From: Macrostomum lignano | Taxonomy: Eukaryota | Reading direction: 5' to 3' | Assembly: GCA_002269645.1 (NCBI GenBank) | Contig: NIVC01000649.1 | Coordinates: forward strand, 23,703-87,702 | Length of the DNA stretch: 64,000 bases | In this document: positions 1-64,000 of the stretch, in pieces | How positions within the stretch are numbered: position 1 is the first letter of the stretch | Layout of the letters: the number at the start of each line of letters is the position of its first letter | The notes under the pieces: generated by a model | The model's database searches: none | Told to the model about the DNA's origin: nothing | Seen by the model: the letters and a program-made list of their open reading frames with translations, nothing else | Made by a program: the position numbers and the translations under genes

Positions 1-135
1 TCACATCTACTACTCTAAATGAATCTACCCTCATATCTACTCCTATTCGAAATAAATCTACCTTCACATCTACTACTCTAAATGAATCTACCCTCAAATC
101 TACTCCTATTCTAAATGAATCTACATCTTTCTACT
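1..135. repeat. Short degenerate tandem repeat, ~30-34 bp unit (catctactactctaaatgaatctaccctca-like)
   Basis: About four imperfect copies at the window start, probably intronic in PDS5. Confidence 0.6.
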
Positions 136-287
136 TTAAATTTCGGTTTATTCTTCAGTAAAACTTTTTAAATCATGCGACGTACTTTTTATACTACTAC
201 CAATTTTGTCAAAGTATGAGCCTGTTTACCCCAGCAACCACAACTCCCCATGCAATCCGATTTTGCAGTGTTTGCCAATCTGTCCAG

Positions 288-1677
288 CTGATTGCTCGCG
301 CAGCGCATCGAGCGGCCACCGGCAGCAGAGGCGGCCCAGCCCTTGGCTATCTGATACGCAACATTGTCGGCACAGATCTTCCTCTGGCACTCAGACCGTA
401 CTCATCTGAGCTGGCCTTGGATGCATCTGCAGCTTGTCTTCGCTGCCTACTGACTGCCGAGCCTGCGGTAGGCAGGTGGGACTGGCCAGGCGGTCCCGCA
501 GCTGGCCTCGACGCAGCCGCAGCCTCTTTAAATCGACTACTAGATGAAGCTCCAGAATTAATTCGGCAATCTTCGACTGTTGGCCTACTGTTGGATAGTT
601 GCGTTGCTATGGCAATGACGGCCGAGTCTGACAACTGCTTAGCTGTCAGATTTCTAAGGGAAAATATTGAGTCATTTAGTAAACTGATTGCCGCCGAACT
701 GGAGACTCGGATTGTGCGAGCGTTGCGCGTTGATGAAGATTTGGATGATGGAGGCGGTGAGATTCTGGTGGTTGGCTATCTGCGGGTTGTCGTCTGGGTC
801 TTTCTAAGCGTAAGGATCCTGGCTCCTGCTAGCTGGCAATTCAACATCTCTATATCCTGATGTGTCATGGCACACAAGGGCCAGCCCTAAAGGCATTGGA
901 CTGTGTGCAACCCGGCACACTTTAAGCGACATTTTCACACCACCGGCGAGAGGCATTGCTGCCCATTCCACCGACTCCCCTGAGCAGGCACACACTCACA
1001 CAGGAGTGTACAGCCCTCAAGGACGTTAATTGCACGAGCAGAGCCAAGCCGAGATTCCAATTTAGCCCCAAATTAATGTGACTGCACTTGGAATCGAGCC
1101 TGGGCCGCTGGCACATCAAAGCGCCGCGCGAAACCACTGGGCTACGGTCCTCAGACTTGACGATTAGAAAGTCATCGTTGGTTTTCGGGACGACACTTTA
1201 GTATCTAAGTCTGTCATAGTGTCTTGGTGCACAGATTTGACTGTACCAAGAGATAATCTGGATTTTTCCTTACCCCAGCTTACCCTAATCCCGAATCCGT
1301 CAGGCTGCGACATCAATGAAGCAGCCGCTGAAGCCCAGGAGCTGTTCGCCATCGAGCAGCTGGCCCTGCTGCTGCCGGCAGCGCATCGCTTGTCAACCAC
1401 CGAGCTTGGCGTCCCCGGCCTGAACGCTCGAATACTGCTGCCCCGGCTTCGGTCTCAGCGGGTGGCGGATCGGCTCAGAGCCTGCCGGCAGCTCAGCCGC
1501 CTGATGCTCGTTGGCAGCAGCGACGGTGTGGCCAGGCGGAGCTTCGTCGAAGGCGGCTGGAAAGCTCTGGTAGCCAGGTTCAACGATGTGGCGCCTGCGG
1601 TTAGGTGAGAAGCTGACTGTCTTCTATTGTGTCTGTGTGTCTGTCTGTCTGTCTGTCTGTGTGTGTGTGTGTCTGCG

Positions 1678-1738
<61 letters not shown>

Positions 1739-1821
1739 CTGTCTGTCTGTCTGTTTATCTCTGTCTGTCTGTCTCTGTCTGCCTGTCTGTCTGTCTGTCT
1801 GTCTCTGTCTGCCTGTCTGCC

Positions 1822-1872
<51 letters not shown>

Positions 1873-1881
1873 GTGTCTGTG

Positions 1882-1936
<55 letters not shown>

Positions 1937-4900
1937 AAGTAAGAGCTGTAGCAACTTATCCCCCCAAAAATATCTGACTTGATATCATTGCAGACGGATT
2001 TGTTTATCGGCAGTGCCAAAACTCTGCACTTTTATTGACACATTCGCATCCGAATGTGACGCCAGCAATAATACTACTGACAATAGTAGTAAGCCAAGTA
2101 AAAATAATAATATTAAGTTTGATTTCGAAGCATTTGACGATTTGCGTCAAGCCTTTAAACTGCGAGCAGTTGATGCGGATGAGTCAGTGAGACTGGCGCT
2201 GGTGGCGGCTCTGGACGCTTTGCCCGCTGGCTTTGAGACAGAGTTCAGGGTGAGTGTTCAGGCAGTTCAGGGTGAGTGTTCAGGTAGTTCAGGGTGAGTG
2301 TTCAGGTAGTTCAGGGTGAGTGTTCAGGCAGTTCAGGGTGAGTGTTCAGGTAGTTCAGGGTGAGTGTTCAGGTAGTTCAGGGTGAGTGTTCAGGTAGTTC
2401 AGGGTGAGTGTTCAGGTAGTTCAGGGTGAGTGTTCAGGCAGTTCAGGGTGAGTGTTCAGGTAGTTCAGGGTGAGTGTTCAGGTAGTTCAGGGTGAGTGTT
2501 CAGGCAGTTCAGGGTGAGTGTTCAGGTAGTTTAGGGTGAGTGTTCAGGTAGTTCAGGGTGAGTGTTCAGGTAGTTCAGGGTGAGTGTTCAGGTAGTTCAG
2601 GGTGAGTGTTCAGGTAGTTCAGGGTGAGTGTTCAGGCAGTTCAGGGTGAGTGTTCAGGTAGTTCAGGGTGAGTGTTCAGGTAGTTCAGGGTGAGTGTTCA
2701 GGCAGTTCAGGGTGAGTGTTCAGGTAGTTCAGGGTGAGTGTTCAGGCAGTTCAGGGTGAGTGTTCAGGTAGTTCAGGGTGAGTGTTCAGGTAGTTCAGGG
2801 TGAGTGTTCAGGCAGTTCAGGGTGAGTGTTCAGGTAGTTCAGGGTGAGTGTTCAGGTAGTTCAGGGTGAGTGTTCAGGTAGTTCAGGGTGAGTGTTCAGG
2901 TAGTTCAGGGTGAGTGTTCAGGTAGTTCAGGGTGAGTGTTCAGGCAGTTCAGGGTGAGCGTTAAAGTAGTTCAGGATGAATTCATGCTAGAGCAGCTCAT
3001 TATAGTTTTAAGTAGTTTAGAGTAGAGAGAAAATTTGAGCAGTTCAGTGTAGATTTGAGCAGTTCAGTGTAGATTTGAGCAGTTCAAGGTAGATTTGAGC
3101 AGTTCAGGTAGATTTGAGCAGTTCAAGGTAGATTTGAGCAGGGTAGTACCTCACTTTCCTCATCATACTTTTTATCATATCAACCAGACAAGTATAATGG
3201 CGGCTCGTTCTCGCGACCTGTCGTCCCGGGTTCGAATCCGGGCCTTATGCTCCCTGGCCAGCCTGTCGGTAGCAGCCGGGCCGGCAGCTGGGGGTTCCGC
3301 GATCGGCAGCTTCATCGAAGACTCCCAATTGAGTCACGTGAACGCCGCAGCCAGCGCTTTGATGTCCGCCTATCGACTGCATCCGATTGAGGTTGAGCGA
3401 CATATCGCCGACCTGTTAACGGTAGCTAGCCAGTCTCTGGGCGGTTATTCTCCAGCTCAGAGTCGGGCCTTCGTGTTGCTGGCTCGATGGCGAGGCTTTT
3501 TAGCGCAAGGCGCCGCTACTAAGGCTGCTGGGGCGTTTCTGCAGATGCTGAAGAGTCTGTGGCATGTTAATCAGGTGAGTTATAGTTGTCTTATTGATAA
3601 TGCCTTCTGACACTTGCTGTCATCCTGTCTGACACTTGCTGTCATCCTGTCTGACACTTGCTGTCATCCTGTCTGACACTTGCTGTCATCCTGTCTGACA
3701 CTTGCTGTCATCCTGTCTGACACTTGCTGTCATCCTGTCTGACACTTGCTGTCATCCTGTCTGACACTTGCTGTCATCCCATCTGACACACTTGCTGTTA
3801 TCCTGTCTGACACTTGCTGTCATACTGTCTGACCCTTGCTGTCATCCTGTCTGACACTTGCTGTCATCCTGTCTGACCCTTGCTGTTATCCTGTCTGACA
3901 CTTGCTGTCATCCTGTCTGACCCTTGCTGTTATCCCATCTGACACACTTGCTGTCATCCTGTCTGACACTTGCTGTATCCTGTCTGACACTTGCTGTTAT
4001 CCTATCTGACACACTTGCTGTTATCCCATCTGACACAATTGCTGTCATCCTGTCTGACACTTGCTGTCATCCTGTCTGACACTTGCTGTTATTCTATCTG
4101 ACACACTTGCTGTTATCCCATCTGACACCCTTGCTGTTATCCTATCTGACACCCTTGCTGTTATCCCATCTGACACCCTTGCTGTTATCCCATCTGACAC
4201 ACTTGCTGTTATCCCATCTGACACACTTGCTGTTATCCCATCTGACACACTTGCTGTTATCCTATCTGACACACTTGTTGTTATCCTGTCTGACACACTT
4301 GCTGTTATCCCATCTGACACACTTGCTGTTATCCCATCTGACACACTTGCTGTTATCCTATCTGACACACTTGCTGTTATCCCATCTGACACACTTGCTG
4401 TTATCCTGTCTGACACACTTGCTGTTATCCCATCTGACACACTTGCTGTTATCCTATCTGACACACTTGCTGTTATCCTATCTGACACACTTGCTGTTAT
4501 CCCATCTGACACACTTGCTGTTATCCCATCTGACACACTTGCTGTTATCCCATCTGACACACTTGCTGTTATCCCATCTGACACACTTGCTGTTATCCCA
4601 TCTGACACACTTGCTGTTTCAATTGTCCTAATAAAATGGCTCCAGCTATTCAGACAGACCCTGGCCTACCTGGAGTCGGCCAGCTCAGACAAATCCTCAA
4701 ACTCTCAGGCGTGGCTGACCAACCGAATGCGCACCTTAGCCACTTATTTCCCTATTGAGCATCATTCCGCCAGCTATGTGCAACAGTCGCTATTGAATCT
4801 GCACAAACGATTGGCTAAATCAACGAAAGGAACCGAACTGCATCGGTTGTTGGCCTCTGACTGCGATTTAGAAACTGCCAATCGATTGAGGCGTCGAATT

Positions 4901-7900
4901 TCTATTAGTTCGGCTATCAATTCGCTGAGTAGTGATGAGAAGGCCTTGGCAACCGCTCTGCTGACTCGGCTGGGTCCGTGTCTTGTTGATAGGGCCAGTT
5001 TTGTTGCTTTGATTAGCGCTGCTCAGCCAGGATCGTTGGATGATTTACAGCTTATCAATGCTTTGATCTTTTATCGGCCTGAGCTGTTGAACTGCGCTCA
5101 GCCTCTGCTGGGTGAGTCTAGGTTCAGGTAGCTTGCTGTAGATTCAGATAGCCTATTGGTAGCTTCAGATAGCTTATTGGTAGCTTCAGATAGCCTATTG
5201 GTAGCTTCAGATAGCTTATTGGTAGCTTCAGATAGCTTATTGGTAGCTTCAGATAGCTTATTGGTAGCTTCAGATAGCTTATTGGTAGCTTCAGATAGCT
5301 TATTGGTAGCTTCAGATAGCCTATTGGTAGCTTCAGATAGCCTATTGGTAGCTTCAGATAGCCTATTGGTAGCTTCAGATAGCTTATTGGTAGCTTCAGA
5401 TAGCTTATTGGTAGCTTCAGGTAGCTTATTGGTAGCTTCAGATAGCCTATTGGTAGCTTCAGATAGCTTATTGGTAGCTTCAGATAGCTTATTGGTAGCT
5501 TCAGGTAGCTTATTGGTAGCTTCAGATAGCCTATTGGTAGCTTCAGATAGCCTATTGGTAGCTTCAGATAGCTTATTGGTAGCTTCAGATAGCCTATTGG
5601 TAGCTTCAGATAGCTTATTGGTAGCTTCAGATAGCCTATTGGTAGCTTCAGATAGCTTATTGGTAGCTTCAGAAAGCTTATTGGTAGCTTCAGGTAGCTT
5701 ATTGGTAGCTTCAGATAGCTTAATGGTAGGTTCAGGTAGCTTAATGGTAGATTCAGGTAGCTTAATGGTAGGTTCAGGTAGCTTAATGGTAGGTTCAGGT
5801 AGCTTAATGGTAGATTCAGGTAGCTCAGTGGTAGGTTCAGGTAACTTATTGGTAGATTCAGGTAGCTTAATGGTAGATTTAGGTAGCTTAATGGTAGGTT
5901 CAGGTAGCTTAATGGTAGATTTAGGTAGCTTAATCGTAGATTCAAGTAGCTCAGTGGTAGGTTCAGGTAACTTATTGGTAGATACAGGTAGCTTAATATT
6001 AGGTTCAGGTAGCTTGCTGTAGATTCGGATAGCCTATTGGTAGCTTCAGATAGCTTATTGGTAGGTTCAGGTAGCTTAATGGTAGGCTCAGGTAGCTTAT
6101 TGGTAGGCTCAGGTAGCTTATTGGTAGGCTCAGATAGCTTATTGGTAGGCTCAGGTAGCTTATTGGTAGGCTCAGGTAGCTTATTGGTAGATTCAAGCAG
6201 CTGATCGCTAGCCCACATTCCATTTCAACATTGTCTCCTAGACTTGCTAGTGGCATCCCTAGACGCTGCCCCAGTGCCTGTCAATCAGTCATCAGCCAGA
6301 GCTCCCAGTCGAATCCTCTGCTGCCTTCGAATCCTGGACACATCGCTAACGTCCACCCCTGCTAGCGCAGAAATCGCTTCAAGTCCGCTGACAGAATCAA
6401 TCGAAGCTCGACTCGTATCTCTGTGCCAATCCGAGGAATCGCTAGTCTCCAAGGCGGCTATTGGTTGCTTAGCAACGCTAACGGCTTTCTCATCGTCTGC
6501 TCAGAAGTCGAACAGTCCGAATATTGCTTGGCTAGCAGAAGCTGCTCTGACGGCCGATTGGAAGTCAGGCGCGTGTCGGGAAAATCCGATTCGATTGTTG
6601 GATGCGTTCGGCCATTTGATGAAGTCTCCATTGGCTGAGAGGCTGGGTCTGCTGCAGATGGATCGGATTGGGAATTTCCTGACTAACGAGCTGCTGCCTC
6701 TCATTGGTAAAGGCGTTGTAGCAACTGGTGCTGCAGTTCAAGACGCCCAGAAGTCTGCTAGAATGGATCTGACAGCTTGGACACCTTGGGAGAAATTGTC
6801 TGACAATACCAGATTGCGTTTGGCTGCGATCAAGTGTCTGACTAGGTGTCTGGCTGGCCTGAGACTGGTGAGGAGGATTTCGTTTGGTGTTTTTGGGTGT
6901 GAAGAGGTTTAAAGAGGGTAGGAGAGGGTAGGAGAGGGTAGGAGAGGGTGAGAGAGGGTAGGAGAGGGTAGGAGAGGGTGAGAGAGGGTAGGAGAGGGTA
7001 GGAGAGGGTGAGAGAGGGTAGGAGAGGGTGAGAGAGGGTAGGAGAGGGTGAGAGAGGGTAGGAGAGGGTGAGAGAGGGTAGGAGAGGGTGAGAGAGGGTA
7101 GGAGAGGGTGAGAGAGGGTAGGAGAGGGTAAGAGAGGGTGAGAGAGGGTAGGAAAGAGTGAAAGAGGGTAGGGAAGAGTGAGAGAGGGTAGGGAAGAGTG
7201 AGAGAGGGTAGGGAAGAGTGAGAGAGGGTAGGGAAGAGTGAGAGAGGTTAGGGAAGAATGAGAGAGGGTAGGGAAGAATGAGAGAGGGTAGGGAAGAGTG
7301 AGAGAGGGTAGGAAAATGGCAAAACGAGTGAGAGAATGTTGGTGAGAATGGGAACTATCTAGCGAGAGTGAGAGGGTAGAAAAGAGTCAATCAGTGCCTT
7401 CAAGGGTAAAACAGTAGGAGAGGTGAAGACAGTGCACCCAAGAAACAAAGGGTCGCATATTTCCCCAATGCGAAATGCCGTTCAATCGCAAACCAGGCCC
7501 CTGAGGAAGAGTTCGCCGACTCTCAAGATGCAGCCAACTGGGACGCAGTCGTCTCCCAGTCTATCGACGCCCTCCACTCGCTGCTTCTCGCCGACGGTCA
7601 GCCTGACATCGCCATTGAAGCCACTCCGTCTGGCGACCTCAGTCAGCTGCGACTGACAGCGGCTGGCCGGCTGATCGGCCTGACCCGGCACCGGGCTTAT
7701 CAGCGCCGGCTGACGCGACCTGACCTGCTGCAGGCGCTGCTGTACACGGCCGCCTGCGATCCGTGCCCGACTGTGCGACGTCGGCTGCTGCTGTCGAAGC
7801 TGCACAGCGGGCTGGCGCGTCTGCGACTGCCGAACGACTTTTTAGCAGCGTACGCCTTTGTCACCGAGGCGGCTGGCGGCGGCAAAGACAGCGACTTTCA

Positions 7901-9614
7901 GCGGCTGGCCTGCGCCAGTCTGCGGCGGGTCGTGGCTAAGCGGCGGCAGTTTATGGCCGCGAATTGGGATCAGGTAGGGTTTTGTGATGGCCTGCACTCC
8001 CAGATCCTCAGTTGCTGGACCAGCCTCCCAGATCCTCAGTTGCTAGGCCAGCCACCCAGATCCTCAGTTGCTGAGCCACCAGCCTCCCAGATCCCCAGTT
8101 TCTGAGCCACCAGCCTTTCAGATCCCCAGTTGCTGGGCCACCAGCCTTTCAGATCCTCAGTTGCTAGTCCAGCCTCCCAGATCCCCAGTTGCTGGGCCAC
8201 CAGCCTTTCAGATCCCCAGTTGCTGGGCCACCAGCCTCTCAGATCCTCAGTTGTTGGGCCACCAGCCTCCCAGATCCTCAGTTGCTGAGCCACCAGCCTT
8301 TCAGATCCTCAGTTGCTGGTCCAGCCTCCCAGATCCCCAGTTGCTGGGCCACCAGCCTTTCAGATCCTCAGTTGCTGGGCCACCAGCCTTTCAGATCCTC
8401 AGTTGCTGGGCCACCAGCCTTTCAGATCCCAGTTGCTAGGCCACCAGCCTTTCAGATCTAATACCCAAGGCACAGAGGCGTTTTTGGGGGTCGGCGGGAT
8501 GTGGATGACTCCCCAGATTCCAAAATTTATCCCTTCCCTCTCTCCCAACACAGGTGTCGCAGGACAGTCGCCTGTTTTACTCCCTGCTGCCCGAGGCCTG
8601 CCTGTCCACAGCGGTGCACCTGTGGGCGGGCGATCCGGACTTCCGGGAGCCGTCGGACTCGCGGCTGCTGGCGAGACCGTTGGCAGGGATGCGACTCCTG
8701 CTGCGGCAGCTGCTTGCCTCTAGTAGCAATGTTGGCAAAGGTTTGGACCTCAATGTGAATCTCATCCAGTCTGAGTGTGAATCTCAGCCAGTCTAAGTGT
8801 GAATCTCAGCCAGTCTAAGTGTGAATCTCAGCCAGTATAAGTGTGAACCTTATCCAGTCTTAGTGTGAATCTCAGCCAGTCTAATTGTGAATCTTAGCCA
8901 GTCTAATAGTGAACCTCATCCTATCAAAGAGTGAAGCTCATGCCATCTAAGATTGAATCTCATCCAGTCTGAGAGTGAATCCCATCCATTCTAAGATTGA
9001 ATCCCATCCATTCTAAGATTGAATCTCATCCAGTCTGAGAGTGAATCCCATCCATTCTAAGATTGAATCTCATCCTGTCTGAGAGTGAATCTCATCCTGC
9101 CTGTTCCTCAGCCTCCCTCAGCGGCGGCAGTCTGTTCACCTGGATCAGGCGCCTGCTAGAAAAGATTCGCTCCTCTCGCGACGCCCGATCGCCCGACAAC
9201 GACGCGGCAGCCGGTCGAATCCGAGCCGTGGCCGACCTGACCTTCGGCCTGCTGGTCACCCTGTCCTCAAAGTTTGTGGACGCTCAACTACCATTCGAAC
9301 CGCAGCTGCCCAAGAAGCTGTACTGCTTCCAATCTGGCGGATTATTGAAAGCCAATAATTACCCAGAGTTTTCCAGCTTGCCGGCAGACTTCCGGTTCCA
9401 GCAGCCGCGAAATCGGCAAGCCTTGGATAGCGGACTGATTCCGGCTAGTCGCGTAGCGGTCTCTAATCCAGATGCCAGACTGCTGACGTCCATGGCTGGT
9501 CGGAGAAGGAAATCCGACGGAGATAATTCCATAATTTCGTCTGAGGAGGAGGAGGAGGATTTGCAGGAGCCCCAAGTGGACAAGCGGCCACGGCAGAGGA
9601 GGAGCTGCCACTAA
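288..9614 (+). CDS. PDS5: PDS5 cohesin-associated HEAT-repeat protein, 5'-truncated by the window, 9 exons
   Basis: Exons ~288(start uncertain)-756, 1304-1604, 1994-2249, 3188-3574, 4646-5111, 6242-6867, 7497-7973, 8554-8740, 9112-9614; all GT-AG with compatible phases. Motifs match PDS5 in order: [13 protein letters not shown] (cf. YLGRFNDIHVPIR), [86 protein letters not shown]. Homology of the first exon is weaker. Confidence 0.9.
865..1152 (-). mobile_element. tRNA-derived SINE in PDS5 intron
   Basis: Minus strand: A-box-like TAGCCCAGTGG (~1146-1136), B-box-like GGCTCGATTCC (1100-1090), then a GTCCTTGAG...CACT...CTCAG...AATGGG central motif shared with the element at 50401. Confidence 0.6.
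1627..1936. repeat. (TCTG)n microsatellite
   Basis: Near-pure TCTG run filling a PDS5 intron. Confidence 0.97.
2243..2960. repeat. 22-bp minisatellite GTTCAGGGTGAGTGTTCAGG(T/C)A, ~32 copies
   Basis: Unit begins inside the exon end and contains the splice donor AGG|GTGAGT. Confidence 0.95.
3033..3140. repeat. ~20-bp repeat GAGCAGTTCAGTGTAGATTT, ~5 copies
   Basis: Direct inspection. Confidence 0.8.
3607..4616. repeat. 22/24-bp minisatellite CTGACA(CA)CTTGCTGTTATCCCAT
   Basis: 22-bp units on the left grade into 24-bp units on the right; fills a PDS5 intron. Confidence 0.95.
5120..6195. repeat. 21-bp minisatellite TTCAGATAGCTTATTGGTAGC
   Basis: Direct inspection; LLVASDS periodicity in the ORF track. 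Confidence 0.95.
6911..7312. repeat. 10-bp purine-rich repeat GGAGAGGGTA
   Basis: Direct inspection. Confidence 0.93.
7998..8458. repeat. ~28-31-bp minisatellite CCCAGATCCTCAGTTGCTGGGCCACCAGCCT
   Basis: Direct inspection; intronic in PDS5. Confidence 0.9.
8752..9098. repeat. ~22-bp degenerate minisatellite GTGAATCTCAGCCAGTCTAAGT
   Basis: Direct inspection; last PDS5 intron. Confidence 0.85.
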
Positions 9615-9740
9615 ATTAAAGACGTCTCGCAGACAAAATTGTTTTCTTTGGCGGAAAGTTCAAGGACTCGGGACAGCGTTCACTTTCTTAGAGAATACTT
9701 TTTTGAAGGCTGGCATTTTATTTATTACTAATAGTGAAGT

Positions 9741-10965
9741 TTGGGATTTGTGACGTTTGGGATTTGTGACGTTTGGGATTTGTGACGTTTGGGATTTGTG
9801 ACGTTTGGGATTTGTGACGTTTGGGATTTGTGACGTTTGGGATTTGTGACGTTTGGGATTTGTGATGTTTGGGATTTGTGACGTTTGGGATTTGTGAAGA
9901 ATTGGATTTGTGAAGAATGGGAGTTGTGAAGAATTGGATTTGAGAAGAATGGGATTTGAGAAGAATGGGATTTGAGAAGAATGGGATTTGAGAAAAATTG
10001 GATTTGTGAAGAATGGGATTTGTGAAGAATGGGATTTGAGAAGAATGGGATTTGTGAAGTTTAGGATTTGTGTAGTTTGGGTTTTGTGAAGTTTGGGGTT
10101 TGTGAAGTTTAGGATTTGTGTAGTTTGGGGTTTGTGAAGTTTGGGGTTTGTAAAGTTTTGGATTTGTGAAGAATGGGATTTGTGACGAATAGGATTTGTG
10201 AAGTTTGGGATTTTTAAAGAATTGGATTTGTGAAGTTTAGGATTTTTATAGAATTGGATTTGTGAAGTTTAGGATTTGTGTAGTTTGGGGTTTGTGAAGT
10301 TTGGGGTTTGTGAGGCTTTGGATTTGTGAAGAATGGGTCAATGGGATTTGTGAAGAATTGGATTTGTGACAAATGGGATTTGTGAAGAATGGGATTTGTG
10401 AAGAATGGGATTTGTGAAGAATGGGATTTGTGAAGAATGGGATTTGTGACGAATGGGATTTGTGAAGTTTGGGATTTTTAAAGAATGGGATTTGTGAAGT
10501 TTAGGATTTGTGAAGTTTGGGATTTTTAAAGAATGGGATTTGTGAAGTTTAGGATTTGTGAAGTTTGGGATTTGTGAAGAATGGAATTTGTGAAGAATGG
10601 GATTTGTGAAGTTTGTGATGTGTAAAGTTTGAGATGTGTGAAGAATGGGATTTGAGAAGAATGGGATTTGTGAAGAATGGGATTTGTGAAGAATGGGATT
10701 TGTGAAGTTTGGGATTTTTAAAGAATGGGATTTGTGAAGAATGGGATTTGTGAAGTTTGGGATTTTTAAAGAATGGGATTTGTGAAGAATGGGATTTGTG
10801 AAGAATGGGATTTGTGAAGTTTGGGATTTTTAAAGAATGGGATTTGTGAAGAATGGGGTTTGTGAAGTTTGGGATTTTTAAAGAATGGGATTTTTAAAGA
10901 ATGGGATTTGTGAAGAATGGGATTTGTGAAGAAAGGAATTTGTGAAAAAAAGGATTTGTGAAGTT
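9741..10965. repeat. 16-bp minisatellite GGGATTTGTGAAG(AAT/TTT)
   Basis: Direct inspection; downstream of the PDS5 stop. Confidence 0.93.
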
Positions 10966-11311
10966 TTCACCCAATATTAATACCTTACAAAAGACTGTCA
11001 AGGCCAAGGGGGTTGAATGCATGCCCCATTATTTGAGTCGCTATTTCTTAATTATAAATTTGAAAAAGAAACTGTTATTAGCTTGTATTGCTATTGTCTG
11101 TTTTTGCCAAAAATTAGCCGCTAGATTGGTTTTTCAGCAGATTTTTTATATAGCTTTTTCTGTTAAACTAGATTATTTTGAGTTATGATTTTTTAATATA
11201 TATTTCTATCTAATAAATAAAAGTTTTTTCGTTTTTCTTTAGTTTTTTGCTTCTTTCTGGTTTAGTTAATATCTATAAAGTTTTGCATTTCCACGGTTTA
11301 ATCTCTCCGTG

Positions 11312-12670
11312 TGTACTCCCTGACTCCCTGCCACCCCTGCGTCTCACCCCCACTGTACTCTCTGACTGCCACCCTGCGTCTCTCCCCCACTGTACTCTCT
11401 GACTGCCACCCCTGCGTCTCTCCCCCACTGTACTCTCTGACTGCCACCCCTGCGTCTCTCCCCCACTGTACTCTCTGACTGCCACCCCTGCGTCTCTCCC
11501 CCACTGTACTCTCTGACTGCCACCCCTGCGTCTCTCCCCCACTGTACTCTCTGACTGCCACCCCTGCGTCTCTCCCCACTGTACTCTCTGACTGCCACCC
11601 CTGCGTCTCTCCCCCACTGTACTCTCTGACTGCCACCCTACCCCTCCCCCCCACTGTACTCTCTGGCTGCCACCCTACCCCCCCCACTGTACTCTCTGGC
11701 TGCCACCCCTACCCCCCCACTCTACTCTCTGACTGCCACCCTACCCCTGCCCCCACTGTACTCTCTGAGTGCCACCCCTTCCCGTCCCCCCACTGTACTC
11801 TCTGACTGCCACCCTACGCCTCCCCCCTCCACTGTACTCTCTGACTGCCACCCCTTCCCGTCCCCCACTGTACTCTCTTCTCTGGCTGCCACCCCTACCC
11901 CCCCCCACTGTACTCTCTGACTGCCACCCCTTCCCGTCCCCCCACTGTACTCTCTGACTGCCACCCTACCCCTCCCCCTTCCACTGTACTCTCTGACTGC
12001 CACCTCTTCCCGTCTCCCACTGTACTCTCTGGCTGCCACCCCTTCCCGTCCCCCCACTGTACTCTCTGACTGCCACCCTACCCTCCCCCTCCACTGTACT
12101 CTCTGACTGCCACCCCTTCCCGTCCCCCACTGTACTCTCTGACTGCCACCCTACCCCTCCCCCTTCCACTGTACTCTCTGACTGCCACCTCTTCCCGTCT
12201 CCCACTGTACTCTCTGGCTGCCACCCCTTCCCGTCCCCCCACTGTACTCTCTGACTGCCACCCTACCCCTCCCCCCTCCACTGTACTCTCTGACTGCCAC
12301 CCCTTCCCGTCCCCCCACTGTACTCTCTGACTGCCACCATACCCCTCCCCCCACTGTACTCTCTGGCTGCCACCCTACCCCCCACTGTACTCTCTGGCTG
12401 CCACCCCTACCCCCCACTGTACTCTCTGACTGCCACCCTACCCCTGCCCCCCACTGTACTCTCTGACTGCCACCCCTTCCCGTCCCCCCACTGTACTCTC
12501 TGACTGCCACCCCTTCCCGTCCCCCCACTGTACTCTCTGACTGCCACCCTACGCCTCCCCGCTCCACTGTACTCTCTGACTGCCACCCCTTCCCGTCCCC
12601 CCACTGTACTCTCTGACTGCCACCTCTTCCCGTCTCCCACTGTACTTTCTGGCTGCCACCCCTTCCCGTC
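11312..12670. repeat. ~38-bp minisatellite CCCCCACTGTACTCTCTGACTGCCACCCCTGCGTCTCT
   Basis: Constant core with variable C-rich linker; intergenic. Confidence 0.93.
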
Positions 12671-13574
12671 CCAGAAAGAGAGCAAGTTCTTTGTTATTTA
12701 TTTGAAGCTATTTTGGCTTCATCAGCAGGCATTTGTCTTCTTTGTTGTTTTTTCTCCAAAAAGTATTTATTTTTAGCGTTCTGGAGATGAATAAAGTAAT
12801 GATTAAAATACGTTTTTATTAAATTAAAATAATAATATAAGTCCTGAATTTTAATCTCTGTGAAAAGTTGATTTCGAAGAACTTTTGTAATTTCTTCGTT
12901 GATTTATAACAGATCGATTTGTTTTACTCTAAGTGTGACGGTCGCTTTTTAATTTTAGAACCGGCGCAAATTGAAGTTACGTAACTTGGTGTACATACGA
13001 GTACAAGCCAATAATTCTAGTCGTCGGTCAGTCACGTGACTTACTACTGTACAATGTACATTCTCCCCAGCCTTAGCAGCCATTGAATAGTTTACTAACA
13101 AAGAATTAAATAACTATATTTATATATGTAAATATATCGCGCAAAAACTACTTTTAGCTGCGGAGTCCAGTAGTGCATCGAGGATAATAATGATTATTGC
13201 TGTATTTCGAATGGTAAAATTAGGTTTAGAAGTACAAACAGTAGCTGGTACTTTGGGGGCGTTTTATTCTGATTGATCGAGACACAATGCGCTAATTCTG
13301 CGGCGTATGGGATACAAAGAGTAGAGGTAGGATTAGGCTTCAATAAAAGTGCTTTCTCTAGAAAACCAACACAGGAGTGGCACACTAATGCTGACTGCGA
13401 AACTGAAATCTGAAACACAATCTGGTTGATAAATCTTCTTTAGATCGAATTCCTCACCTGACTTGCCCTTGGTGTCCGCTTTTTTAATCCTTCATTCCTC
13501 CTTGCCACTTTTGCGACTGAAATCCACCTGCTGCTCTTCATTTTCTCAACTCACTTTCCATCTGGCTGCCCTTC

Positions 13575-15960
13575 CCTCACCATCTCTGTATCTACTCTCA
13601 CCATCTCAGTCTCTCCTCTCACCATCTCAGTATCTACTCTCACCATCTCAGTCTCTCCTCTCACCATCTCAGTATCTACTCTCACCATCTCAGTATCTAC
13701 TCTCACCATCTCAGTCTCTCCTCTCACCATCTCAGTATCTACTCTCACCATCTCAGTATCTCCTCTCACCATCTCAGTATCTCCTCTCACCATCTCAGTA
13801 TCTACTCTCACCATCTCAGTATCTCCTCTCACCATCTCAGTATCTACTCTCACCATCTCAGTCTCTCCTCTCACCATCTCAGTATCTACTCTCACCATCT
13901 CAGTATCTCCTCTCACCATCTCAGTATCTACTCTCACCATCTCAGTCTCTCCTCTCACCATCTCAGTATCTACTCTCACCATCTCAGTATCTCCTCTCTC
14001 CATCTCAGTCTCTCCTTTCCATCTCAGTCTCTCCTCTCCATCTCAGTCTCTCCTCTCCATCGCAGTCTCTCCTCTTCATCTCAGTCTCATCTCTCAATCT
14101 CAGTATCTCCTCTCTCCATCTCAGTATCTACTCTCTCCATCCCAGTCTCTCCTCTCCATCTCAGTCTCTCCTCTCCATCGCAGTCTCTCCTCTTCATCTC
14201 AGTCTCATCTCTCAATCTCAGTATCTCCTCTCTCCATCTCAGTATCTACTCTCTCCATCCCAGTCTCTCCTCTTCATCTCAGTCTCATCTCTCAATCTCA
14301 GTATCTCCTCTCTCCATCTCAGTATATGCTCTCTCCATCTCAGTATCTCCTCTCACCGTCTCAGTCTCTCCTCTCACCATCTCAGTATCTACTCTCACCA
14401 TCTCAGTATCTCCTCTCTCCATCTCAGTCTCTCCTTTCCATCTCAGTCTCTCCTCTCCATCTCAGTCTCTCCTCTCCATCGCAGTCTCTCCTCTTCATCT
14501 CAGTCTCATCTCTCAATCTCAGTATCTCCTCTCTCCATCTCAGTATCTCCTCTCTCCATCTCAGTCTCTCCTATCCATCCCAGTCTCTCCTCTCCATCTC
14601 AGTCTCTCCTCTCCATCGCAGTCTTTCCTCTTCATCTCAGTCTCATCTCTCAATCTCAGTATCTCCTCTCTCCATCTCAGTATCTACTCTCTCCATCTCA
14701 GTATCTCCTCTCTCCATCTCAGTATCTACTCTCCATCTCAGTATATACTCTCTCCATCTCAGTATCTCCTCTCTCCATCTCATTATCTACTCTCCATCTC
14801 AGTATCGCCTCTCTCCATCTCAGTCTCTCCTCTCCATCTCAGTCTCTTCTCTCCATCTCAGTCTCTCCTCTTCATCTCAGTCTCATCTCTCTATCTTAGT
14901 ATCTCCTCTCTCCATCTCAGTCTCTCCTCTCCATTTCAGGCTCTCCTCTCCATTTCAGTCTCTCCTCCCCATCTCAGTCTCTCCTCTCCATCTCGGTCTC
15001 CTCTCTCCATCTCAGTATCTACTCTACATCTCAGTATCTACTCTCACCATCTCAGTATCTCCTCTCTCCATCTCATATCGCCTCTCTCCATCTCAGTCTC
15101 TCCTCTCCATTTCAGTCTCTCCTCTCCATCTCAGTCACTCCTCTCCATCTCAGTGTCTCCTCTTCATCTCAGTCTCATCTCTCAATCTCAGTATCTCCTC
15201 TCTCCATCTCAGTATCTACTCTCTCCATCTCAGTATCTCCTCTCTCCATCTCAGTATCTACTCTCCATCTCAGTATATACTCTCTCCATCTCAGTATCTC
15301 CTCTCTCCATCTCATTATCTACTCTCCATCTCAGTATCGCCTCTCTCCATCTCAGTCTCTCCTCTCCATCTCAGTCTCTTCTCTCCATCTCAGTATCTAC
15401 TCTTTATCTTAGTATATACTCTCTTCATCTTAGTATCTCCTCTCTCCATCTCAGTCTCTCCTATCCATCTCAGTCTCTCCAATCCATCTGAGTCTCTCCT
15501 ATCCATCTCAGTCTCTCCTCTTCATCTCAGTATCTCCTCTCTCCATCTCAGTATCTACTCTCTATCTCAGTATATACTCTCTTCATCTTAGTATCGCCTC
15601 TCTCCATCTCAGTCTCTCCTCTCCATTTCAGTCTCTCCTCCCCATCTCAGTCTCTCCTCTCCATCTCAGTCTCTCCTCTTCATCTCAGTCTCATCTCTCA
15701 ATCTCAGTATCTCCTCTCTCCATCTCAGTATCTACTCTCCATCTCAGTATCTCCTCTCTCCATCTCAGTATCGCCTCTCTCCATCCCAGTCTCTCCTCTC
15801 CATTTCAGTCTCTCCTCTCCATCTCAGTCTCTCCTCTCCATCTCAGTGTCTTATCCCTCAATCTCAGTATCTCCTCTCTCCATCTCAGTATCTACTCTCT
15901 TCATTGAGTAACTATTCTATGTCTCAGTCTCTCCTCTCCACCTCAGTCTCCCCTCTTCTC
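13575..15960. repeat. 21-bp pyrimidine-rich minisatellite CCATCTCAGTATCTCCTCTCT
   Basis: Direct inspection; ends just 3' of the PK stop. Confidence 0.95.
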
Positions 15961-16027
15961 CACTTCAGTCTCCGCTCTCTCCATCTCTTATTCTCCCCCT
16001 TCTACAGGCACTCAGCCAGTCAGCCAG

Positions 16028-19000
16028 TCAGTTCATATCCTCAGACGGCATCTGAGCTCCCAACTCAACCGTTTCCATCACGGAGCTGCCGCAAAACGTA
16101 CTGCTCCGGCTGCCGTCCCAATCGTCCTCATTCCGCAGGGAGTCGGCCGCAGCCTGAGCATCCATGTTGGTGCTCAGCTGCACCCCCAGGATCTTGCCAG
16201 CCGACTGTGCTGGTAAGGCGCCGTTCGCTCCGAAGTTTAGCAGCCGTTCGACTGGGACAATGGCCATGAGATCGCTTGAATTAGGGCAGGATTTCTCAAC
16301 TAGGATGACGAATAGTTGGGAGTTGGCCGGTCCTGCATCCAGGATGTCGTTGGCCGCCACGCGGAGTCCAGCGTACCGGATTCGATCCTGGGCCTCCAGT
16401 AGCCATTCCGATTTGGCTGGCTCTGCGGGCGTCGCGGTGCCAGCTAGTCACTATTCTGGTCACTGTTCTGGTCACTCTTCTGGTCACTCTTCTGGTCACT
16501 CTTCTGGTCACTCTTCTGGGTACTGTTCTGGTCACTCTTCTGGGTACTGTTCTGGTCACTCTTCTGGGTACTGTTCTGGTCACTCTTCTCGTCACTGTTC
16601 TGGTCACTCTTCTCGTCACTGTTCTGGTCACTCTTCTGGTCACTTTTTTGGTTACTGTTCTGGGTACAGTTCTGGTCACTCTTCTGGGTACTGTTCTGGT
16701 CACTCTTCTGGGTACTGTTCTGGTCACTCTTCTCGTCACTGTTCTGGTCACTCTTCTCGTCACTGTTCTGGTCACTCTTCTGGTCACTTTTTTGGTTACT
16801 GTTCTGGGTACAGTTCTGGTCACTCTTCTGGGTACTGTTCTGGTCACTCTTCTGGGTACTGTTCTGGTCACTCTTCTCGTCACTGTTCTGGTCACTCTTC
16901 TCGTCACTGTTCTGGTCACTCTTCTCGTCACTGTTCTGGTCACTCTTCTCGTCACTGTTCTGGTCACTCTTCTGGTCTCTTTTTTGGTTACTGTTCTGGG
17001 TACAGTTCTGGTCACTCTTCTGGGTACTGTTCTGGTCACTCTTCTGGGTACTGTTCTGGTCACTCTTCTGGGTACTGTTCTGGTCACTCTTCTGGTCACT
17101 GTTCTGGTCACTGTTCTGGTCACTCTTATATCACTCTTCTGGTCACTCTTTTGGTCACTCTTATATCACTCTTCTGGTCGCTCTTCTGGTTACTCTTTTG
17201 TTCACTCTTCTCGTCACTCTTTTCGGCACTGTTCTGGTCACTCTTCTCGTCACTCTTCTGGTTAATCTTCTAGTACATGTACGTAATCACTTTTCAAGTT
17301 ACTCTACTAGTAACTTGGTCTGCAACTGATCAATCTTTTGGTCACTCTTCATGGTCAATATTTTCACTCAGTTATTTTGTCACTCAAATAAACCGGCGTC
17401 ACTCACCGGTATAGAGCACCGGGTGCAGTCCGTACCACATGTTCAACCCGCGACACAGCGCCTCGTCTCGGCACACGCACAGCACTGGACAAGGCGGCCG
17501 GAACATCGCAGTCAGGCGAGGCAGCTCGGCGTGGTCGGTGGCCACTAAGATGGCTGCGGCCCGGCAACGCACGGCGGCTTCGCAGGCCGCCATGGCGCTG
17601 CTGTGCAAGGGACCGGCGGCCGCTGGCGCCAGAGGCTGTCGGCGGAGCCGCTGCAGGTGCTGGCCCGGCTGTAGGCTGGCCTCGGCTTCTCGACAGATCT
17701 GCGGCGGCAAGCAAGATTTTTTGTCATCGTTTATTGGCATAGCTAGGTTTAATTTTGTTATAATGGGTGGCGTCATTCAAATTCGATTTTGTTTTAATTT
17801 GTTGGTTTATTTAGTCAAGACTTCTTATTAATTGGTATTCGGTAACGATCTTTAATTAATTAATTTACAAATGATTTTAATTATTTTTGTTGGTAATAAG
17901 TTTTTCAGCTAAGGTATTTTTATACTTTGTAGCTATATGTATTATATAGTTTCGATTTAAAAAAAGCTTTATTTCGCTCAAATTTTTGTTCTAATTGGTT
18001 CCTACATTCAGCTACGATTTGTTTGAATTATAGTGGGAAATTCGCAGCAACGATTTGTTTATAATTGGTAGGTTAATTTTAATAATATTATGTTATTTAT
18101 TGATAGAATTTTTGAACGTCTATTCTGTATTAATTTATTAATTGGGTTTATTCAGCTACTTTTTATAAATGGTAGATTTATTCAACTTCGATTTCGTTTT
18201 ACTTTTTCGCATATTTACCTATGGTTTTGTACTGAATAATGATTGGTAATAGTTTATTTAGCAATTCGAACTTATAGTATCAATAATTTTATTTTTATAG
18301 GTGATTTTTAGTTCTGAAGACCATTTTTAGTATACGGATTTATTATCATTGGTAGATTTATTCAGGTTTGATTTTTTAGATTAGTAGGTTTATATTTCGT
18401 CCCATTTAACGCCATTTTTATTTTAACTATTAGCCAGTAGGAATAATTCAGCAATGAATTACTTGCGTTTGCGTTTATAATTAGTAATGTTTATTTTAAC
18501 CTTACAAGCATGTTTTAATAAGTAATAATTAACAATAATTATATAATACTTGGTATCTCGCTTTTAAGCAACAAATTTGTTTTAATTTGTAGGTTTATTA
18601 TAGCCCAAGGTGGTTTTGTTTTAAGTATTGCATTTATTGTAGCTACGGTTTTCTATTTCTATTTATAACTGCATGGAAGGTTTTATTGTGCATTCATTTC
18701 AGCAGCTGCATACATCTGACGTGTTTCATGCTTCGTGAGCAAAATAATAACAGCAAAGCTAAAGTCAACTCTCTAAAAAAGATGTACGGCAGTCGACCGC
18801 AGGAAGACAAACAAAAATATGCTTCTCTTGAAAAAGTACAATTTCGCATGCAGGTTTCTCTTTGTTCCAAATCTGTGGCAGTTAAAAAAGCTGTTAGACT
18901 GAGTTAACTCCGGATGTGTGTTTCTAATTTGCTTTTAATGCTTTTTTTTACTCGTTCTTAGCATTTTTCTCTTTTGTTTGGAGATAAAAGCTGTTTTTTA

Positions 19001-22000
19001 CAATAAAGCCATCACCCGACTGTCTGCACACCTGTCACATCCCCGCTTAACTGTGTCCATTTTAATTAGATAGGCTCGCTTAAAATCTGCAGCATCTCCA
19101 CAATCCGTAAAGCACTATCTGATGCCAGCAGATCCTCACGATCTATTTCTAGATTCTCACTCCATCTCCAAAACACTACAATCTCACTCCAAACACTAAA
19201 ATCTCACTCCAAACACTACAATCTCACTCCAAACACTACAATCTCACTCCAAACGCTACAATCTCACTCCAAACACTAAAATCTCACTCCAAACACTACA
19301 ATCTCACTCCAAACACTACAATCTCACTCCAAATACTACAATCTCACTCCAAACACTACAATCTCACTCCAAACACTACAATCTCACTCCAAACACTACA
19401 ATCTCACTCCAAACACTACAATCTCACTCCAAACACTACAATCTCAGTCGAAACACTATAATCTCACTCGAAGCACTACAATCTCACTCCAAACACTACA
19501 ATCTCACTCCAAACACTACAATCTCACTCCAAATACTACAATCTCACTCCAAACACTACAATCTCACTCCAAACACTACAATCTCACTCCAAACACTACA
19601 ATCTCACTCCAAACACTACAATCTCACTCCAAACACTACAATCTCACTCCAAACACTACAATCTCAGTCGAAACACTATAATCTCACTCGAAGCACTACA
19701 ATCTCACTCCAAACACTACAATCTCAGTCGAAACACTATAATCTCACTCGAAGCACTACAATCTCACTCCAAACGCTAGAATCTCACTCCTTTTCTTATA
19801 ATTTCGCTTAGAACGCTAGAATCTCACTCTGAAATCTACAATCTCAGTCCAAACATTATCATCCCACACCTTATCTTGAAATTCTTCTTTTAATTCCCAG
19901 AATCCATTGTCAACAGAAAGCTTCACAATGACCACACCTTAGTAAGGGTGCGCACCGCTTCAACCGGGTATTTGCCAATGGCTGTCTCCCCGACAGCATC
20001 AGGCAGTCGACGCCATCAAGCACCGCATTAGCAACGTCGGAAGCTTCGGCTCGAGTCGGCCTCGGCCTCATCAGCATGCTGTTGAGCAGGTGGGTGGCGC
20101 AGATTGAAGCCTTCGCCGAGGTGCTGCACACCGCTGTGATTCGCTTCTGCACGGCAAATACCTGAAACGGAATTTTTAATTCGATTAGAACCAGGTTCGC
20201 AGCCATGAGGGCCGGTCCCCAAGGCACAGAGAGCTTACATGCCTGATGGTTAGACAGTCAGGGCCGTAGTACACTCTAAGTGAGCGCTTGTATGAGTTCG
20301 TGCCTGCGTACAGTATGGGCCAGCACCAAGGGGCTTTAGCACCAAGGGGCTTTAGCACCAAGGGGCTTTAGCACCAAGGGGCTTTAGCACCAAGGGGCTT
20401 TAGCACCAAGGGGCTTTAGCACCAAGGGGCTTTAGCACCAAGGGGCGCCAGCACCAAGGGGCTTTAGCACCAAGGGGCTTTAGCACCAAGGGGCTTTAGC
20501 ACCAAGGGGCGCCAGCACCAAGGGGCTTTAGCACCAAGGGGCGCCAGCACCAAGGGGCGCCAGCACCAAGGGGCGCCAGCACCAAGGGGCGCCAGCACCA
20601 AGGGGCGCCAGCACCAAGAGGCGCCAGCACCAAGGGGCGCCAGCACCAAGGGGCGCCAGCACCAAGGGGCGCCAACCTAGCGCTGTGTAGGGAGCACCGC
20701 AAATTTGTCCAGCCTATTTCGGAGGCAGGATGAGGCACCCCTGCATCCCTCTCTAGCTATGGCTCCGATGAGGCTAGGAAGAGCGTATCTCACACCCTCG
20801 CCTTTGATTCCCTCAACCTCAGGCAGTGCTTGTATTGAGTCCCAGCATTTCTAGTAGGGGCAGTCGGACTCACACACGAAAAAAAATGTCTAAAACCTAA
20901 TGAAAATTGCCTGTAAAAACGTTTGAAGATGCTCTTACCTTTGATCTTTCTTAGTTTCCTTTAGAACTGTTCCTCTTAAATAGCCGTATAGAAAATAACG
21001 GTTATTACGTCTAGCAAAATTATGGAAACGCAAAATTAGATATTTATGATTGCCTAACCTAAACACAGAGCAGCTTACTCGACATAAGTAACGCTGCGTT
21101 TTTCTGTTCTTTTCAAAAAGCAATTTCTATTCTGAGCTGAACCAGCCACTCGCTTGGAGGGGAAATTCGGCGGTTTCCTGTGGGAGCTCGCAGTCGGGAT
21201 TCTTCTGCCCGTGTCTGAGGCAGTCGGTCACGCCATTTTCCCTTGTACTCTGTGGCCTCAATTGCAATGATGGAGCACGAGCACTGCTAACACTCATTTT
21301 TATCACTCTAATCATGCCACTCTTCTCATGTCACTCTTCTCATGTCACTCTTCTCATGTCACTCTTCTCATGTCACTCTTCTCATGTCGCTCTTCTCGTG
21401 TCACTTTTCTCATGTCACTCTTCTCATGTCACTCTTCTCATGTCACTCTTCTCATGTCACTCTTCTCATGTCACTCTTCTCATGTCACTCTTCTCATGTC
21501 ACTGTAACCAATGTCAATCTAATCAATTTCACTCTCTTTATGTCACTCATCTTCAACTCCATCATTTCAATTCTCATCATCTCAAATCCCAAATCTCACT
21601 CCATAGGGGCCCGCACAATGAAAAAAACTAATTGCTTGCAACTCATCAGCATTACTGTAGGCGTTTAGCTCATATTTCTCATCAGCTTGGATGAGTAGGT
21701 GGCGAAGGCAGACTTGAAATCAACCCCGACATCTTTCAAAGCTTCTTGTGTGGCAGTCTGTTATTTTTCAATCTAACTTCTTTTATCCGCCCACTTGGAT
21801 CAGCCCACGGCATGGCTAATTAAATACGGTAATAGCAACTGCTCCTGTCTTCACCTGGACATCCCTGTCTTAACCTGGACATCCGTATCTTAACCTGGAC
21901 ATCCCTGTCTTAACCTCCTGTCTTAACCTGTACACCCCTGTCTTATTTTGGACACCCGTGTCTTAACCTGAAGACTCCTGTTCTAACGGCCTGGACATCC

Positions 22001-23325
22001 CTGTCTTAACCTGGACATCCCTGTCTTAACCTGGATAACCCTGTCTTAACCTGGACACTCCTGTCTTAATCTGGAGACTCCTGTTCTAACCTGGACACTT
22101 TTTTCTTAATTTGGACCCTCCTGTCTACACCTGGACACCCCTGTCTTACGACTTATCCTTTAAAGTGGAAACCCTTGACTCAACTTGAGCATCCAGTCTT
22201 GAATTGGACACCCCAGTCTCAACCTAGACGTATCCCGACACTTCGATCGTGGAGATCGGGTGTCAACTTGGATATCGGACCACATTCACCAGCGAATTGC
22301 CAGCAACAAACCTTCTCTTGGGGTAGCTCGCACCCCAAGTCGCCGCGTGCCACCAAAACGCCGTCGGCTTCAACTAGAATCTCCTCCAGCGCCTGTAGGC
22401 CTCTGGCGTCGCCAATTTTGGCGACGACAAGCGGCGGTGGCCGACCGTCAGCCGTGGCCGCTTGGCGCAGCCGTCGCACCGTCTCGGCGCTGCGCACAAA
22501 CGAACCCATGACGATGCCAATCCTCGCCAAAGAATCGTCGCCCGAGTCGGATGCCAGAGCCGCTAGATCGTCGAGATCGCGCTGGGAGACCTCAGGCATG
22601 CCGGTGTCCACCCCGGGCAGGCAGACGCACCGGGCGGCGCCCAGCTGGCCTCCGACGATCACCAGGCAGTCCACGGCCGAGTCAGCCGGTCGCGGCGACT
22701 CGACACGCAGCTCCAGCAGTCCGTCGTCGATGTACACAGCTTGGCCAGGCTGTACAATCTTGGCGAAGTTGTCAAAATCGACCCACAGTCGAGTTGACGT
22801 GATGGGCTGTGCAGCTCCAGTTGGTGAGCAGTCGATGGTCACGAGGCTGTCAGTCTCCAGATTCACAGTGTCCGTCAGCTTGCCATGTTCCGGTAGGGCG
22901 CCAGTTCGAATCTCAGATCCGCGAGTGTCCACCGCCACGCCCAGCGGCTTGTGCTGCCAAGTGGAGACCTCCGGATCGTCGCGGAGTTTCTCCTCGGCTT
23001 CGGCGATTAGTTTCAACGCTCGACGATGCTCTTCTAAGGTGCCATGACACAGGTTGAGCCGGGCAATGTCCATGCCGGCTTGGACCATCTCGGCGATGAC
23101 TTTGGCGCTCCAGCTGGCGGGGCCGATGGTGCACATGATGCCGGTGCCCGTGGTCTTGGCTGGGCTGGTGTCCACGTCCAGGCTGCACGCCTGTTGTAGG
23201 GCGGTGCGGAACGAACAGGCGTGGGTGTTGCTGCTGTTGCTGGCCATGCTGCTGATTGACTGCCCAGTGCTCAGAAGTTTACTGCGAATTTTAACCATCC
23301 GATGAGTTTTGGCATTTGTTAGCAT
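16028..23325 (-). CDS. PK: Divergent pyruvate kinase (possible pseudo-enzyme), 4 exons; one apparent -1 frameshift
   Basis: Exons 23325(or a downstream Met)-22312, 20161-19938, 17698-17407, 16422-16028. Motifs [70 protein letters not shown]. The C4 run at 19988-19991 is one base short; adding one restores [15 protein letters not shown] and the phase-0 join to exon 3. Confidence 0.92.
16447..17270. repeat. 12/24-bp minisatellite TCTGGTCACT(G/C)T
   Basis: Fills PK intron 3. Confidence 0.93.
19175..19850. repeat. 20-bp minisatellite AATCTCACTCCAAACACTAC
   Basis: PK intron 2. Confidence 0.95.
20320..20675. repeat. 16-bp minisatellite GCACCAAGGGGC(TTTA/GCCA); same family as 52360-54300, opposite orientation
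   Basis: Two unit variants, ~22 copies, PK intron 1. Confidence 0.95.
21314..21502. repeat. 14-bp repeat TCTTCTCATGTCAC
   Basis: Direct inspection. Confidence 0.9.
21855..22150. repeat. ~20-bp degenerate repeat CTGGACATCCCTGTCTTAAC
   Basis: Direct inspection; PK intron 1. Confidence 0.85.
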
Positions 23326-24119
23326 ATAAATTGATATTCAACGTCATAAATATAGTTATTTGTCTGTGGCCAAAGCATGACCAAGACTTCTTATTTTCAG
23401 TTGGAACATGAGACTCCTTAAAATAGAAAGTGGACTGTTAGCAACTTTCAATCAGCTACTTTCAATCAGGTCCTAGCGCGTGACAACGATTATCTGGCCA
23501 GCGCCACATGACAAGCCTTGTTTCTTGGAGTCCAAAAGAACAGTAAAAATGTTTACTTCATTGATTTTGCGCGTGCTTATGGCAGAGCTCACGTGCTTCG
23601 GAATTCTTGCTTTACTAGGCAAGGCACTGACGTCAGTTGCTAAAAATAGATCTCACGTGATTTCCAACAAGGAGTTCAGCTTCAGTTTGCTAAATTATCC
23701 AAGTTTCCAAATCTGACATTGTCCCACTTATGTTCTCGCGTCAAACCCAGACTTCTAAGTCTGACCCCAGGCTAACACTGCCCAGCTCCCACTCACTTTT
23801 GAGCCCGGCAGGATCTGCTGACTGATCGTCTGCAATCGTACATCTGCACCAAGTGCTGATTTCGCTCGTCTTATTAATTTCGTTCCGACGGGAAGCTCAC
23901 CTCACCGAAGACTGAGACCCGAAGGGACTGGTGGCAGTAACTATACCTGCGCTACTAGAAAGGCTTCTAATACGGGGATGGAGACCTTGGTCAACTATAC
24001 TCACGTTGCCTGAGAAGTGCAGATACAAGACTCGTAGAAGCCGAACCCTCCAAGAAAATCCTAAACACTTCAGGATGTTTTGCAGACTACGAGTAGTTTT
24101 GTCTTTCCTCCACCCGTTA

Positions 24120-24440
24120 GACAGACACCCACCTCACTTCCAACCTAATCATTTCTCACCACCCCATTTCTTCTCATTTCCTTTCGGTGCACTCCTGTCC
24201 ACCGGGAAGACACCCACCTCACTCCCAGCCCAAGCTATCGCACCCACCACCCCATTTCTTATTATTGCCTTTCGGTGCACTCCTGTCCACCGGGAAGACC
24301 CCCACCTCACTCCCAGCATAAGCTATCGCACCCACCACCCCATTTCTTATCATTGGCCTTGCTCTGGACTCCTTCCCACAAACAGACACCCACCTCACTC
24401 CCAGCCCCAACTATCGCCCACCACCCCATTTCTTATCATC
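24120..24440. repeat. ~90-bp degenerate repeat, 3-4 copies (ACACCCACCTCACTCCCAGC...CCACCCCATTTCTTAT)
   Basis: Direct inspection. Confidence 0.7.
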
Positions 24441-25367
24441 GCTTTTCTGTGCATGCCGGGATAAAACTGTGTTTCACTTCTAATTTGCTTTTAATTAATT
24501 GCGCTCAAACAAAAAATGAAAAATTGCTATGTTATCTTCTACTCGTCAGATTTTCAAGAAGCCAAACTAGTGTAAGAAGTACGAGGTAGTCAGAAAACTA
24601 ATTTCCGAAATGACCGAGCCATTGCCCCTCATCTGCTGTGAGTGCCTGCTTAGCTAGTTGAACTTCTTGCTCAAAGCTTGCTGGAATAAAGATCTCTTGC
24701 TTTTACTCTGTCGATTGCAAAAGCAAAAAGCAAAGCAAAAGGATGACGTCAATTAGAATATAAATAGATATTTTCGCAAAAGAAAGATGGTCTGTGTGAG
24801 GGGGTGGCTAAATTTCCGGTGTTGATCACGGACTGCAATTGTTTAAATTAAAAGAAATTGATTTTGCTCACTTTGAAATCTGATTCTATCTTATCTTCAA
24901 TAATTTTAAGGCAGGTAAACAGTAATTATTACACCCACGTTTTTTCGAGGGCGTAGAGCTGCTGAGGGCTAATCTAGTCAGGTGACTTTCTAGAAAACAT
25001 GACGCTGTTCAAGGACCTCCTGACACCTTTAACACCTGGACTAGAGTGTTAAAAGAACACACAAAGAAAGCACTCTGTCTCTAAAGGTGCATGAAGTGAG
25101 CACTCTAGGAACATAAATTGAGCACTCCAATAGCATATAAATTGAGCACTCTAAGAACAAGAAATGAGCACTCTAAGAACACAAGAAAAAGAATGCTTAA
25201 CTTTCCCATTTAGGAGAGGATCAAGAGTAAATATTTTCCAAATTCCCATCTGAACCTTAATCCCCACAGGTGCCGTAAAAGCCCCTGTCTCTATTTCCAA
25301 ATACTAAAATTCTATTCTGAAGCTCAGAACATTTGATGCATCAGTCTAATTGCTCTGTCTTAAGCAG

Positions 25368-25417
25368 CCAATCAGAGAGTGCCATGAGGGAGACCAGGCC
25401 GCGGCAGTTTATAAATA
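25368..25417 (+). promoter_or_regulatory. CCAAT box (25368) and TATA box TATAAATA (25410) of the GPCR gene
   Basis: AGCCAATCAG followed ~40 bp later by TATAAATA, ~90 bp upstream of the proposed ATG at 25508. Confidence 0.55.
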
Positions 25418-25507
25418 CGGCCTGCGTGGGGGACAGCGGCTGCAACGGCTATCTCCCCTAGAGGATATCCTAAGGCAAATACGAATATAAAAGACAAAAA
25501 AGCTGTC

Positions 25508-28500
25508 ATGCAAGCTCAATTACTCGACTTGACTACTTTGGTAAGATTTGTTCCAGCTCTTGCTGTTTTTTGTCTCGATGAGATGAGAGGTGAGATAGAG
25601 AGGGAGATTATAAAGTTAGGGAGACGAGAGGGGATGAGAGAAGATGAGAGGAGCTAGGAGCTGGTAGGAGATGAGAGCGGTAGGGAGATGGGAGAAGATG
25701 AGAGAGGGAGAGAGATGAGAGAGGATGAGAGGGAGGGAGATGAGAGGGGATGAGAGGGAGGGAGATGAGAGGGGATGAGAGAGGGAGGGAGATGAGAGGG
25801 GATGACAGAGGGAGGGAGATGAGAGGGGAATGAAAGAGGGAGGGAGATGAGAGGGGAATGAGAGAGGGAGGGAGATGAGAGGGGAATGAAAGAGGGAGGG
25901 AGATGAGAGGGGAATGAAAGAGGGAGGGAGATGAGAGGGGATGAGAGAGGGAGGGAGATGAGAGGGGATGAGAGAGGGAGGGAGATGAGAGGGGATGAGA
26001 GAGGGAGGGAGATGAGAGGGGATGAGAGGGAGGGAGATGAGAGGGGATGAGAGAGGGAGGGAGATGAGAGGGGATGAGAGAGGGAGGGAGATGAGAGGGG
26101 ATGAGAGAGGGAGGGAGATGAGAGGGGATGAGAGAGGGAGGGAGATGAGAGGGGATGAGAGAGGGAGGGAGATGAGAGGGTATGAGAGAGGGAGGGAGAT
26201 GAGAGGGGATGAGAGAGGGAGGGAGATGAGAGGGGATGAGAGAGGGAGGGAGATGAGAGGGGATGAGAGAGGGAGGGAGATGAGAGGGGATGAGAGAGGG
26301 AGGGAGATGAGAGGGGATGAGAGAGGGAGGGAGATGAGAGGGGATGAGAGAGGGAGGGAGATGAGAGGGGATGAGAGAGGGAGGGAGATGAGAGGGGATG
26401 AGAGAGGGAGGGAGATGAGAGGGGATGAGAGAGGGAGGGAGATGAGAGGGGATGAGAGAGGGAGGGACATGAGAGGGGATGAGAGAGGGAGGGAGATGAG
26501 AGGGGATGAGTGAGGGAGGGAGATGAGAGGGGATGACAGCGAGTCGGTGGCCAGCGGCAGAACCAGGCAAATTAATTGAATGAAATTCCTGTAGCCAGGC
26601 AAAGAGGATAAATCAATTAAGAAAACCTCAGAAAACTCTCCAGTTGAATTTGGAGCAAAATGTGGGAGGTGGGATTAGCTCCTGAGGAGGGGAGACTCAA
26701 ACACTCAATTATCAGGGTAGTCAGGCCATCTGCCCCTCTCACAGTCTCTTGGGATCCGAAATCGTCGTATTCACGCGAAACTAAAATAGGATTTGGCAAT
26801 TATTTCGAATTTTTTTGCTCTGAGTTCCAATTAGCGATTGGGGAAGAGCGCCTCAGATGTGCATGGATAACAATGCTGACTGAGGCCCTTCATCTGTTTG
26901 CATTTTTACTCCTCTGTCCAGCATGCTTGACCAGTCGCATTCCCTTGTCACACCCCCTGTCACATCTTCCTGTCACATCTTCCTGGCACATCTTCCTGTC
27001 ACATCCCTGTCCCATTCCTCTATCACATTCCCTCATCGCATCCCCCTGTCAACTTTCCCCGCCAAATCTTTCTGTCACACCTCTTCTCACTCTCCCCTTG
27101 TTGAATTCACTGTATTTCATTGTCACATTTGTTTTCAAACTCCTACGTGATGTATCTGTAAAGGATATATAGGTACATCCTTCTCTAGAGTACAGCCAGA
27201 TGTACACCCCATGTGAACACAGCCAGATGTACATCTCATGGGAACACAGCCAGATGTACATCTCATGAGAACACAGCCAGATGTACAACCCAGGTGAACA
27301 CAGCCAGATGTACATCTCATGAGAACACAGCCAGATGTACAACCCAGGTGAACACAGCCAGATGTACACCTCATGAGAACACAGCCAGATGTACACCTCA
27401 TGAGAACACAGCCAGATGTACACCTCATGAGAACACAGCCAGATGTACACCTCATGAGAACACAGCCAGATGTACACCCCAGGTGAAAACAGCCAGATGT
27501 ACATCTCATGTACACTCTCCCAACCCGCAGGCGCCAGCCAACGCTTCGCTGCCACCGTACCCGGGACTGGGCCGCACGAGCATCGCCAAGAGCAGCATTC
27601 TGCTCTGCATTTTCACCTTCGCCCTGCTGACAAACTTGCGCGCTCTCCGACGCGTCACCGACAAGCGTCGAAATGCGCACTGCAGTCAGCTGATGCTGCA
27701 CCTGATTGTGGCCGACCTGCTAGTTGTGTTCTTCTGTTTCCTAGGCAACGTGGCTTGGATGATGACGGTGCAGTTTTACGGCGGCGACTTGCTGTGCCGG
27801 CTGTTCAAATTCCTTCAAGGCCTATCGCTGACCGCCAGCGCCTACGTGACGGTTGCCATCGGCATTGACCGAGCGGTGGCCGTGGTCAAGCCGTGGAACT
27901 GGAGCAGCCCGACTGTTCGGGTGCGACTGCTGACTGCGGCCTGGCTGCTGAGCTGCTTGATGGCCGCGCCGCAGGTGAGAATGGGCTTGGCGTGTTAAAG
28001 CTGAGGGCGTTTTTCACAGCTGCGTACTACCCACCGGGACTGTGTACATTTCATAAGTCTGTGTTCATCCTGACACGGTTCTGCGTTCACCTCGATGTCT
28101 AACAGAGTGCCTCATGTCTAACAGAGTGCCTCATGTCTAACACAAGTGCCTCATGTCTAACACAAGTGCCTCATTTCTAACACAAGTGCCTCATGTCTAA
28201 CAGAGTGCCTCATGTCTAACACAAGTGCCTCATGTCTAACAGAGTGCCTCATGTCTAACACAAGTGCCTCATGTCTAACACAAGTGCCTCATTTCTAACA
28301 CAAGTGCCTCATGTCTAACAGAGTGCCTCATGTCTAACACAAGTGCCTCATGTCTAACAGAGTGCCTCATGTCTAACACAAGTGCCTCATGTCTAATAGC
28401 TAGAGTGCCTCATTTCTAATAGAGTGCCTCATTTCTAACACAAGTGCCTCATGTCTAACACTAGTGCCTCATGTCTAACACAAGTGCCTCATGTCTAACA

Positions 28501-31500
28501 CAAGTGCCTCATGTCTAACACAACTGCCTCATGTCTAACACAAGTGCCTCATGTCTAACAGAGTGCCTCATGTCTAACAGAGTGCCTCATGTCTAACACA
28601 AGTGCCTCATGTCTAACACAACTGCCTCATGTCTAACACAAGTGCCTCATGTCTAACAGAGTGCCTCATGTCTAACAGAGTGCCTCATGTCTAACAGAGT
28701 GCCTCATGTCTAACAGAGTGCCTCATGTCTAACAGAGTGCCTCATGTCTAACAGAGTGCCTCATGTCTAATAGAGTGCCTCATGTCTAATACAAGTGCCT
28801 CATGTCTAACACAAGTGCCTCATTTCTAACACAAGTGCCTCATGTCTAATAGAGTGCCTCATGTCTAACACAAGTGCCTCATGTCTAACACAACTGCCTC
28901 ATGTCTAACACAACTGCCTCATGTCTAACACAACTGCCTCATGTCTAACACAACTGCCTCATGTCTAACACAACTGCCTCATGTCTAACACAAGTGCCTT
29001 ATGTCTAACAGAGTTTCTGTTAATGTCTATTATGTCTAACAGAGTGATTCATGTCTAACAGAGTGCCTCATGTCTAACACAAGTGCCTCATGTTTAACAC
29101 AAGTGCCTCATGTCTAACACAAGTGCCTCATGTCTAACACAAGTGCCTCATGTCTAACACATGTGCCTTATGTCTAACACAAGTGCCTCATGTCTAACAC
29201 AAGTGTCTCATGTCTAACACAAGTGCCTCATGTCTAACACAAGTGTCTCATGTCTAACACAAGTGCCTCATGTCTAACACAAGTACCTCATGTCTAACAC
29301 AAGTGCTTTATGTCTAAAACAAGTGCTTACGAGTATGCTTAACACAAGTGCCTCATGTCTAACACAAGTGCCTCATGTCTAACACAAGTGCCTCATGTCT
29401 AACACAAGTGCCTCATGTCTAACACAAGTGCCTCATGTCTAACTTTTAAGCTATTCTTCTTTGGACTGGCCCGAGGTCCATGGACAGAAGATTTCTACCA
29501 GTGCGTCTCGTTGGAAATGCAGCCCACTGGTACAGATCACCTGACAGCTCACATGAACAAGCTGGTGCTGGCCTACATGCTGTTTAACATTGCCAGTCTG
29601 TTTCTTGGCCCACTGTGCTGCTTGAGCACAGCTTACGGACTTATTATTAGCAGGATCTCAGCGAAATCTCGCGAACTGGGCGGTGAGTAAACAGCTATGG
29701 AAATATTGATCGATTGTTAATGCATTAATTAATGGCATTTGTACTTCTACTCCTGCTCATTCAGAGATACAGAGACTGAGAACGAGTTCGAATATAAGGC
29801 AGAGGAGCAGATATGAGAGAGGCAGAGATGAGAGAGGCGGAGATGAGAGAGGCAGAGTTGAGAGAGGCAGAGATTAGAGAGACAGAGATGAGAGAGGCAG
29901 TGATGAGAGAGGCAGTGATGAGAGAGGCAGTGATGAGAGAGGCAGTGATGAGAGGGGCAGTGATGAGAGGGGCAGAGATGACAGAGGCAGAGATGAGAGG
30001 GGCAGAGATGAGAGAGGCAGAGATGAGAGGGGCAGAGATGACAGAGGCAGAGATGAGAGGGGCAGAGATGAGAGAGGCAGAGATGAGAGAGGCAGAGACG
30101 GGAGAGGCAGGGATGAGAGAGGCAGAGACGAGAGGGGCAGAGATGAGAGAGGCAGAGATGAGAGGGGCAGAGATGAGAGGGGCAGAGATGAGAGAGGCAG
30201 AGATGAGAGGGGCAGAGATGAGGGTTGCAGAGACGGGAGAAGCGGAGATGAGAGGGACAGAGATGGGAGAGGCAGAGACGAGAGGGGCAGGGATGAGAGG
30301 CAGAGACGAGAGAGGCAGAGACGAGAGGGGCAGTGATGAGAGGGGCAGAGATGAGAGAGGCAGTGATGAGAGAGGCAGTGATGAGAGGGGCAGAGATGAG
30401 AGGGGCAGAGATGAGAGGGGCAGTGATGAGAGGGGCAGAGATGAGAGAGGCAGAGATGAGAGAGGCAGTGATGAGAGGGGCAGAGATGAGAGGGGCAGAG
30501 ATGAGAGGGGCAGAGATGAGAGGGGCAGAGATGAGAGAGGCAGAGATGAGAGAGGCAGAGATGAGAGATGCAGAGATAAGAGAGGCAGGGATGAGAGAGG
30601 CAGGGATGAGAGAGGCAGTGATGAGAGGGGCAGAGATGAGAGAGGCAGAGATGAGAGATGCAGAGATGAGAGAGGCAGGGATGAGAGAGGCAGTGATGAG
30701 AGGGGCAGAGATGAGAGAGGCAGAGATGAGAGATGCAGAGATGAGAGAGGCAGAGATGAGAGGGGCAGTGATGAGAGAGGCAGAGATGAGAGAGGCAGAG
30801 ATGAGAGAGGCAGGGATGAGAGAGGCAGTGATGAGAGGGGCAGAGATGAGAGGGGCAGAGATGAGAGGGGCAGAGATGAGAGGGGCAGAGATGAGAGAGG
30901 CAGAGATGAGAGAGGCAGTGATGAGAGATGCAGAGATGAGAGAGGCAGGGATGAGAGAGGCAGAGATGAGAGAGGCAGGGATGAGAGAGGCAGTGATGAG
31001 AGGGGCAGAGATGAGAGAGGCAGAGATGAGAGATGCAGAGATGAGAGAGGCAGAGATGAGAGAGGCAGGGATGAGAGAGGCAGTGATGAGAGGGGCAGAG
31101 ATGAGAGAGGCAGAGATGAGAGATGCAGAGATGAGAGAGGCAGGGATGAGAGAGGCAGTGATGAGAGGGGCAGAGATGAGAGAGGCAGAGATGAGAGATG
31201 CAGAGATGAGAGAGGCAGGGATGAGAGAGGCAGTGATGAGAGGGGCAGAGATGAGAGAGGCAGAGATGAGAGATGCAGAGATGAGAGAGGCAGAGATGAG
31301 AGGGGCAGTGATGAGAGAGGCAGAGATGAGAGAGGCAGAGATGAGAGAGGCAGGGATGAGAGAGGCAGTGATGAGAGGGGCAGAGATGAGAGGGGCAGAG
31401 ATGAGAGGGGCAGAGATGAGAGGGGCAGAGATGAGAGAGGCGGAGATGAGAGAGGCAGTGATGAGAGATGCAGAGATGAGAGAGGCAGGGATGAGAGAGG

Positions 31501-34500
31501 CAGAGATGAGAGAGGCAGGGATGAGAGAGGCAGTGATGAGAGGGGCAGAGATGAGAGAGGCAGAGATGAGAGATGCAGAGATGAGAGAGGCAGAGATGAG
31601 AGAGGCAGGGATGAGAGAGGCAGTGATGAGAGGGGCAGAGATGAGAGAGGCAGAGATGAGAGATGCAGAGATGAGAGAGGCAGAGATGAGAGAGGCAGGG
31701 ATGAGAGAGGCAGGGATGAGAGAGGCAGAGATGAGAGGGGCAGAGATGAGAGATGCAGAGATGAGAGGGGCAGAGATGAGAGAGGCAGAGATGAGAGAGG
31801 CAGAGACGGGAGAGGCAGGGATGAGAGAGGCAGAGATGAGAGGGGCAGAGATGAGAGGGGCAGAGATGAGAGAGGCAGAGATGAGAGGGGCAGAGATGAG
31901 GGTTGCAGAGACGGGAGAAGCGGAGATGAGAGGGACAGAGATGGGAGAGGCAGAGACGAGAGGGGCAGGGATGAGAGGCAGAGACGAGAGAGGCAGAGAC
32001 GAGAGGGGCAGTGATGAGAGGGGCAGAGATGAGAGAGGCAGTGATGAGAGAGGCAGTGATGAGAGGGGCAGAGATGAGAGGGGCAGAGATGAGAGGGGCA
32101 GAGATGAGAGGGGCAGAGATGAGAGAGGCAGAGATGAGAGAGGCAGTGATGAGAGGGGCAGAGATGAGAGGGGCAGAGATGAGAGAGGCAGAGATGAGAG
32201 GGGCAGAGACGAGAGAGGCAGAGATAAGAGAGGCAGAGATAAGAAAGGCAGAGATAAGAGAGGCAGTGATGAGAGAGGCAGATATGAGAGAGGCAGAGAT
32301 GAGAGAGGCAGAGATGAGAGAGGCAGAGATGAGAGAGGCAGAGATGAGAGAGGCAGAGATGAGAGAGGCAGAGATAAGAGAGGCAGAGATAAGAGAGGCA
32401 GAGACGAGAGAGGCAGAGATGAGAGGGGCAGAGACGAGAGAGGCAGATGTGATATTTATGCAAGTCACGAGGATGGTTGCGAAAATGTCTAGGTCAGACG
32501 GAATCGTGGATATAGAATTCACCCCTAACAAGAGAATCTAGTAATCTTTAAATTTGCAGTTTCAACCGCTCTTCACCAAAATTAATCTTATAAGCTCACT
32601 TCCGCTCGCATTGAAACTATGGACTTGGTTGCCTGTGTGCAATTCGATTCTGGCCAATCCTTTCATTAAGTGGATGGATTCTGCTATGGGAATTGAATTA
32701 TTGTGACTCTGGAATTGCCTATTACATATAGGTTATAACCTCTATATGACTTTAGATTGTACAACATCAAGGCTTTCTGTGCACTTTTATTGAAAGCTAG
32801 TTTATATTGACTCTTAACTATAATTACTAGCCTATCGCTGAGTAACACACTCCAGTATAACACCCTCCTGTGTAACATCCACCGGTGTAACACCCTCCTG
32901 TGTAACATCCACCGGTGTAACACCCTCCTGTGTAACATCCACCGGTGTAACACCCTCCTGTGTAACATCCACCGGTGTAACACCCTCCTGTGTAACACCC
33001 TCCTGTGTAACAACCTCCTGTGTAACACCCTCCTGTGTAACACCCTCCTGTGTAACACCGTCCTGTGTAACACCCCCTCCTGTGTCTAACAGGATTGTGT
33101 TGTCTTCCAATATTCCAACAGGCAGTCCAGATGCAAATTGCACCCAGGTTACCAAATGCAAATCTCCTTTTTTGCTACAATAGCATGCTGCATTCAGCAA
33201 ATTCGTGATAGAATTTACGGAAACAATGGATTGTTTGAATTTCAATTATTCAAAGGTTATTTCCAAGCTGTTTTTTCCTCATTTCATAGGCAATACCGGG
33301 TATTCGTTTGGTGTTTATTGTTAAAGCATTTTTTACTCCAAATTAAAAATTTAATCTTCATAGTGCAACTCAGTCAGCATTAGGGAGAGTTTAGCCAGTC
33401 CTTTTAGACTGACCGATCTCCAACACTAGAATCTCACCCTGAGAGTCTTTGTGAGACTAATTCTAATTGCTATCCCATACCACAGAATCTCACCCTGAGA
33501 GTCTTTGTGAGATCGACTCTAATTGCTATCTGAGACCCTAGAATCTCACCCAGAGAGTCTTTTCTCAGACCATAGAATCTCACCTTGAGAGTCTTTGTGA
33601 GACCGACTCTAATTGCTATCCTATACCATAGAATCTCACCTTGAGAGTCTTTGTGAGACTAACTCTAATTGCTATCCCATACCACAGAGTCTCACCCTGA
33701 GAGTCTTTGTGAGATCGACTCTAATTGCTATCTGAGACCCTATAATCTCACCCAGAGAGTCTTTTCTCAGACCATAGAATCTCACCTTGAGAGTCTTTGT
33801 GAGACCGACTCTAATTGCTATCCCATACCATAGAATCTCACCTTGAGAGTCTTTGTGAGAATAACTTCAATTGCTATCTGAGATCCTATCTAATTGCTAT
33901 CTTTTCTTCTACGTCACTTCAGCCACGGATGCTGAAAGTCTTAACAGCGATCAACAGCAGCAACAGCAGCAGCAGCCGCTGCAGCCCCAACCCCAATCCA
34001 GCCCGCCGACACTCTGCACCGACTTCTCAAATAGCCATCATCATTCAAGACAGCAGCAGCAGCGGTCTCAACTTCAGTCCCAGTCGCCACCGAGCTACGA
34101 GATGCAATTAAACCAAGCCGGCAACTTCATCGCCAGTTATCGTCAGGCATTTTTATTTCGCGTCAAATTGCGCAGCTTTCGAATGTTCTCCGTCATCATT
34201 TTGACATTCCTACTGCTTTGGCTGCCCTACTGGGGACTGTACATATTTGCGTGCGCTAACCGGCTTAGCGGAGGTCGGTACAACGACGCGGTGGAACTGA
34301 TTTCAAACGGCGTGTTCTTTTTCGGCATGTCTACCAGCGCTGTGAATCCGGTAATCTACGGGGCCTATCAGAGCCGCTGGCCGACACCTTTGTCAGCCTG
34401 TTTTGACCGCTGCTGCTGCTGCTGCAAGAGTCTTGAGCAACACGAAGAGATCAACGATCTGGTAGCAGTTGGTTATCGCCAGCAGCCGGTTAATTTGGTG

Positions 34501-34542
34501 ATGAAGCTGAGGAATGAGAGAGCTACTAGCGGACCAGACTGA
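25508..34542 (+). CDS. CRZR: Rhodopsin-family neuropeptide GPCR, corazonin/GnRH receptor type, 4 exons
   Basis: Exons 25508-25540 (MQAQLLDLTTL, inferred), 27531-27974, 29451-29682, 33923-34542 with matching phases 0,0,1. Motifs HLIVADLLVVFFC..NVAWMMTVQF..DLLCRLFK, GIDRAVAV, ARGPWTEDFYQCV, WLPYW, FFFGMSTSAVNPVIYGAY. The RGP..E.FYQCV and FFFGMS.S.VNP.IYG motifs are as I recall from corazonin receptors; the subfamily needs a tree. Confidence 0.85.
25575..26535. repeat. 27-bp GA-rich minisatellite GAGAGGGAGGGAGATGAGAGGGGATGA
   Basis: GPCR intron 1. Confidence 0.95.
27192..27510. repeat. 27-bp minisatellite GAACACAGCCAGATGTACACCTCATGA
   Basis: Ends ~20 bp before the acceptor of GPCR exon 2. Confidence 0.92.
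28095..29443. repeat. 20-bp minisatellite ATGTCTAACACAAGTGCCTC
   Basis: GPCR intron 2; runs up to the acceptor at 29450. Confidence 0.96.
29810..32447. repeat. 15-bp GA-rich minisatellite GCAGAGATGAGAGAG with higher-order blocks
   Basis: GPCR intron 3; 540-bp and ~1678-bp block duplications visible. Confidence 0.96.
32845..33085. repeat. 15/30-bp repeat GTGTAACACCCTCCT / GTGTAACATCCACCG
   Basis: Direct inspection. Confidence 0.9.
33425..33900. repeat. ~40-60-bp compound repeat TAGAATCTCACCCTGAGAGTCTTTGTGAGAC...CTAATTGCTATC
   Basis: Direct inspection; ends near the last GPCR acceptor. Confidence 0.85.
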
Positions 34543-37348
34543 GGTGTGCAGGAACAAGGACCGCATGTTTCTACACAGCACTTCATATTTGCAATAATTC
34601 ATTTTAATTGGAAACTGACGAGATACATTTCTCTCCATTTCCGCTCTAAACTCGGCAATTTAGAGTTCTCAGCTTATCTTTTGACATTCAATGATCATAG
34701 AGAATGTCACGTTTATTGAATTTGAATTTTTGGTAAAGGCTTACTATACAATGTATAACAAACAAAGAAATTTCAAGCAAAATTTTTGCCAGTTTCTATT
34801 GTTCCTGGGAATGTATATATATATTCAAAATCAATATTTTCTTAAAGAATATTGTCCAAAAGATTCTTTATGATAAAACCACTCTACGTGCACTGAAACA
34901 CAATCAGATTCTCGATCTCTATGTTGTGTTTTAAAACAATTGAAATCGGCATAAATTTTATATTTGCGATGTCAACGTATTGTAGTGTTTACATTTTGTG
35001 CAAAGATAACTGAATATTTCATATCCCCTCGATAATTCTTTTCTAGTGAAATTATTTGTTAAAATGAAATCCCATCGTTTTAAATAAGAGGGTCATATAA
35101 GGCTTCTAAGGACAATTTTACGACTAAAAATTTGTTGATTTTTTCCCATTTTTTCCTGCTAATAAGGAATATTTTACAAGCTAAACTGGAAAGTTCTATA
35201 GAACTAGCTAGCTACAGTAACACTATACTCACTCTATTATATATAGTTCTTCATAAATTGGCCACTTTTACTTCTGTACTCCTTTAAGCACAAAAAAGTT
35301 TCGCCAGTTTTGATACAGAAGCCTTAAAGTGTTAAATAATATTCGGTTATAGCTATTAGAATCTAACGGTCGAAAAATTCTTCAATTTATCAATTATCAG
35401 GGCAAAAAATATACAAATAAAAAATTACGTAAACCTTGACATTCCTGCAAAATTATTTTTTCACTCCCGTTGACGTTACAATTGCATTATAAACTTAAGC
35501 AGAAAAGCAAAAAGAATATTCACCGTTGTACGTTGTTAAAGTATTTTTCTAAATCTTGTTCTTCTCATCAAAATGCACCATTGAATAAAAATTTCGTGTT
35601 GTTTTTGCTTTTTGCATTGTGCTAGAATTTTTTTCAAGATGGTATAATCAGTAACAATAATATTTTTTTTCGTATATACGAGTACAGGTACGCTAATATT
35701 TCGTTTTTTGTCGATCGGACCAAATTAGTAGTAAATATCTTTGGTGACAAATTATCATGTTTATTCGTTCCAAGTTCCTGTTTTGCTAAAATTATATTGG
35801 TGTTAACTCTTGATGATAATTTTAATGTTTCGTTCAGTAGTGCAGACTGTGCAGTGTTTTAATTCAGTCACGTGGCGTAGCCAAGACCAAGGTTGGGAGG
35901 TTGCGCCTCCTCTCCATTGGCTTTGACAATAAGCTAGAAAACCCCACAAAAAATCCCTTGCATATTCAAGTGTGACAAGTTTCGTTATACTTTTGCGTTG
36001 TAATGTATGCATATTTTATCGCCCGACTCGATCTATATTGCATCTTGTCCTTAACAAAGAAAGTTTGTGTAGTTTGTTTTTGTTTAAGATTTACTTCGAT
36101 GTGACCCACTATTAGCGCAGATTCTTTTTAATTTTCGTGCAGTATTGTTGTCATCGTTACACGACGTACATACATACACTGTATAACCTTTTAACCCGTC
36201 GCTCGGAATCCCAAACTTCTATATAAAAGTAAACTTGCTAATTACCATCAAAAGTTAAGTCATTCAAGTGTTCATAGCTAAATTGCGCCAAAAAGGGGAA
36301 ATTTTTTTCGAAGAAACATAACAGACAAATCGATCAATCTTAATCAAACAACGAGGTCTGTTCTGAAGAGAGCACTATGTTGTTCGGAAAAAAGAAATAT
36401 TAGATTTTGTGTTGTATATTCTTTGACTTTAAATATTCATGTCATTTTTTGTCTTCGTGTATACTAATATGACTGAGTCATTTGAAATAAAAAAATGAAT
36501 ATTTCGACTTAGTTATACTTTCTGTTAGTCGTGTTGGATTAAGAATTTCTTTAATTAGAAACTACACGCAGCGCAGTTTTTTGGTAAAGAAAAGCTTCGC
36601 TTAAGAAAAAGATATTAGCGACAAAAAGCATAAAACGGAGTTGTACAGCCATTATTATAATATTATGCATATATTTAGTGTCACTGAAATTTCAACTGAA
36701 TGTTCTACTCTTACAAAATAACACGTGCACAATGTAACTACAACTTACTTACATTTTTTGTTTAATTTTAAGTCAAGTATTTCTACTATATCTACGGAAG
36801 CTAGGTACATACTCGTAAATTACTTAAAATACGAGCGCCCGTACTTGTAGTTAGTTAACTTTTTTGGATGTTTTATGTGTGCTGGGACGCTTAACTTGCC
36901 AATCCTTAAATGAGCTAGCTCGACAGAAAATTTTACTCTTAGCACAGACGGTACCTTACGTTCTGAGCATTTGATTTGAATAATATGTAGCGGACCAAGC
37001 AGTCTTAGATATAATACGCTTGTATATTAAAACTTTATGCAGATGAATTTTTTAACGAAATAAGATTATAGCTATTGAAAGCCAGAAACTGGAAATATAC
37101 AATAATTGTTTTCTAAAAAATCTCACCAAGAAAAATTGAATGTTGTGCGCGTTTTACCTAATAATAATAATTATAATAATAAAACTAATATTAATAATAA
37201 TAATAGTACTGTACGAAGTTTTGAAGGGGAGATATATTGTCCATTTAGTCCAAAGAAGCTGAAACATATATGATGTCACTAATGCATTTTAAGCAAAAAA
37301 TGACTTCCAGAAAATTTTTACCATGTCTGGCGCTTTCACGCGAAGTTC

Positions 37349-40300
37349 CTAAGCATGGGCCTCAATTTCCCTGGCCACACTGTCCCTTCGAAGTGAATCG
37401 CGTCGATGTCGCAGACTCAGCGCCAAGCCGATGCTGATGTAGTAAAAGAACTCAAGCAGCTCGCAGATTGTCAGAACAGATATTCCGCTCCATAGGCCTA
37501 GAGCTCCTGAAAAAAGAAAGTTTATACAATAGGTGTACATGCATTTATTAAACTGCGCAAACCTTCACAAAGTGGAGGGGGGCACTGCCCTTCACAAATC
37601 CAATGAGGGACCCATATCTAGTGGAAGTTGAGGTTGTCAAAGACCCCCAGGAAAGAATGAAAGTCCCTTGTCGAGGATCCCCATTCACTGCAGTGGCAGC
37701 CACAGCCATAAACTCCACTGGACCATAGAAAATAAAGCAAGCCAATCAATATTGATAAAAGGGATTTCTCATAGCCAGAGTTGATGGGTTCGGGCTTCTT
37801 AAGCTTTTTTGATCGGAAACTTTTCCGTCCTCAGAGTCCAGAAATGAATCACTGAGCACTCTAGCTAGCCTTGCATTCCTGTCAGATGGTAGGTCAATAA
37901 TATGGCTAAAAGAGAGGAGAGCGAGAGACTAGTAGGGAGAATTTGAAAGGGGTAGAAAACAACAAATCCTAGGATTTATGCTAATCCGCCATCACAAGCT
38001 GAATAGGCTTTACGAAGCAGCACTTTCGAAATCAGTTTTTTGACTAGAATTGCAGCTTCTGCACGTACCTGCCAACTAGTGTCTTAGTATACCTATAGCT
38101 GTCCATCTCCGATGTATAAAGCTGGACGCTGCGAGGACTAGATCGTATTGATCATGCAGCAGGGACAGAGTGGACTTTTTGTGGGGGTTCTTGCGCTGTC
38201 TGAATACATGATCAAAAAACTAAATTCTCAGAAAGTATTCGGGATTTCCAATACCTGTTTGATCGATAGACTGATGGGCTGGAAAACCTCGATCAGTAAA
38301 GTGGCCACTCATCTTGTCCAGCATTGCGATAAGAGTTGCACTTGAAAACTTAAATGATCGAAATTTGACTTTCTCTTTAATTTAAAGTTATTTGCTTTGA
38401 ACTGAATCGGAGCAATAGGAATTGAAGTTCTTCCACAAAAATAGCACATTTAAACGAGAGGTGAGAAGGGCCGATTTGTTATACTCAGTGTGGAATTTTC
38501 TTATTGGACGAGCTCAGGATGACTAGCTCGACTTTCAAGACCTCGCAAAATCCTTTGCGCCTGCATGGCGACCTCTCATACATGTACCCCAGGGAGGGGG
38601 GTCGCCATCATTAACACGAAAAATCACAATTTTGAAAAGCGCTTTCTATCATAAACCCGAAACAGCATCACTTCGAAAACCAAAATAGTGTTGGACGTTG
38701 CTAGAACTTTCGAAGTTGTGATATTTCGGGTTTATGATAACTCGGGTTTATTATATTTCAGGTTAAGTAGTTAAAGTATTAAGTATGAGTAGTTGAAGAC
38801 AAACAGAAGACAAACTATCTATCGAAATGCTATACTTTCTGGAGCGAGAAATGATAGCTATATACGATAATAAATCGAAAAATGTGAAAAATTGTGACGC
38901 CCTAAAACAGGTGAGCATGAATCAAAGTTCAACATTTAGGAGTCATACTCGTGTTTATTTACTACGTTTAGTAGCACACAGTTTATTTTTTCAGTAGTAT
39001 TGATCGAAATAGGCAGTTATAAATGTAGCAATTGAGTAAGATTCAAGTAAGATAATGAATTATTTTTCTTATAAATTGCCATAAAAATAGTAAGAATAAA
39101 CAATAGAAGTATAGTTTTGATAAATTGCCATTAATTCAAACAGTCACTTTTACTAGGACACAATCGTTCTCTCATTCGTAGTTTAATTAACTTTGAATAT
39201 TCGCAGTTAGACTAGGAATTTAACTAGGAATAAGCTTCGAATTTCCTAAGAGGGTATGCTCAATTCAGAAAGGCCTTCAACTCAACGCAAATGTAAAACA
39301 GAAAGAAACACTAAAATGGCGTCGCAGTCACTTGGTGAAGCCCGATAGATCTCAAATTCGGAATCCAGCCAAGATGAACGGCTGGTATAAAAAAGTCAGA
39401 CACGTTTCTGCCCCGACAAACAAATCTGAGCTCGCCAGCTTTTGGGACTGGTCAACTGCTTTAGGAGACTGATTTCGAACTTGGCTCAAAAGACTGCTCC
39501 TCTTAATTAACTGCAAAAATCTAACACCAACTTTGACTGGACCGATGAGTGCTCTCGAGCTTTCGATAATCTCAAAGCTGAAGTCCCAATAGTGCAATAT
39601 ATAGTGCAAGCCCTATAGCCTATCAAAAGAGTTAACTCTAAGAAAGGATGCCTCAAAGAGCTCAATCGCCGCGTAGTGACATAGGAGAGGTATCCCAAAA
39701 TATTTGTTTCGAGGACACTGTCAGCCGCCAAATCAAATTTCTCAAAAATCAAACTTCCTTCATGGCCGTTAGGCACGATTTTCAGCCACTGACTCGTCTC
39801 TTCTGGCTGTGACATCTCTACAGCTTTGCACACATCGTCGAGAATTGGGCGCTGGGCTATGCGTCTCATGCACTTTGACTCTTGAACATCGAGTATGTGC
39901 AAGAAGCTGCGATATTCCACACGCTGACGCTCCACATCGGCTCCGCTTCGACAACTATTTCGCAGACGACAAGGAAACGTTTGATACCATCAACGCCGAG
40001 GCATTCGAATCACTGGTGATCGAGGCCAAAAGAATTTTGACAAAAATGGACACAGAGACCCGTTCACCCAGAAGATACTCATGAGAATACGCCATGGAGA
40101 CTGTCAGGGTTGCTCGCAAGCGGAGTCAAGTTTCAAAGCCATTTTCGAAAAGCTAGCGCTGGACAACAGACTTTTTACATGCAGAGGAGGCTTTTCATCC
40201 CTCCAGCTTCGCCGGCCTGCCTCTCAATAAAGAAAGGCCACTTCGACTCAACACGAAGTCTTAACGCAGAAAAGCAATCATCAATAAAGAAAATCCTAAA

Positions 40301-43300
40301 TTAACAATCGAGCCTACTATTAGTAAGAGAGAAGGAGATGAGAACTAGTGTGCAATTAAAAAATTAAAAAAGTTCTTCCTCATCCAGTGACTGAGCGAAT
40401 GGGGTGGGTTAGGTGCAATTCTCGTGGCAGTGGCTGTTGCCGCGGTGTGTAAGGTTTTTAGACTTGATTGGCTTTAGTAATTCAAAAACATACAGTCAAA
40501 AAACGCAGTTACCTCCTATATCGGCCAGAAGATTTTTCGCGGGGTAGGCCTCCTCTTCCGAAATTTCCTGACCATACTGTGACGTTGCCAGTTTAAGGTG
40601 GTCCCGAAAAGGGCCGTTGGACTGCTGTTTCTCTATAGTTTCAACCCTTCAGTTTCACCGTTTCAACTAAACTTTTCCATTTGTTTATTGCGACGTTTAC
40701 TTGTAGTAGTGCCCAACGATTTTGTGGCAATTTCTAATTCACTGTATATTTTGCTATCCTCTCTCGCGACCGTATAAAACTGGCACGATCGATAATTTTA
40801 AGTTCTCTCGCCAGCCAATGAAAATCACTCGTGCTTCGCGCTACCCCCCTCTGCGCTCCTTTATTAAACCCCCGCCTGGCGGCGGGCACTCCTCACTCCC
40901 GTCCTTATCTGTGCTTCTCTCTTCCTCCCGGCCTGTCCTTAGCCTTGTGTGTGTTTTCCTTCTCTCTGTCTGGCTGCCTCGAGCCTCCTTACCTCACGCC
41001 ACGGCTGACGCCAACTTCGCCACTGCTCATCTGCCTGCCTACTACGTCTCACTGCCTTCACTGTACTCATTGCCATTGATCATCACGTTACGTCGCCATT
41101 ACATCACTCGTCTGTCGCTTGAACTGACTATCCAATTTATCTTCAAAGAAACCATTGTTGCAGCCGCCAGTGCCCAGAAAGCCATAGTTTGTTATTTGCC
41201 AGTAACAACCAAACTTACTATTTATATTGATAATAAAAACGACTACGGCAGTTTCCTGCCCTTATTGCCAAGTGCTCCGCTACACCATCCACTTCGCCTA
41301 AGTTGACTTCAACTTATTTTGGGACTAAAACGGCCCTTTTAAGGGTCACAGCCAACATCAAATAACGTGACCATACGACGTCAATCCTTTAACCGTCAGT
41401 TGAGCCAGTCGGTCTCGAAGAAATTTTAGCTCGTTTTCAAAATTAATTCTATCGTGCAAGTTGCTCTCGGTCAGATTGCTTTCCAACATGACCAGAGAGC
41501 GCCAGTAAGTGCTGTAGATGCTGCTTATTCCTCTAAGACGACTGTACTCTGTTCCTAAGCCAAAATTGTGCGCCAGCTTCTTTAGAATCTCCATCGACTT
41601 GGCGCCACTTAGATCCGGCCAAGCGTAGGAGATAAGCCGCATGTCGTAGTCGGTTTCCTCGCACGGCGACAAGGCTTTCTTAGCTGCCTCGAACTGGTAC
41701 TGCAGCATCTTCGATAACTGCTCTCTGTAGCATGATTCCCGTAGCCTTGACACAGTCTCCGTGTCATTGGTGTCAAAGCAGAAGGTATAGTTCGAGAAAA
41801 ACTCAACTTCAATTGGCAGAAATTATGGCAAGCAGTTACATGCCTTAGCGAAATGTTGCACAGTAAATTTGTTTGTGTAGTCTTCTTTGCTTGGGATATT
41901 GTAGCGCCAATCCATTGCTTGCAGGGGTCTACAAAGTCAAATGTAAAAGATTTCATATCGTAGGATTAAACTGTTGGACAGGTTAAAATGTTGAGTACAG
42001 TATGCCACGCACCTCAACGCGTTTTGTTTTTCAAGTTGTGCTCGCAGAACAGCAATTTTTTGCCACCATTCCGAGGCTGCCTTAACGAAGTGTAAACGTA
42101 TATTTTCCCTGAAATAGAAAGTCACGATAATGCAATTTAGGATCATACTTATGTCCAAGTAATATTTCCAGGCTTACTCATTAGAACTCGTGGTTTTAGC
42201 CTGCTTCCAAGACGGCATTCTGTAAGTTACAGGCTCCGTGTTCTCAACACAGGGCCTCGATGCAGTGGATAGCTTCTTAATTTTTTTAAACTCAACTGAA
42301 TATCCATACTTTGAGCTGTGGCAACATCGACACCCTTTGACGGCCATGGGTAGCTGCCTTCTGGGACTATGACTGCCTGCAAAATTCAGGAGATGTTTGT
42401 GAAAAACTAATAAAGTGGTAATTAATTAAAAGCTTCTACCAACAATGAGAAATAAGATTGAACACGCGGGGTTGAGAACTAGGAACTAAGACATGATAAT
42501 CAGGACATGAAAACTTGAGAGAAGAACACAACGCAACGGCATGGTACAAACAGTTTCAAAACATTCCCTGTTTGTAGGACTTACTTTAAAAGCGATTTTT
42601 CTTTCATCATTGCTCACGGACCTGTGCACGATGCGGTTCAGCTTGTCCAATTCTGGTATTGTTCCACCATTCGAGTCTGTCGAGTCCGTGAAATATTTGA
42701 TTGACAGCTGACTGTCCGCCAACTGCGAGCTGGACATGTTCTGGGTGAATCGCTGCTTCATAAAGTGGTGACACATGCCCAGCTGCGGGTGAGACACGCT
42801 CAGGAAGTCGTCTTTAGTGCAGCTCTGGCCACCGAAGGAGCACTCGGCCAGGGTGAAGCTCAGGTCGCTGCTGAACTGCAGGGCCAGCAGATGGCTGCCG
42901 ATGCCATCCCGGATCGCAGCAGTCACGGTGGGAACTTTAGTGTCTGCAAGACATCAATAAGAGCTAGAAAACTGTAGCACTTATTGGCTGTGACATTTCT
43001 TCTACTTATCTTAAAGCTAAATACATGTAGTATATTGTATTGTGGCCTAAGCAGAAGGGGAGGGGCGAGGGGGGGGGACGTTCCTATTAAAAAAACAAAC
43101 TAAAGAACTGATGGGTTCCTTTTATAAGACCGAAATTTCACAACACTGAAAACTCCATATGCAAGACCCTTTACAAGCCCGAAAATTCATATGACGGAAA
43201 GTTCACATCGTAGAAAAATTAATACAACAAGGACCATGCAAATATTTGGCGTTGTCAAATTCGGTCTTGTACGAGCTAGAGGGTCTCGTATATACTCGTA

Positions 43301-46300
43301 GAGTTTTCGGCGTTGTGAAATCACAGGCCTAAGATGAGAGGGACAGGCCCAAGGACAGGGGCGGGCGCCAATCGAGAGACAGACATTCAGACAGAAGTGA
43401 GACAGATGCAGGCAGAAACTGGCACAATATTTTTTAGGACTATTTGACTGGGAAATGCTAAACTCACAGCAGGCGGTAATGTCGCACTTGGTCAATGCCA
43501 AATTTACCAAATTGGATTTTCCGAAGGTGTCAGAAACGCAGGAGGGAGCCTCGTCGTCTGATTTCAAATCTGGGTTCCGACTAAAATGTTCGATATGAGA
43601 ACTTAGGGCTGCAAGTGTTTTGGCACTTAAATAATTACTGAATTGGCCGCACTATTAAGCATATAGCTGCAATTAATGCTTACTAATAAACCCTGTCTGA
43701 AAAGCCAAACTCCCGGATAATTTGAGCAGGCCTGCAAAAATTGTCAGCACCTTCAAGCCGGTCATAGTCGGGCGTTTCCAAATGAATCCGCATTTTATAG
43801 TCATAGTTGGCTGAAATGTGACAGTTTAAAATATAAAGACATTTTGTTTAAATATTAAAAGCGCTGGAGGACAACGGGATTATATAAATAAATAAAATAC
43901 TTTTACTCAACAACTACACAGTTTTTTTTATTTCGTTATTGTGTTATTGTGTTTTGTTGTTACTGCTACTAGAGAAGAGTTTCTCATTCAGTCACAAATT
44001 GTTTTTGTCTGATGTTTCTAAACTTGTACGAGTAGTAGCGAAACTTGCTTCCCCGTATAATCGTACGAATATCTACATAAAGTATGCGTGTAACTTATAA
44101 AGTATAGCTACTTATAATCTAAAATTCTAATAAATGATTTTTTCTCGTCAATTAGTTTTTTTATTGTCCAAGACAACTATTAGACCATACTGCTAACTTA
44201 GCCCAGGTTTTTGTTGTTAAAGCGCTTTAAATATTATCATAAATTTTCCCGAAAAACTTTCTTTCCTCGAAAAATCTCGTTAATTTTTTTTAATTGAATA
44301 TAATACTTACGAATAAATACTTCACCGTTCTACTAGTAACCACCACCGTATTGGTTTTACACGTAAAACTCGTTTTATTATTTTACGTCTACATAGTACA
44401 TGCACTTTACCAACTGGATCTATTTTTTGCTTTCTCTGCTTGTTTCGTTCCACGATCTGGTTCCAGGCCAAGCAGGGCTCTCCCGAGGCCGCCACATTCC
44501 TGTAGCCGGTGTAGACGGCCTGCTGTCGCTGCCGAGCTGCTTCGTCAGCTGTACCAGAAATGCAGTCATAGCCGGAATTCATGCCTATAAAATGATGTTG
44601 TAGTACTCCTAAAGTTACTGAAATTTTATTAAGTTTATTAAGGAATCGCTGTCTGCATCAGAGGTTAGACGCTACTCATACATGCTACACTGTCAAAACC
44701 GGAGATTGCGACGTTTGCCAGCCGATGTTAATAGTCGACGTCGTCATACAAGTCATTAAGTAGATTAAGTGCGTTGCTCGTACATTACTAGACTATACAC
44801 GCTTATGCATTCGCATGTATAAACATGTAGGTAGTCTGGAGCTTAGACTCAAGGGCCACTAGAAGTTACCGTTGTAGCAGTTGTGTTACAGCCTGAATAC
44901 AAGTACAACAGTAACTTCTAATGGTCCATGCTTAGACTTCTTCCCACGGTAATTTATTTGGAACTCGTGAATCCTGGCCGAACGCCAACCGTCGAATCGC
45001 GTGGCCTTTTATTAAGCTCCGAAAATTCCCTGTCTGCTCAAATTGTTTCAATAGCGAATGTATGGTCAGCATCTTTACGGGCGTTAAAGAAATCAAAATG
45101 AACTCTATCAATGACCACTTTCGACGAAAATTAGACGAAAAACTTAGACGAAACGGATCGCCTCCTGAAGAGTAATCTTGAAAGAAATTTAGCGCGGACC
45201 TCTTACCTAATGCCTGTGTTAAATAGTTCTATTTCTAACATCTGTACACTTATTCACGGTTAAAGCCTCTTGACTCAATGCTTTTGACCAGTTTGCAAAT
45301 TTGAACCGAGAACAGTTTGAAACTGGCCCCATCAGCAAATCAAAAGTTCAGAAGGCGTGTGCGGTGTCCTTCTACAACAGCAGCGTTCAAAATTGAAGCC
45401 TTAGAAACCTACGGCAGAGTGGGACGTTGCAGAAAGCAGCCTCAAGCCTGCCAAAATCGTCTTTGAAAAAGCAGTAGGGCCCGTTTGATAATGCCGTCAG
45501 GACGCTTGAGTTGCTGATTCGTAGCGGCTTTGAGTCTGAAAATGAAGCACGACTTGATTAAAAAGCTAGCTCGCATTGTTTGCGCGCATTTAAAATTGCA
45601 GCAGTTCTGTTCCCTCACTTACCGGTATCTCTTATACAAAAAACATTGACATCGCAATCGCATTTCCTTGCGACGCTGTTAATCGATAATTTGTCGCAGA
45701 ACCCCTGCTGTGTATTGTTCCAAGTGCCGCAGTGACACTCGCCGTCCCGCAGGGCAATGTGCGTGAAGTCGAGCTCATCGCAGCAGTCGGCGCACAGTTC
45801 TGTAGTTATTCGGCCACGTACGAGACATGTCTTGTTGAAGTTCTCTTCAACAGTGCTGGAGTTTTTTGCAAAACAACCTACTCGTTGTAGCAGCGATCCT
45901 GATATTGTGTTCAAAAGTTAATAGAAGAAATCAAAGTTTAGATTTATTAACAAATCATCAAGGCTAAATGCATTTCTAATGGTAAATTATCAGCTGATTT
46001 AGTATTAACTACAGGTAAGAAAAATATTTGGCAACAGTTCTCTGCAAGAGGATGAGTAAACGATGACTGCTGGCATGCACCTATAAAAGGCTCGAAGCCA
46101 TGTGGCTATTAGTAAATCCCGTATCTCCTTCCTCTACATCCACAGTCGCCTGAATGCACAAACGATAATAGAGGGAAAGACGGAAAGTGCTAAAGTGCAT
46201 CTGCGTTTCGGTGGTTGCCACACCAGACCATAATAGGCTTAGCTCGAACAGCTATAAACAATTATAAATTTTCCTAGTATATAGCAACACAGCTCGAGCA

Positions 46301-47859
46301 ATTTTAACTGCGGTTGAGCTTGGAATACTTATTTTTATCGTAACTACGAATCGACTAGACTCGACGTATTTATTGCCCGACAAGGTTTCTTCTGGAGTCA
46401 GCGAGAGCAATTACAGTAGAAGATAAATTGTTAAAGTATCCGCAAAATTCACAGAGTCAACATAATTTTTTATCACTCACTGCTGCCAATCGGAAAAAAC
46501 TCAGACAGCGGCAGTCGGACCGGAGCTCGGCACCGGGACTCGCTGTCAGAGTAATTAAGCATCAGCAGCCGGTCGCCCAGGCTTGCTGCGCCTCGAGCTT
46601 TCAGCATCCGAGCAGCTTCGCTCCATCGAATGCACGGCTTGGTCGTCGTGTACGGCTTTAGCGACCGGTCAGTGCGTTGTAGATCGATTCGCGCTCGATC
46701 GTATGTCACCGCGAAACTTCTATTGCCAGCGTACTCCTCTCCAGACAAGCTGGTTCGACAGTCTAAGAGTGCATCTTCTGCAATGCAATCAACGTTGAAT
46801 CCTTTCAGCGATCATATTTTAACTGTCATAACCAACTCTCCACGAATCTGTGCGCAATAAAAATTATTTGTATCTTCTTCACGAAAGTTAGGTGGCGGGT
46901 GGTGCGATTCGTCTGATATCAAATCTGATCCATATCAAATCCATGAGATTGTACTTGTCCGACAATTGGACAGTCAAGGCTGCTTGCTGTTCATCCAGTC
47001 TGCGTACAGTATTAGCGCTTGCATGTTCTCAACAGTCAGCGGAATGTGCAGAGATGCCTCAGCTTTGGTTGCGGAATGTGGAAAATTCGCCAAAGGCGTT
47101 GCGCCAGATGGTGCCTGCAACTCTCCTGAGAATATTTTAGGCCGAACATCAATATACATGTACGGTAACAAAGCATAGCACCACTAGCAAAATTTAGCAA
47201 CCATATGTAATCTGATGCTATTATTCTAAAAGTTAATACAAAGAAAACACTTATGACTTAAGTATCAAAATATGAAAAAGAGCACTATATGACTCACCAT
47301 CTTGGGGAAGTTGAAACTTTGCTATGAAAGCGGCCTCCGTGGCCTTGAGAACGTAAAGTATTGCCCTAGCCGGCTTGCTCAACGCATATAAATCGTCATT
47401 TGTTCCATTAAATCGAAAGAAATTAGCTTTGAATTCAGGTTTCACATGGTCTCTAGCGTTGAAACTAATGTAAACGGATTCAATTTCTTTGCTGGCCCTG
47501 CTCATAGTGACTGGCTGGGCGGGGCAGATGTACACATCCGGGAACTGGAATCCCAGACTGGACATGGTCATGGTGGTGAGAACAGGCGCCTGAGCGAACC
47601 TGTCAAAGAGAGTGTACAGGTGATAGGCAAATCCTGAGTAGGTTCCCAGAAGGAACCCGATCCAAATCAGCTTGCCGATTGCACTGGACTGGCTGGCGAA
47701 TCTTCCCAAGCCGTGCGCTGTCGTGTATCCGAGAAACTCGATAGCAGACCTGCGCAGTTGGTTCGCTTTTGGCGTCCTATCATGCTGCTGCTGCTGCTGC
47801 AGCTGTTCCATACTCGGCTCTTGAATTCCGTGCTTGGTAGCAAGAATAGCAGTGGACAT
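37349..47859 (-). CDS. DEG/ENaC (ASIC/FaNaC-like) channel subunit with kringle and WSC modules in the finger region; apparent lesions present
   Basis: Exons 47859-47298, [46777-46481, 45898-45623, 45535-45413, 44584-44411, 43608-43468], 42943-42585, 42376-42178, 42108-42013, 41928-41377, 40577-40513, 37506-37349. Motifs TTAHG, TM1, FPDVYIC, ECSFGGQSC..DF..HPQLGMC, AFKAVIVPEGSYP, CNCLP, PCEETDY....YAWP, AYPAKNLLADIGG|ALGLWSGISVLTICE. Reconstructed CDS is 3003 nt (~1000 aa) after adding one A at 42281-42287, reading through TAA at 41825-41823 and removing the 40578-41367 insertion plus one repeat copy. Confidence 0.88.
39340..40300 (+). mobile_element. Degenerate Ty3/gypsy pol remnant (RT connection, RNase H, start of integrase)
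   Basis: Broken frames give PTNKSELASF..GLVNCFRRLISNLAQKTAPL..FDWTDECSRAFDNLK, RIGRWAMRLMHFD, HADAPHRL, RRLFIPP..KGH; multiple stops and frameshifts; lies in the last ENaC intron. Confidence 0.8.
40578..41367. mobile_element. 790-bp insertion flanked by a 9-bp direct repeat TGACCATAC; LTR-like internal features
   Basis: Repeat copies at 40569-40577 and 41368-41376. TGTGAC (40578)...GTCACA (41350) inverted hexamer, CCAAT 40815, AATAAA 41232. Removal restores an ungapped ENaC sequence. Confidence 0.75.
43468..43608 (-). CDS. ENaC module exon: C-terminal half of kringle 2
   Basis: 141 nt, cag|...|gtgagt, phase 1-1: EHFSRNPD..APSC..KCDITAC (cf. NYCRNPD..PWC..YCDIP.C). The expected third Cys is Ser (AGT). 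Confidence 0.8.
44411..44584 (-). CDS. ENaC module exon: N-terminal half of kringle 2
   Basis: 174 nt, tag|...|gtaaag, phase 1-1: YDC..VYTGYRNVAASGEPCLAWN. Confidence 0.8.
44850..44929. mobile_element. 80-bp micro-MITE with 24-bp imperfect TIRs and a 9-bp flanking direct repeat GCTTAGACT
   Basis: Arms 44853-44876 and 44904-44927 (21/24 complementary); direct repeats at 44841-44849 and 44930-44938. Confidence 0.65.
45413..45535 (-). CDS. ENaC module exon: C-terminal half of kringle 1 (below the ORF-track length cutoff)
   Basis: 123 nt, ttttcag|...|gtaggt, phase 1-1: SKPLRISNSSVLTALSNGPYCFFKDDFGRLEAAFCNVPLC (cf. GPWCY...YC.VP.C). Confidence 0.82.
45623..45898 (-). CDS. ENaC module exon: WSC domain
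   Basis: 276 nt, cag|...|gtaagt, phase 1-1: VGCF..ITTELCADCC..FTHIALRDGECHCG..FC..KCDC. Confidence 0.8.
46481..46777 (-). CDS. ENaC module exon: N-terminal part of kringle 1
   Basis: 297 nt, ttgcag|...|gtgagt, phase 1-1: LDCRTSLSGEEYAGNRS..KPCIRW..RCRAP. Confidence 0.78.
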
Positions 47860-49355
47860 ATGCAGCTTTCTTTGTCCGGTATTTTAGCTGTTTGCGCAAC
47901 TGCTTATATGATCGGCTTGCATGTATATCTGAGAGTTCAGGGTTCAATGCTACGAGTGTGTGGCTGCAAGGGACATGATGGATATAGGATTTCCCTATCC
48001 CCTTCTGCACATGCGTCTGAATGTACGAACGAAAGGAGAGAGACTGACGGGAGTGCATCTGCGTTCCGATGCTTGCCTACCAACCCATAATGGGATTAGC
48101 TCGCACAATTTCGACACTTATAAATTTTCCTAGCGCATACCAACGCAGCTCGAATGAATTTAATCGCACAGTCGAGCTTGTAATATTCCTAACTCCCACC
48201 TACTTGACGCATTCATAATTGCTGTGGAACAACCGCAAATTGCACGAATGATTTATGAGCAAAATAAAGCAAAATATTCACATTATGATGGACGAGCTAT
48301 CCAGATAACTACCGCAACTCGGGAGTAGCATAATTCTGGACTACTACAGTACAAGGAATGCTGTACAGTACAAGAGGCGGACGACATCACCGAAGGTGGG
48401 CGCAACCCTTCCGCGAATATTTTTCAGTACTTTAGTTTTCACGTTCCCTACACACACTTATCTGCATTAGAAGCTTAAAATTATAATGAAAACGTTGACC
48501 TTTAAATTCACGCGTACTTGCGCTCGTATTTCACAATATTGTGCGTTCACTGCAAGTTTCAAATGATCAGCAGTCAGGACGTGTAAACTGAATGTAGCTG
48601 CCATTGCTACAGTACTTCGACTTGGACATACGTTGTGGACACGACGAAAACGTTCCAGTGTTTGCTGAAGCGCTTTTAAACAGTTAAGGGTAGTGACTAC
48701 TGACGAGTAGCAAAAGAAGATTTCTTGAGCAATAATTGTAAATATGAAATTTTCTTCAGAAAGCAAAGAATGCTGTTCTTCTTTTAGGTGAGAAGGATTA
48801 GTCAGAATCTCTAAATCTCAGCATCTCAGAATGGTAAAGCTGAAATCAATACCTATAACAATTCCTCAGATTCCAAGGCTCGTTCAGAATGTTGAGCTAA
48901 ACAGAAGAGCTAAAGAATGGGGGGGGACTGGGGGCTCATCTGTTTTTCTCCCTATTTCGCTAGTCATCTCTCATGAGTTCGCAAATTCTTCGTTCGCTCC
49001 TCTGGAAGAAATCCTGATTCCATAGCTGGTCCCGACTGATTTCTAGGCGGTGCGATGCAGTGATGCGATGTCAAAGTTTAATTTTTCATATGCCGCCGCC
49101 GATTGTACTTTAAGTGCATGTCCTCAAAGAGGGCCTCAAAAAGCAGCTACATGTGTAAATAATCATTTTTATCTGACACAAATATACAAAATAATTCCTC
49201 GTAAAAATTAACATGTCATTGATTCGCCCAGCCAATCAGTACTTCTCTGGGACTAGTGTCTTTGATAAAATCCCTTTGATGCGACCCCGGGCTAATGCGA
49301 TCCAATCAGATTAACAAAAACGAATTTTTTAAAGAAAAGTACCCAAAAATTCGAG

Positions 49356-49363
49356 TATAAAAA
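49356..49363 (+). promoter_or_regulatory. TATA box TATAAAAA of the peptide gene, with CCAAT motifs near 49230 and 49303
   Basis: Located ~130 bp upstream of ATG 49487; motif match only. Confidence 0.5.
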
Positions 49364-49486
49364 TCAGAGCTGTTGTTAAAAATGAGTCTTGCTCGGATAG
49401 GACTGCTATTATACTTCTAATTCTACTTCTTCTAAGTCTATTTAAAATTAAACCATCCACGCTCTTAGCTTTACAGGAGCTTCATC

Positions 49487-49996
49487 ATGCTAAAGGCAGC
49501 TGGAATTCTCGCTATTGTCGCAATCGCAGCCGTGACAGGCAGCCAAACTACTGCTAAACGGAGGGTTTTCGGAGAAGCGGGTATGTTCAGCTTATACAAT
49601 GTCCATTGTTACCGAATATATCGCGTTTTAAAACAAAAAAAACTATTTTTGTTGCAACCAGGAATGAATTTATCGTAAGCTTCTCGTTCATTTAGCGCCT
49701 ATGATGGCCAACCCACAAGGCGGTAAAAGGTCAGCGGCCCTAAAAGCCGCACACTTGATGACTAAGCAACTAATAAATAACCAATCGTTATCTCAACCGC
49801 AACAGACCTGCAGAGGGTCAAGCTGAACTCCCTGTGCACTCGACTCTGCCGAAACGTCTTTAATTCGAATGACCCGTTCTGCGTGGGCGATTTCCTCATT
49901 CACAATGGGCATCCTGACTGCGTCTGTTCCAAGCACTGCCGCCACTCGGTGCTGCACTGGCTGCACCTGGATGGTCATCAGGAACCGGGCCGCTGA
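49487..49996 (+). CDS. Small secreted six-cysteine peptide precursor, 94 aa, 2 exons
   Basis: Exons 49487-49580 (g|gtatgt) and 49806-49996 (aacag|ac), phase 1. MLKAAGILAIVAIAAVTG (signal-like) SQTTAKRR VFGEADLQRVKLNSLCTRLCRNVFNSNDPFCVGDFLIHNGHPDCVCSKHCRHSVLHWLHLDGHQEPGR. Confidence 0.75.
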
Positions 49997-50400
49997 TCGG
50001 CTTTGATTAACTAACAAATCCAAATGTACTTTAACGTCTAAGATCTTTGCGTTGCTAACTTTTAATCGGCTATTGTTAAACTTTCTACAGCCGACTAAAT
50101 AGAAAGTGAAATCGAGGGATTGAATTTAAGCAACAACAGCATGCTGTCAGTTGTTTAAAGCCTCATTAATAACTAAACTTCGGTCTTTATCGTCACTTTG
50201 CGGTGTGGCATGCAGTATTTGTATGCAACAAAACATTCACAAACAAGAAGAACATTAGTGCAAATCACAAAAGCAGAAAAAAGTATTAATCTCGAAATAA
50301 AAAGAGACAATAGCCAACCAAATATCGTCCAGTGAATGAGAAAAAGATCCATGCATAATAACAGCCAGTCTTTGGCTCTTCATTTATAAACAAAAACACT

Positions 50401-50640
50401 AGGTTGTAGCTTAGTGGTTAGTGCGTCTAAAAGGTCGGGGGTTTGATTCTATCTAGATAGACATATTCGGAATAATTTGTGTCCTTGAGAAACTCTGCAC
50501 TTCTTCAGTTCACTCAGCTGTAAAATGGGTGGGGTAATTGAGGATTAGCCCCCCCACTCAGTCCTTGGGCTGAACAGCCGTACGCAGCCTTCAGATGCGC
50601 CGCACCGATAGCTGCGGCTGAGCTGTCGGTTGCACATCTA
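50401..50640 (+). mobile_element. tRNA-derived SINE with a CORE/Meta-like central domain
   Basis: A-box TAGCTTAGTGG, degenerate B-box GGTTTGATTCT, then GTGTCCTTGAG..TCAGTTCACTCAGCTGTAAAATGGG, resembling the CORE-SINE motif ..CCTCAGTTTCCTCATCTGTAAAATGGG. Confidence 0.65.
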
Positions 50641-52359
50641 CAAATTAGGACAGGTGCAATTCAAAGCAAGTTTTGAACGTCCTGTTCAAGGTTTGGAGAA
50701 TTGCTATATTTTCAGCAGTTAGTCCAATCAGATATAGTGATAGATAGCTTATCACGCTTGTTATCAGACGCTTTATTTAAACCAGTCCACCGATATTGTC
50801 CTCTTTGTTGCTGACAGATCCTTGTTAACCTTTAAATTTAACTCTGACGTGGATTTACACGACGGGGTTCGCACAGTTTTTTTAGCGCATAGGGTCTTTC
50901 GATCTGAGGGCTGAATCAAGCAACCCATTGTTGAGCGAATTCATGATAGGCTAGGTGGTGACAGTGGGTTGACGCAGCTGACTTATGGGGAGGGGGTTGT
51001 GCGTAAGTGGCTAACAGTAATAGGGAGAGTGGTAGCCAATCAGAATTGGACAAGCCTAGGGCCGGGGCTGCAAACATCCTGTTAGACTGGGTTGATGGGG
51101 GTTTAAGCAACTTGATCATCAGTGCAGGTGTACACACGGTAAAGGCCGGCTGCACATTACCCCTAATAGCACCGCAGATCAGAGATTGCTCAAATCAATG
51201 TACAGTTTGTTTAGAACCGTTTTAGAAGGTGTACTGTTTGCTTTCACTAGTTTAGGAATTTAATATAGGACCAATTTGAATTTTTAATGCAGTGAACTCT
51301 TGCTTCTCTAATAATAATTGAAAGTTCCAGTGGTCTATCAGCAATCTGAACATCTAAGGGTATTAGAGACACGTTTAGCAGCACCACGTTCCCAAGCAAC
51401 CCATGAATTCGATTCCGAGTCATCAGCGTGAGTGCCCAGAAGACGCCACTTGCAAATTTACGAGCTAGACAGGACGTTGCTTTGATTCGAGTAAGTCTTT
51501 CTTCAAATCAGTTGCTGCGCATCGAGTGCCTTTGGGCCTCGCCGAGGGCAATTTCAGGTGACGGGTAATTTAGCTAACTTAATGATCATTTTTTTTTAAT
51601 TATCAACGGATCTGAGACTGATTCGTTTTTCTCGAATTTTGATATAATTGCTCTCATCTGATTGAGGAGTCTTCACTGATTCTGTGTAATTAATCTTTGT
51701 AGAAAGCTCAGCACTTGACAAATATGACTAGTTTCTATTTATTAGTTTAGGAGCAGATTGTAAAACGATTCTACTGATAGTAGTCAGGGTACGCTAATTT
51801 TTATTCTGCCTGTAGTTGAGGCTGAATTCGATTGACCAGGGACTTCTAGTAATAGCAGTAGTGGACTGGAAACTAGACTGAAGCACTTGCCACTTCCCTC
51901 TATCAAAGTTCGTCTCCTTCCAGCTCCCTTCTCTCTATCCGGTTCTATCAAATTCGTTTCCTTCCAGCTCCCTTCTCTCTATCCGGTTCTATCAAATTCG
52001 TTTCCTTTCAGCTCCCTTCTCTCTCATCTCTCCTCTCTCTTCTCATCAGCTCTCCTCTCTCCTCTCCCCTCTCATCAGCTCTCTATGAGAGGTGATAAGA
52101 TATAAAGATATATTATCTCTTTCTCATATTTTCTCCTATCTGTCATCTTTATAAATTTTTTAACTGTCAGTGGAGCCTCAGCCAGTGAGAAACTATTTGA
52201 AGCTATCAATAAACTTCTTCACATCTAGCAGGAAACTCAGAGTTTAAATTTGACAAACAAACAATTGGTTTATAATTAAAAAACAGGTTATGTTCAGAAA
52301 TGATAAGAAAAGTGGAATGCAATTGGTGCTAAAATCTCAGCGCTATATTTCTGGCGTCC

Positions 52360-54300
52360 TTGGTGCCGGCGCCCATTGGTGCTGGCGCCCCTTGGTGCTG
52401 GCGCCCCTTGGTGCTGGCGCCCCTTGGTGCTGGCGCCCCTTGGTGCTGGCGCCCCTTGGTGCTGGCGCCCCTTGGTGCTGGCGCCCCTTGGTGCTGGCGC
52501 CCCTTGGTGCTGGCGCCCCTTGGTGCTGGCGCCCCTTGGTGCTGGCGCCCCTTGGTGCTGGCGCCCCTTGGTGCTGGCGCCCCTTGGTGCTGGCGCCCCT
52601 TGGTGCTGGCGCCCCTTGGTGCTGGCGCCCCTTGGTGCTGGCGCCCCTTGGTGCTGGCGCCCCTTGGTGCTGGCGCCCCTTGGTGCTGGCGCCCCTTGGT
52701 GCTGGCGCCCCTTGGTGCTGGCGCCCCTTGGTGCTGGCGCCCCTTGGTGCTGGCGCCCCTTGGTGCTGGCGCCCCTTGGTGCTGGCGCCCCTTGGTGCTG
52801 GCGCCCCTTGGTGCTGGCGCCCCTTGGTGCTGGCGCCCCTTGGTGCTGGCGCCCCTTGGTGCTGGCGCCCCTTGGTGCTGGCGCCCCTTGGTGCTGGCGC
52901 CCCTTGGTGCTGGCGCCCCTTGGTGCTGGCGCCCCTTGGTGCTGGCGCCCCTTGGTGCTGGCGCCCCTTGGTGCTGGCGCCCCTTGGTGCTGGCGCCCCT
53001 TGGTGCTGGCGCCCCTTGGTGCTAAAGCCCCTTGGTGCTAAAGCCCCTTGGTGCTAAAGCCCCTTGGTGCTAAAGCCCCTTGGTGCTGGCGCCCCTTGGT
53101 GCTAAAGCCCCTTGGTGCTAAAGCCCCTTGGTGCTAAAGCCCCTTGGTGCTAAAGCCCCTTGGTGCTAAAGCCCCTTGGTGCTAAAGCCCCTTGGTGCTA
53201 AAGCCCCTTGGTGCTAAAGCCCCTTGGTGCTAAAGCCCCTTGGTGCTGGCGCCCCTTGGTGCTGGCGCCCCTTGGTGCTAAAGCCCCTTGGTGCTAAAGC
53301 CCCTTGGTGCTAAAGCCCCTTGGTGCTAAAGCCCCTTGGTGCTAAAGCCCCTTGGTGCTAAAGCCCCTTGGTGCTAAAGCCCCTTGGTGCTAAAGCCCCT
53401 TGGTGCTAAAGCCCCTTGGTGCTGGCGCCCCTTGGTGCTGGCGCCCCTTGGTGCTGGCGCCCCTTGGTGCTAAAGCCCCTTGGTGCTAAAGCCCCTTGGT
53501 GCTAAAGCCCCTTGGTGCTAAAGCCCCTTGGTGCTAAAGCCCCTTGGTGCTAAAGCCCCTTGGTGCTGGCGCCCCTTGGTGCTAAAGCCCCTTGGTGCTA
53601 AAGCCCCTTGGTGCTAAAGCCCCTTGGTGCTAAAGCCCCTTGGTGCTAAAGCCCCTTGGTGCTAAAGCCCCTTGGTGCTGGCGCCCCTTGGTGCTAAAGC
53701 CCCTTGGTGCTAAAGCCCCTTGGTGCTGGCGCCCCTTGGTGCTGGCGCCCCTTGGTGCTGGCGCCCCTTGGTGCTGGCGCCCCTTGGTGCTAAAGCCCCT
53801 TGGTGCTAAAGCCCCTTGGTGCTAAAGCCCCTTGGTGCTAAAGCCCCTTGGTGCTAAAGCCCCTTGGTGCTAAAGCCCCTTGGTGCTAAAGCCCCTTGGT
53901 GCTAAAGCCCCTTGGTGCTAAAGCCCCTTGGTGCTAAAGCCCCTTGGTGCTAAAGCCCTTGGTGCTAAAGCCCCTTGGTGCTAAAGCCCCTTGGTGCTAA
54001 AGCCCCTTGGTGCTAAAGCCCCTTGGTGCTAAAGCCCCTTGGTGCTAAAGCCCCTTGGTGCTAAAGCCCCTTGGTGCTAAAGCCCTTTGGTGCTAAAGCC
54101 ATTTGGTGCTAAAGCCCCTTGGTGCTAAAGCCCTTTGGTGCTAAAGCCCCTTGGTGCTAAAGCCCCTTGGTGCTAAAGCCCCTTGGTGCTAAAGCCCCTT
54201 GGTGCTAAAGCCCCTTGGTGCTAAAGCCCCTTGGTGCTAAAGCCCTTTGGTGCTAAAGCCCCTTGGTGCTAAAGCCCCTTGGTGCTAAAGCCCCTTGGTG
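52360..54300. repeat. 16-bp minisatellite GCCCCTTGGTGCT(GGC/AAA), ~120 copies
   Basis: Homogeneous GGC block to ~53020, then mostly AAA units with interspersed GGC units. Confidence 0.97.
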
Positions 54301-55279
54301 GGGTTTTGAAAGGGTTAATTGAGGTGACATTCCATAAGCTAAGTGTAGCCTTGTGAATCCACTGTTTTTAATCTGGATGACTCCAAGTTCTGCGTCAAAC
54401 TGTCCTTGGACAGGATGGAGAGCGGAGGAGGCGGACAGATGCAGAGAGAGAACCGTGGGAACCGCGACACGTGGGATCGCTCTAGCATCCCCAGCATCCC
54501 CAGCAGCTCCATCAGGGATTTTTGTTGATTCATTCTTTCTCCCCATCTATACAGCTTCCTCCATCCCATGCATGCGTTCCAATGCTAACATACTCGACTG
54601 GGTTTCCAGTCCAGATCGGGTTTTCTCTTCAATCGCTCAATCGTATTGAAATCGACTGTGAAGACGAATTGCAGATAAGCTTAGCTGCTTAGAAGGGATA
54701 TTTGTTAAATAATTGAACTAGTATAGTTCGCTGGGATTATCTTAGAATGCTTGGTTGGATAGACAAGAAGCTTTCCCTGAGCTCCTTCTGTCTCCTACGC
54801 CTACCCCCTGTCCATTCTTCCAGCGCCCCCAAGCGAACATGGCCTTGGAACAACAGCTGACGGAATTCCCACCATAACTGGTGGCCCCTTACAAGACACG
54901 GCCCAAGAGTTTCTTTTCCTTCATCTGGCTCCTCGTCGATTCGTTACCAGGGCCTAAACTCTTATATGCTACGGAGACTGGAAAACGAAACTATTTTTGT
55001 CAATACTTGAAGCAAAAACTATACATGTACATGTTCAAATGACGCCAAAATCAGTGTTTTAGCTAGGGAAAAATCAGTGCTTAGAAAGGTCCAAAATTAG
55101 GGTTTATTTCTCGCAAAAATTAATGTTTATATAACGACAGAATCAGTGTTTAAATAGTGTTTAAATTGGTGTTTAAATACCAACAAAATCGGTGTACAAA
55201 TTGTGCAACAATCTGTGTTTAAATATCGCAAAAACCAGTGTTTAAATATCTTCAAAATCGGTGTTTAAAAGGCGACTAA

Positions 55280-55580
55280 ATTTGTGTCTAAACAGCGCCA
55301 AAATTAGTGTCTAAACAGCGCCAAAATTAGTGTTTAAACAGCGCCAAAATTAGTGTCTAAACAGCGCCAAAATTAGTATCTAAATAGCGCCAAAATTAGT
55401 GTCTAAATAGCGCCAAAATTAGTGTTTAAACAGCGCCAAAATTAGTGTCTAAATAGCGCCAAAATTAGTGTCTAAATAGCGCCAAAATTAGTGTCTAAAT
55501 AGCGCCAAAATTAGTGTCTAAATAGCGCCAAAATTAGTGTGTAAACAGCGCCAAAATTAGTGTCTAAACAACGCCAAAAT
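55280..55580. repeat. 23-bp minisatellite AGCGCCAAAATTAGTGTCTAAA(C/T), 12-13 copies
   Basis: Counted 12 copies with an intact GCGCCAAA plus one variant. Confidence 0.92.
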
Positions 55581-56302
55581 TTGTGTTTAAATCGCGCCAT
55601 AGCGCCGAAATCGGTGCTGACAGAAATTTTCAGAGTGAAAATTTTAAACTCAAACCTCCAAATATCGTGACCGGGCGCAGAAAAAATAAAAGAAGAGTTG
55701 CCTTTCCAGAATTTTGCTTAACGAAGTTTAATGCTCCGCGTCTTCACGCGTGCTCCCGTTGTCGTGTTTTGGGATTCGAAATTGCTGCTTACTGGGTGAG
55801 GGGCCGGGGCTGCGGAAGTCGCTTGATTGGTAAGAAAACGGTTACCGCAGCCTCCACCCCTACCCCAAGCCTGGCTCAAGAGCAAGACTTAAATAGATGC
55901 TATCCAATTTCTGTAGGGAAACTTATCAAATAGGGCCGCCTCTCTGCCCGTTAATTTCTGCTCCTAGCCAAACCATTTGTTAGTGAAAGACACGTGGATA
56001 TTGCATATAGAATATGATATACTGGTTTGGCTAGGAAGAAGCCAAACTAGAAGTGCCACGTAAAATCACTCCAAGAGAGCTACTAAGCCTTACCATAATA
56101 AGCCTTACTAGGCCACCCGTGAGAACGGAGCCATCTGGATTTCTTATTTTTCCTCGCTTTGCTCCCTCCTCCCTCTCTGGCTGCTCACGCTACTCCCTAT
56201 ACCGTTTTTAGGCATAGAGGGAAGAGAAGAGCTCAGCCCTAGCAGTAGGTAAGGGCTGCAATCCGAATCATATTCCCACTGTGCAGTTGCGCGTGCGCGT
56301 GA

Positions 56303-58609
<2,307 letters not shown>

Positions 58610-60595
58610 ACAATTTCTAAGAATAACTAATTGCCATTATGACACTTCATGATTGTTTATATTACGAGAGCCACTGTATAAGTAGATACCGTTGGACGTA
58701 CGAATACATAGCACTGTTGGCTATTTTAATATATTTTTGTGTAGCACTACAAATAGTTCACAGGTAACAGTGAAGCAGTAGAGTACGCAGGTAGTTTGAA
58801 GGGCTGCAACCCCTTGGCCATATTTGATTTCTTGGTATGCGTTTCTTCTCTTGAGCCAATGGATGCGAAGTCCAAGAGGAGACAAAAGTTGGGCGCCCGT
58901 CATTCTTCCAGTTTGGTTACAAGTCTTCTCGCATTTAGCTTTTCGAGGGGTGATTGGAGGGGCCGCGACCCCCTGACCCCTCCCCCCTTTGCGAACGCCA
59001 ATGCAGCGCAAAGATTACCCCACCCATGGCTGTTCTCTGTACTTCAAAACTTGAAGCCATTTTTCAGCATAACAGGGTTAAATTTATTATTAAGTGCAAC
59101 GGTAACTTCAAGTGATGCTATGCTTGTCAATAAAGTCCTTTATATTACTCTCTGTATATTTTGATTTTAGTCTACTTTTAAAAAGATTTCCCAAAGAATT
59201 AGGTTTCGGTTTTGGTAAAATGTTATAAGATTTCTACTTGCAGAAAGATATTGCTGATCATACGAAGTATAATGTTTTTAAATATATGCATTATAGTATC
59301 GAGTTTTTTAGCGCAATTCAGAAACAAGCCATTCGATCAATCTATTATGTACGTTCTTTACTACTGATAACCTGCAGAGCTGTTAGATTATTCCAGTTAA
59401 TTATTGTCTGGTCCGTAAATCAGTATCGAGGCCAAAGTAAAGATATAATATTTGACTAAATTCTAGATAATCACAAAATTGCTAAAATTAATAACGAGTT
59501 CTAGCCGCGAAGAATGTGCATTGACTTTTAATTAAATCAACCGTCTCGTTTGTAAGTTTGTCACGACTTTCTAAAACTGGTAACAGACTACTTAATACAT
59601 GCAAATTTTAACCAGTTTAGATTAAGAAACAGTGCGCTTGATTTAAATCCATACAGCAATCCGAAATAGACGACAACCTACGGATAACGACGTCATAGGT
59701 CGGCTGAACGTCAGTGTAATGTTAAAGACGAATTTGTCAGTTAAGTCCGTCCATCGACGTCCGGCTTTTCGTGGGTATGTTTTTCAGGTTTAGAAAATAC
59801 ATTCTTCAAAGTAGGTTTAAAAAACAAATTTTACTTAATCCTGTCACGTCACTAACAACTTCGTAATATTAGTTATTGACTTAGGCGAAAGTCCTAAATT
59901 ATTGTCATAGGTAGGCCAATTGCTGCACCAAGAAATCCAAGAAAAGTGGAACCTACACATGGGAGTTTATGGATTGTCAATGCATCAATTGTGCATCAGA
60001 CATCAGAGACTTCAAAACTGTCTATTGGACTGTCTGTTATGTTAATATCGTAAAACTTCTCAACGTACTTAAGACTCTCCATTGTCTTGCCCGTCAAAAG
60101 TTTTAAAAGACGTAGTTAAAAAACTGCGCAGCTTATCTAACCCAATTTGAGAAATTTGAACATAGGATTTAGTAAACTCTCGTCGATGCTTTAAAACAAT
60201 AAAAGTTATATCTTATGAAAAAATATAGGCCTCATATACCTTAGGTAGATGCAAATATTATATAGCGTCGAAGATTACCAGAAATTATAATTCCGAAAAC
60301 CTGGCTTCATCAGAAATACGCTCGCAATTTTTTCATCAGTAAAACAGCATTTAAGTGTTCCAGATAAATTATAACAAAACTGATTCATCTCTTGACGGAA
60401 ATAAAAAATCAAAATTAATAATATCAAGCATACCAATTCCATCAGAAAAAAATCAAGAAAATAGTGATTAATTCTAATAAGAGAGACAAGTATTATTTTT
60501 AAAATGAATATTACAAGTACAAACGACTTAATTACAAAGAAAAATTAAAACGTCAAATCATACATCAAACGTCAAATTGGCCTGTCCAGAGTCAG

Positions 60596-63500
60596 CTAAA
60601 CCAGCACCTCCCGGTAGACGGACGAAGCCAGGCCGGCCTCGCTAATGGCCGAAAGCCTGACGAACAGCCTCTGCTTGCTCGGGTCGATGGCCTTCAGCAG
60701 CAGACTCGGCTCGCGGTCTCCAGCCAGCGCTGAAGGTCGCCAGCTGCCGGCTTGGTCTCGACCGTCACTTCGAACAGCAGCGAGCTGTCGGAGCGGAACA
60801 TCCCGGACCAGTCCAGCAGCAGCTGGCGCTTAGCGGGGTCGAAGCTGACTTGCCACTGCCTGCCTGTGGTGCGGTTTTGCATATTTAGGTTTGCATTTGA
60901 GTTCACGGTTGAACTCGGAATTGAAAACAAGTCACAATGTCCACTCTTACCAGTCAGCGCTGGAAACTGCGAGTCCACCGAGAACTCGCGCTCAACAATG
61001 CTGCTCAGCTTCCCCAGAGCGTTCACGGCTCGCACCTCAGCTCGGTAGCGCTGCCCGCTCGCTAGCGACAGACCGTGCAAAGCTGCCGCCTGAACGAAGG
61101 CGCCCTTCACCCGAGTCCAGTCCGGCACTGCAGCGTTTCGAGTCACTTCTCTCAGTCGAATATCGTAGTCTCGAATCGGAATTCGATCGGTGAAGCCGCT
61201 CCAGCTCAGCTGCAGGTCTGTGGCGTTACCGAGCACAGAATTCGTTTGACCGAATGGCGTCACAGAGGTGCTGAGCAGTCGCAGCTTCGCGTGTGCCGCA
61301 TCGGGAGCTCCGTTGTAGATGAGCACGCCTGCTGATACGCTGAAATTGTATTCGAGTTTTGAGCATATCATCCTGCTGCGATGCACCTCTGAACCGACTG
61401 TGACTCACCCTGTAGACACCAGTCCGACTCCGTTCGAGCACCTCACCAAGCTGAACACTCGCTGGCCGAGAAGCTTCTCGGGCTCGTTGATGAGCCGTGT
61501 TGCTGACAGCTGGCCCTGTGCCAGCTTCACATACTCCGCTACGTCGCAGGTTACTGCAGAAGTTCCCGAGCACCAGAAGCACTCGCTCAGTCCCGACTCC
61601 GGATCCTCGACTCCGAATCGAACGGACAGCTCGCGCGCATTTTCCTGCAGATCGGTGTGGCCAGCGCTTGAGCTTCCGTCATGCACAAAGTCAAAGGCCG
61701 GCGGAGTCAAGTCGATCAGGTCGGGTTGCGAGTGGAAGAGTCGCGGAATTCCGGCACCGTTGATAGCCAGCACCGACACGTAGACATTGATTCCGTGAGT
61801 GAGCCTCACATCCGCCTTTGCCTCGTTGGCCGGTCCGAGCTGAGTAAACGGCAGAAGCTGCGTCCCACCACGAACTGTTCCGATGGCCCATAGAACTTCG
61901 CTGATGCCACTCTCGGATCAGAGACGTCCCAACTGGCGTGCACAGTGCCGCTGTCTCTGACGCTCACCGAGTCCACATGAACGGGTGCAGCAGTTGAGTT
62001 GTAGTCAGCAATTCCCACGTTGAGCACGGATACTGAGACCATGTCGATGGCTGACGATTGATATTGAACTTTTTGTGAAGAGGCAAAACTAAAGCATAAG
62101 CAAAACAAATGAAACAAATGACTAACGAGAGGAAACTCACCCAGACCGGTGTGAGGTGACAGGGACTCAATGGAAACGGTTGATTCCGCTGACTCGGCAG
62201 TAAAGTAGAATATCTGCTTGTACCACTCTACACCGGAGCTCACTCGCCTAGATCGGTGAACAACCGGAACGTCTGCAGCATTCCCGGACCCGAGACGAGA
62301 CCGCCGACCGTAACTGATAGCGGGTCAGAGACGGGAAGATGAGACGCAAACAGTTGCATCCGATATCGACGTCCAGCTTCGGTTGTCAAAGTCTGCGATA
62401 CCCGACCGAACAGCAGCAGCACAGATTCTCCGTCCACGGCCATGGAATGTCCAATGCGGACTGCGATCGCTCGACCATCTTGCAAAGTCCAGCGTGGCGA
62501 AACAGACTCGAGTCCAGCTAGAACTATGTGGCTGAGTGGCGCTGAGCTCGGAGGTCGGAGCGCTCCTTCTTCGAAGCTCGGGTTACCGACATTAATCGGC
62601 CGGTGTCCAATGCGGTTTGCCGCAATAGCCGGTGTCGTGTCGATAGTCACTCCGGGAGAAGTGATCGCCTCTGAGCTGCGATCTGCGGCGTCGACCGCCT
62701 TTGCACGGCAGAAATAGGTGCTTCCATGATGCCAAGGTCCTTTCCAAGTAGCTCTCTGCTCGAACTTAACATTCTTCCAGTCGGCGACGTCGCATTTGCT
62801 GGCATCATTGCTGGAAGTAATGCATGCAGAGTACGACTTGATGTAGGATTCTCGATCAAAGAAGCTGTGCCAACTGCATGACAGAGTCGTTTGGTCACTT
62901 GAGTACTTCGAGTTGCTGTGACCTGTGAGAAATTGTTTATCTTGATTAAACTTGTTAAGATTGATACTATAAATAGGTTAGATAAATAATTTGGGTTGAC
63001 ATAGGCAACTTACCAATACTGTTGAACACCAATCCTGTAGACGGATTATCCAAGTCCAGTACGAACCCATCAGATGATACCGAAACAGAGAGTCCGTTCT
63101 CATCGAGAGCGGTCACGGTAGAAAAGTACCGTTGACCTGGCCCAAATTGCAGCCCATTGAATGTATAGGTGATGTTTCCAGGAGGTATGACGACGTTTGA
63201 AACATCGTCCATTCCGATCTCACTGCCAATAGACACGCGGAATGACAGCGGCGGTGCTTCGTTTAGACTTGTGAACTTATTTCGCCACCCTACAGTCAGA
63301 CTGTCATTACTGGTTATGAAATCGGTATCCCGTCGACTATCTGGTGACAACAGGTCCTTGACGCCGACACCGTAGTGTCGATTCACTCGCGGAAAGGTCG
63401 GGTTGACCAGTACACCGTCCGAGCTGAACACGACGTACGTGTTGTGATCAAACCAAGCCCGAACAAACACCTTGTATGATCTAAATACATTGAGGCGACG

Positions 63501-63941
63501 CCCAGCTGTGATATTCAATGCCAAGAACGTCCTTAGACCGACGTCATGCCATACACGCTCGTGAACAGCGTCGTAGATACCCTTCGGCTCACTGTACTCA
63601 GCCAGACCTGCACTCACTTCATAACGAACAGGTGGTCGTCCCATTGCTCGACGGACTCGCCAAGTCGCTGCCAACAGAGACCTAGTCGGAGTTGTTTCTG
63701 CATCAGTTTGAGATTCTCCTCGAGGACCGAAGGCGGACACATCTAGAACCTCTACTTCGTTGTCGACGTTATCCACTACATCGACGGCTCGACACTCAGT
63801 TCCTCGGCAGGTCTGATGCTGCGGAGCGCACGAGCAGTGCCCGTAGCAAGTAGCTGCGCCAGCACACCGACGAAGAAGCCACAAGTGACCAGTTTCCAGC
63901 ACGGACAATGCCGCTTGAACTGGTTGACTGTGGAGACCGGC
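60596..63941 (-). CDS. 3' part of a large, probably extracellular protein with FN3-like beta-sandwich repeats and a jelly-roll (DUF642-like) segment; three apparent -1 frameshifts
   Basis: Exons 63941-63014, 62922-62141, 62050-61409, 61339-60951, 60863-60596. Recurrent SDG..(L/I)D.TPP, D.ESG, W..G, Y...V.A.N..G repeat motifs; NPSFE...W...F.F.A segment. One-base deficits at ~62244, ~61915 and ~60715; correcting them restores VEWYKQIFYFTA, DPESGISEVLWAIG and ..VRLSAISEAGL. The gene continues beyond the window. Confidence 0.75.
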
Positions 63942-64000
63942 CTGAATCAGTAAATTACACACTTTCAAGTTTAAATAGTAGCTTCACAGTAAATATCCAA

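Follow-up and report, generated by a model that had tools for sequence, protein, structure and literature searches.

Does an insertion whose borders resemble GT and AG mark the birth of an intron, or only the disruption of the exon into which it fell? This question is raised by a DEG/ENaC channel gene in the window, i.e. the whole stretch of 64 kb of Macrostomum lignano DNA analysed here, in which one coding exon is interrupted by 790 bp flanked by a 9-bp repeat. The first-pass annotation had located this insertion correctly, in coordinates as well as in sequence, and had read it as an introner-like event one base short of a perfect new intron, with a gene-disrupting insertion as the fallback. 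On detailed comparison with the related copies of the gene, it is the fallback that agrees with the evidence: the sister copies are intact, and the window copy carries the insert together with a nonsense codon and a frameshift. We regard it as very probable that the window copy is decaying and that the insert is an ordinary gene-breaking insertion of mobile or copied non-coding DNA and not an intron.

The host gene encodes a large DEG/ENaC (Pfam ASC) channel and is present in three near-identical paralogous copies. The copy in the window, Mlig013355g1, lies on the minus strand at 37349..47859, and its annotated product (P0002, PAA79168.1, BOX15_Mlig013355g1) has 726 residues. P0002 was found by a search with exon 1, and the contig to which it belongs, NIVC01000649.1 of GCA_002269645.1 (L001), matches the window at 100% identity. 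The same 90% cluster includes P0152 (Mlig006398g1, full-length, 1033 aa) and P0153 (Mlig031843g1, 550 aa), each encoded on other contigs. Mapping P0152 onto its locus (L002) gave 12 exons and 11 introns, and all the exons and splice sites could be transferred to the window, where every splice site is intact. On the minus strand, exons 1-6 are found at 47859-47298, 46777-46481, 45898-45623, 45535-45413, 44584-44411 and 43810-43684, and exons 7-12 at 43580-43468, 42943-42585, 42376-42178, 42108-42013, 41928-40513 and 37506-37352. Exon 11 is the one interrupted by the insert; on the transferred map it consists of an upstream part of 561 nt (41368..41928) and a downstream part of 56 nt (40513..40568), the latter followed by GTAACT, the natural donor of intron 11. 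The intact sister protein P0152 matches the Pfam family ASC (PF00858) with 139 bits against a cut-off of 23.6, its residues 800-1001 covering profile positions 306-455 including the second transmembrane segment, and the truncated P0002 covers profile positions 1-181 only.

The insert itself occupies 41367-40578 on the minus strand (40578..41367) and is flanked by two exact copies of GTATGGTCA, at 41376-41368 and 40577-40569. Along the gene strand, the exon reads ...GGATTGACGTC, GTATGGTCA, the 790 bp, GTATGGTCA and GGAAATTTCGG..., and joining the flanks with one copy of the repeat gives ...RLAQLTVKGLTSYGQEISEEEAYPAKNLLADIGG. The first copy (41368..41376) closes the upstream half of exon 11, and the second (40569..40577) directly follows the insert; the repeat is part of the 17-nt repeat family D7, with a spacing of 799. 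The borders have the form of a fixed-length target-site duplication, being exactly 9 bp and present as a single copy in the empty sites described below. The insertion point is codon Gln963, directly upstream of the sequence for the last transmembrane helix. With the insert retained, the frame continues after ...TSYG with His-Val-Ile (the open reading frame ending in ...LTSYGHVI) and then meets a TGA stop, three codons inside the insert and upstream of TM2.

An exact empty site, with GTATGGTCA present once, is found at two sister loci of the assembly, on NIVC01000261.1 (L002) and NIVC01004162.1 (L003). These sister copies of the gene read ...GACGTCGTATGGTCAGGAAATT... at the site, both carry CTCAACTGACGGTTAAAGGATTGACGTCGTATGGTCAGGAAATTTCGG there, and both are devoid of the 790 bp. 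The alignment of the window with L002 falls into two blocks, 45293-41368 and 40577-38611 in window positions, whose overlap is exactly 9 bp, and the alignment with L003 behaves likewise. The sister copies are 95-100% identical to the window copy by segment, and both are collinear with it on either side of the insert. The first-pass annotation had reconstructed the empty site with the help of an ASIC sequence; because two sister copies carry the single repeat, the empty site is independent of that comparison, and the reconstruction proved right, with gap-free alignments over the site to the paralogs P0001, P0003 and P0152.

More distant members of the family were also found to be continuous here. 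P0001, P0003 and P0006 read ..(S/G)QE.. without a gap across the site, the respective stretches being ..TSSSQEITEEEAYP.., ..TSFGQEILEEEAYP.. and ..SDFGQEMTEEPSY.., and the distant paralog P0160 (on L005) has a continuous exon of 597 nt over the site, with the following intron placed directly after ..ADMGG, as in the window gene. Since the sister copies and the distant paralogs are all continuous at this point, the ancestral exon was uninterrupted, without an old intron at the site, and the insert is a gain private to the window copy. The comparison in paralogs that the first-pass annotation had proposed thus returned an empty site in both sister copies and a continuous exon in P0160, without the old intron that it had named as a refuting possibility. 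An ancestral intron lost in the sister copies was considered and rejected, the distant paralogs being continuous at the site.

The insert is not the only disabling change in this copy. An in-frame TAA (41823..41825, minus strand) shares exon 11 with the insert, about 450 nt upstream of it; both sister copies have TCA at this codon, which is Ser811 of P0152, and the serine is conserved in the paralogs P0001, P0003 and P0006. In exon 9, a run of seven A (42281..42287, minus strand) causes a -1 frameshift with respect to the sister copies, of which L002 has A8 and L003 has TTTT followed by A7, and this frameshift ends the annotated protein at 42227 (...RTRSL), with 726 residues versus 1033 in P0152. 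It is also the single-base deficit present elsewhere in the gene, and being a change from A8 to A7 it does not match the GG-to-G type of deficit by which the first-pass annotation had accounted for a missing G at the insert. With the insertion in exon 11, the nonsense codon and the frameshift, three disabling changes are thus private to the window copy, both sisters being intact at the TAA and A7 sites.

Because three independent lesions stand against two intact sister copies, we infer from the sequences that the window copy is a decaying redundant paralog and a pseudogene candidate, in which the insert would be one more disabling lesion. The splice sites of all 11 natural introns and the start codon are nevertheless intact, a counterpoint to the pseudogene reading. 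Substitutions assigned to the window lineage in exons 5-12 comprise 6 synonymous, 5 non-synonymous and 1 stop, a distribution which is not obviously neutral, and any loss of function would therefore be recent. The difference between A7 and A8 could be a homopolymer error of the PacBio-based assembly; assemblers do not typically produce a C>A substitution like the one behind the TAA, or an insert of 790 bp bordered by a perfect duplication. Such a history is in line with what has been reported for this genome. M. lignano is a hidden polyploid of recent origin, and its assembly contains three paralogous copies of most regions; genome-wide, the three copies are ~98% identical at small scale and differ mostly by indels (PMC10733133). 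The Mlig_3_7 assembly, built from PacBio reads with Canu and polished with Pilon, has 180 Mb of duplicated blocks at an identity of at least 95% (PMC5730564).

What, then, was inserted? No transposase was found in the insert by an open reading frame search and a six-frame Pfam scan, the latter giving two weak matches to unrelated bacterial families, far under the cut-off. The insert is non-coding as far as protein similarity is concerned: a 194-aa open reading frame on its pyrimidine-rich strand had no homologs in a search of a set of 5.8 billion proteins, and tblastn with the four core histones detected no histone remnants. Rfam likewise gave no match to a tRNA, 5S RNA or ribozyme. BLASTN of the insert against the 64-kb window and five other M. 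lignano loci (137 kb, L002-L006) returned only noise and no second copy; a BLASTN of this kind had been proposed in the first-pass annotation. The ~200 kb covered represent ~0.03% of the genome, so that missing copies are weak evidence. The insert has a subterminal inverted repeat of ~21 nt with 81% identity, placed 20-22 nt inside its ends. Its ends as a whole align to each other no better than shuffled sequence (score 29 versus 22.7 +/- 3.9 for shuffles, with a maximum of 44).

The subterminal repeats correspond to two hairpins that resemble the histone mRNA 3' stem-loop (Rfam RF00032), one at each end and both facing outward. Hairpin 1 (41327..41372, plus strand) scores 25.8 bits, short of the Rfam gathering score (34). 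Its 6-bp stem includes one G-U pair, at pair 2, carries a UUUA loop and stops 20 nt short of the insert end; the predicted fold has -9.4 kcal/mol (z = -2.2). Hairpin 2 (40574..40620, minus strand; 21.3 bits, under 34) is more degenerate, with a C-A mismatch in the stem, which ends ~22 nt from the other insert end, and a fold no better than that of shuffled sequence. A 12-mer, AACGGCCCTTTT, is common to the two hairpins in inverted orientation and has no other occurrence in 201 kb, and in the ~181 kb scanned with Rfam (the 64-kb window and 117 kb of other M. lignano DNA) RF00032-like matches are seen at the two insert ends only. Near the hairpins there is no histone similarity in any frame, and there is no histone open reading frame upstream of either or between them. 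A literature search for transposons with histone stem-loops gave nothing relevant, and to our knowledge transposon termini with histone-type 3' processing hairpins have not been described so far. The pair is the one notable structured feature of the insert and a minor, unexplained curiosity.

Most likely, the insert is either a mobile element of the non-autonomous kind or a copied stretch of non-coding DNA; the 9-bp duplication, together with the symmetry of the subterminal repeats, speaks for the former. The mobile-element label is applied because of the duplication and the inverted subterminal hairpins, and nothing else. In our reconstruction, the non-coding segment of 790 bp was inserted at Gln963 in exon 11 of the window copy only, at a staggered break whose filled-in overhangs became the 9-bp target-site duplication; the window copy, redundant after recent duplication, would be in decay, the insert joining the TAA and the 1-base deletion as a disabling lesion. 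Several known element types were considered and rejected. A Helitron is at odds with the target duplication of the insert, which Helitrons do not generate, and would require a CTRR end. A retroposed histone mRNA would end at the cleavage site, while the insert extends 20-22 nt past the stem and is without an open reading frame of that kind. A SINE or LINE origin was discarded in view of the missing A-tail or simple-repeat tail and of the Rfam results given above.

Filler DNA is a serious rival to the mobile element, because the insert is apparently single-copy and without true terminal repeats. According to this explanation, which we consider rather unlikely on balance, ~790 bp were copied from elsewhere during the repair of a staggered double-strand break, and the 9-bp repeat is the filled-in overhang. 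The lack of another copy in ~200 kb, the extreme ends without a significant terminal inverted repeat and the absence of a transposase all agree with it. Short direct repeats around single-copy inserts are also reported, in Daphnia, as a signature of break-repair insertions and new introns, and the present insert fits that signature. The two hairpins, moreover, have the look of a single canonical histone stem-loop that was copied and decayed, and the DNA may have come from a degenerate divergent transcription unit whose 3' ends were of the histone type. The symmetric layout, however, in which AACGGCCCTTTT, seen nowhere else in 201 kb, lies inverted 20 nt from one end and 22 nt from the other, would sooner be expected of an element whose ends are defined. 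Because the search for a donor locus covered ~0.03% of the genome, the lack of further copies has little weight in favour of filler.

A bolder version of the mobile-element reading, and an improbable one in our judgement, is that the insert represents an undescribed Macrostomum mobile family with outward-facing histone-type 3' hairpins at its ends, perhaps spliceable through a GT..AG interval of 799 nt and thus a raw, unoptimised insertion of the introner type. If the hairpins do mark a real mobile family, they would constitute a new type of element end.

A still weaker case, which we find very improbable, can be made for the full intron-birth reading, in which the insert is a newly gained, introner-like spliceosomal intron, removed either at the 799-nt GT..AG interval or from GTATGG to CACAG with a missing G restored, and the channel is functional. 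Introners are reportedly transposon insertions that create introns with the help of their target-site duplications, which speaks for this reading. The arithmetic of the first-pass annotation is correct for the pair that it chose: from GTATGG (41376) to CACAG (40577), 800 nt and not 799 are removed, and the frame is shifted. Enumeration of donor and acceptor pairs, however, revealed one exact in-frame GT..AG interval of 799 nt, the only one, at 40568..41366 on the minus strand, which the first-pass annotation had missed. This interval begins after cac with GTTATTTG (41366, donor GTTATT) and ends in GGTCAG before gaa (40568), needs no base change and has the sole effect of replacing Gln963 by His (GQE>GHE). 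An in-frame interval with exactly the length of the insert plus the duplication does favour the intron reading, as does a natural donor GTATGC in a paralog, which is close to GTATGG.

The quality of these sites argues against their use. Position +3 is a purine in 24 of 24 mapped donors of the window gene and the paralog P0160, so that the GTT donor has no counterpart among them, and a T-rich run precedes the YAG in all 11 acceptors of the window gene, while the candidate acceptors of the insert are without such a tract. By a weight matrix derived from the 11 introns of the gene itself, for which real sites have a leave-one-out median of ~6, the GTATGG..CACAG pair scores 2.6 for the donor (rank 26 among the 82 GTs of the region) and -1.2 for the acceptor, and the exact 799-nt pair scores -1.5 and -3.9, all far under real sites. 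Stronger cryptic donors are present within the insert itself, namely GTAAGT at 41218 and GTAAGG at 40992. The glutamine that splicing of the 799-nt interval would replace is conserved across every homolog seen, and a protein with the GHE junction is not found among the 5 members of the protein cluster.

The remaining objections concern the gene as a whole. Splicing would not rescue the protein, because the TAA in the same exon and the -1 frameshift in exon 9 lie outside the insert and persist after its removal. The junctions correspond exactly to the sister empty site plus the 9-bp duplication, and an extra G is not expected at either of them; the missing base that would bring the insert within one base of a perfect new intron is an ad hoc supposition. 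A second copy of the insert in the ~200 kb searched would have spoken for an introner family and was not found, and a literature search yielded no report of introners in Macrostomum or Platyhelminthes. The intron-birth reading is thus not supported. As far as the sequence goes, some splicing of the insert through the 799-nt GT..AG interval might nevertheless take place.

Hardly credible is an assembly artefact, in which an insert that is not in the worm was created, for example, by chimerism of a PacBio read or by faulty polishing: although REAPR finds only ~64% of Mlig_3_7 bases error-free and three-fold paralogy confuses read mapping (PMC5730564, PMC10733133), an exact 9-bp target duplication at the precise insert borders is not made by assemblers (chance ~4e-6), and on each side the flanking sequence runs collinear with L002 and L003.

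Read as an ordinary gene-breaking insertion, the insert is one of many indel differences among three paralogous blocks, in a copy already losing function, and its significance is small. The locus does offer a caution, in that GT- and AG-like borders of an insertion within an exon are not to be equated with the birth of an intron before the remainder of the gene and the sister copies have been inspected.

Comparison with known systems places the insert near several of them. It is like the introners of Micromonas, Aureococcus, fungi and other aquatic eukaryotes in being a target-site-duplicated insertion inside a coding exon, and a GT..AG interval derived partly from the duplication spans exactly the insert plus one repeat; it differs in that no family of copies is seen in ~200 kb, its splice sites score poorly and the host copy carries further disabling lesions. 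With the insertions and new introns of Daphnia pulex that are flanked by direct repeats and attributed to double-strand-break repair, it shares an apparently single-copy and source-less nature, a short exact repeat and presence in just one of several near-identical gene copies, whereas its function as an intron is without support and its host copy is a pseudogene candidate. The likeness to introners and to the Daphnia introns is one of geometry only.

Non-autonomous DNA transposons with 8-9-bp duplications, such as Mutator-like elements, Merlin and hAT-type MITEs, resemble the insert in that they are non-coding, less than a kilobase in size, bordered by a duplication of this length (9 bp here) and equipped with inverted repeats close to each end; here, however, the repeat is subterminal (~21 nt, 81%, 20-22 nt in) and the extreme termini show no significant match. 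The hairpins are similar to the histone mRNA 3' stem-loop (RF00032) in their 6-bp GGCCCU stem, UUUA or UUUC loop, A-rich 5' flank and ACA or ACC 3' flank, and differ from it in their scores of 25.8 and 21.3 bits against a threshold of 34, their damaged stems (G-U and C-A) and the missing histone reading frame upstream. The loss of redundant copies in the duplicated M. lignano genome is the comparison in which no difference is seen: three copies, 95-100% identical by segment, are distinguished mainly by indels (cf. PMC10733133), and the decay of the window copy would be an instance of this expected background process.

Identity between the DEG/ENaC gene copy of the window and its near-identical sister locus L002 (window 50000-36600 against L002 7860-20899) varies as a mosaic. 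The first 4.7 kb of the comparison, exons 1-4 included, are 99.98% identical with zero gaps, and going downstream identity falls to 97.9%, 96.1%, 89-92% and then 83%. This pattern suggests, from the sequence comparison, gene conversion between paralogs or else a mosaic introduced by assembly or polishing. Indel differences among the three gene copies peak in the 3-kb intron 11, within which a 160-codon open stretch on the minus strand (39510-39989) has no Pfam match and is possibly a repeat remnant.

Private changes of the protein P0152 encoded by L002 (exons 5-12, 13322-19714) comprise 10 non-synonymous and 1 synonymous substitutions, as against 5 non-synonymous, 6 synonymous and one stop in the broken window copy. 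Judged by these small counts, strong constraint is not apparent in the copy that is supposed to be intact. The extracellular loop is very long in members of this DEG/ENaC subfamily, whose proteins measure about 1030-1090 residues (exons 2-7 at window 46777-43468; also L004, L005 and L006, the paralog loci), and precomputed Pfam matches place a WSC domain between both ASC halves in the paralogs. Cluster mates are named as Kringle-domain or WSC-domain proteins; our own Pfam scan of P0152 matched ASC alone.

Each end of the 790-bp insert in exon 11 carries a hairpin resembling the histone 3' stem-loop (Rfam RF00032) and facing out of the insert, one at 41327-41372 on the plus strand (25.8 bits) and the other at 40574-40620 on the minus strand (21.3 bits), both below the gathering threshold of 34 bits. 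The scan covered approximately 181 kb from M. lignano and gave no other matches to this model, and no histone ORF was found between the two hairpins. The insert also contains, on the minus strand at 41186-41229, the motif TATAAATA followed about 35 nt on by an ATG, and on the plus strand a CCAAT-like and octamer-like motif, GCCAATGAAAAT, near 40810-40823; it may include promoter-like DNA of another locus. The ATG after TATAAATA opens an ORF of 28 codons, whose beginning (MAFWALAAATMVSL...) is hydrophobic and resembles a signal peptide.

Long minisatellite arrays crowd the window at 1630-33889 and 51899-57996; their periods range from 10 to 48 nt, and an array can hold as many as 176 copies. 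Several show extreme strand skew, for instance a CT-rich array (13576-15987) and a GA-rich array (29807-32447). This minisatellite load fits published descriptions of the M. lignano genome as rich in tandem repeats.

Follow-up and report, generated by a model that had tools for sequence, protein, structure and literature searches.

Introduction

Lineage-specific inserts in the finger form the extracellular regulatory domains of nematode degenerins, where they regulate gating. The GRIP domain of ENaC is likewise lineage-specific extra sequence in the finger region with a regulatory effect on gating (PMC11026163). In FaNaC, the α2-α3 finger region forms the FMRFamide pocket; this segment binds FMRFamide and moves on gating, it carries regulatory sites in ENaC and ASIC, and the role of α1-α3 has been described (PMC11026163).

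Canonical kringles (plasminogen, prothrombin, HGF; PF00051) have a six-cysteine framework and the landmarks Y-x-G, G-x-x-C-x-x-W, [NF/NY]-C-R, and P-x-C...C-x-[IV]-P-x-C. The kringle lysine site is an NPDGD-type acidic pair after Cys3. WSC domains include that of yeast Wsc1, a single-pass cell-wall stress sensor (PDB 7pz2) whose clustering is mediated by the domain. To our knowledge, the Wnt modulators Kremen1/2 (PDB 5fws) are the only well-known proteins that join a kringle and a WSC domain in one extracellular unit, where KR, WSC, and CUB domains stand in series on a single-pass receptor. Here, we describe a channel gene of the flatworm Macrostomum lignano with a kringle- and WSC-like block in its finger, located in a 64,000-nucleotide stretch of contig NIVC01000649.1 (assembly Mlig_3_7), hereafter the window.

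Results

A DEG/ENaC gene occupies the minus strand of the window from about 47859 to 37349. The channel exons flanking the insert match Pfam ASC (E=2.5e-19), the best PDB sequence matches are the FaNaC structures 7yvb (E=9e-17) and 8on7 (E=9e-16), and the nearest solved structures are FaNaC, ENaC, and ASIC. Judged from sequence, the host is a DEG/ENaC channel gene, as the first-pass annotation had proposed. Channel exon 1 (47298..47859), which opens the P0001 model (BOX15_Mlig013355g1) with an ATG at 47859 and falls within the ASC match, encodes the HG motif 'YTTAHGLGRF', TM1, the post-TM1 'FPDVYICP' strand, and the beginning of the finger; it ends in phase 1 at a GT donor at 47298. The following channel exon (42585..42943, phase 1 to 0) supplies the rest of the finger and the β-ball region, including the conserved 'ECSFGGQSCTKDDF...GMCHHF', and aligns to residues 172-240 of 7yvb. 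The claimed 4.35-kb, phase-1, minus-strand intron bounded by 47298 and 42943 was thus borne out, at 4354 nt. Downstream on the same strand lie exons of 199 nt (42178..42376) and 96 nt (42013..42108, phase 2-2, also 96 nt in the paralog), a palm/thumb exon (41367..41928), the pre-TM2 piece 'YGQEISEEEAYPAKNLLADIGG' (40513..40576, ending in phase 1), and the last coding exon (37349..37506; stop codon 37351-37349). The last encodes TM2 with 'GALGLWSGISVLTICELLE', containing the G-x-S filter motif, and aligns to TM2 of FaNaC, ENaC, and ASIC.

Within the 4.35-kb intron, we identified an insert of six exons totaling 1110 nt and 370 amino acids, all on the minus strand. The first four, at 297, 276, 123, and 174 nt, are exactly as first annotated: open in frame, AG/GT-flanked, and phase 1-1. 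Exon 1 (46481..46777) encodes the N-terminal part of kringle-like domain 1, with Cys1, Y-x-G, Cys2-x-x-W, and 'SRCRAP' (Cys3) assigned by paralog alignment and HHalign to kringles. Exon 2 (45623..45898) encodes the WSC domain, and exon 3 (45413..45535) the C-terminal part of kringle-like domain 1 ('GPYCFF...AFCNVPLC', Cys4-6). Kringle-like domain 2 begins in exon 4 (44411..44584; 'DC...YTGYRN...SGEPCLAW'). A fifth exon of 141 nt (43608-43468) had been proposed, giving five exons and 337 amino acids; that stretch is open and AG/GT-flanked, yet it is not used. In the RNA-seq-derived P0001 and in all paralogs, it is replaced by two exons. Exon 5 (43684..43810, 127 nt; 142 nt in the intact paralog at locus L001) is entered in phase 1, is left in phase 2, and supplies the central part of kringle 2; previously overlooked, it carries the conserved 'ETPD...DNFCRP' stretch with Cys3. 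Exon 6 (43468..43580, 113 nt) runs from phase 2 to 1 and encodes the C-terminal part ('RNPDL...PSCV...KCDITAC', Cys4-6). The proposed 1-1 symmetry of every insert exon therefore holds for the first four and fails for the last two. All 370 codons are open across the spliced exons, the paralogous protein P0003 matches the insert exons in tblastn with E values from 3e-22 to 3e-6, and 67 columns, cysteines among them, are invariant across four paralogs, which together indicate that the insert is more than a chance reading frame.

The presence of a WSC domain, already recognized in the first reading, is well supported. Hundreds of WSC-repeat proteins match positions 104-190 of the insert profile, and Pfam WSC scores exceed the gathering score in the paralogs P0011 (39.1 bits) and P0007 (41.1 bits). 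An AlphaFold2 model of the insert (pLDDT 78, falling below 50 at residues 167-176) retrieved the yeast Wsc1 sensor domain as the top Foldseek match, with a probability of 1.00 and a TM-score of 0.56 normalized to the target, followed by Kremen. Most flatworm paralogs keep the eight-cysteine WSC pattern of Wsc1, but identity is 18% and the flatworm domain has two extra conserved cysteines. The window exon matched the WSC profile by HHalign at 93.4% (E=2.6e-7), with the alignment confined to template columns 3-57, and Pfam WSC gave no match to the window copy. In this copy alone, the C-terminal third is degenerate, with Ser at the Cys7 position and extra cysteines.

Kringle assignments were more nuanced. 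Six cysteines are kept in each kringle-like domain of the paralog alignment. HHalign matched kringle 1, with the WSC domain removed, to 23 bona fide kringles at 97.6% (E=3e-12, all 84 columns) and kringle 2 to the same set at 96.7% (E=3e-10), although the reference set was drawn from family-profile matches and the test is thus not fully independent. Additionally, 38 kringle-repeat fragments match profile positions of about 200-290, from the C-half of kringle 1 across the linker into the N-half of kringle 2. The Pfam Kringle gathering score was never reached (best 28 bits versus 34.3), and the kringle-2 model retrieved no kringle in Foldseek. The kringle call thus stands for the cysteine framework and profile similarity but not at Pfam or fold-search level, and both domains are best described, from their sequences, as kringle-like but very divergent. 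Inspection by eye found no canonical NPDGD-type acidic pair after Cys3. The suggested lysine binding is unsupported, given how far these domains lie from canonical kringles.

The arrangement of the modules also differs from the serial kringle, WSC, kringle order implied earlier. We infer that the WSC exon lies inside kringle 1, between Cys3 and Cys4. On this reading, the block would start with a very divergent kringle-like domain whose Cys3-Cys4 loop houses the WSC domain and end with a second kringle-like domain that has long insertions in its loops. While the landmarks of canonical kringles are retained, the Cys1-Cys6 span is 129-141 residues here versus about 74-99 in 40 compared kringles, and the Cys3-Cys4 interval is filled by the WSC domain or by a loop some 30 residues long.

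In alignment with Aplysia FaNaC, the insert enters near residue 178, roughly 30 residues upstream of the C-x-F-x4-C motif. This places the insert in the α2-α3 finger region, in agreement with the finger-domain location first suggested.

The architecture is not unique to one locus. Locus L001 encodes P0003, an intact 13-exon gene product of 1049 amino acids with the same six module exons, entered and left in phase 1, and the insert is common to at least eight M. lignano paralog lineages. The six-exon layout is older than the split of these lineages. When 1.84 billion representative proteins were searched by profile, every listed match that spanned the whole insert came from M. lignano. Insert and channel parts occurred together only in this species among proteins fetched for matching either query, and of the 161 proteins retrieved, those that matched the channel parts were all from M. 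lignano. This restriction may reflect database content; the protein sets probably contain no other species of Macrostomum. The paralogs are already in public databases, auto-named 'WSC domain-containing protein', and our literature search found no paper describing a DEG/ENaC channel with kringle/WSC architecture, in keeping with the earlier statement that no such ectodomain is described. Across old paralogs, the insert retains about 30-50% identity and invariant cysteines, indicating constraint, although the purpose of that constraint does not follow from this.

Three lesions distinguish the window copy. One base is missing at an A7 run (42287-42281) in the 199-nt exon, whose paralog counterpart is 200 nt; the resulting frameshift leads to a stop at 42229-42227, where the annotated protein ends at 726 amino acids, before the pore-lining TM2. 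Adding one A restores the frame as 'QLSLKKIKKLSTASRPC', equal in length to the paralog's 'HLRFDKYSRLSTSSRPC'. An in-frame TAA (41825-41823) interrupts the palm/thumb exon ('CNCLP*FLPIE') at a position that is Ser in four other paralogs and Gly in P0003; one substitution converts TCA, the Ser codon of the four paralogs, to TAA. Finally, an insertion of about 790 bp (40578..41366) lies in a region that forms one uninterrupted exon in the paralog. With flanking 9-bp direct repeats (GTATGGTCA, minus-strand reading) and subterminal inverted repeats, it looks like a MITE; neither the window nor L001 contains a further copy.

Discussion

The flatworm channel shares with FaNaC and other DEG/ENaC channels (ASIC, ENaC, pickpocket) the two-TM layout, HG motif, post-TM1 strand, C-x-F-x4-C, pre-TM2 'ADIGG', and TM2 'GLWSGIS' motifs. 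Its insert falls in the very finger region that forms the FMRFamide pocket of FaNaC (PMC11026163). Unlike these channels, it holds about 370-390 extra cysteine-rich residues in the finger, and the finger helices themselves are not alignable. The Foldseek alignment of the insert model to Kremen spans 218-248 columns (probability 0.38-0.51), but the superposition is poor (rmsd 17 Å, 12-13% identity). In contrast to the Kremen series, the flatworm block has the WSC domain inside a kringle, a second kringle after it, and no CUB, and is grafted into an ion channel. The host likewise differs from the single-pass Wsc1 sensor, and the window copy lacks Cys7. ENaC GRIP and the degenerin regulatory domains differ in that their inserts are not recognizable shuffled modules.

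That the module exons form an independent gene nested in the intron, or were joined to the channel exons through a fusion made in annotation or assembly, is highly improbable. The host intron is large, secreted proteins also carry kringle and WSC modules, and the transcript support is an assembled model rather than directly inspected reads. However, the block contains no start codon, stop codon, or signal-like hydrophobic segment, and the reading frame runs uninterrupted into it from both sides. P0001, with 100% query coverage, joins exon 1, the six module exons, and the channel exons; GenBank models of Mlig_3_7 were built by StringTie/TACO assembly of RNA-seq transcripts, with ORFs from TransDecoder (PMC5730564). 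The arrangement is kept in all of the lineages counted above, the L001 introns among the module exons span only 76-179 nt, and no insert-less family member was found, the apparent ones (P0162-P0164) starting inside kringle 2. Because P0001 is RNA-seq-derived and the intact paralog has an identical layout, the six module exons are spliced into the channel mRNA, consistent with the original view that a nested gene was unlikely. The suggested cassette isoforms lacking the modules have no transcript support and rest solely on predicted exon-skipping models. A different challenge is that the gene in the window is undamaged and works, in which case the frameshift, and possibly also the TAA, would be assembly errors or allelic variants and the insertion would be removed as an intron. 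We regard this as unlikely. The A7 homopolymer is a typical long-read error site at which one added base gives exactly the paralog length, the insertion has usable, frame-keeping GT...AG ends (CAC|GT...AG|TAT), downstream exons including TM2 are otherwise open and conserved, and the module exons and splice sites are all intact. Conversely, Pilon polishing of the assembly with Illumina and RNA-seq reads (PMC5730564) makes a homopolymer error less likely; the TAA is a substitution in a conserved motif, atypical of long-read error; the independently produced UniProt model P0002 must also splice around both lesions; and WSC degeneration is confined to this copy. The lesion calls rest on one PacBio-based assembly, and the second assembly, ML2, from which P0002 comes, was built from those PacBio reads as well. 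We take the window copy to be, most likely, a paralog that is expressed and was recently disabled, although its lesions could be error, and it probably encodes no working pore; inactivation, if any, would be recent, since all 370 module codons and every splice site remain intact. The working form is represented by intact paralogs such as P0003.

What the block does in those paralogs admits another reading, which we consider rather unlikely: the insert has no sensing or gating role and serves folding, trafficking, clustering, or adhesion, or acts as a protease-removed plug like ENaC GRIP, or the proteins are non-conducting. Clustering is the role linked to the Wsc1 WSC domain. No other DEG/ENaC region varies as much as the finger, which tolerates large inserts such as the GRIP domain (PMC11026163). 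No peptide currents were obtained in oocytes from three M. lignano channels of a clade adjacent to FaNaC; their gene ids differ, and they may or may not be insert-family members (PMC9234716). On the other side, the ENaC insert acts via furin or prostasin cleavage, whereas furin-type R-x-[KR]-R is absent from the ectodomain of four family members, which argues against a furin-type version of the GRIP model. The constraint on the insert weighs on this side too, without revealing its purpose.

We consider it likely overall that the locus is a disabled member of a channel subfamily whose nested block has a binding and gating role. This DEG/ENaC subfamily, apparently specific to M. lignano, is marked by a cysteine-rich ectodomain block of about 370-390 residues, encoded by six exons in a phase-1 intron of the finger region. 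In an intact trimer, the upper outer corner of the ectodomain would bear, on each subunit, a kringle[WSC]-kringle block that is glycosylated and attached to α2-α3 of the finger. We infer that the block would most likely bind an extracellular macromolecule, whether glycan, matrix, or protein, and occupancy of or pull on it may then be relayed through the finger and thumb to the gate.

A DEG/ENaC channel gene carrying six module exons

As judged from its sequence, the gene on the minus strand belongs to the DEG/ENaC family. The first DEG/ENaC exon, which ends at 47298 in phase 1, encodes the HG motif (YTTAHGLGRF), TM1, and the stretch FPDVYICP; the channel exon that follows begins at 42943, likewise in phase 1, and the intron between the two measures 4354 nt. 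The TM2 exon (37506-37349), with GLWSGISVLT, forms the end of the gene. When joined, exon 1 and the next channel exon match Pfam ASC (PF00858) at E=2.5e-19, with 70 bits against a cut-off of 23.6, and P0003, an intact paralog, does so at E=1.6e-42. The gene has the family's two transmembrane helices, with the HG motif preceding TM1 and G-x-S lying in TM2, and TM2 aligns to FaNaC (the FMRFamide-gated channel), ENaC, and ASIC. A database search returned P0001 (BOX15_Mlig013355g1, 726 aa), the GenBank protein of this locus, which spans the entire query and whose contig, NIVC01000649.1, is identical in sequence to the window. Open reading frames in the introns and flanks (39510-39989, 49796-50125, 48470-48817, and 44935-45228) gave no Pfam match.

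The first-pass annotation had placed five module exons in the long intron, all of them described as symmetric in phase 1-1. Four are exact (297, 276, 123, and 174 nt) and are open, AG/GT-flanked, and phase 1-1. The fifth, drawn as a single 141-nt exon at 43608-43468, has to be replaced by two minus-strand exons, 43810-43684 (127 nt) and 43580-43468 (113 nt), given that P0001 reads '...DNFCRPAQIIREFGFSDRVYYRNPDL...' across this region. Across all paralogs, the missed exon supplies the second kringle-like domain with its invariant T, D, N, C, and R. For this exon, a GC donor (CAG/GC) at 43732 joined to 43580 was considered and rejected, as P0001 and the paralogs show a GT donor at 43683. The corrected insert comprises six exons, 1110 nt, and 370 aa, and the 1-1 symmetry holds for the first four exons and not for the remainder.

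These exons are part of the channel mRNA. A nested gene, already thought unlikely from the sequence, or an annotation artifact that fused two genes, would also place kringle and WSC exons between channel exons. The Mlig_3_7 annotation, however, is not ab initio: it derives from genome-guided RNA-seq transcript assembly with TransDecoder ORFs, using StringTie and TACO together with a mapped de novo transcriptome (PMC5730564), so the junctions of P0001 reflect spliced reads. At its own locus, L001, P0003 is encoded by an intact 13-exon gene (1049 aa) with six module exons at equivalent places, separated by introns of only 76-179 nt, and the insert is entered and left in phase 1. For one L001 junction there are two possible placements, of which the one with the better consensus gives back the phase 1-1 WSC exon. 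Within the insert block, we found no start codon, stop codon, or hydrophobic segment. Together, the P0001 junctions, the P0003 layout, and the absence of these elements from the block make both a nested gene and an annotation fusion very unlikely.

The two loci sit in dissimilar surroundings. L001 is compact, and genes for a zf-U1 protein and ribosomal protein L22e neighbor it upstream (27-614 and 1733-2119). The window copy, unlike L001, has multi-kb introns and repeats all around. Positions 1-34000 and 52358-54300 of the window are packed with minisatellite arrays (46 TRF rows, periods of 4-202 nt), which explain the extreme GC-skew blocks in its composition profile. For example, a 15-mer occupies 29807-32447 (~176 copies), a 21-mer occupies 13576-15987 (~120 copies), and the array at 52358-54300, a 16/48-mer, reads as a long false ORF. 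A dispersed repeat of ~190 bp occurs both at 46052-46238, in the intron between module exons 1 and 2, and at 48008-48185, just upstream of the gene, with 72% identity.

Divergent kringle-like domains and a nested WSC domain

On the evidence of profiles and conserved residues, the two kringle-like domains are kringle-derived with long inserts, not canonical kringles. The Pfam Kringle (PF00051) cut-off of 34.3 bits was never reached, and the best scores for kringle 2 of the window were 22.7-28.2 bits. Below that threshold, six of seven kringle-2 sequences matched at E<=1 (best 1.5e-4), as did two of six kringle-1 sequences from which the WSC domain had been removed (best 0.043). Profile-profile comparison by HHalign with 23 kringles from other animals aligned the WSC-removed kringle 1 at 97.6% (E=3.3e-12) over 84/84 columns and kringle 2 at 96.7% (E=3.4e-10). 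Each domain has a six-cysteine framework whose cysteines are invariant, together with the landmarks Y-x-G, C-x-x-W, [NY/NF]-C-R, and C-x-[IV]-P-x-C. Foldseek on a model of kringle 2 (pLDDT 74.5) retrieved no kringle among 95 matches, all with E>1; this is a weak test, because kringles have little regular secondary structure and the domains here bear long inserts. The identification of kringle modules is therefore upheld by profile-profile homology and the cysteine framework, but not by the Pfam threshold or a fold match, and the domains are very divergent. In lysine-binding kringles, the pocket is formed by aromatic residues together with an acidic pair that follows the NYCRNPD motif. After Cys3, kringle 1 reads CRAPVRLPLSEF and kringle 2 reads CRPAQIIREF; by eye, neither shows a canonical NPDGD-type acidic pair there, so the idea of lysine binding is without support.

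The WSC assignment finds good support in the family. Against a Pfam WSC (PF01822) cut-off of 27.8 bits, P0011 scores 39.1 bits and P0007 scores 41.1 bits, both above it, and P0003, P0010, and P0005 stay slightly under it at 24.6-26.4 bits. The window exon itself has no Pfam WSC match at E<=1; in HHalign, only its N-terminal two-thirds align to a WSC profile, at 93.4% (E=2.6e-7). Positions 104-190 of a profile built from the insert draw hundreds of WSC-repeat proteins. All eight WSC cysteines, and two more besides, are retained in the paralogs. In the window copy, Ser stands in place of Cys7, further cysteines bring the total to 11, and its C-terminal third, where the Cys7 position is lost, is modelled at low confidence. 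An AlphaFold2 model of the whole window insert (71 sequences, pLDDT 78.2, pTM 0.78) returned yeast Wsc1 (7pz2) as its top Foldseek match, with a probability of 1.00 and a target-normalised TM-score of 0.56; as the query comprises several domains, the E-value is modest (0.013).

Given that kringle 1 aligns over the whole kringle length once the WSC domain is removed, the HHalign comparison shows the predicted WSC domain sitting inside kringle 1, between Cys3 (SRCRAP) and Cys4 (GPYCFF). The next Foldseek match of the insert model after Wsc1 was Kremen, a kringle-WSC-CUB receptor. In Kremen, the three domains stand in series, whereas the order in the insert is the N-terminal half of kringle 1, WSC, the C-terminal half of kringle 1, and kringle 2; Pfam found no CUB domain, and the match to Kremen had a probability of only 0.38-0.51 with an rmsd of 17 Å. 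The arrangement offers a clean example of exon shuffling, in which a symmetric phase 1-1 WSC exon lies within the internal phase-1 intron of a kringle, and the whole block in turn lies in a phase-1 intron of a channel gene.

The placement of the insert in the finger region agreed with structure alignment, for which a family profile lacking the insert was aligned to solved structures. The closest were FaNaC (7yvb and 8on7), followed by ENaC and ASIC. The insertion point corresponds to approximately residue 178 of Aplysia FaNaC, ~30 residues before the conserved C-x-F-x4-C motif, and belongs to the finger's α2-α3 part; the alignment at this point, weak when taken by itself, runs collinear with flanking matches that are significant. 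The FMRFamide pocket of FaNaC is formed by this corner of the finger, which shifts by 3-5 Å on gating, and the equivalent corner harbors regulatory sites in ENaC/ASIC and proposed matrix-tether sites in mechanosensitive members (PMC11026163).

Lesions in the window copy

The reading frame from TM1 to TM2 is interrupted at the window locus and intact in P0003. The minus-strand exon 42376-42178 has 199 nt where 200 are needed, with one A missing in the A7 run at 42287-42281; the resulting frameshift runs into a stop at 42229-42227, and P0001 (726 aa) ends at exactly that point, before TM2. Further along the same strand, an in-frame TAA at 41825-41823 falls within the conserved C-x-C-L-P-S-F-L-P-I, where four paralogs have Ser, and a single TCA-to-TAA change suffices to produce it. 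A 790-bp insertion at 40578-41366 then interrupts a stretch that forms one exon in the paralog. A 9-bp direct repeat, GTATGGTCA, flanks it, as do 21-nt subterminal inverted repeats that are 81% complementary, and its longest open frame is 198 aa; we found no second copy in the window or L001. From these ends, it looks like a MITE or DNA-transposon insertion. A transposon-made intron is also possible, as the ends and the duplication supply in-frame GT...AG sites.

Such lesions may be errors of assembly. Against this, the Mlig_3_7 assembly was polished with both Illumina and RNA-seq reads (PMC5730564), so the frameshift and the TAA are probably real. The window locus is thus probably an expressed, recently disabled paralog or pseudogene, in a species that is a recent polyploid with much redundancy (PMC5730564). 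Among positions shared by the other three paralogs, the window copy alone departs at 15 and 26, compared with 5-11 such departures in P0003 and P0010, but these counts support no conclusion because P0003 and P0010 are sisters and the comparison is confounded by tree shape. Of the architecture originally proposed, the presence of the modules in a channel finger stands; the topology proved to be nested, the kringles very divergent, and the window copy probably a pseudogene.

The UniProt model of the same locus, P0002 (A0A1I8IQF7), has an extra upstream exon at 49796-50125 (minus strand), lacks module exons 5-6 and several channel exons, and extends a long way in the 3' direction. It looks like a predicted model routed past the lesions. 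At 49796-50125, GenBank annotates a different gene of 94 aa on the opposite strand.

Distribution of the family

A HMMER search with a profile of four insert sequences against 1.84 billion representative proteins gave 1701 matches. Among the best 150 of these, all that matched the whole insert were from M. lignano, and among 161 proteins fetched, the channel parts were matched only by M. lignano proteins. A word-indexed protein search with the channel-only sequence of P0003 likewise found no relatives outside Macrostomum, only M. lignano matches. At least eight distinct M. lignano lineages carry the architecture: Mlig013355 (the window gene), Mlig006056, A0A1I8IV52, the P0005/P0006/P0008 group, Mlig034226, Mlig007204/Mlig028168, P0013, and P0162-P0164. 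The last three proteins were considered as insert-less members and set aside, as their models actually begin inside kringle 2; no member without the insert was seen among the M. lignano family proteins examined. Paralogs are only 31-42% identical in the insert, so synonymous sites would be saturated and dN/dS is not usable. P0005, P0006, and P0008 differ in the exon for the C-terminal half of kringle 1 (present, absent, or shortened) and in other module exons, always in frame, which could reflect cassette splicing or merely prediction noise.

Most family members bear the automatic UniProt name 'WSC domain-containing protein'. We found no description of the architecture in the literature, in keeping with the earlier statement that no DEG/ENaC protein with such an ectodomain was known to have been described. 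The channel family is a known one; this variant of it is undescribed and has so far come from one flatworm only.

Possible function and significance

We counted 23 cysteines and 6 sequons for N-glycosylation in the window insert. For trimers of the intact paralogs, the prediction is that every subunit displays its kringle[WSC]-kringle block, glycosylated and rich in disulfides, where the finger is mobile. Read most economically, this block would bind an extracellular macromolecule and couple binding or mechanical pull to gating. Tentatively, and with more doubt than confidence, we propose that in intact members the block is a gating sensor, such that the pore opens or is modulated when a glycan, matrix, or protein partner binds, or exerts tension, at the finger. 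Alternatively, the insert could serve in clustering, trafficking, or adhesion, or it could be a plug that a protease removes; a scan of the ectodomains of four family members found no furin motif, which argues against a plug of the furin type.

DEG/ENaC channels respond to very different stimuli, including protons, peptides, proteases, and force, and much of this specificity resides in the variable finger. To our knowledge, how mechanosensitive members attach to the extracellular matrix is still unsettled. If the sensor reading is correct, these proteins would provide a natural, genetically tractable case of the long-proposed gating of DEG/ENaC channels by extracellular tethers or macromolecular ligands, as well as a textbook case of one shuffled domain inside another. 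Given that M. lignano is transgenic-capable, cell-type expression and knock-down studies are feasible. With recognizable binding modules grafted onto the part of the finger that moves when FaNaC gates, the family offers a concrete system for studying channel gating, and its main interest is as a test system for how DEG/ENaC fingers gain new sensors.

What the first reader, a model, noticed from the sequence alone, without database searches (positions are those of the whole stretch)
45413..46777. WSC domain inserted inside kringle 1 (nested domain insertion)
Kringle 1 Cys1-3 (DC, PC.RW, CRAP) lie in the exon before the WSC exon, and Cys4-6 (GPYC, FC, PLC) lie in the exon after it. The WSC exon therefore entered the phase-1 intron that splits the kringle, giving WSC within kringle within ENaC. 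Kremen proteins have kringle and WSC in series, not nested. Profile searches would probably miss the split kringle.
Basis: partly seen in the sequence, partly recalled or inferred. Interest (0 to 1): 0.7.

Follow-up and report, generated by a model that had tools for sequence, protein, structure and literature searches.

The report
WSC domain nested inside a kringle
A flatworm (Macrostomum lignano) sodium-channel gene of the ENaC/degenerin family carries, in its outer 'finger' region, two very divergent kringle domains, the first split by a separate exon encoding a WSC domain; this is a real, transcribed and paralogue-conserved case of one small domain nested inside another, unusual but of a known general kind.

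Summary
On the minus strand, exons 46777-46481 (K1a, Cys1-3), 45898-45623 (WSC) and 45535-45413 (K1b, Cys4-6) are all phase 1-1 with canonical splice sites. The gene is a Macrostomum lignano DEG/ENaC channel. Its transcript-derived GenBank model (PAA79168.1) and a full-length near-identical copy (PAA86857.1) use the order K1a-WSC-K1b-K2. Two diverged paralogues (38-45% identity) keep the same order and all six K1 cysteines.

Pfam misses K1 entirely and misses the window's WSC. Profile-profile tests recover both. K1 with WSC excised matches canonical kringles at 92% (E 5e-7; 0 of 300 shuffles reach it), across the exon junction. The paralogue WSC profile matches Kremen1 WSC at 89%, and Pfam WSC scores 26-27 bits in the paralogues (cut-off 27.8).

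AlphaFold was uninformative (pLDDT 30-40), so the kringle disulfides closing around a looped-out WSC remain inferred. This window's copy has a frameshift and a stop codon downstream, so it may be a disabled duplicate. The closest precedent is the laminin L4 domain inserted between Cys3 and Cys4 of an LE module. Verdict: real, a new variant of a known kind, of moderate interest.

The parts
47298..47859 (-). Exon 1 of a DEG/ENaC gene: start codon, cytoplasmic N-terminus with the 'TAHG' (His-Gly) motif, TM1, and the start of the ectodomain. Its donor is phase 1 (CAAGATG|GTGAGT).
   Evidence: Pfam ASC PF00858, E 6.6e-13 on this exon alone and 76.4 bits on the model P0001. tblastn of P0006 residues 1-190. 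Exon chain.
46481..46777 (-). K1a: the N-terminal two thirds of kringle 1. It holds Cys1 (DC), GEEYAGN, Cys2-x-x-W (PCIRW), NY..., and Cys3 (CRAP) followed by a conserved LPLSEFFP loop. Phase 1-1.
   Evidence: Local kringle profile pieces 5-16 and 17-49. Rank 3 of 1306 ORF pieces. hhalign K1a alone matches kringle columns 18-55, score 26.9. Cysteines and motifs are invariant in three paralogues.
45899..46480 (-). Intron (582 nt) between K1a and the WSC exon. It contains a ~190-nt dispersed repeat (46327-46141) that also occurs upstream of the gene (48185-48008).
45623..45898 (-). WSC-like exon (91 codons, phase 1-1), a diverged WSC/PAN-like domain. It has canonical Cys1-6 and Cys8 in register with Kremen1; Cys7 is Ser; there are extra cysteines (11 in all).
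   Evidence: 100% match to P0001 residues 288-378 and 42% to the paralogue P0003, E 8.8e-6 against 1.8 billion proteins. 97.5%, E 5e-12 against the paralogue WSC profile; the three-paralogue profile matches Kremen1 WSC at 89.4%, E 2e-6, shuffle maximum 21.3 against 36.8. Alignment A6. No direct Pfam or PDB hit.
45536..45622 (-). Intron (87 nt) between the WSC exon and K1b.
45413..45535 (-). K1b: the C-terminal third of kringle 1. It holds GPYCFF (Cys4), AAFC (Cys5) and NVPLC (Cys6). Phase 1-1.
   Evidence: Local kringle profile columns 57-78, 8.1 bits. Rank 4 of 1306. hhalign K1b alone matches columns 57-78, score 29.6. Pfam Kringle 14.6 bits on the equivalent K1b of paralogue P0010.
44411..44584 (-). 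K2a: kringle 2 from Cys1 to just past Cys2 (YTGYRNVAASGEPCLAWN). Phase 1-1.
   Evidence: Pfam Kringle 21.2 bits, E 3.6e-4, profile 7-39. Rank 1 of 1306. hhalign K2 against kringles 94.5%, E 7.4e-8.
43684..43810 (-). K2b: the kringle 2 segment with Cys3 (ADNFCRPAQ). Its donor is phase 2 (TA|GTAAGC), 16 codons plus 2 nt after Cys3. The K1a donor is 16 codons plus 1 nt after Cys3.
43468..43586 (-). K2c: the kringle 2 C-terminal third (RNPDLKSDDEAPSC...KCDITAC; Cys4-6), with boundaries as in the transcript-derived model. No exon lies in the 97-nt intron before it.
   Evidence: P0001 sequence. tblastn. Local profile columns 46-78.
42585..42943 (-). The exon where the ENaC ectodomain resumes (…DLSFTLAECSFGGQSCTKDDF…GMCHHF…). 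Its acceptor is phase 1, so exon 1 could also splice here in frame.
   Evidence: Alignment to FaNaC 7yvb residues 190-334.
42288..42288 (-). A 1-nt deletion in an A-run (A7 here, A8 in the intact copy). It shifts the frame and ends this locus's model at 726 aa.
41823..41825 (-). In-exon stop codon TAA, where the intact copy has TCA (Ser).
37352..37507 (-). Last coding exon: TM2 with the filter region GLWSGISVLTICELLEF, and the C-terminus.
   Evidence: tblastn of P0006 residues 982-1033. Alignment to FaNaC TM2.

Best explanation
**What it is.** This is a lineage-specific DEG/ENaC channel gene of Macrostomum lignano. Its ectodomain carries a ~370-residue accessory module, built almost entirely of phase 1-1 exons, in the variable finger region. 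The module is kringle 1 (interrupted by a WSC domain) followed by kringle 2.

**How it is put together.**
- K1a encodes Cys1-3 of a very divergent kringle, and K1b encodes Cys4-6.
- A symmetric phase 1-1 exon encoding a WSC (PAN-like) domain lies in the phase-1 intron that splits the long Cys3-Cys4 loop.
- After splicing, the WSC is a looped-out insertion in that loop.
- The three kringle disulfides (1-6, 2-4, 3-5) would then each tie K1a to K1b.
- This is sterically feasible because the WSC termini sit on adjacent antiparallel strands (beta1 and beta5).

**What is shown.** The exon order, the phases, the RNA-level usage, the conservation in paralogues, and the profile-level identity of both domains.

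**What is inferred.**
- The kringle actually closes around the WSC.
- The arrangement arose by exon insertion into, or exon loss around, an intron that predates the K1/K2 duplication.
- Functionally, the module is an extracellular binding appendage (glycan binding by WSC, protein binding by the kringles) on the finger. The finger is the peripheral part of the family's ectodomain and, from general knowledge of the family, a region where ligands and proteases act. Binding to matrix, mucus or a ligand could then bias gating.
For: **Exon anatomy.** Exons, phases and splice sites are established.

**Transcript-level support.** The transcript-derived models P0001 and P0006 use the same order, and the annotation method was RNA-seq based.

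**Paralogues.** P0003 and P0010 keep ENaC-K1a-WSC-K1b-K2, with all six K1 cysteines and the motifs GEEYxGN, CxxW, N[YF], CRxP, GPYCFF and FCx[VI]PxC invariant at 38-54% identity.

**Kringle identity.**
- K1 with WSC excised matches canonical kringles at 92.3%, E 5.4e-7, across the junction; 0 of 300 shuffles reach that score, and the two halves are complementary and order-dependent.
- K2 matches kringles at 94.5% and gets Pfam Kringle at 21 bits.

**WSC identity.**
- Pfam WSC over the full profile length scores 26.4 and 27.3 bits in the paralogues, between their K1a and K1b.
- The WSC profile matches Kremen1 WSC at 89.4%.
- The Kremen1 structure gives the kringle disulfides and the WSC beta1-beta5 adjacency.

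**Position in the channel.** The module replaces about 35 residues of FaNaC between beta1 and the conserved 'DL..L..C.F....C' motif.

**Intron position.** The K2 intron lies at the same distance from Cys3 (16 codons) and has no exon inside it.
Against: - No curated threshold is met for Kringle in any copy, or for WSC in the window copy.
- K1 spans 133 residues from Cys1 to Cys6 without the WSC, against about 78 in canonical kringles. It has three extra loops and lacks the NPD(G)D motif.
The Kremen1 cysteine spacing does match the published disulfide numbering.
- AlphaFold gave pLDDT 40 (WSC exon alone) and 30 (module, two-sequence alignment), so no fold or disulfide evidence exists.
- The window's WSC has lost Cys7 and has an odd number of cysteines.
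- The window copy has a frameshift and a stop codon downstream.
- The near-identical second locus gives no selection signal: it is identical through exons and introns from 49859 to 45413.
- The K1 and K2 introns differ in phase (1 against 2).
- No relative was found outside M. lignano.
- The proposed function is entirely inferred.
Confidence: 0.65

Rival explanations
1. K1a and K1b are relics, not one folded kringle. They are degenerate half-kringle segments that now act as cysteine-containing linkers around a WSC domain, with rearranged disulfides.
For: - Pfam and PDB sequence searches see nothing in K1.
- K1 is about 55 residues longer than a kringle and lacks the lysine-binding NPDGD loop.
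- AlphaFold does not fold it.
- K1 against K2 is barely detectable.
Against: - All six cysteines and the hallmark aromatic, Gly and Pro positions are invariant across three paralogues that are otherwise 38-54% identical.
- The two halves match complementary, collinear parts of the kringle profile, and they score higher joined than alone.
Confidence: 0.15
2. The WSC exon is a cassette exon. Because it is symmetric (phase 1-1), it can be skipped in frame, so the main protein may carry an uninterrupted K1, with the nested form as a regulated minor isoform.
For: - All module junctions are phase-compatible: K1a to K1b, and even exon 1 to E3, stay in frame.
- The WSC acceptor has a weaker pyrimidine tract than the K1b acceptor.
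- The transcript assembler that built the models discarded minor isoforms (--isoform-frac 0.75).
Against: - Every available model that covers this region includes the exon: P0001, P0006, P0003 and P0010.
- The exon is conserved in paralogues.
- No skipping isoform was seen.
Confidence: 0.1
3. Chimeric origin. The ancestor was KR-WSC-KR(-KR) in series, as in Kremen. Loss of the exon for the C-terminal third of the first kringle and of the exon(s) for the N-terminal part of the next kringle left K1a and K1b, from two different kringles, flanking the WSC. The nested topology results, but not by insertion of a WSC exon into an intron.
For: - All exons are phase 1-1, so such exon deletions keep the frame.
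- The KR-then-WSC order exists in Kremen.
- The K1 and K2 introns differ in phase.
Against: - It needs two deletions where the insertion model needs one event.
- K2 has an intron at the same distance from Cys3 with nothing inside it.
- No intermediate architecture was found.
Confidence: 0.1
4. The locus in this window is a non-functional duplicate, and the architecture has no present function in this copy.
For: - There is a frameshift at about 42288 and a TAA stop at 41825-41823, relative to the intact copy.
- The M. lignano assembly is highly redundant after recent genome duplication.
Against: - The A-run indel could be a long-read assembly error.
- The module is 100% identical to that of the intact, full-length copy P0006.
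- Diverged paralogues keep the architecture, so the architecture itself is not an artefact of decay.
Confidence: 0.35

Closest known systems
Laminin L4 domain nested in an LE (laminin EGF-like) module
   Same: A globular, carbohydrate-binding-module-like domain is inserted between Cys3 and Cys4 of a small disulfide-held extracellular module that has little hydrophobic core. The parent module's disulfides close around the insert (PMC5338690). Here a WSC sits between Cys3 and Cys4 of a kringle.
   Different: - The parent (kringle, not LE) and the insert (WSC/PAN-like, not CBM35-like) are different folds.
- The host protein is an ion channel, not a matrix protein.
- The laminin case is structurally proven and ancient. 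This one is known only from sequence and only in one flatworm species.
Kremen1/2 ectodomain (Kringle-WSC-CUB)
   Same: It has the same two domain types side by side. In Kremen1 the KR and WSC pack tightly into one rigid unit and jointly form a ligand (Dkk) interface (PMC5014086). The WSC cysteine framework aligns.
   Different: - In Kremen the domains are in series. Here the WSC lies inside the kringle's Cys3-Cys4 loop.
- There is no CUB domain.
- The host is a DEG/ENaC channel.
- Sequence similarity is detectable only at profile level.
DEG/ENaC channels with enlarged finger domains (FaNaC, ENaC, ASIC)
   Same: It has Pfam ASC, the HG motif, two TM segments, a G-x-S-type filter and the conserved cysteine-rich ectodomain core. 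The best solved relative is FaNaC (7yvb), E 1.8e-12. The extra sequence lies in the finger, the family's most variable region.
   Different: - No described member carries kringle or WSC domains; literature searches were empty.
- The insert is a ~370-residue, multi-domain, exon-shuffled module rather than family-specific loops.
Class 1-1 exon shuffling of extracellular modules (kringle, PAN and EGF in protease genes)
   Same: The modules are bounded by phase-1 introns. A symmetric 1-1 exon can be inserted into a phase-1 intron without breaking the frame (established knowledge; phases shown).
   Different: Classical shuffling places modules between domains. Here the receiving intron lies inside a domain. 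From memory, not tested here: the internal kringle intron of plasminogen-type genes lies between Cys2 and Cys3 in phase 2, which is a different position from this one.

Membership tests
DEG/ENaC (Pfam ASC, PF00858) | Profile match above the curated cut-off (23.6 bits) | tested here: met
   P0001 scores 76.4 bits, P0003 92.7 bits, and exon 1 alone has E 6.6e-13.
DEG/ENaC (Pfam ASC, PF00858) | N-terminal His-Gly motif, two TM segments, G/S-x-S filter in TM2, conserved ectodomain cysteine motifs | tested here: met
   'TTAHG', TM1, 'AECSFGGQSC..GMCHHF', and TM2 'GLWSGISVLTICELLEF' aligned to FaNaC TM2. The window copy, however, has a frameshift and a stop between the module and TM2.
DEG/ENaC (Pfam ASC, PF00858) | Forms an amiloride-sensitive trimeric cation channel | not testable with these tools
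   Needs electrophysiology.
Kringle (PF00051) | Profile match above the curated cut-off (34.3 bits) | tested here: not met
   - K1 of the window: no hit at E<=10.
- K1 of P0010: 14.6 bits.
- K2: 21.2 bits.
Kringle (PF00051) | Six cysteines in order, with G-x-x-Y-x-G, C-x-x-W, N-Y/F...C-R-x-P, P-W/Y-C and C-x-[IV]-P-x-C | tested here: met
   All are present in K1a+K1b and invariant in three paralogues. Profile-profile 92.3%, E 5.4e-7, with shuffle, half and swap controls.
Kringle (PF00051) | Compact ~80-residue spacing | tested here: not met
   The Cys1-Cys6 span is 133 residues without the WSC and 225 with it. There are extra loops of about 20, 6 and 27 residues.
Kringle (PF00051) | Kringle fold with 1-6, 2-4, 3-5 disulfides | tested here: inconclusive
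   AlphaFold on the module with a two-sequence alignment gave pLDDT 30.4 and pTM 0.17.
WSC (PF01822) | Profile match above the curated cut-off (27.8 bits) | tested here: not met
   The window exon gets no hit. The paralogues score 26.4 and 27.3 bits over profile positions 2-81 of 82, just below the cut-off. UniProt names both paralogues 'WSC domain-containing protein'.
WSC (PF01822) | Eight-cysteine framework (C1-C6, C2-C4, C3-C5, C7-C8) | tested here: inconclusive
   The paralogues have 8 of 8. The window exon has 7 of 8 (Cys7 is Ser) plus extra cysteines. The framework is taken from PMC5014086.
WSC (PF01822) | Homology to a structurally defined WSC domain | tested here: met
   The three-paralogue profile matches Kremen1 WSC at 89.4%, E 2e-6 (shuffle maximum 21.3 against 36.8). 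The window exon matches the paralogue profile at 97.5%, E 5e-12. The window exon alone against Kremen1 is not significant.
Kremen family | Serial KR-WSC-CUB ectodomain on a single-pass membrane protein | tested here: not met
   There is no CUB domain, the WSC lies inside KR, and the host is a two-TM channel.
Nested (inserted) domain architecture | The parent-domain halves flank the insert, are collinear with the parent profile, and the insert is a complete domain | tested here: met
   K1a matches columns 18-55 and K1b matches columns 57-78. The joined pair scores higher than either half, and swapping the order loses one half. The WSC match covers the full profile length in the paralogues.
Nested (inserted) domain architecture | The insert's N- and C-termini are adjacent in space | not tested
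   Inferred from the beta1-beta5-beta3-beta4-beta2 sheet order of Kremen1 WSC. No usable model of this protein exists.

The most novel reading that the evidence does not exclude
The nested KR(WSC)-KR module is a built-in extracellular tether or receptor on the finger domain of a flatworm DEG/ENaC channel. Binding of glycans or matrix or mucus proteins by the WSC-kringle unit is transmitted through the finger to the gate. That would give a channel that senses force or a macromolecular ligand without separate tether proteins. It would also be a previously unrecorded way of building a two-domain binding surface (as in Kremen KR+WSC), by nesting rather than by tandem arrangement.
Probability: 0.15. 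Interest if true: 0.7.

Novelty: new variant of a known kind. Interest (0 to 1): 0.45.

Why it matters
- **Domain evolution.** It is a clean genomic example of exon shuffling placing a complete domain inside another small disulfide-rich domain, and of that composite sitting inside a third domain, the ENaC ectodomain. The intron phases that permit it are still visible, and an uninterrupted sister kringle (K2) lies next door for comparison.
- **Annotation.** Threshold-based domain annotation misses such architectures. UniProt sees only WSC and ASC in the paralogues, and only ASC in this gene.
- **Channel biology.** It adds a new accessory-domain architecture to the finger region, in a transgenic-tractable flatworm, so deletion of the module can be tested.
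- **Limits.** It is so far confined to one species and has no functional data.

Tried and rejected
**Searches that found nothing or too little**
- Pfam on K1a+K1b, K1a+WSC+K1b and each exon alone: nothing at E<=10.
- Pfam on three-frame translations of 9.7 kb: only ASC on exon 1.
- phmmer against PDB sequences with K1 and with the WSC exon: nothing relevant.
- Two word-indexed protein searches, with the nested product and with exon 1: no hits, not even the locus's own protein. The exhaustive search later found it.
- BLASTP of K1 against K2 (E 0.037, 16 residues) and hhalign of K1 against K2 (8.8%): too weak to show that K1 and K2 are recent duplicates.
- BLASTP of the window WSC against Kremen1 WSC: nothing.

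**Structure prediction**
I did not work around this. Later I used only exact window exons, or alignment rows that are substrings of proteins returned by the searches.
- AlphaFold on the WSC exon alone (pLDDT 40.5) and on the module alignment (pLDDT 30.4): uninformative, so no fold search was run.

**Comparisons with other loci**
- The exon-versus-intron divergence test against the second locus is uninformative. The copies are identical from 49859 to 45413, and elsewhere exons have 12 substitutions in 2037 bp against 30 in 3238 bp for introns (P 0.2).
- Genomic loci for the paralogues P0003 and P0010 are not on record, so their exon structures could not be compared.

**Candidates rejected**
- A candidate 'exon 2' (about 47125-46980, ELQAPSG...): it has a good acceptor but no phase-compatible donor, and it is absent from the transcript models.
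- My first K2c acceptor (43637): replaced by the transcript-model acceptor (43586).
- The plus-strand ORF 49333-49554, ranked 2nd by the kringle profile: a chance 'YCRN' match.

Full report
**1. The observation**

The gene lies on the minus strand.
- K1a, 46777-46481 (297 nt);
- a WSC-like exon, 45898-45623 (276 nt);
- K1b, 45535-45413 (123 nt).

Each has a canonical AG acceptor and GT donor (A|GTGAGT, G|GTAAGT, C|GTAGGT), and each begins and ends in phase 1. K1a contains DC, GEEYAGN, PCIRW, NY and CRAP. K1b contains GPYCFF, AAFC and NVPLC. The middle exon contains VGCF...ELCADCC...FTHIALRDGECHCG.

**2. The gene around it**

- Upstream, 47859-47298 is the first coding exon of a DEG/ENaC channel, with the TAHG motif and TM1 (Pfam ASC, E 6.6e-13). 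Its donor is phase 1.
- Downstream of K1b lie three further exons of a second kringle-like unit: K2a 44584-44411, K2b 43810-43684 and K2c 43586-43468.
- The ENaC ectodomain resumes at 42943-42585 (AECSFGGQSC...GMCHHF) and runs to a TM2 exon at 37507-37352.
- The eight-exon chain reads open. All module boundaries are phase 1 except the K2b|K2c junction, which is phase 2.
- An ORF at about 47125-46980 that looks like an exon has no compatible donor and is not used in the transcript models.

**3. Identity of the locus and RNA-level support**

- Word-indexed searches found nothing. The exhaustive HMMER search with the WSC exon returned P0001 (726 aa, 100% identical, residues 288-378), which is exactly where my chain places that exon.
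- P0001 is GenBank PAA79168.1, BOX15_Mlig013355g1, from Macrostomum lignano. Its 90% cluster includes P0006 (PAA86857.1, 1033 aa), a full-length model from a second locus.
- Both read E1-K1a-WSC-K1b-K2a-K2b-K2c-E3.
- The Mlig_3_7 annotation was produced from RNA-seq by StringTie/TACO plus a de novo transcriptome, with ORFs called by TransDecoder (PMC5730564). So these models are transcript evidence for the exon order.
- Minor isoforms would have been filtered out, and reads cannot distinguish the two near-identical loci.

**4. Paralogues**

Two diverged M. lignano paralogues have the same order: P0003 (A0A1I8IV52, 45% identical over the module) and P0010 (A0A1I8IYW4, 38%). Across the three K1 sequences the following are invariant, while the surroundings are 38-54% identical:
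- all six cysteines;
- GEEYxGN, CxxW and N[YF]SDSESRCRxP;
- the LPLSEFFP loop;
- GPYCFF and AAFCx[VI]PxC.

No relative outside M. lignano was found.

**5. Is K1 a kringle?**

- Pfam gives no Kringle hit for the window's K1. It gives 14.6 bits on K1b of P0010 and 21.2 bits on K2a. All are below the 34.3-bit cut-off.
Run without filters, it gives K2 26.5 bits and K1a+K1b 12.0 bits in three collinear pieces, against 1.6 bits for the WSC exon.
- Over all 1306 six-frame ORF pieces of the window, that profile ranks K2a 1st, K1a 3rd, K1b 4th, K2c 7th and K2b 10th.
- In profile-profile comparison, K2 matches kringles at 94.5%, E 7.4e-8. K1 with the WSC excised matches at 61% with two paralogues and at 92.3%, E 5.4e-7 with three. 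The alignment is a single one running across the exon junction, with Cys2-Cys6 in register.
- Controls: 300 column shuffles gave mean 11.2 and maximum 27.7, against 40.3 for the real alignment. K1a alone matches columns 18-55 (26.9). K1b alone matches columns 57-78 (29.6). The swapped order recovers only one half.

I conclude that K1a and K1b are the two parts of one very divergent kringle. It has extra loops of about 20 residues after YxGN, 6 residues before Cys3, and about 27 residues (plus the WSC) between Cys3 and Cys4.

**6. Is the middle exon a WSC?**

- The window exon has no Pfam or PDB hit and no BLASTP similarity to Kremen1 WSC.
- In the paralogues, Pfam WSC matches over the whole profile at 26.4 and 27.3 bits (cut-off 27.8), located between K1a and K1b.
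- The window exon matches the paralogue WSC profile at 97.5%, E 5e-12. The three-paralogue profile matches human Kremen1 WSC at 89.4%, E 2e-6 (shuffle maximum 21.3 against 36.8). Cross-controls, WSC against kringle and K1 against WSC, are at null level.
- The alignment puts the window's cysteines on Kremen1 C1-C6 and C8. C7 is Ser in the window copy, and there are three further cysteines near the C-terminus, 11 in all.

So the exon is a diverged, partly remodelled WSC.

**7. Nesting and its feasibility**

- According to the Kremen1 structure paper (PMC5014086), kringle disulfides are 1-6, 2-4 and 3-5. With Cys1-3 in K1a and Cys4-6 in K1b, every disulfide would bridge the two halves.
- The WSC fold is a beta1-beta5-beta3-beta4-beta2 sheet plus one helix, so its first and last strands are neighbours and its termini are close. 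That geometry suits a loop insertion (inference).
- AlphaFold could not test this. It gave pLDDT 40.5 for the exon alone and 30.4 for the module with a two-row alignment.

**8. Origin**

- In K1 the intron lies 16 codons plus 1 nt after Cys3. In K2 the transcript-model intron lies 16 codons plus 2 nt after Cys3 and is empty (97 nt).
- This is consistent with an intron in the Cys3-Cys4 loop that predates the K1/K2 duplication, with the WSC exon present only in K1.
- The one-nucleotide phase difference, and the weak K1-K2 similarity, leave room for a chimeric origin from a KR-WSC-KR ancestor. The direction of the event is therefore inferred, not shown.

**9. Position in the channel and likely role**

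- The best solved relative of P0006 is FaNaC (7yvb, E 1.8e-12).
- Query residues 33-125 align to FaNaC 58-155, and query 570-722 aligns to FaNaC 190-334. The tail of exon 1 plus the module therefore replace about 35 residues in the finger region, just before the conserved DL..L..C.F....C motif.
- From general knowledge of the family, the finger is peripheral, variable, and a site of ligand and protease action. From, the Kremen1 KR and WSC jointly form a ligand interface.
- My best functional guess, marked as inference, is a binding appendage that couples an extracellular partner to gating.

**10. State of this particular copy**

- The second locus (L001, NIVC01000261.1) is 98.5% identical over 8.5 kb, and identical from 49859 to 45413 including introns, so it gives no selection signal.
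- Relative to it, the window has a 1-nt deletion in an A-run at about 42288, which explains why P0001 ends at 726 aa, and a TCA>TAA stop at 41825-41823.
- This copy may be a recently disabled duplicate, or these may be assembly errors.

**11. Comparison and novelty**

- No paper in the library links ENaC with kringle or WSC domains, or mentions these genes.
- The closest structural precedent is the laminin L4 domain inserted between Cys3 and Cys4 of an LE module (PMC5338690).
- The closest domain pairing is Kremen, where KR and WSC are in series.
- I rate it a new variant of a known kind, of moderate interest.

Noticed in passing
window 42288 and 41823-41825 (minus-strand gene): Relative to the intact second copy, this copy has a 1-nt deletion in an A-run (a frameshift that truncates the annotated protein at 726 aa) and a TCA>TAA in-exon stop. 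It is either a recently pseudogenised duplicate or carries assembly errors.
   Followed up: partly
window 37352-37507 versus P0006-P0009: The TM2 filter region reads GLWSG-I-S-VLT in the window (canonical G-x-S) but G-I-F in the four other near-identical models, including the full-length one.
   Followed up: no
window 1-34000: The first 34 kb is an almost continuous mosaic of more than 25 unrelated short-period (10-40 nt) tandem arrays, each 0.3-2.6 kb, several with extreme strand skew (for example 13576-15987 and 29807-32447).
   Followed up: no
window 20319-20674 and 52358-54300: The same 16-nt satellite unit (AGCACCAAGGGGCTTT and its reverse complement) forms two arrays in opposite orientation about 32 kb apart, bracketing the region that holds the ENaC gene.
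   Followed up: no
window 46141-46327 and 48008-48185: A dispersed repeat of about 190 nt (72% identical copies) lies both in the K1a-WSC intron and just upstream of the gene's first exon.
   Followed up: no
window 40577-41360: About 780 bp present here are absent from the second locus. They lie in the intron between the '...LAQLTVKGLTSYG' exon and the 'QEISEEEAYPAKNLLADIGG' exon.
   Followed up: no
window 46980-47125 (minus strand): An exon-like ORF (ELQAPSGATPLANFPHSATKAEASLHIPLTVENMQALILY) with a good phase-1 acceptor but no phase-compatible donor. It is not used in the transcript-derived models.
   Followed up: partly
P0003 residues ~510-535; P0010 after K2b: The paralogue models differ locally. 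P0003 has 21 extra residues, including a cysteine, between K1a and the WSC. The P0010 model lacks the K2c third of kringle 2. These may be annotation errors or real isoform or paralogue differences.
   Followed up: no
tools (versus 33, 57): Single-sequence word-indexed searches failed to return the locus's own protein, although it is in the collection. The alignment query and the exhaustive search did return it.
   Followed up: no
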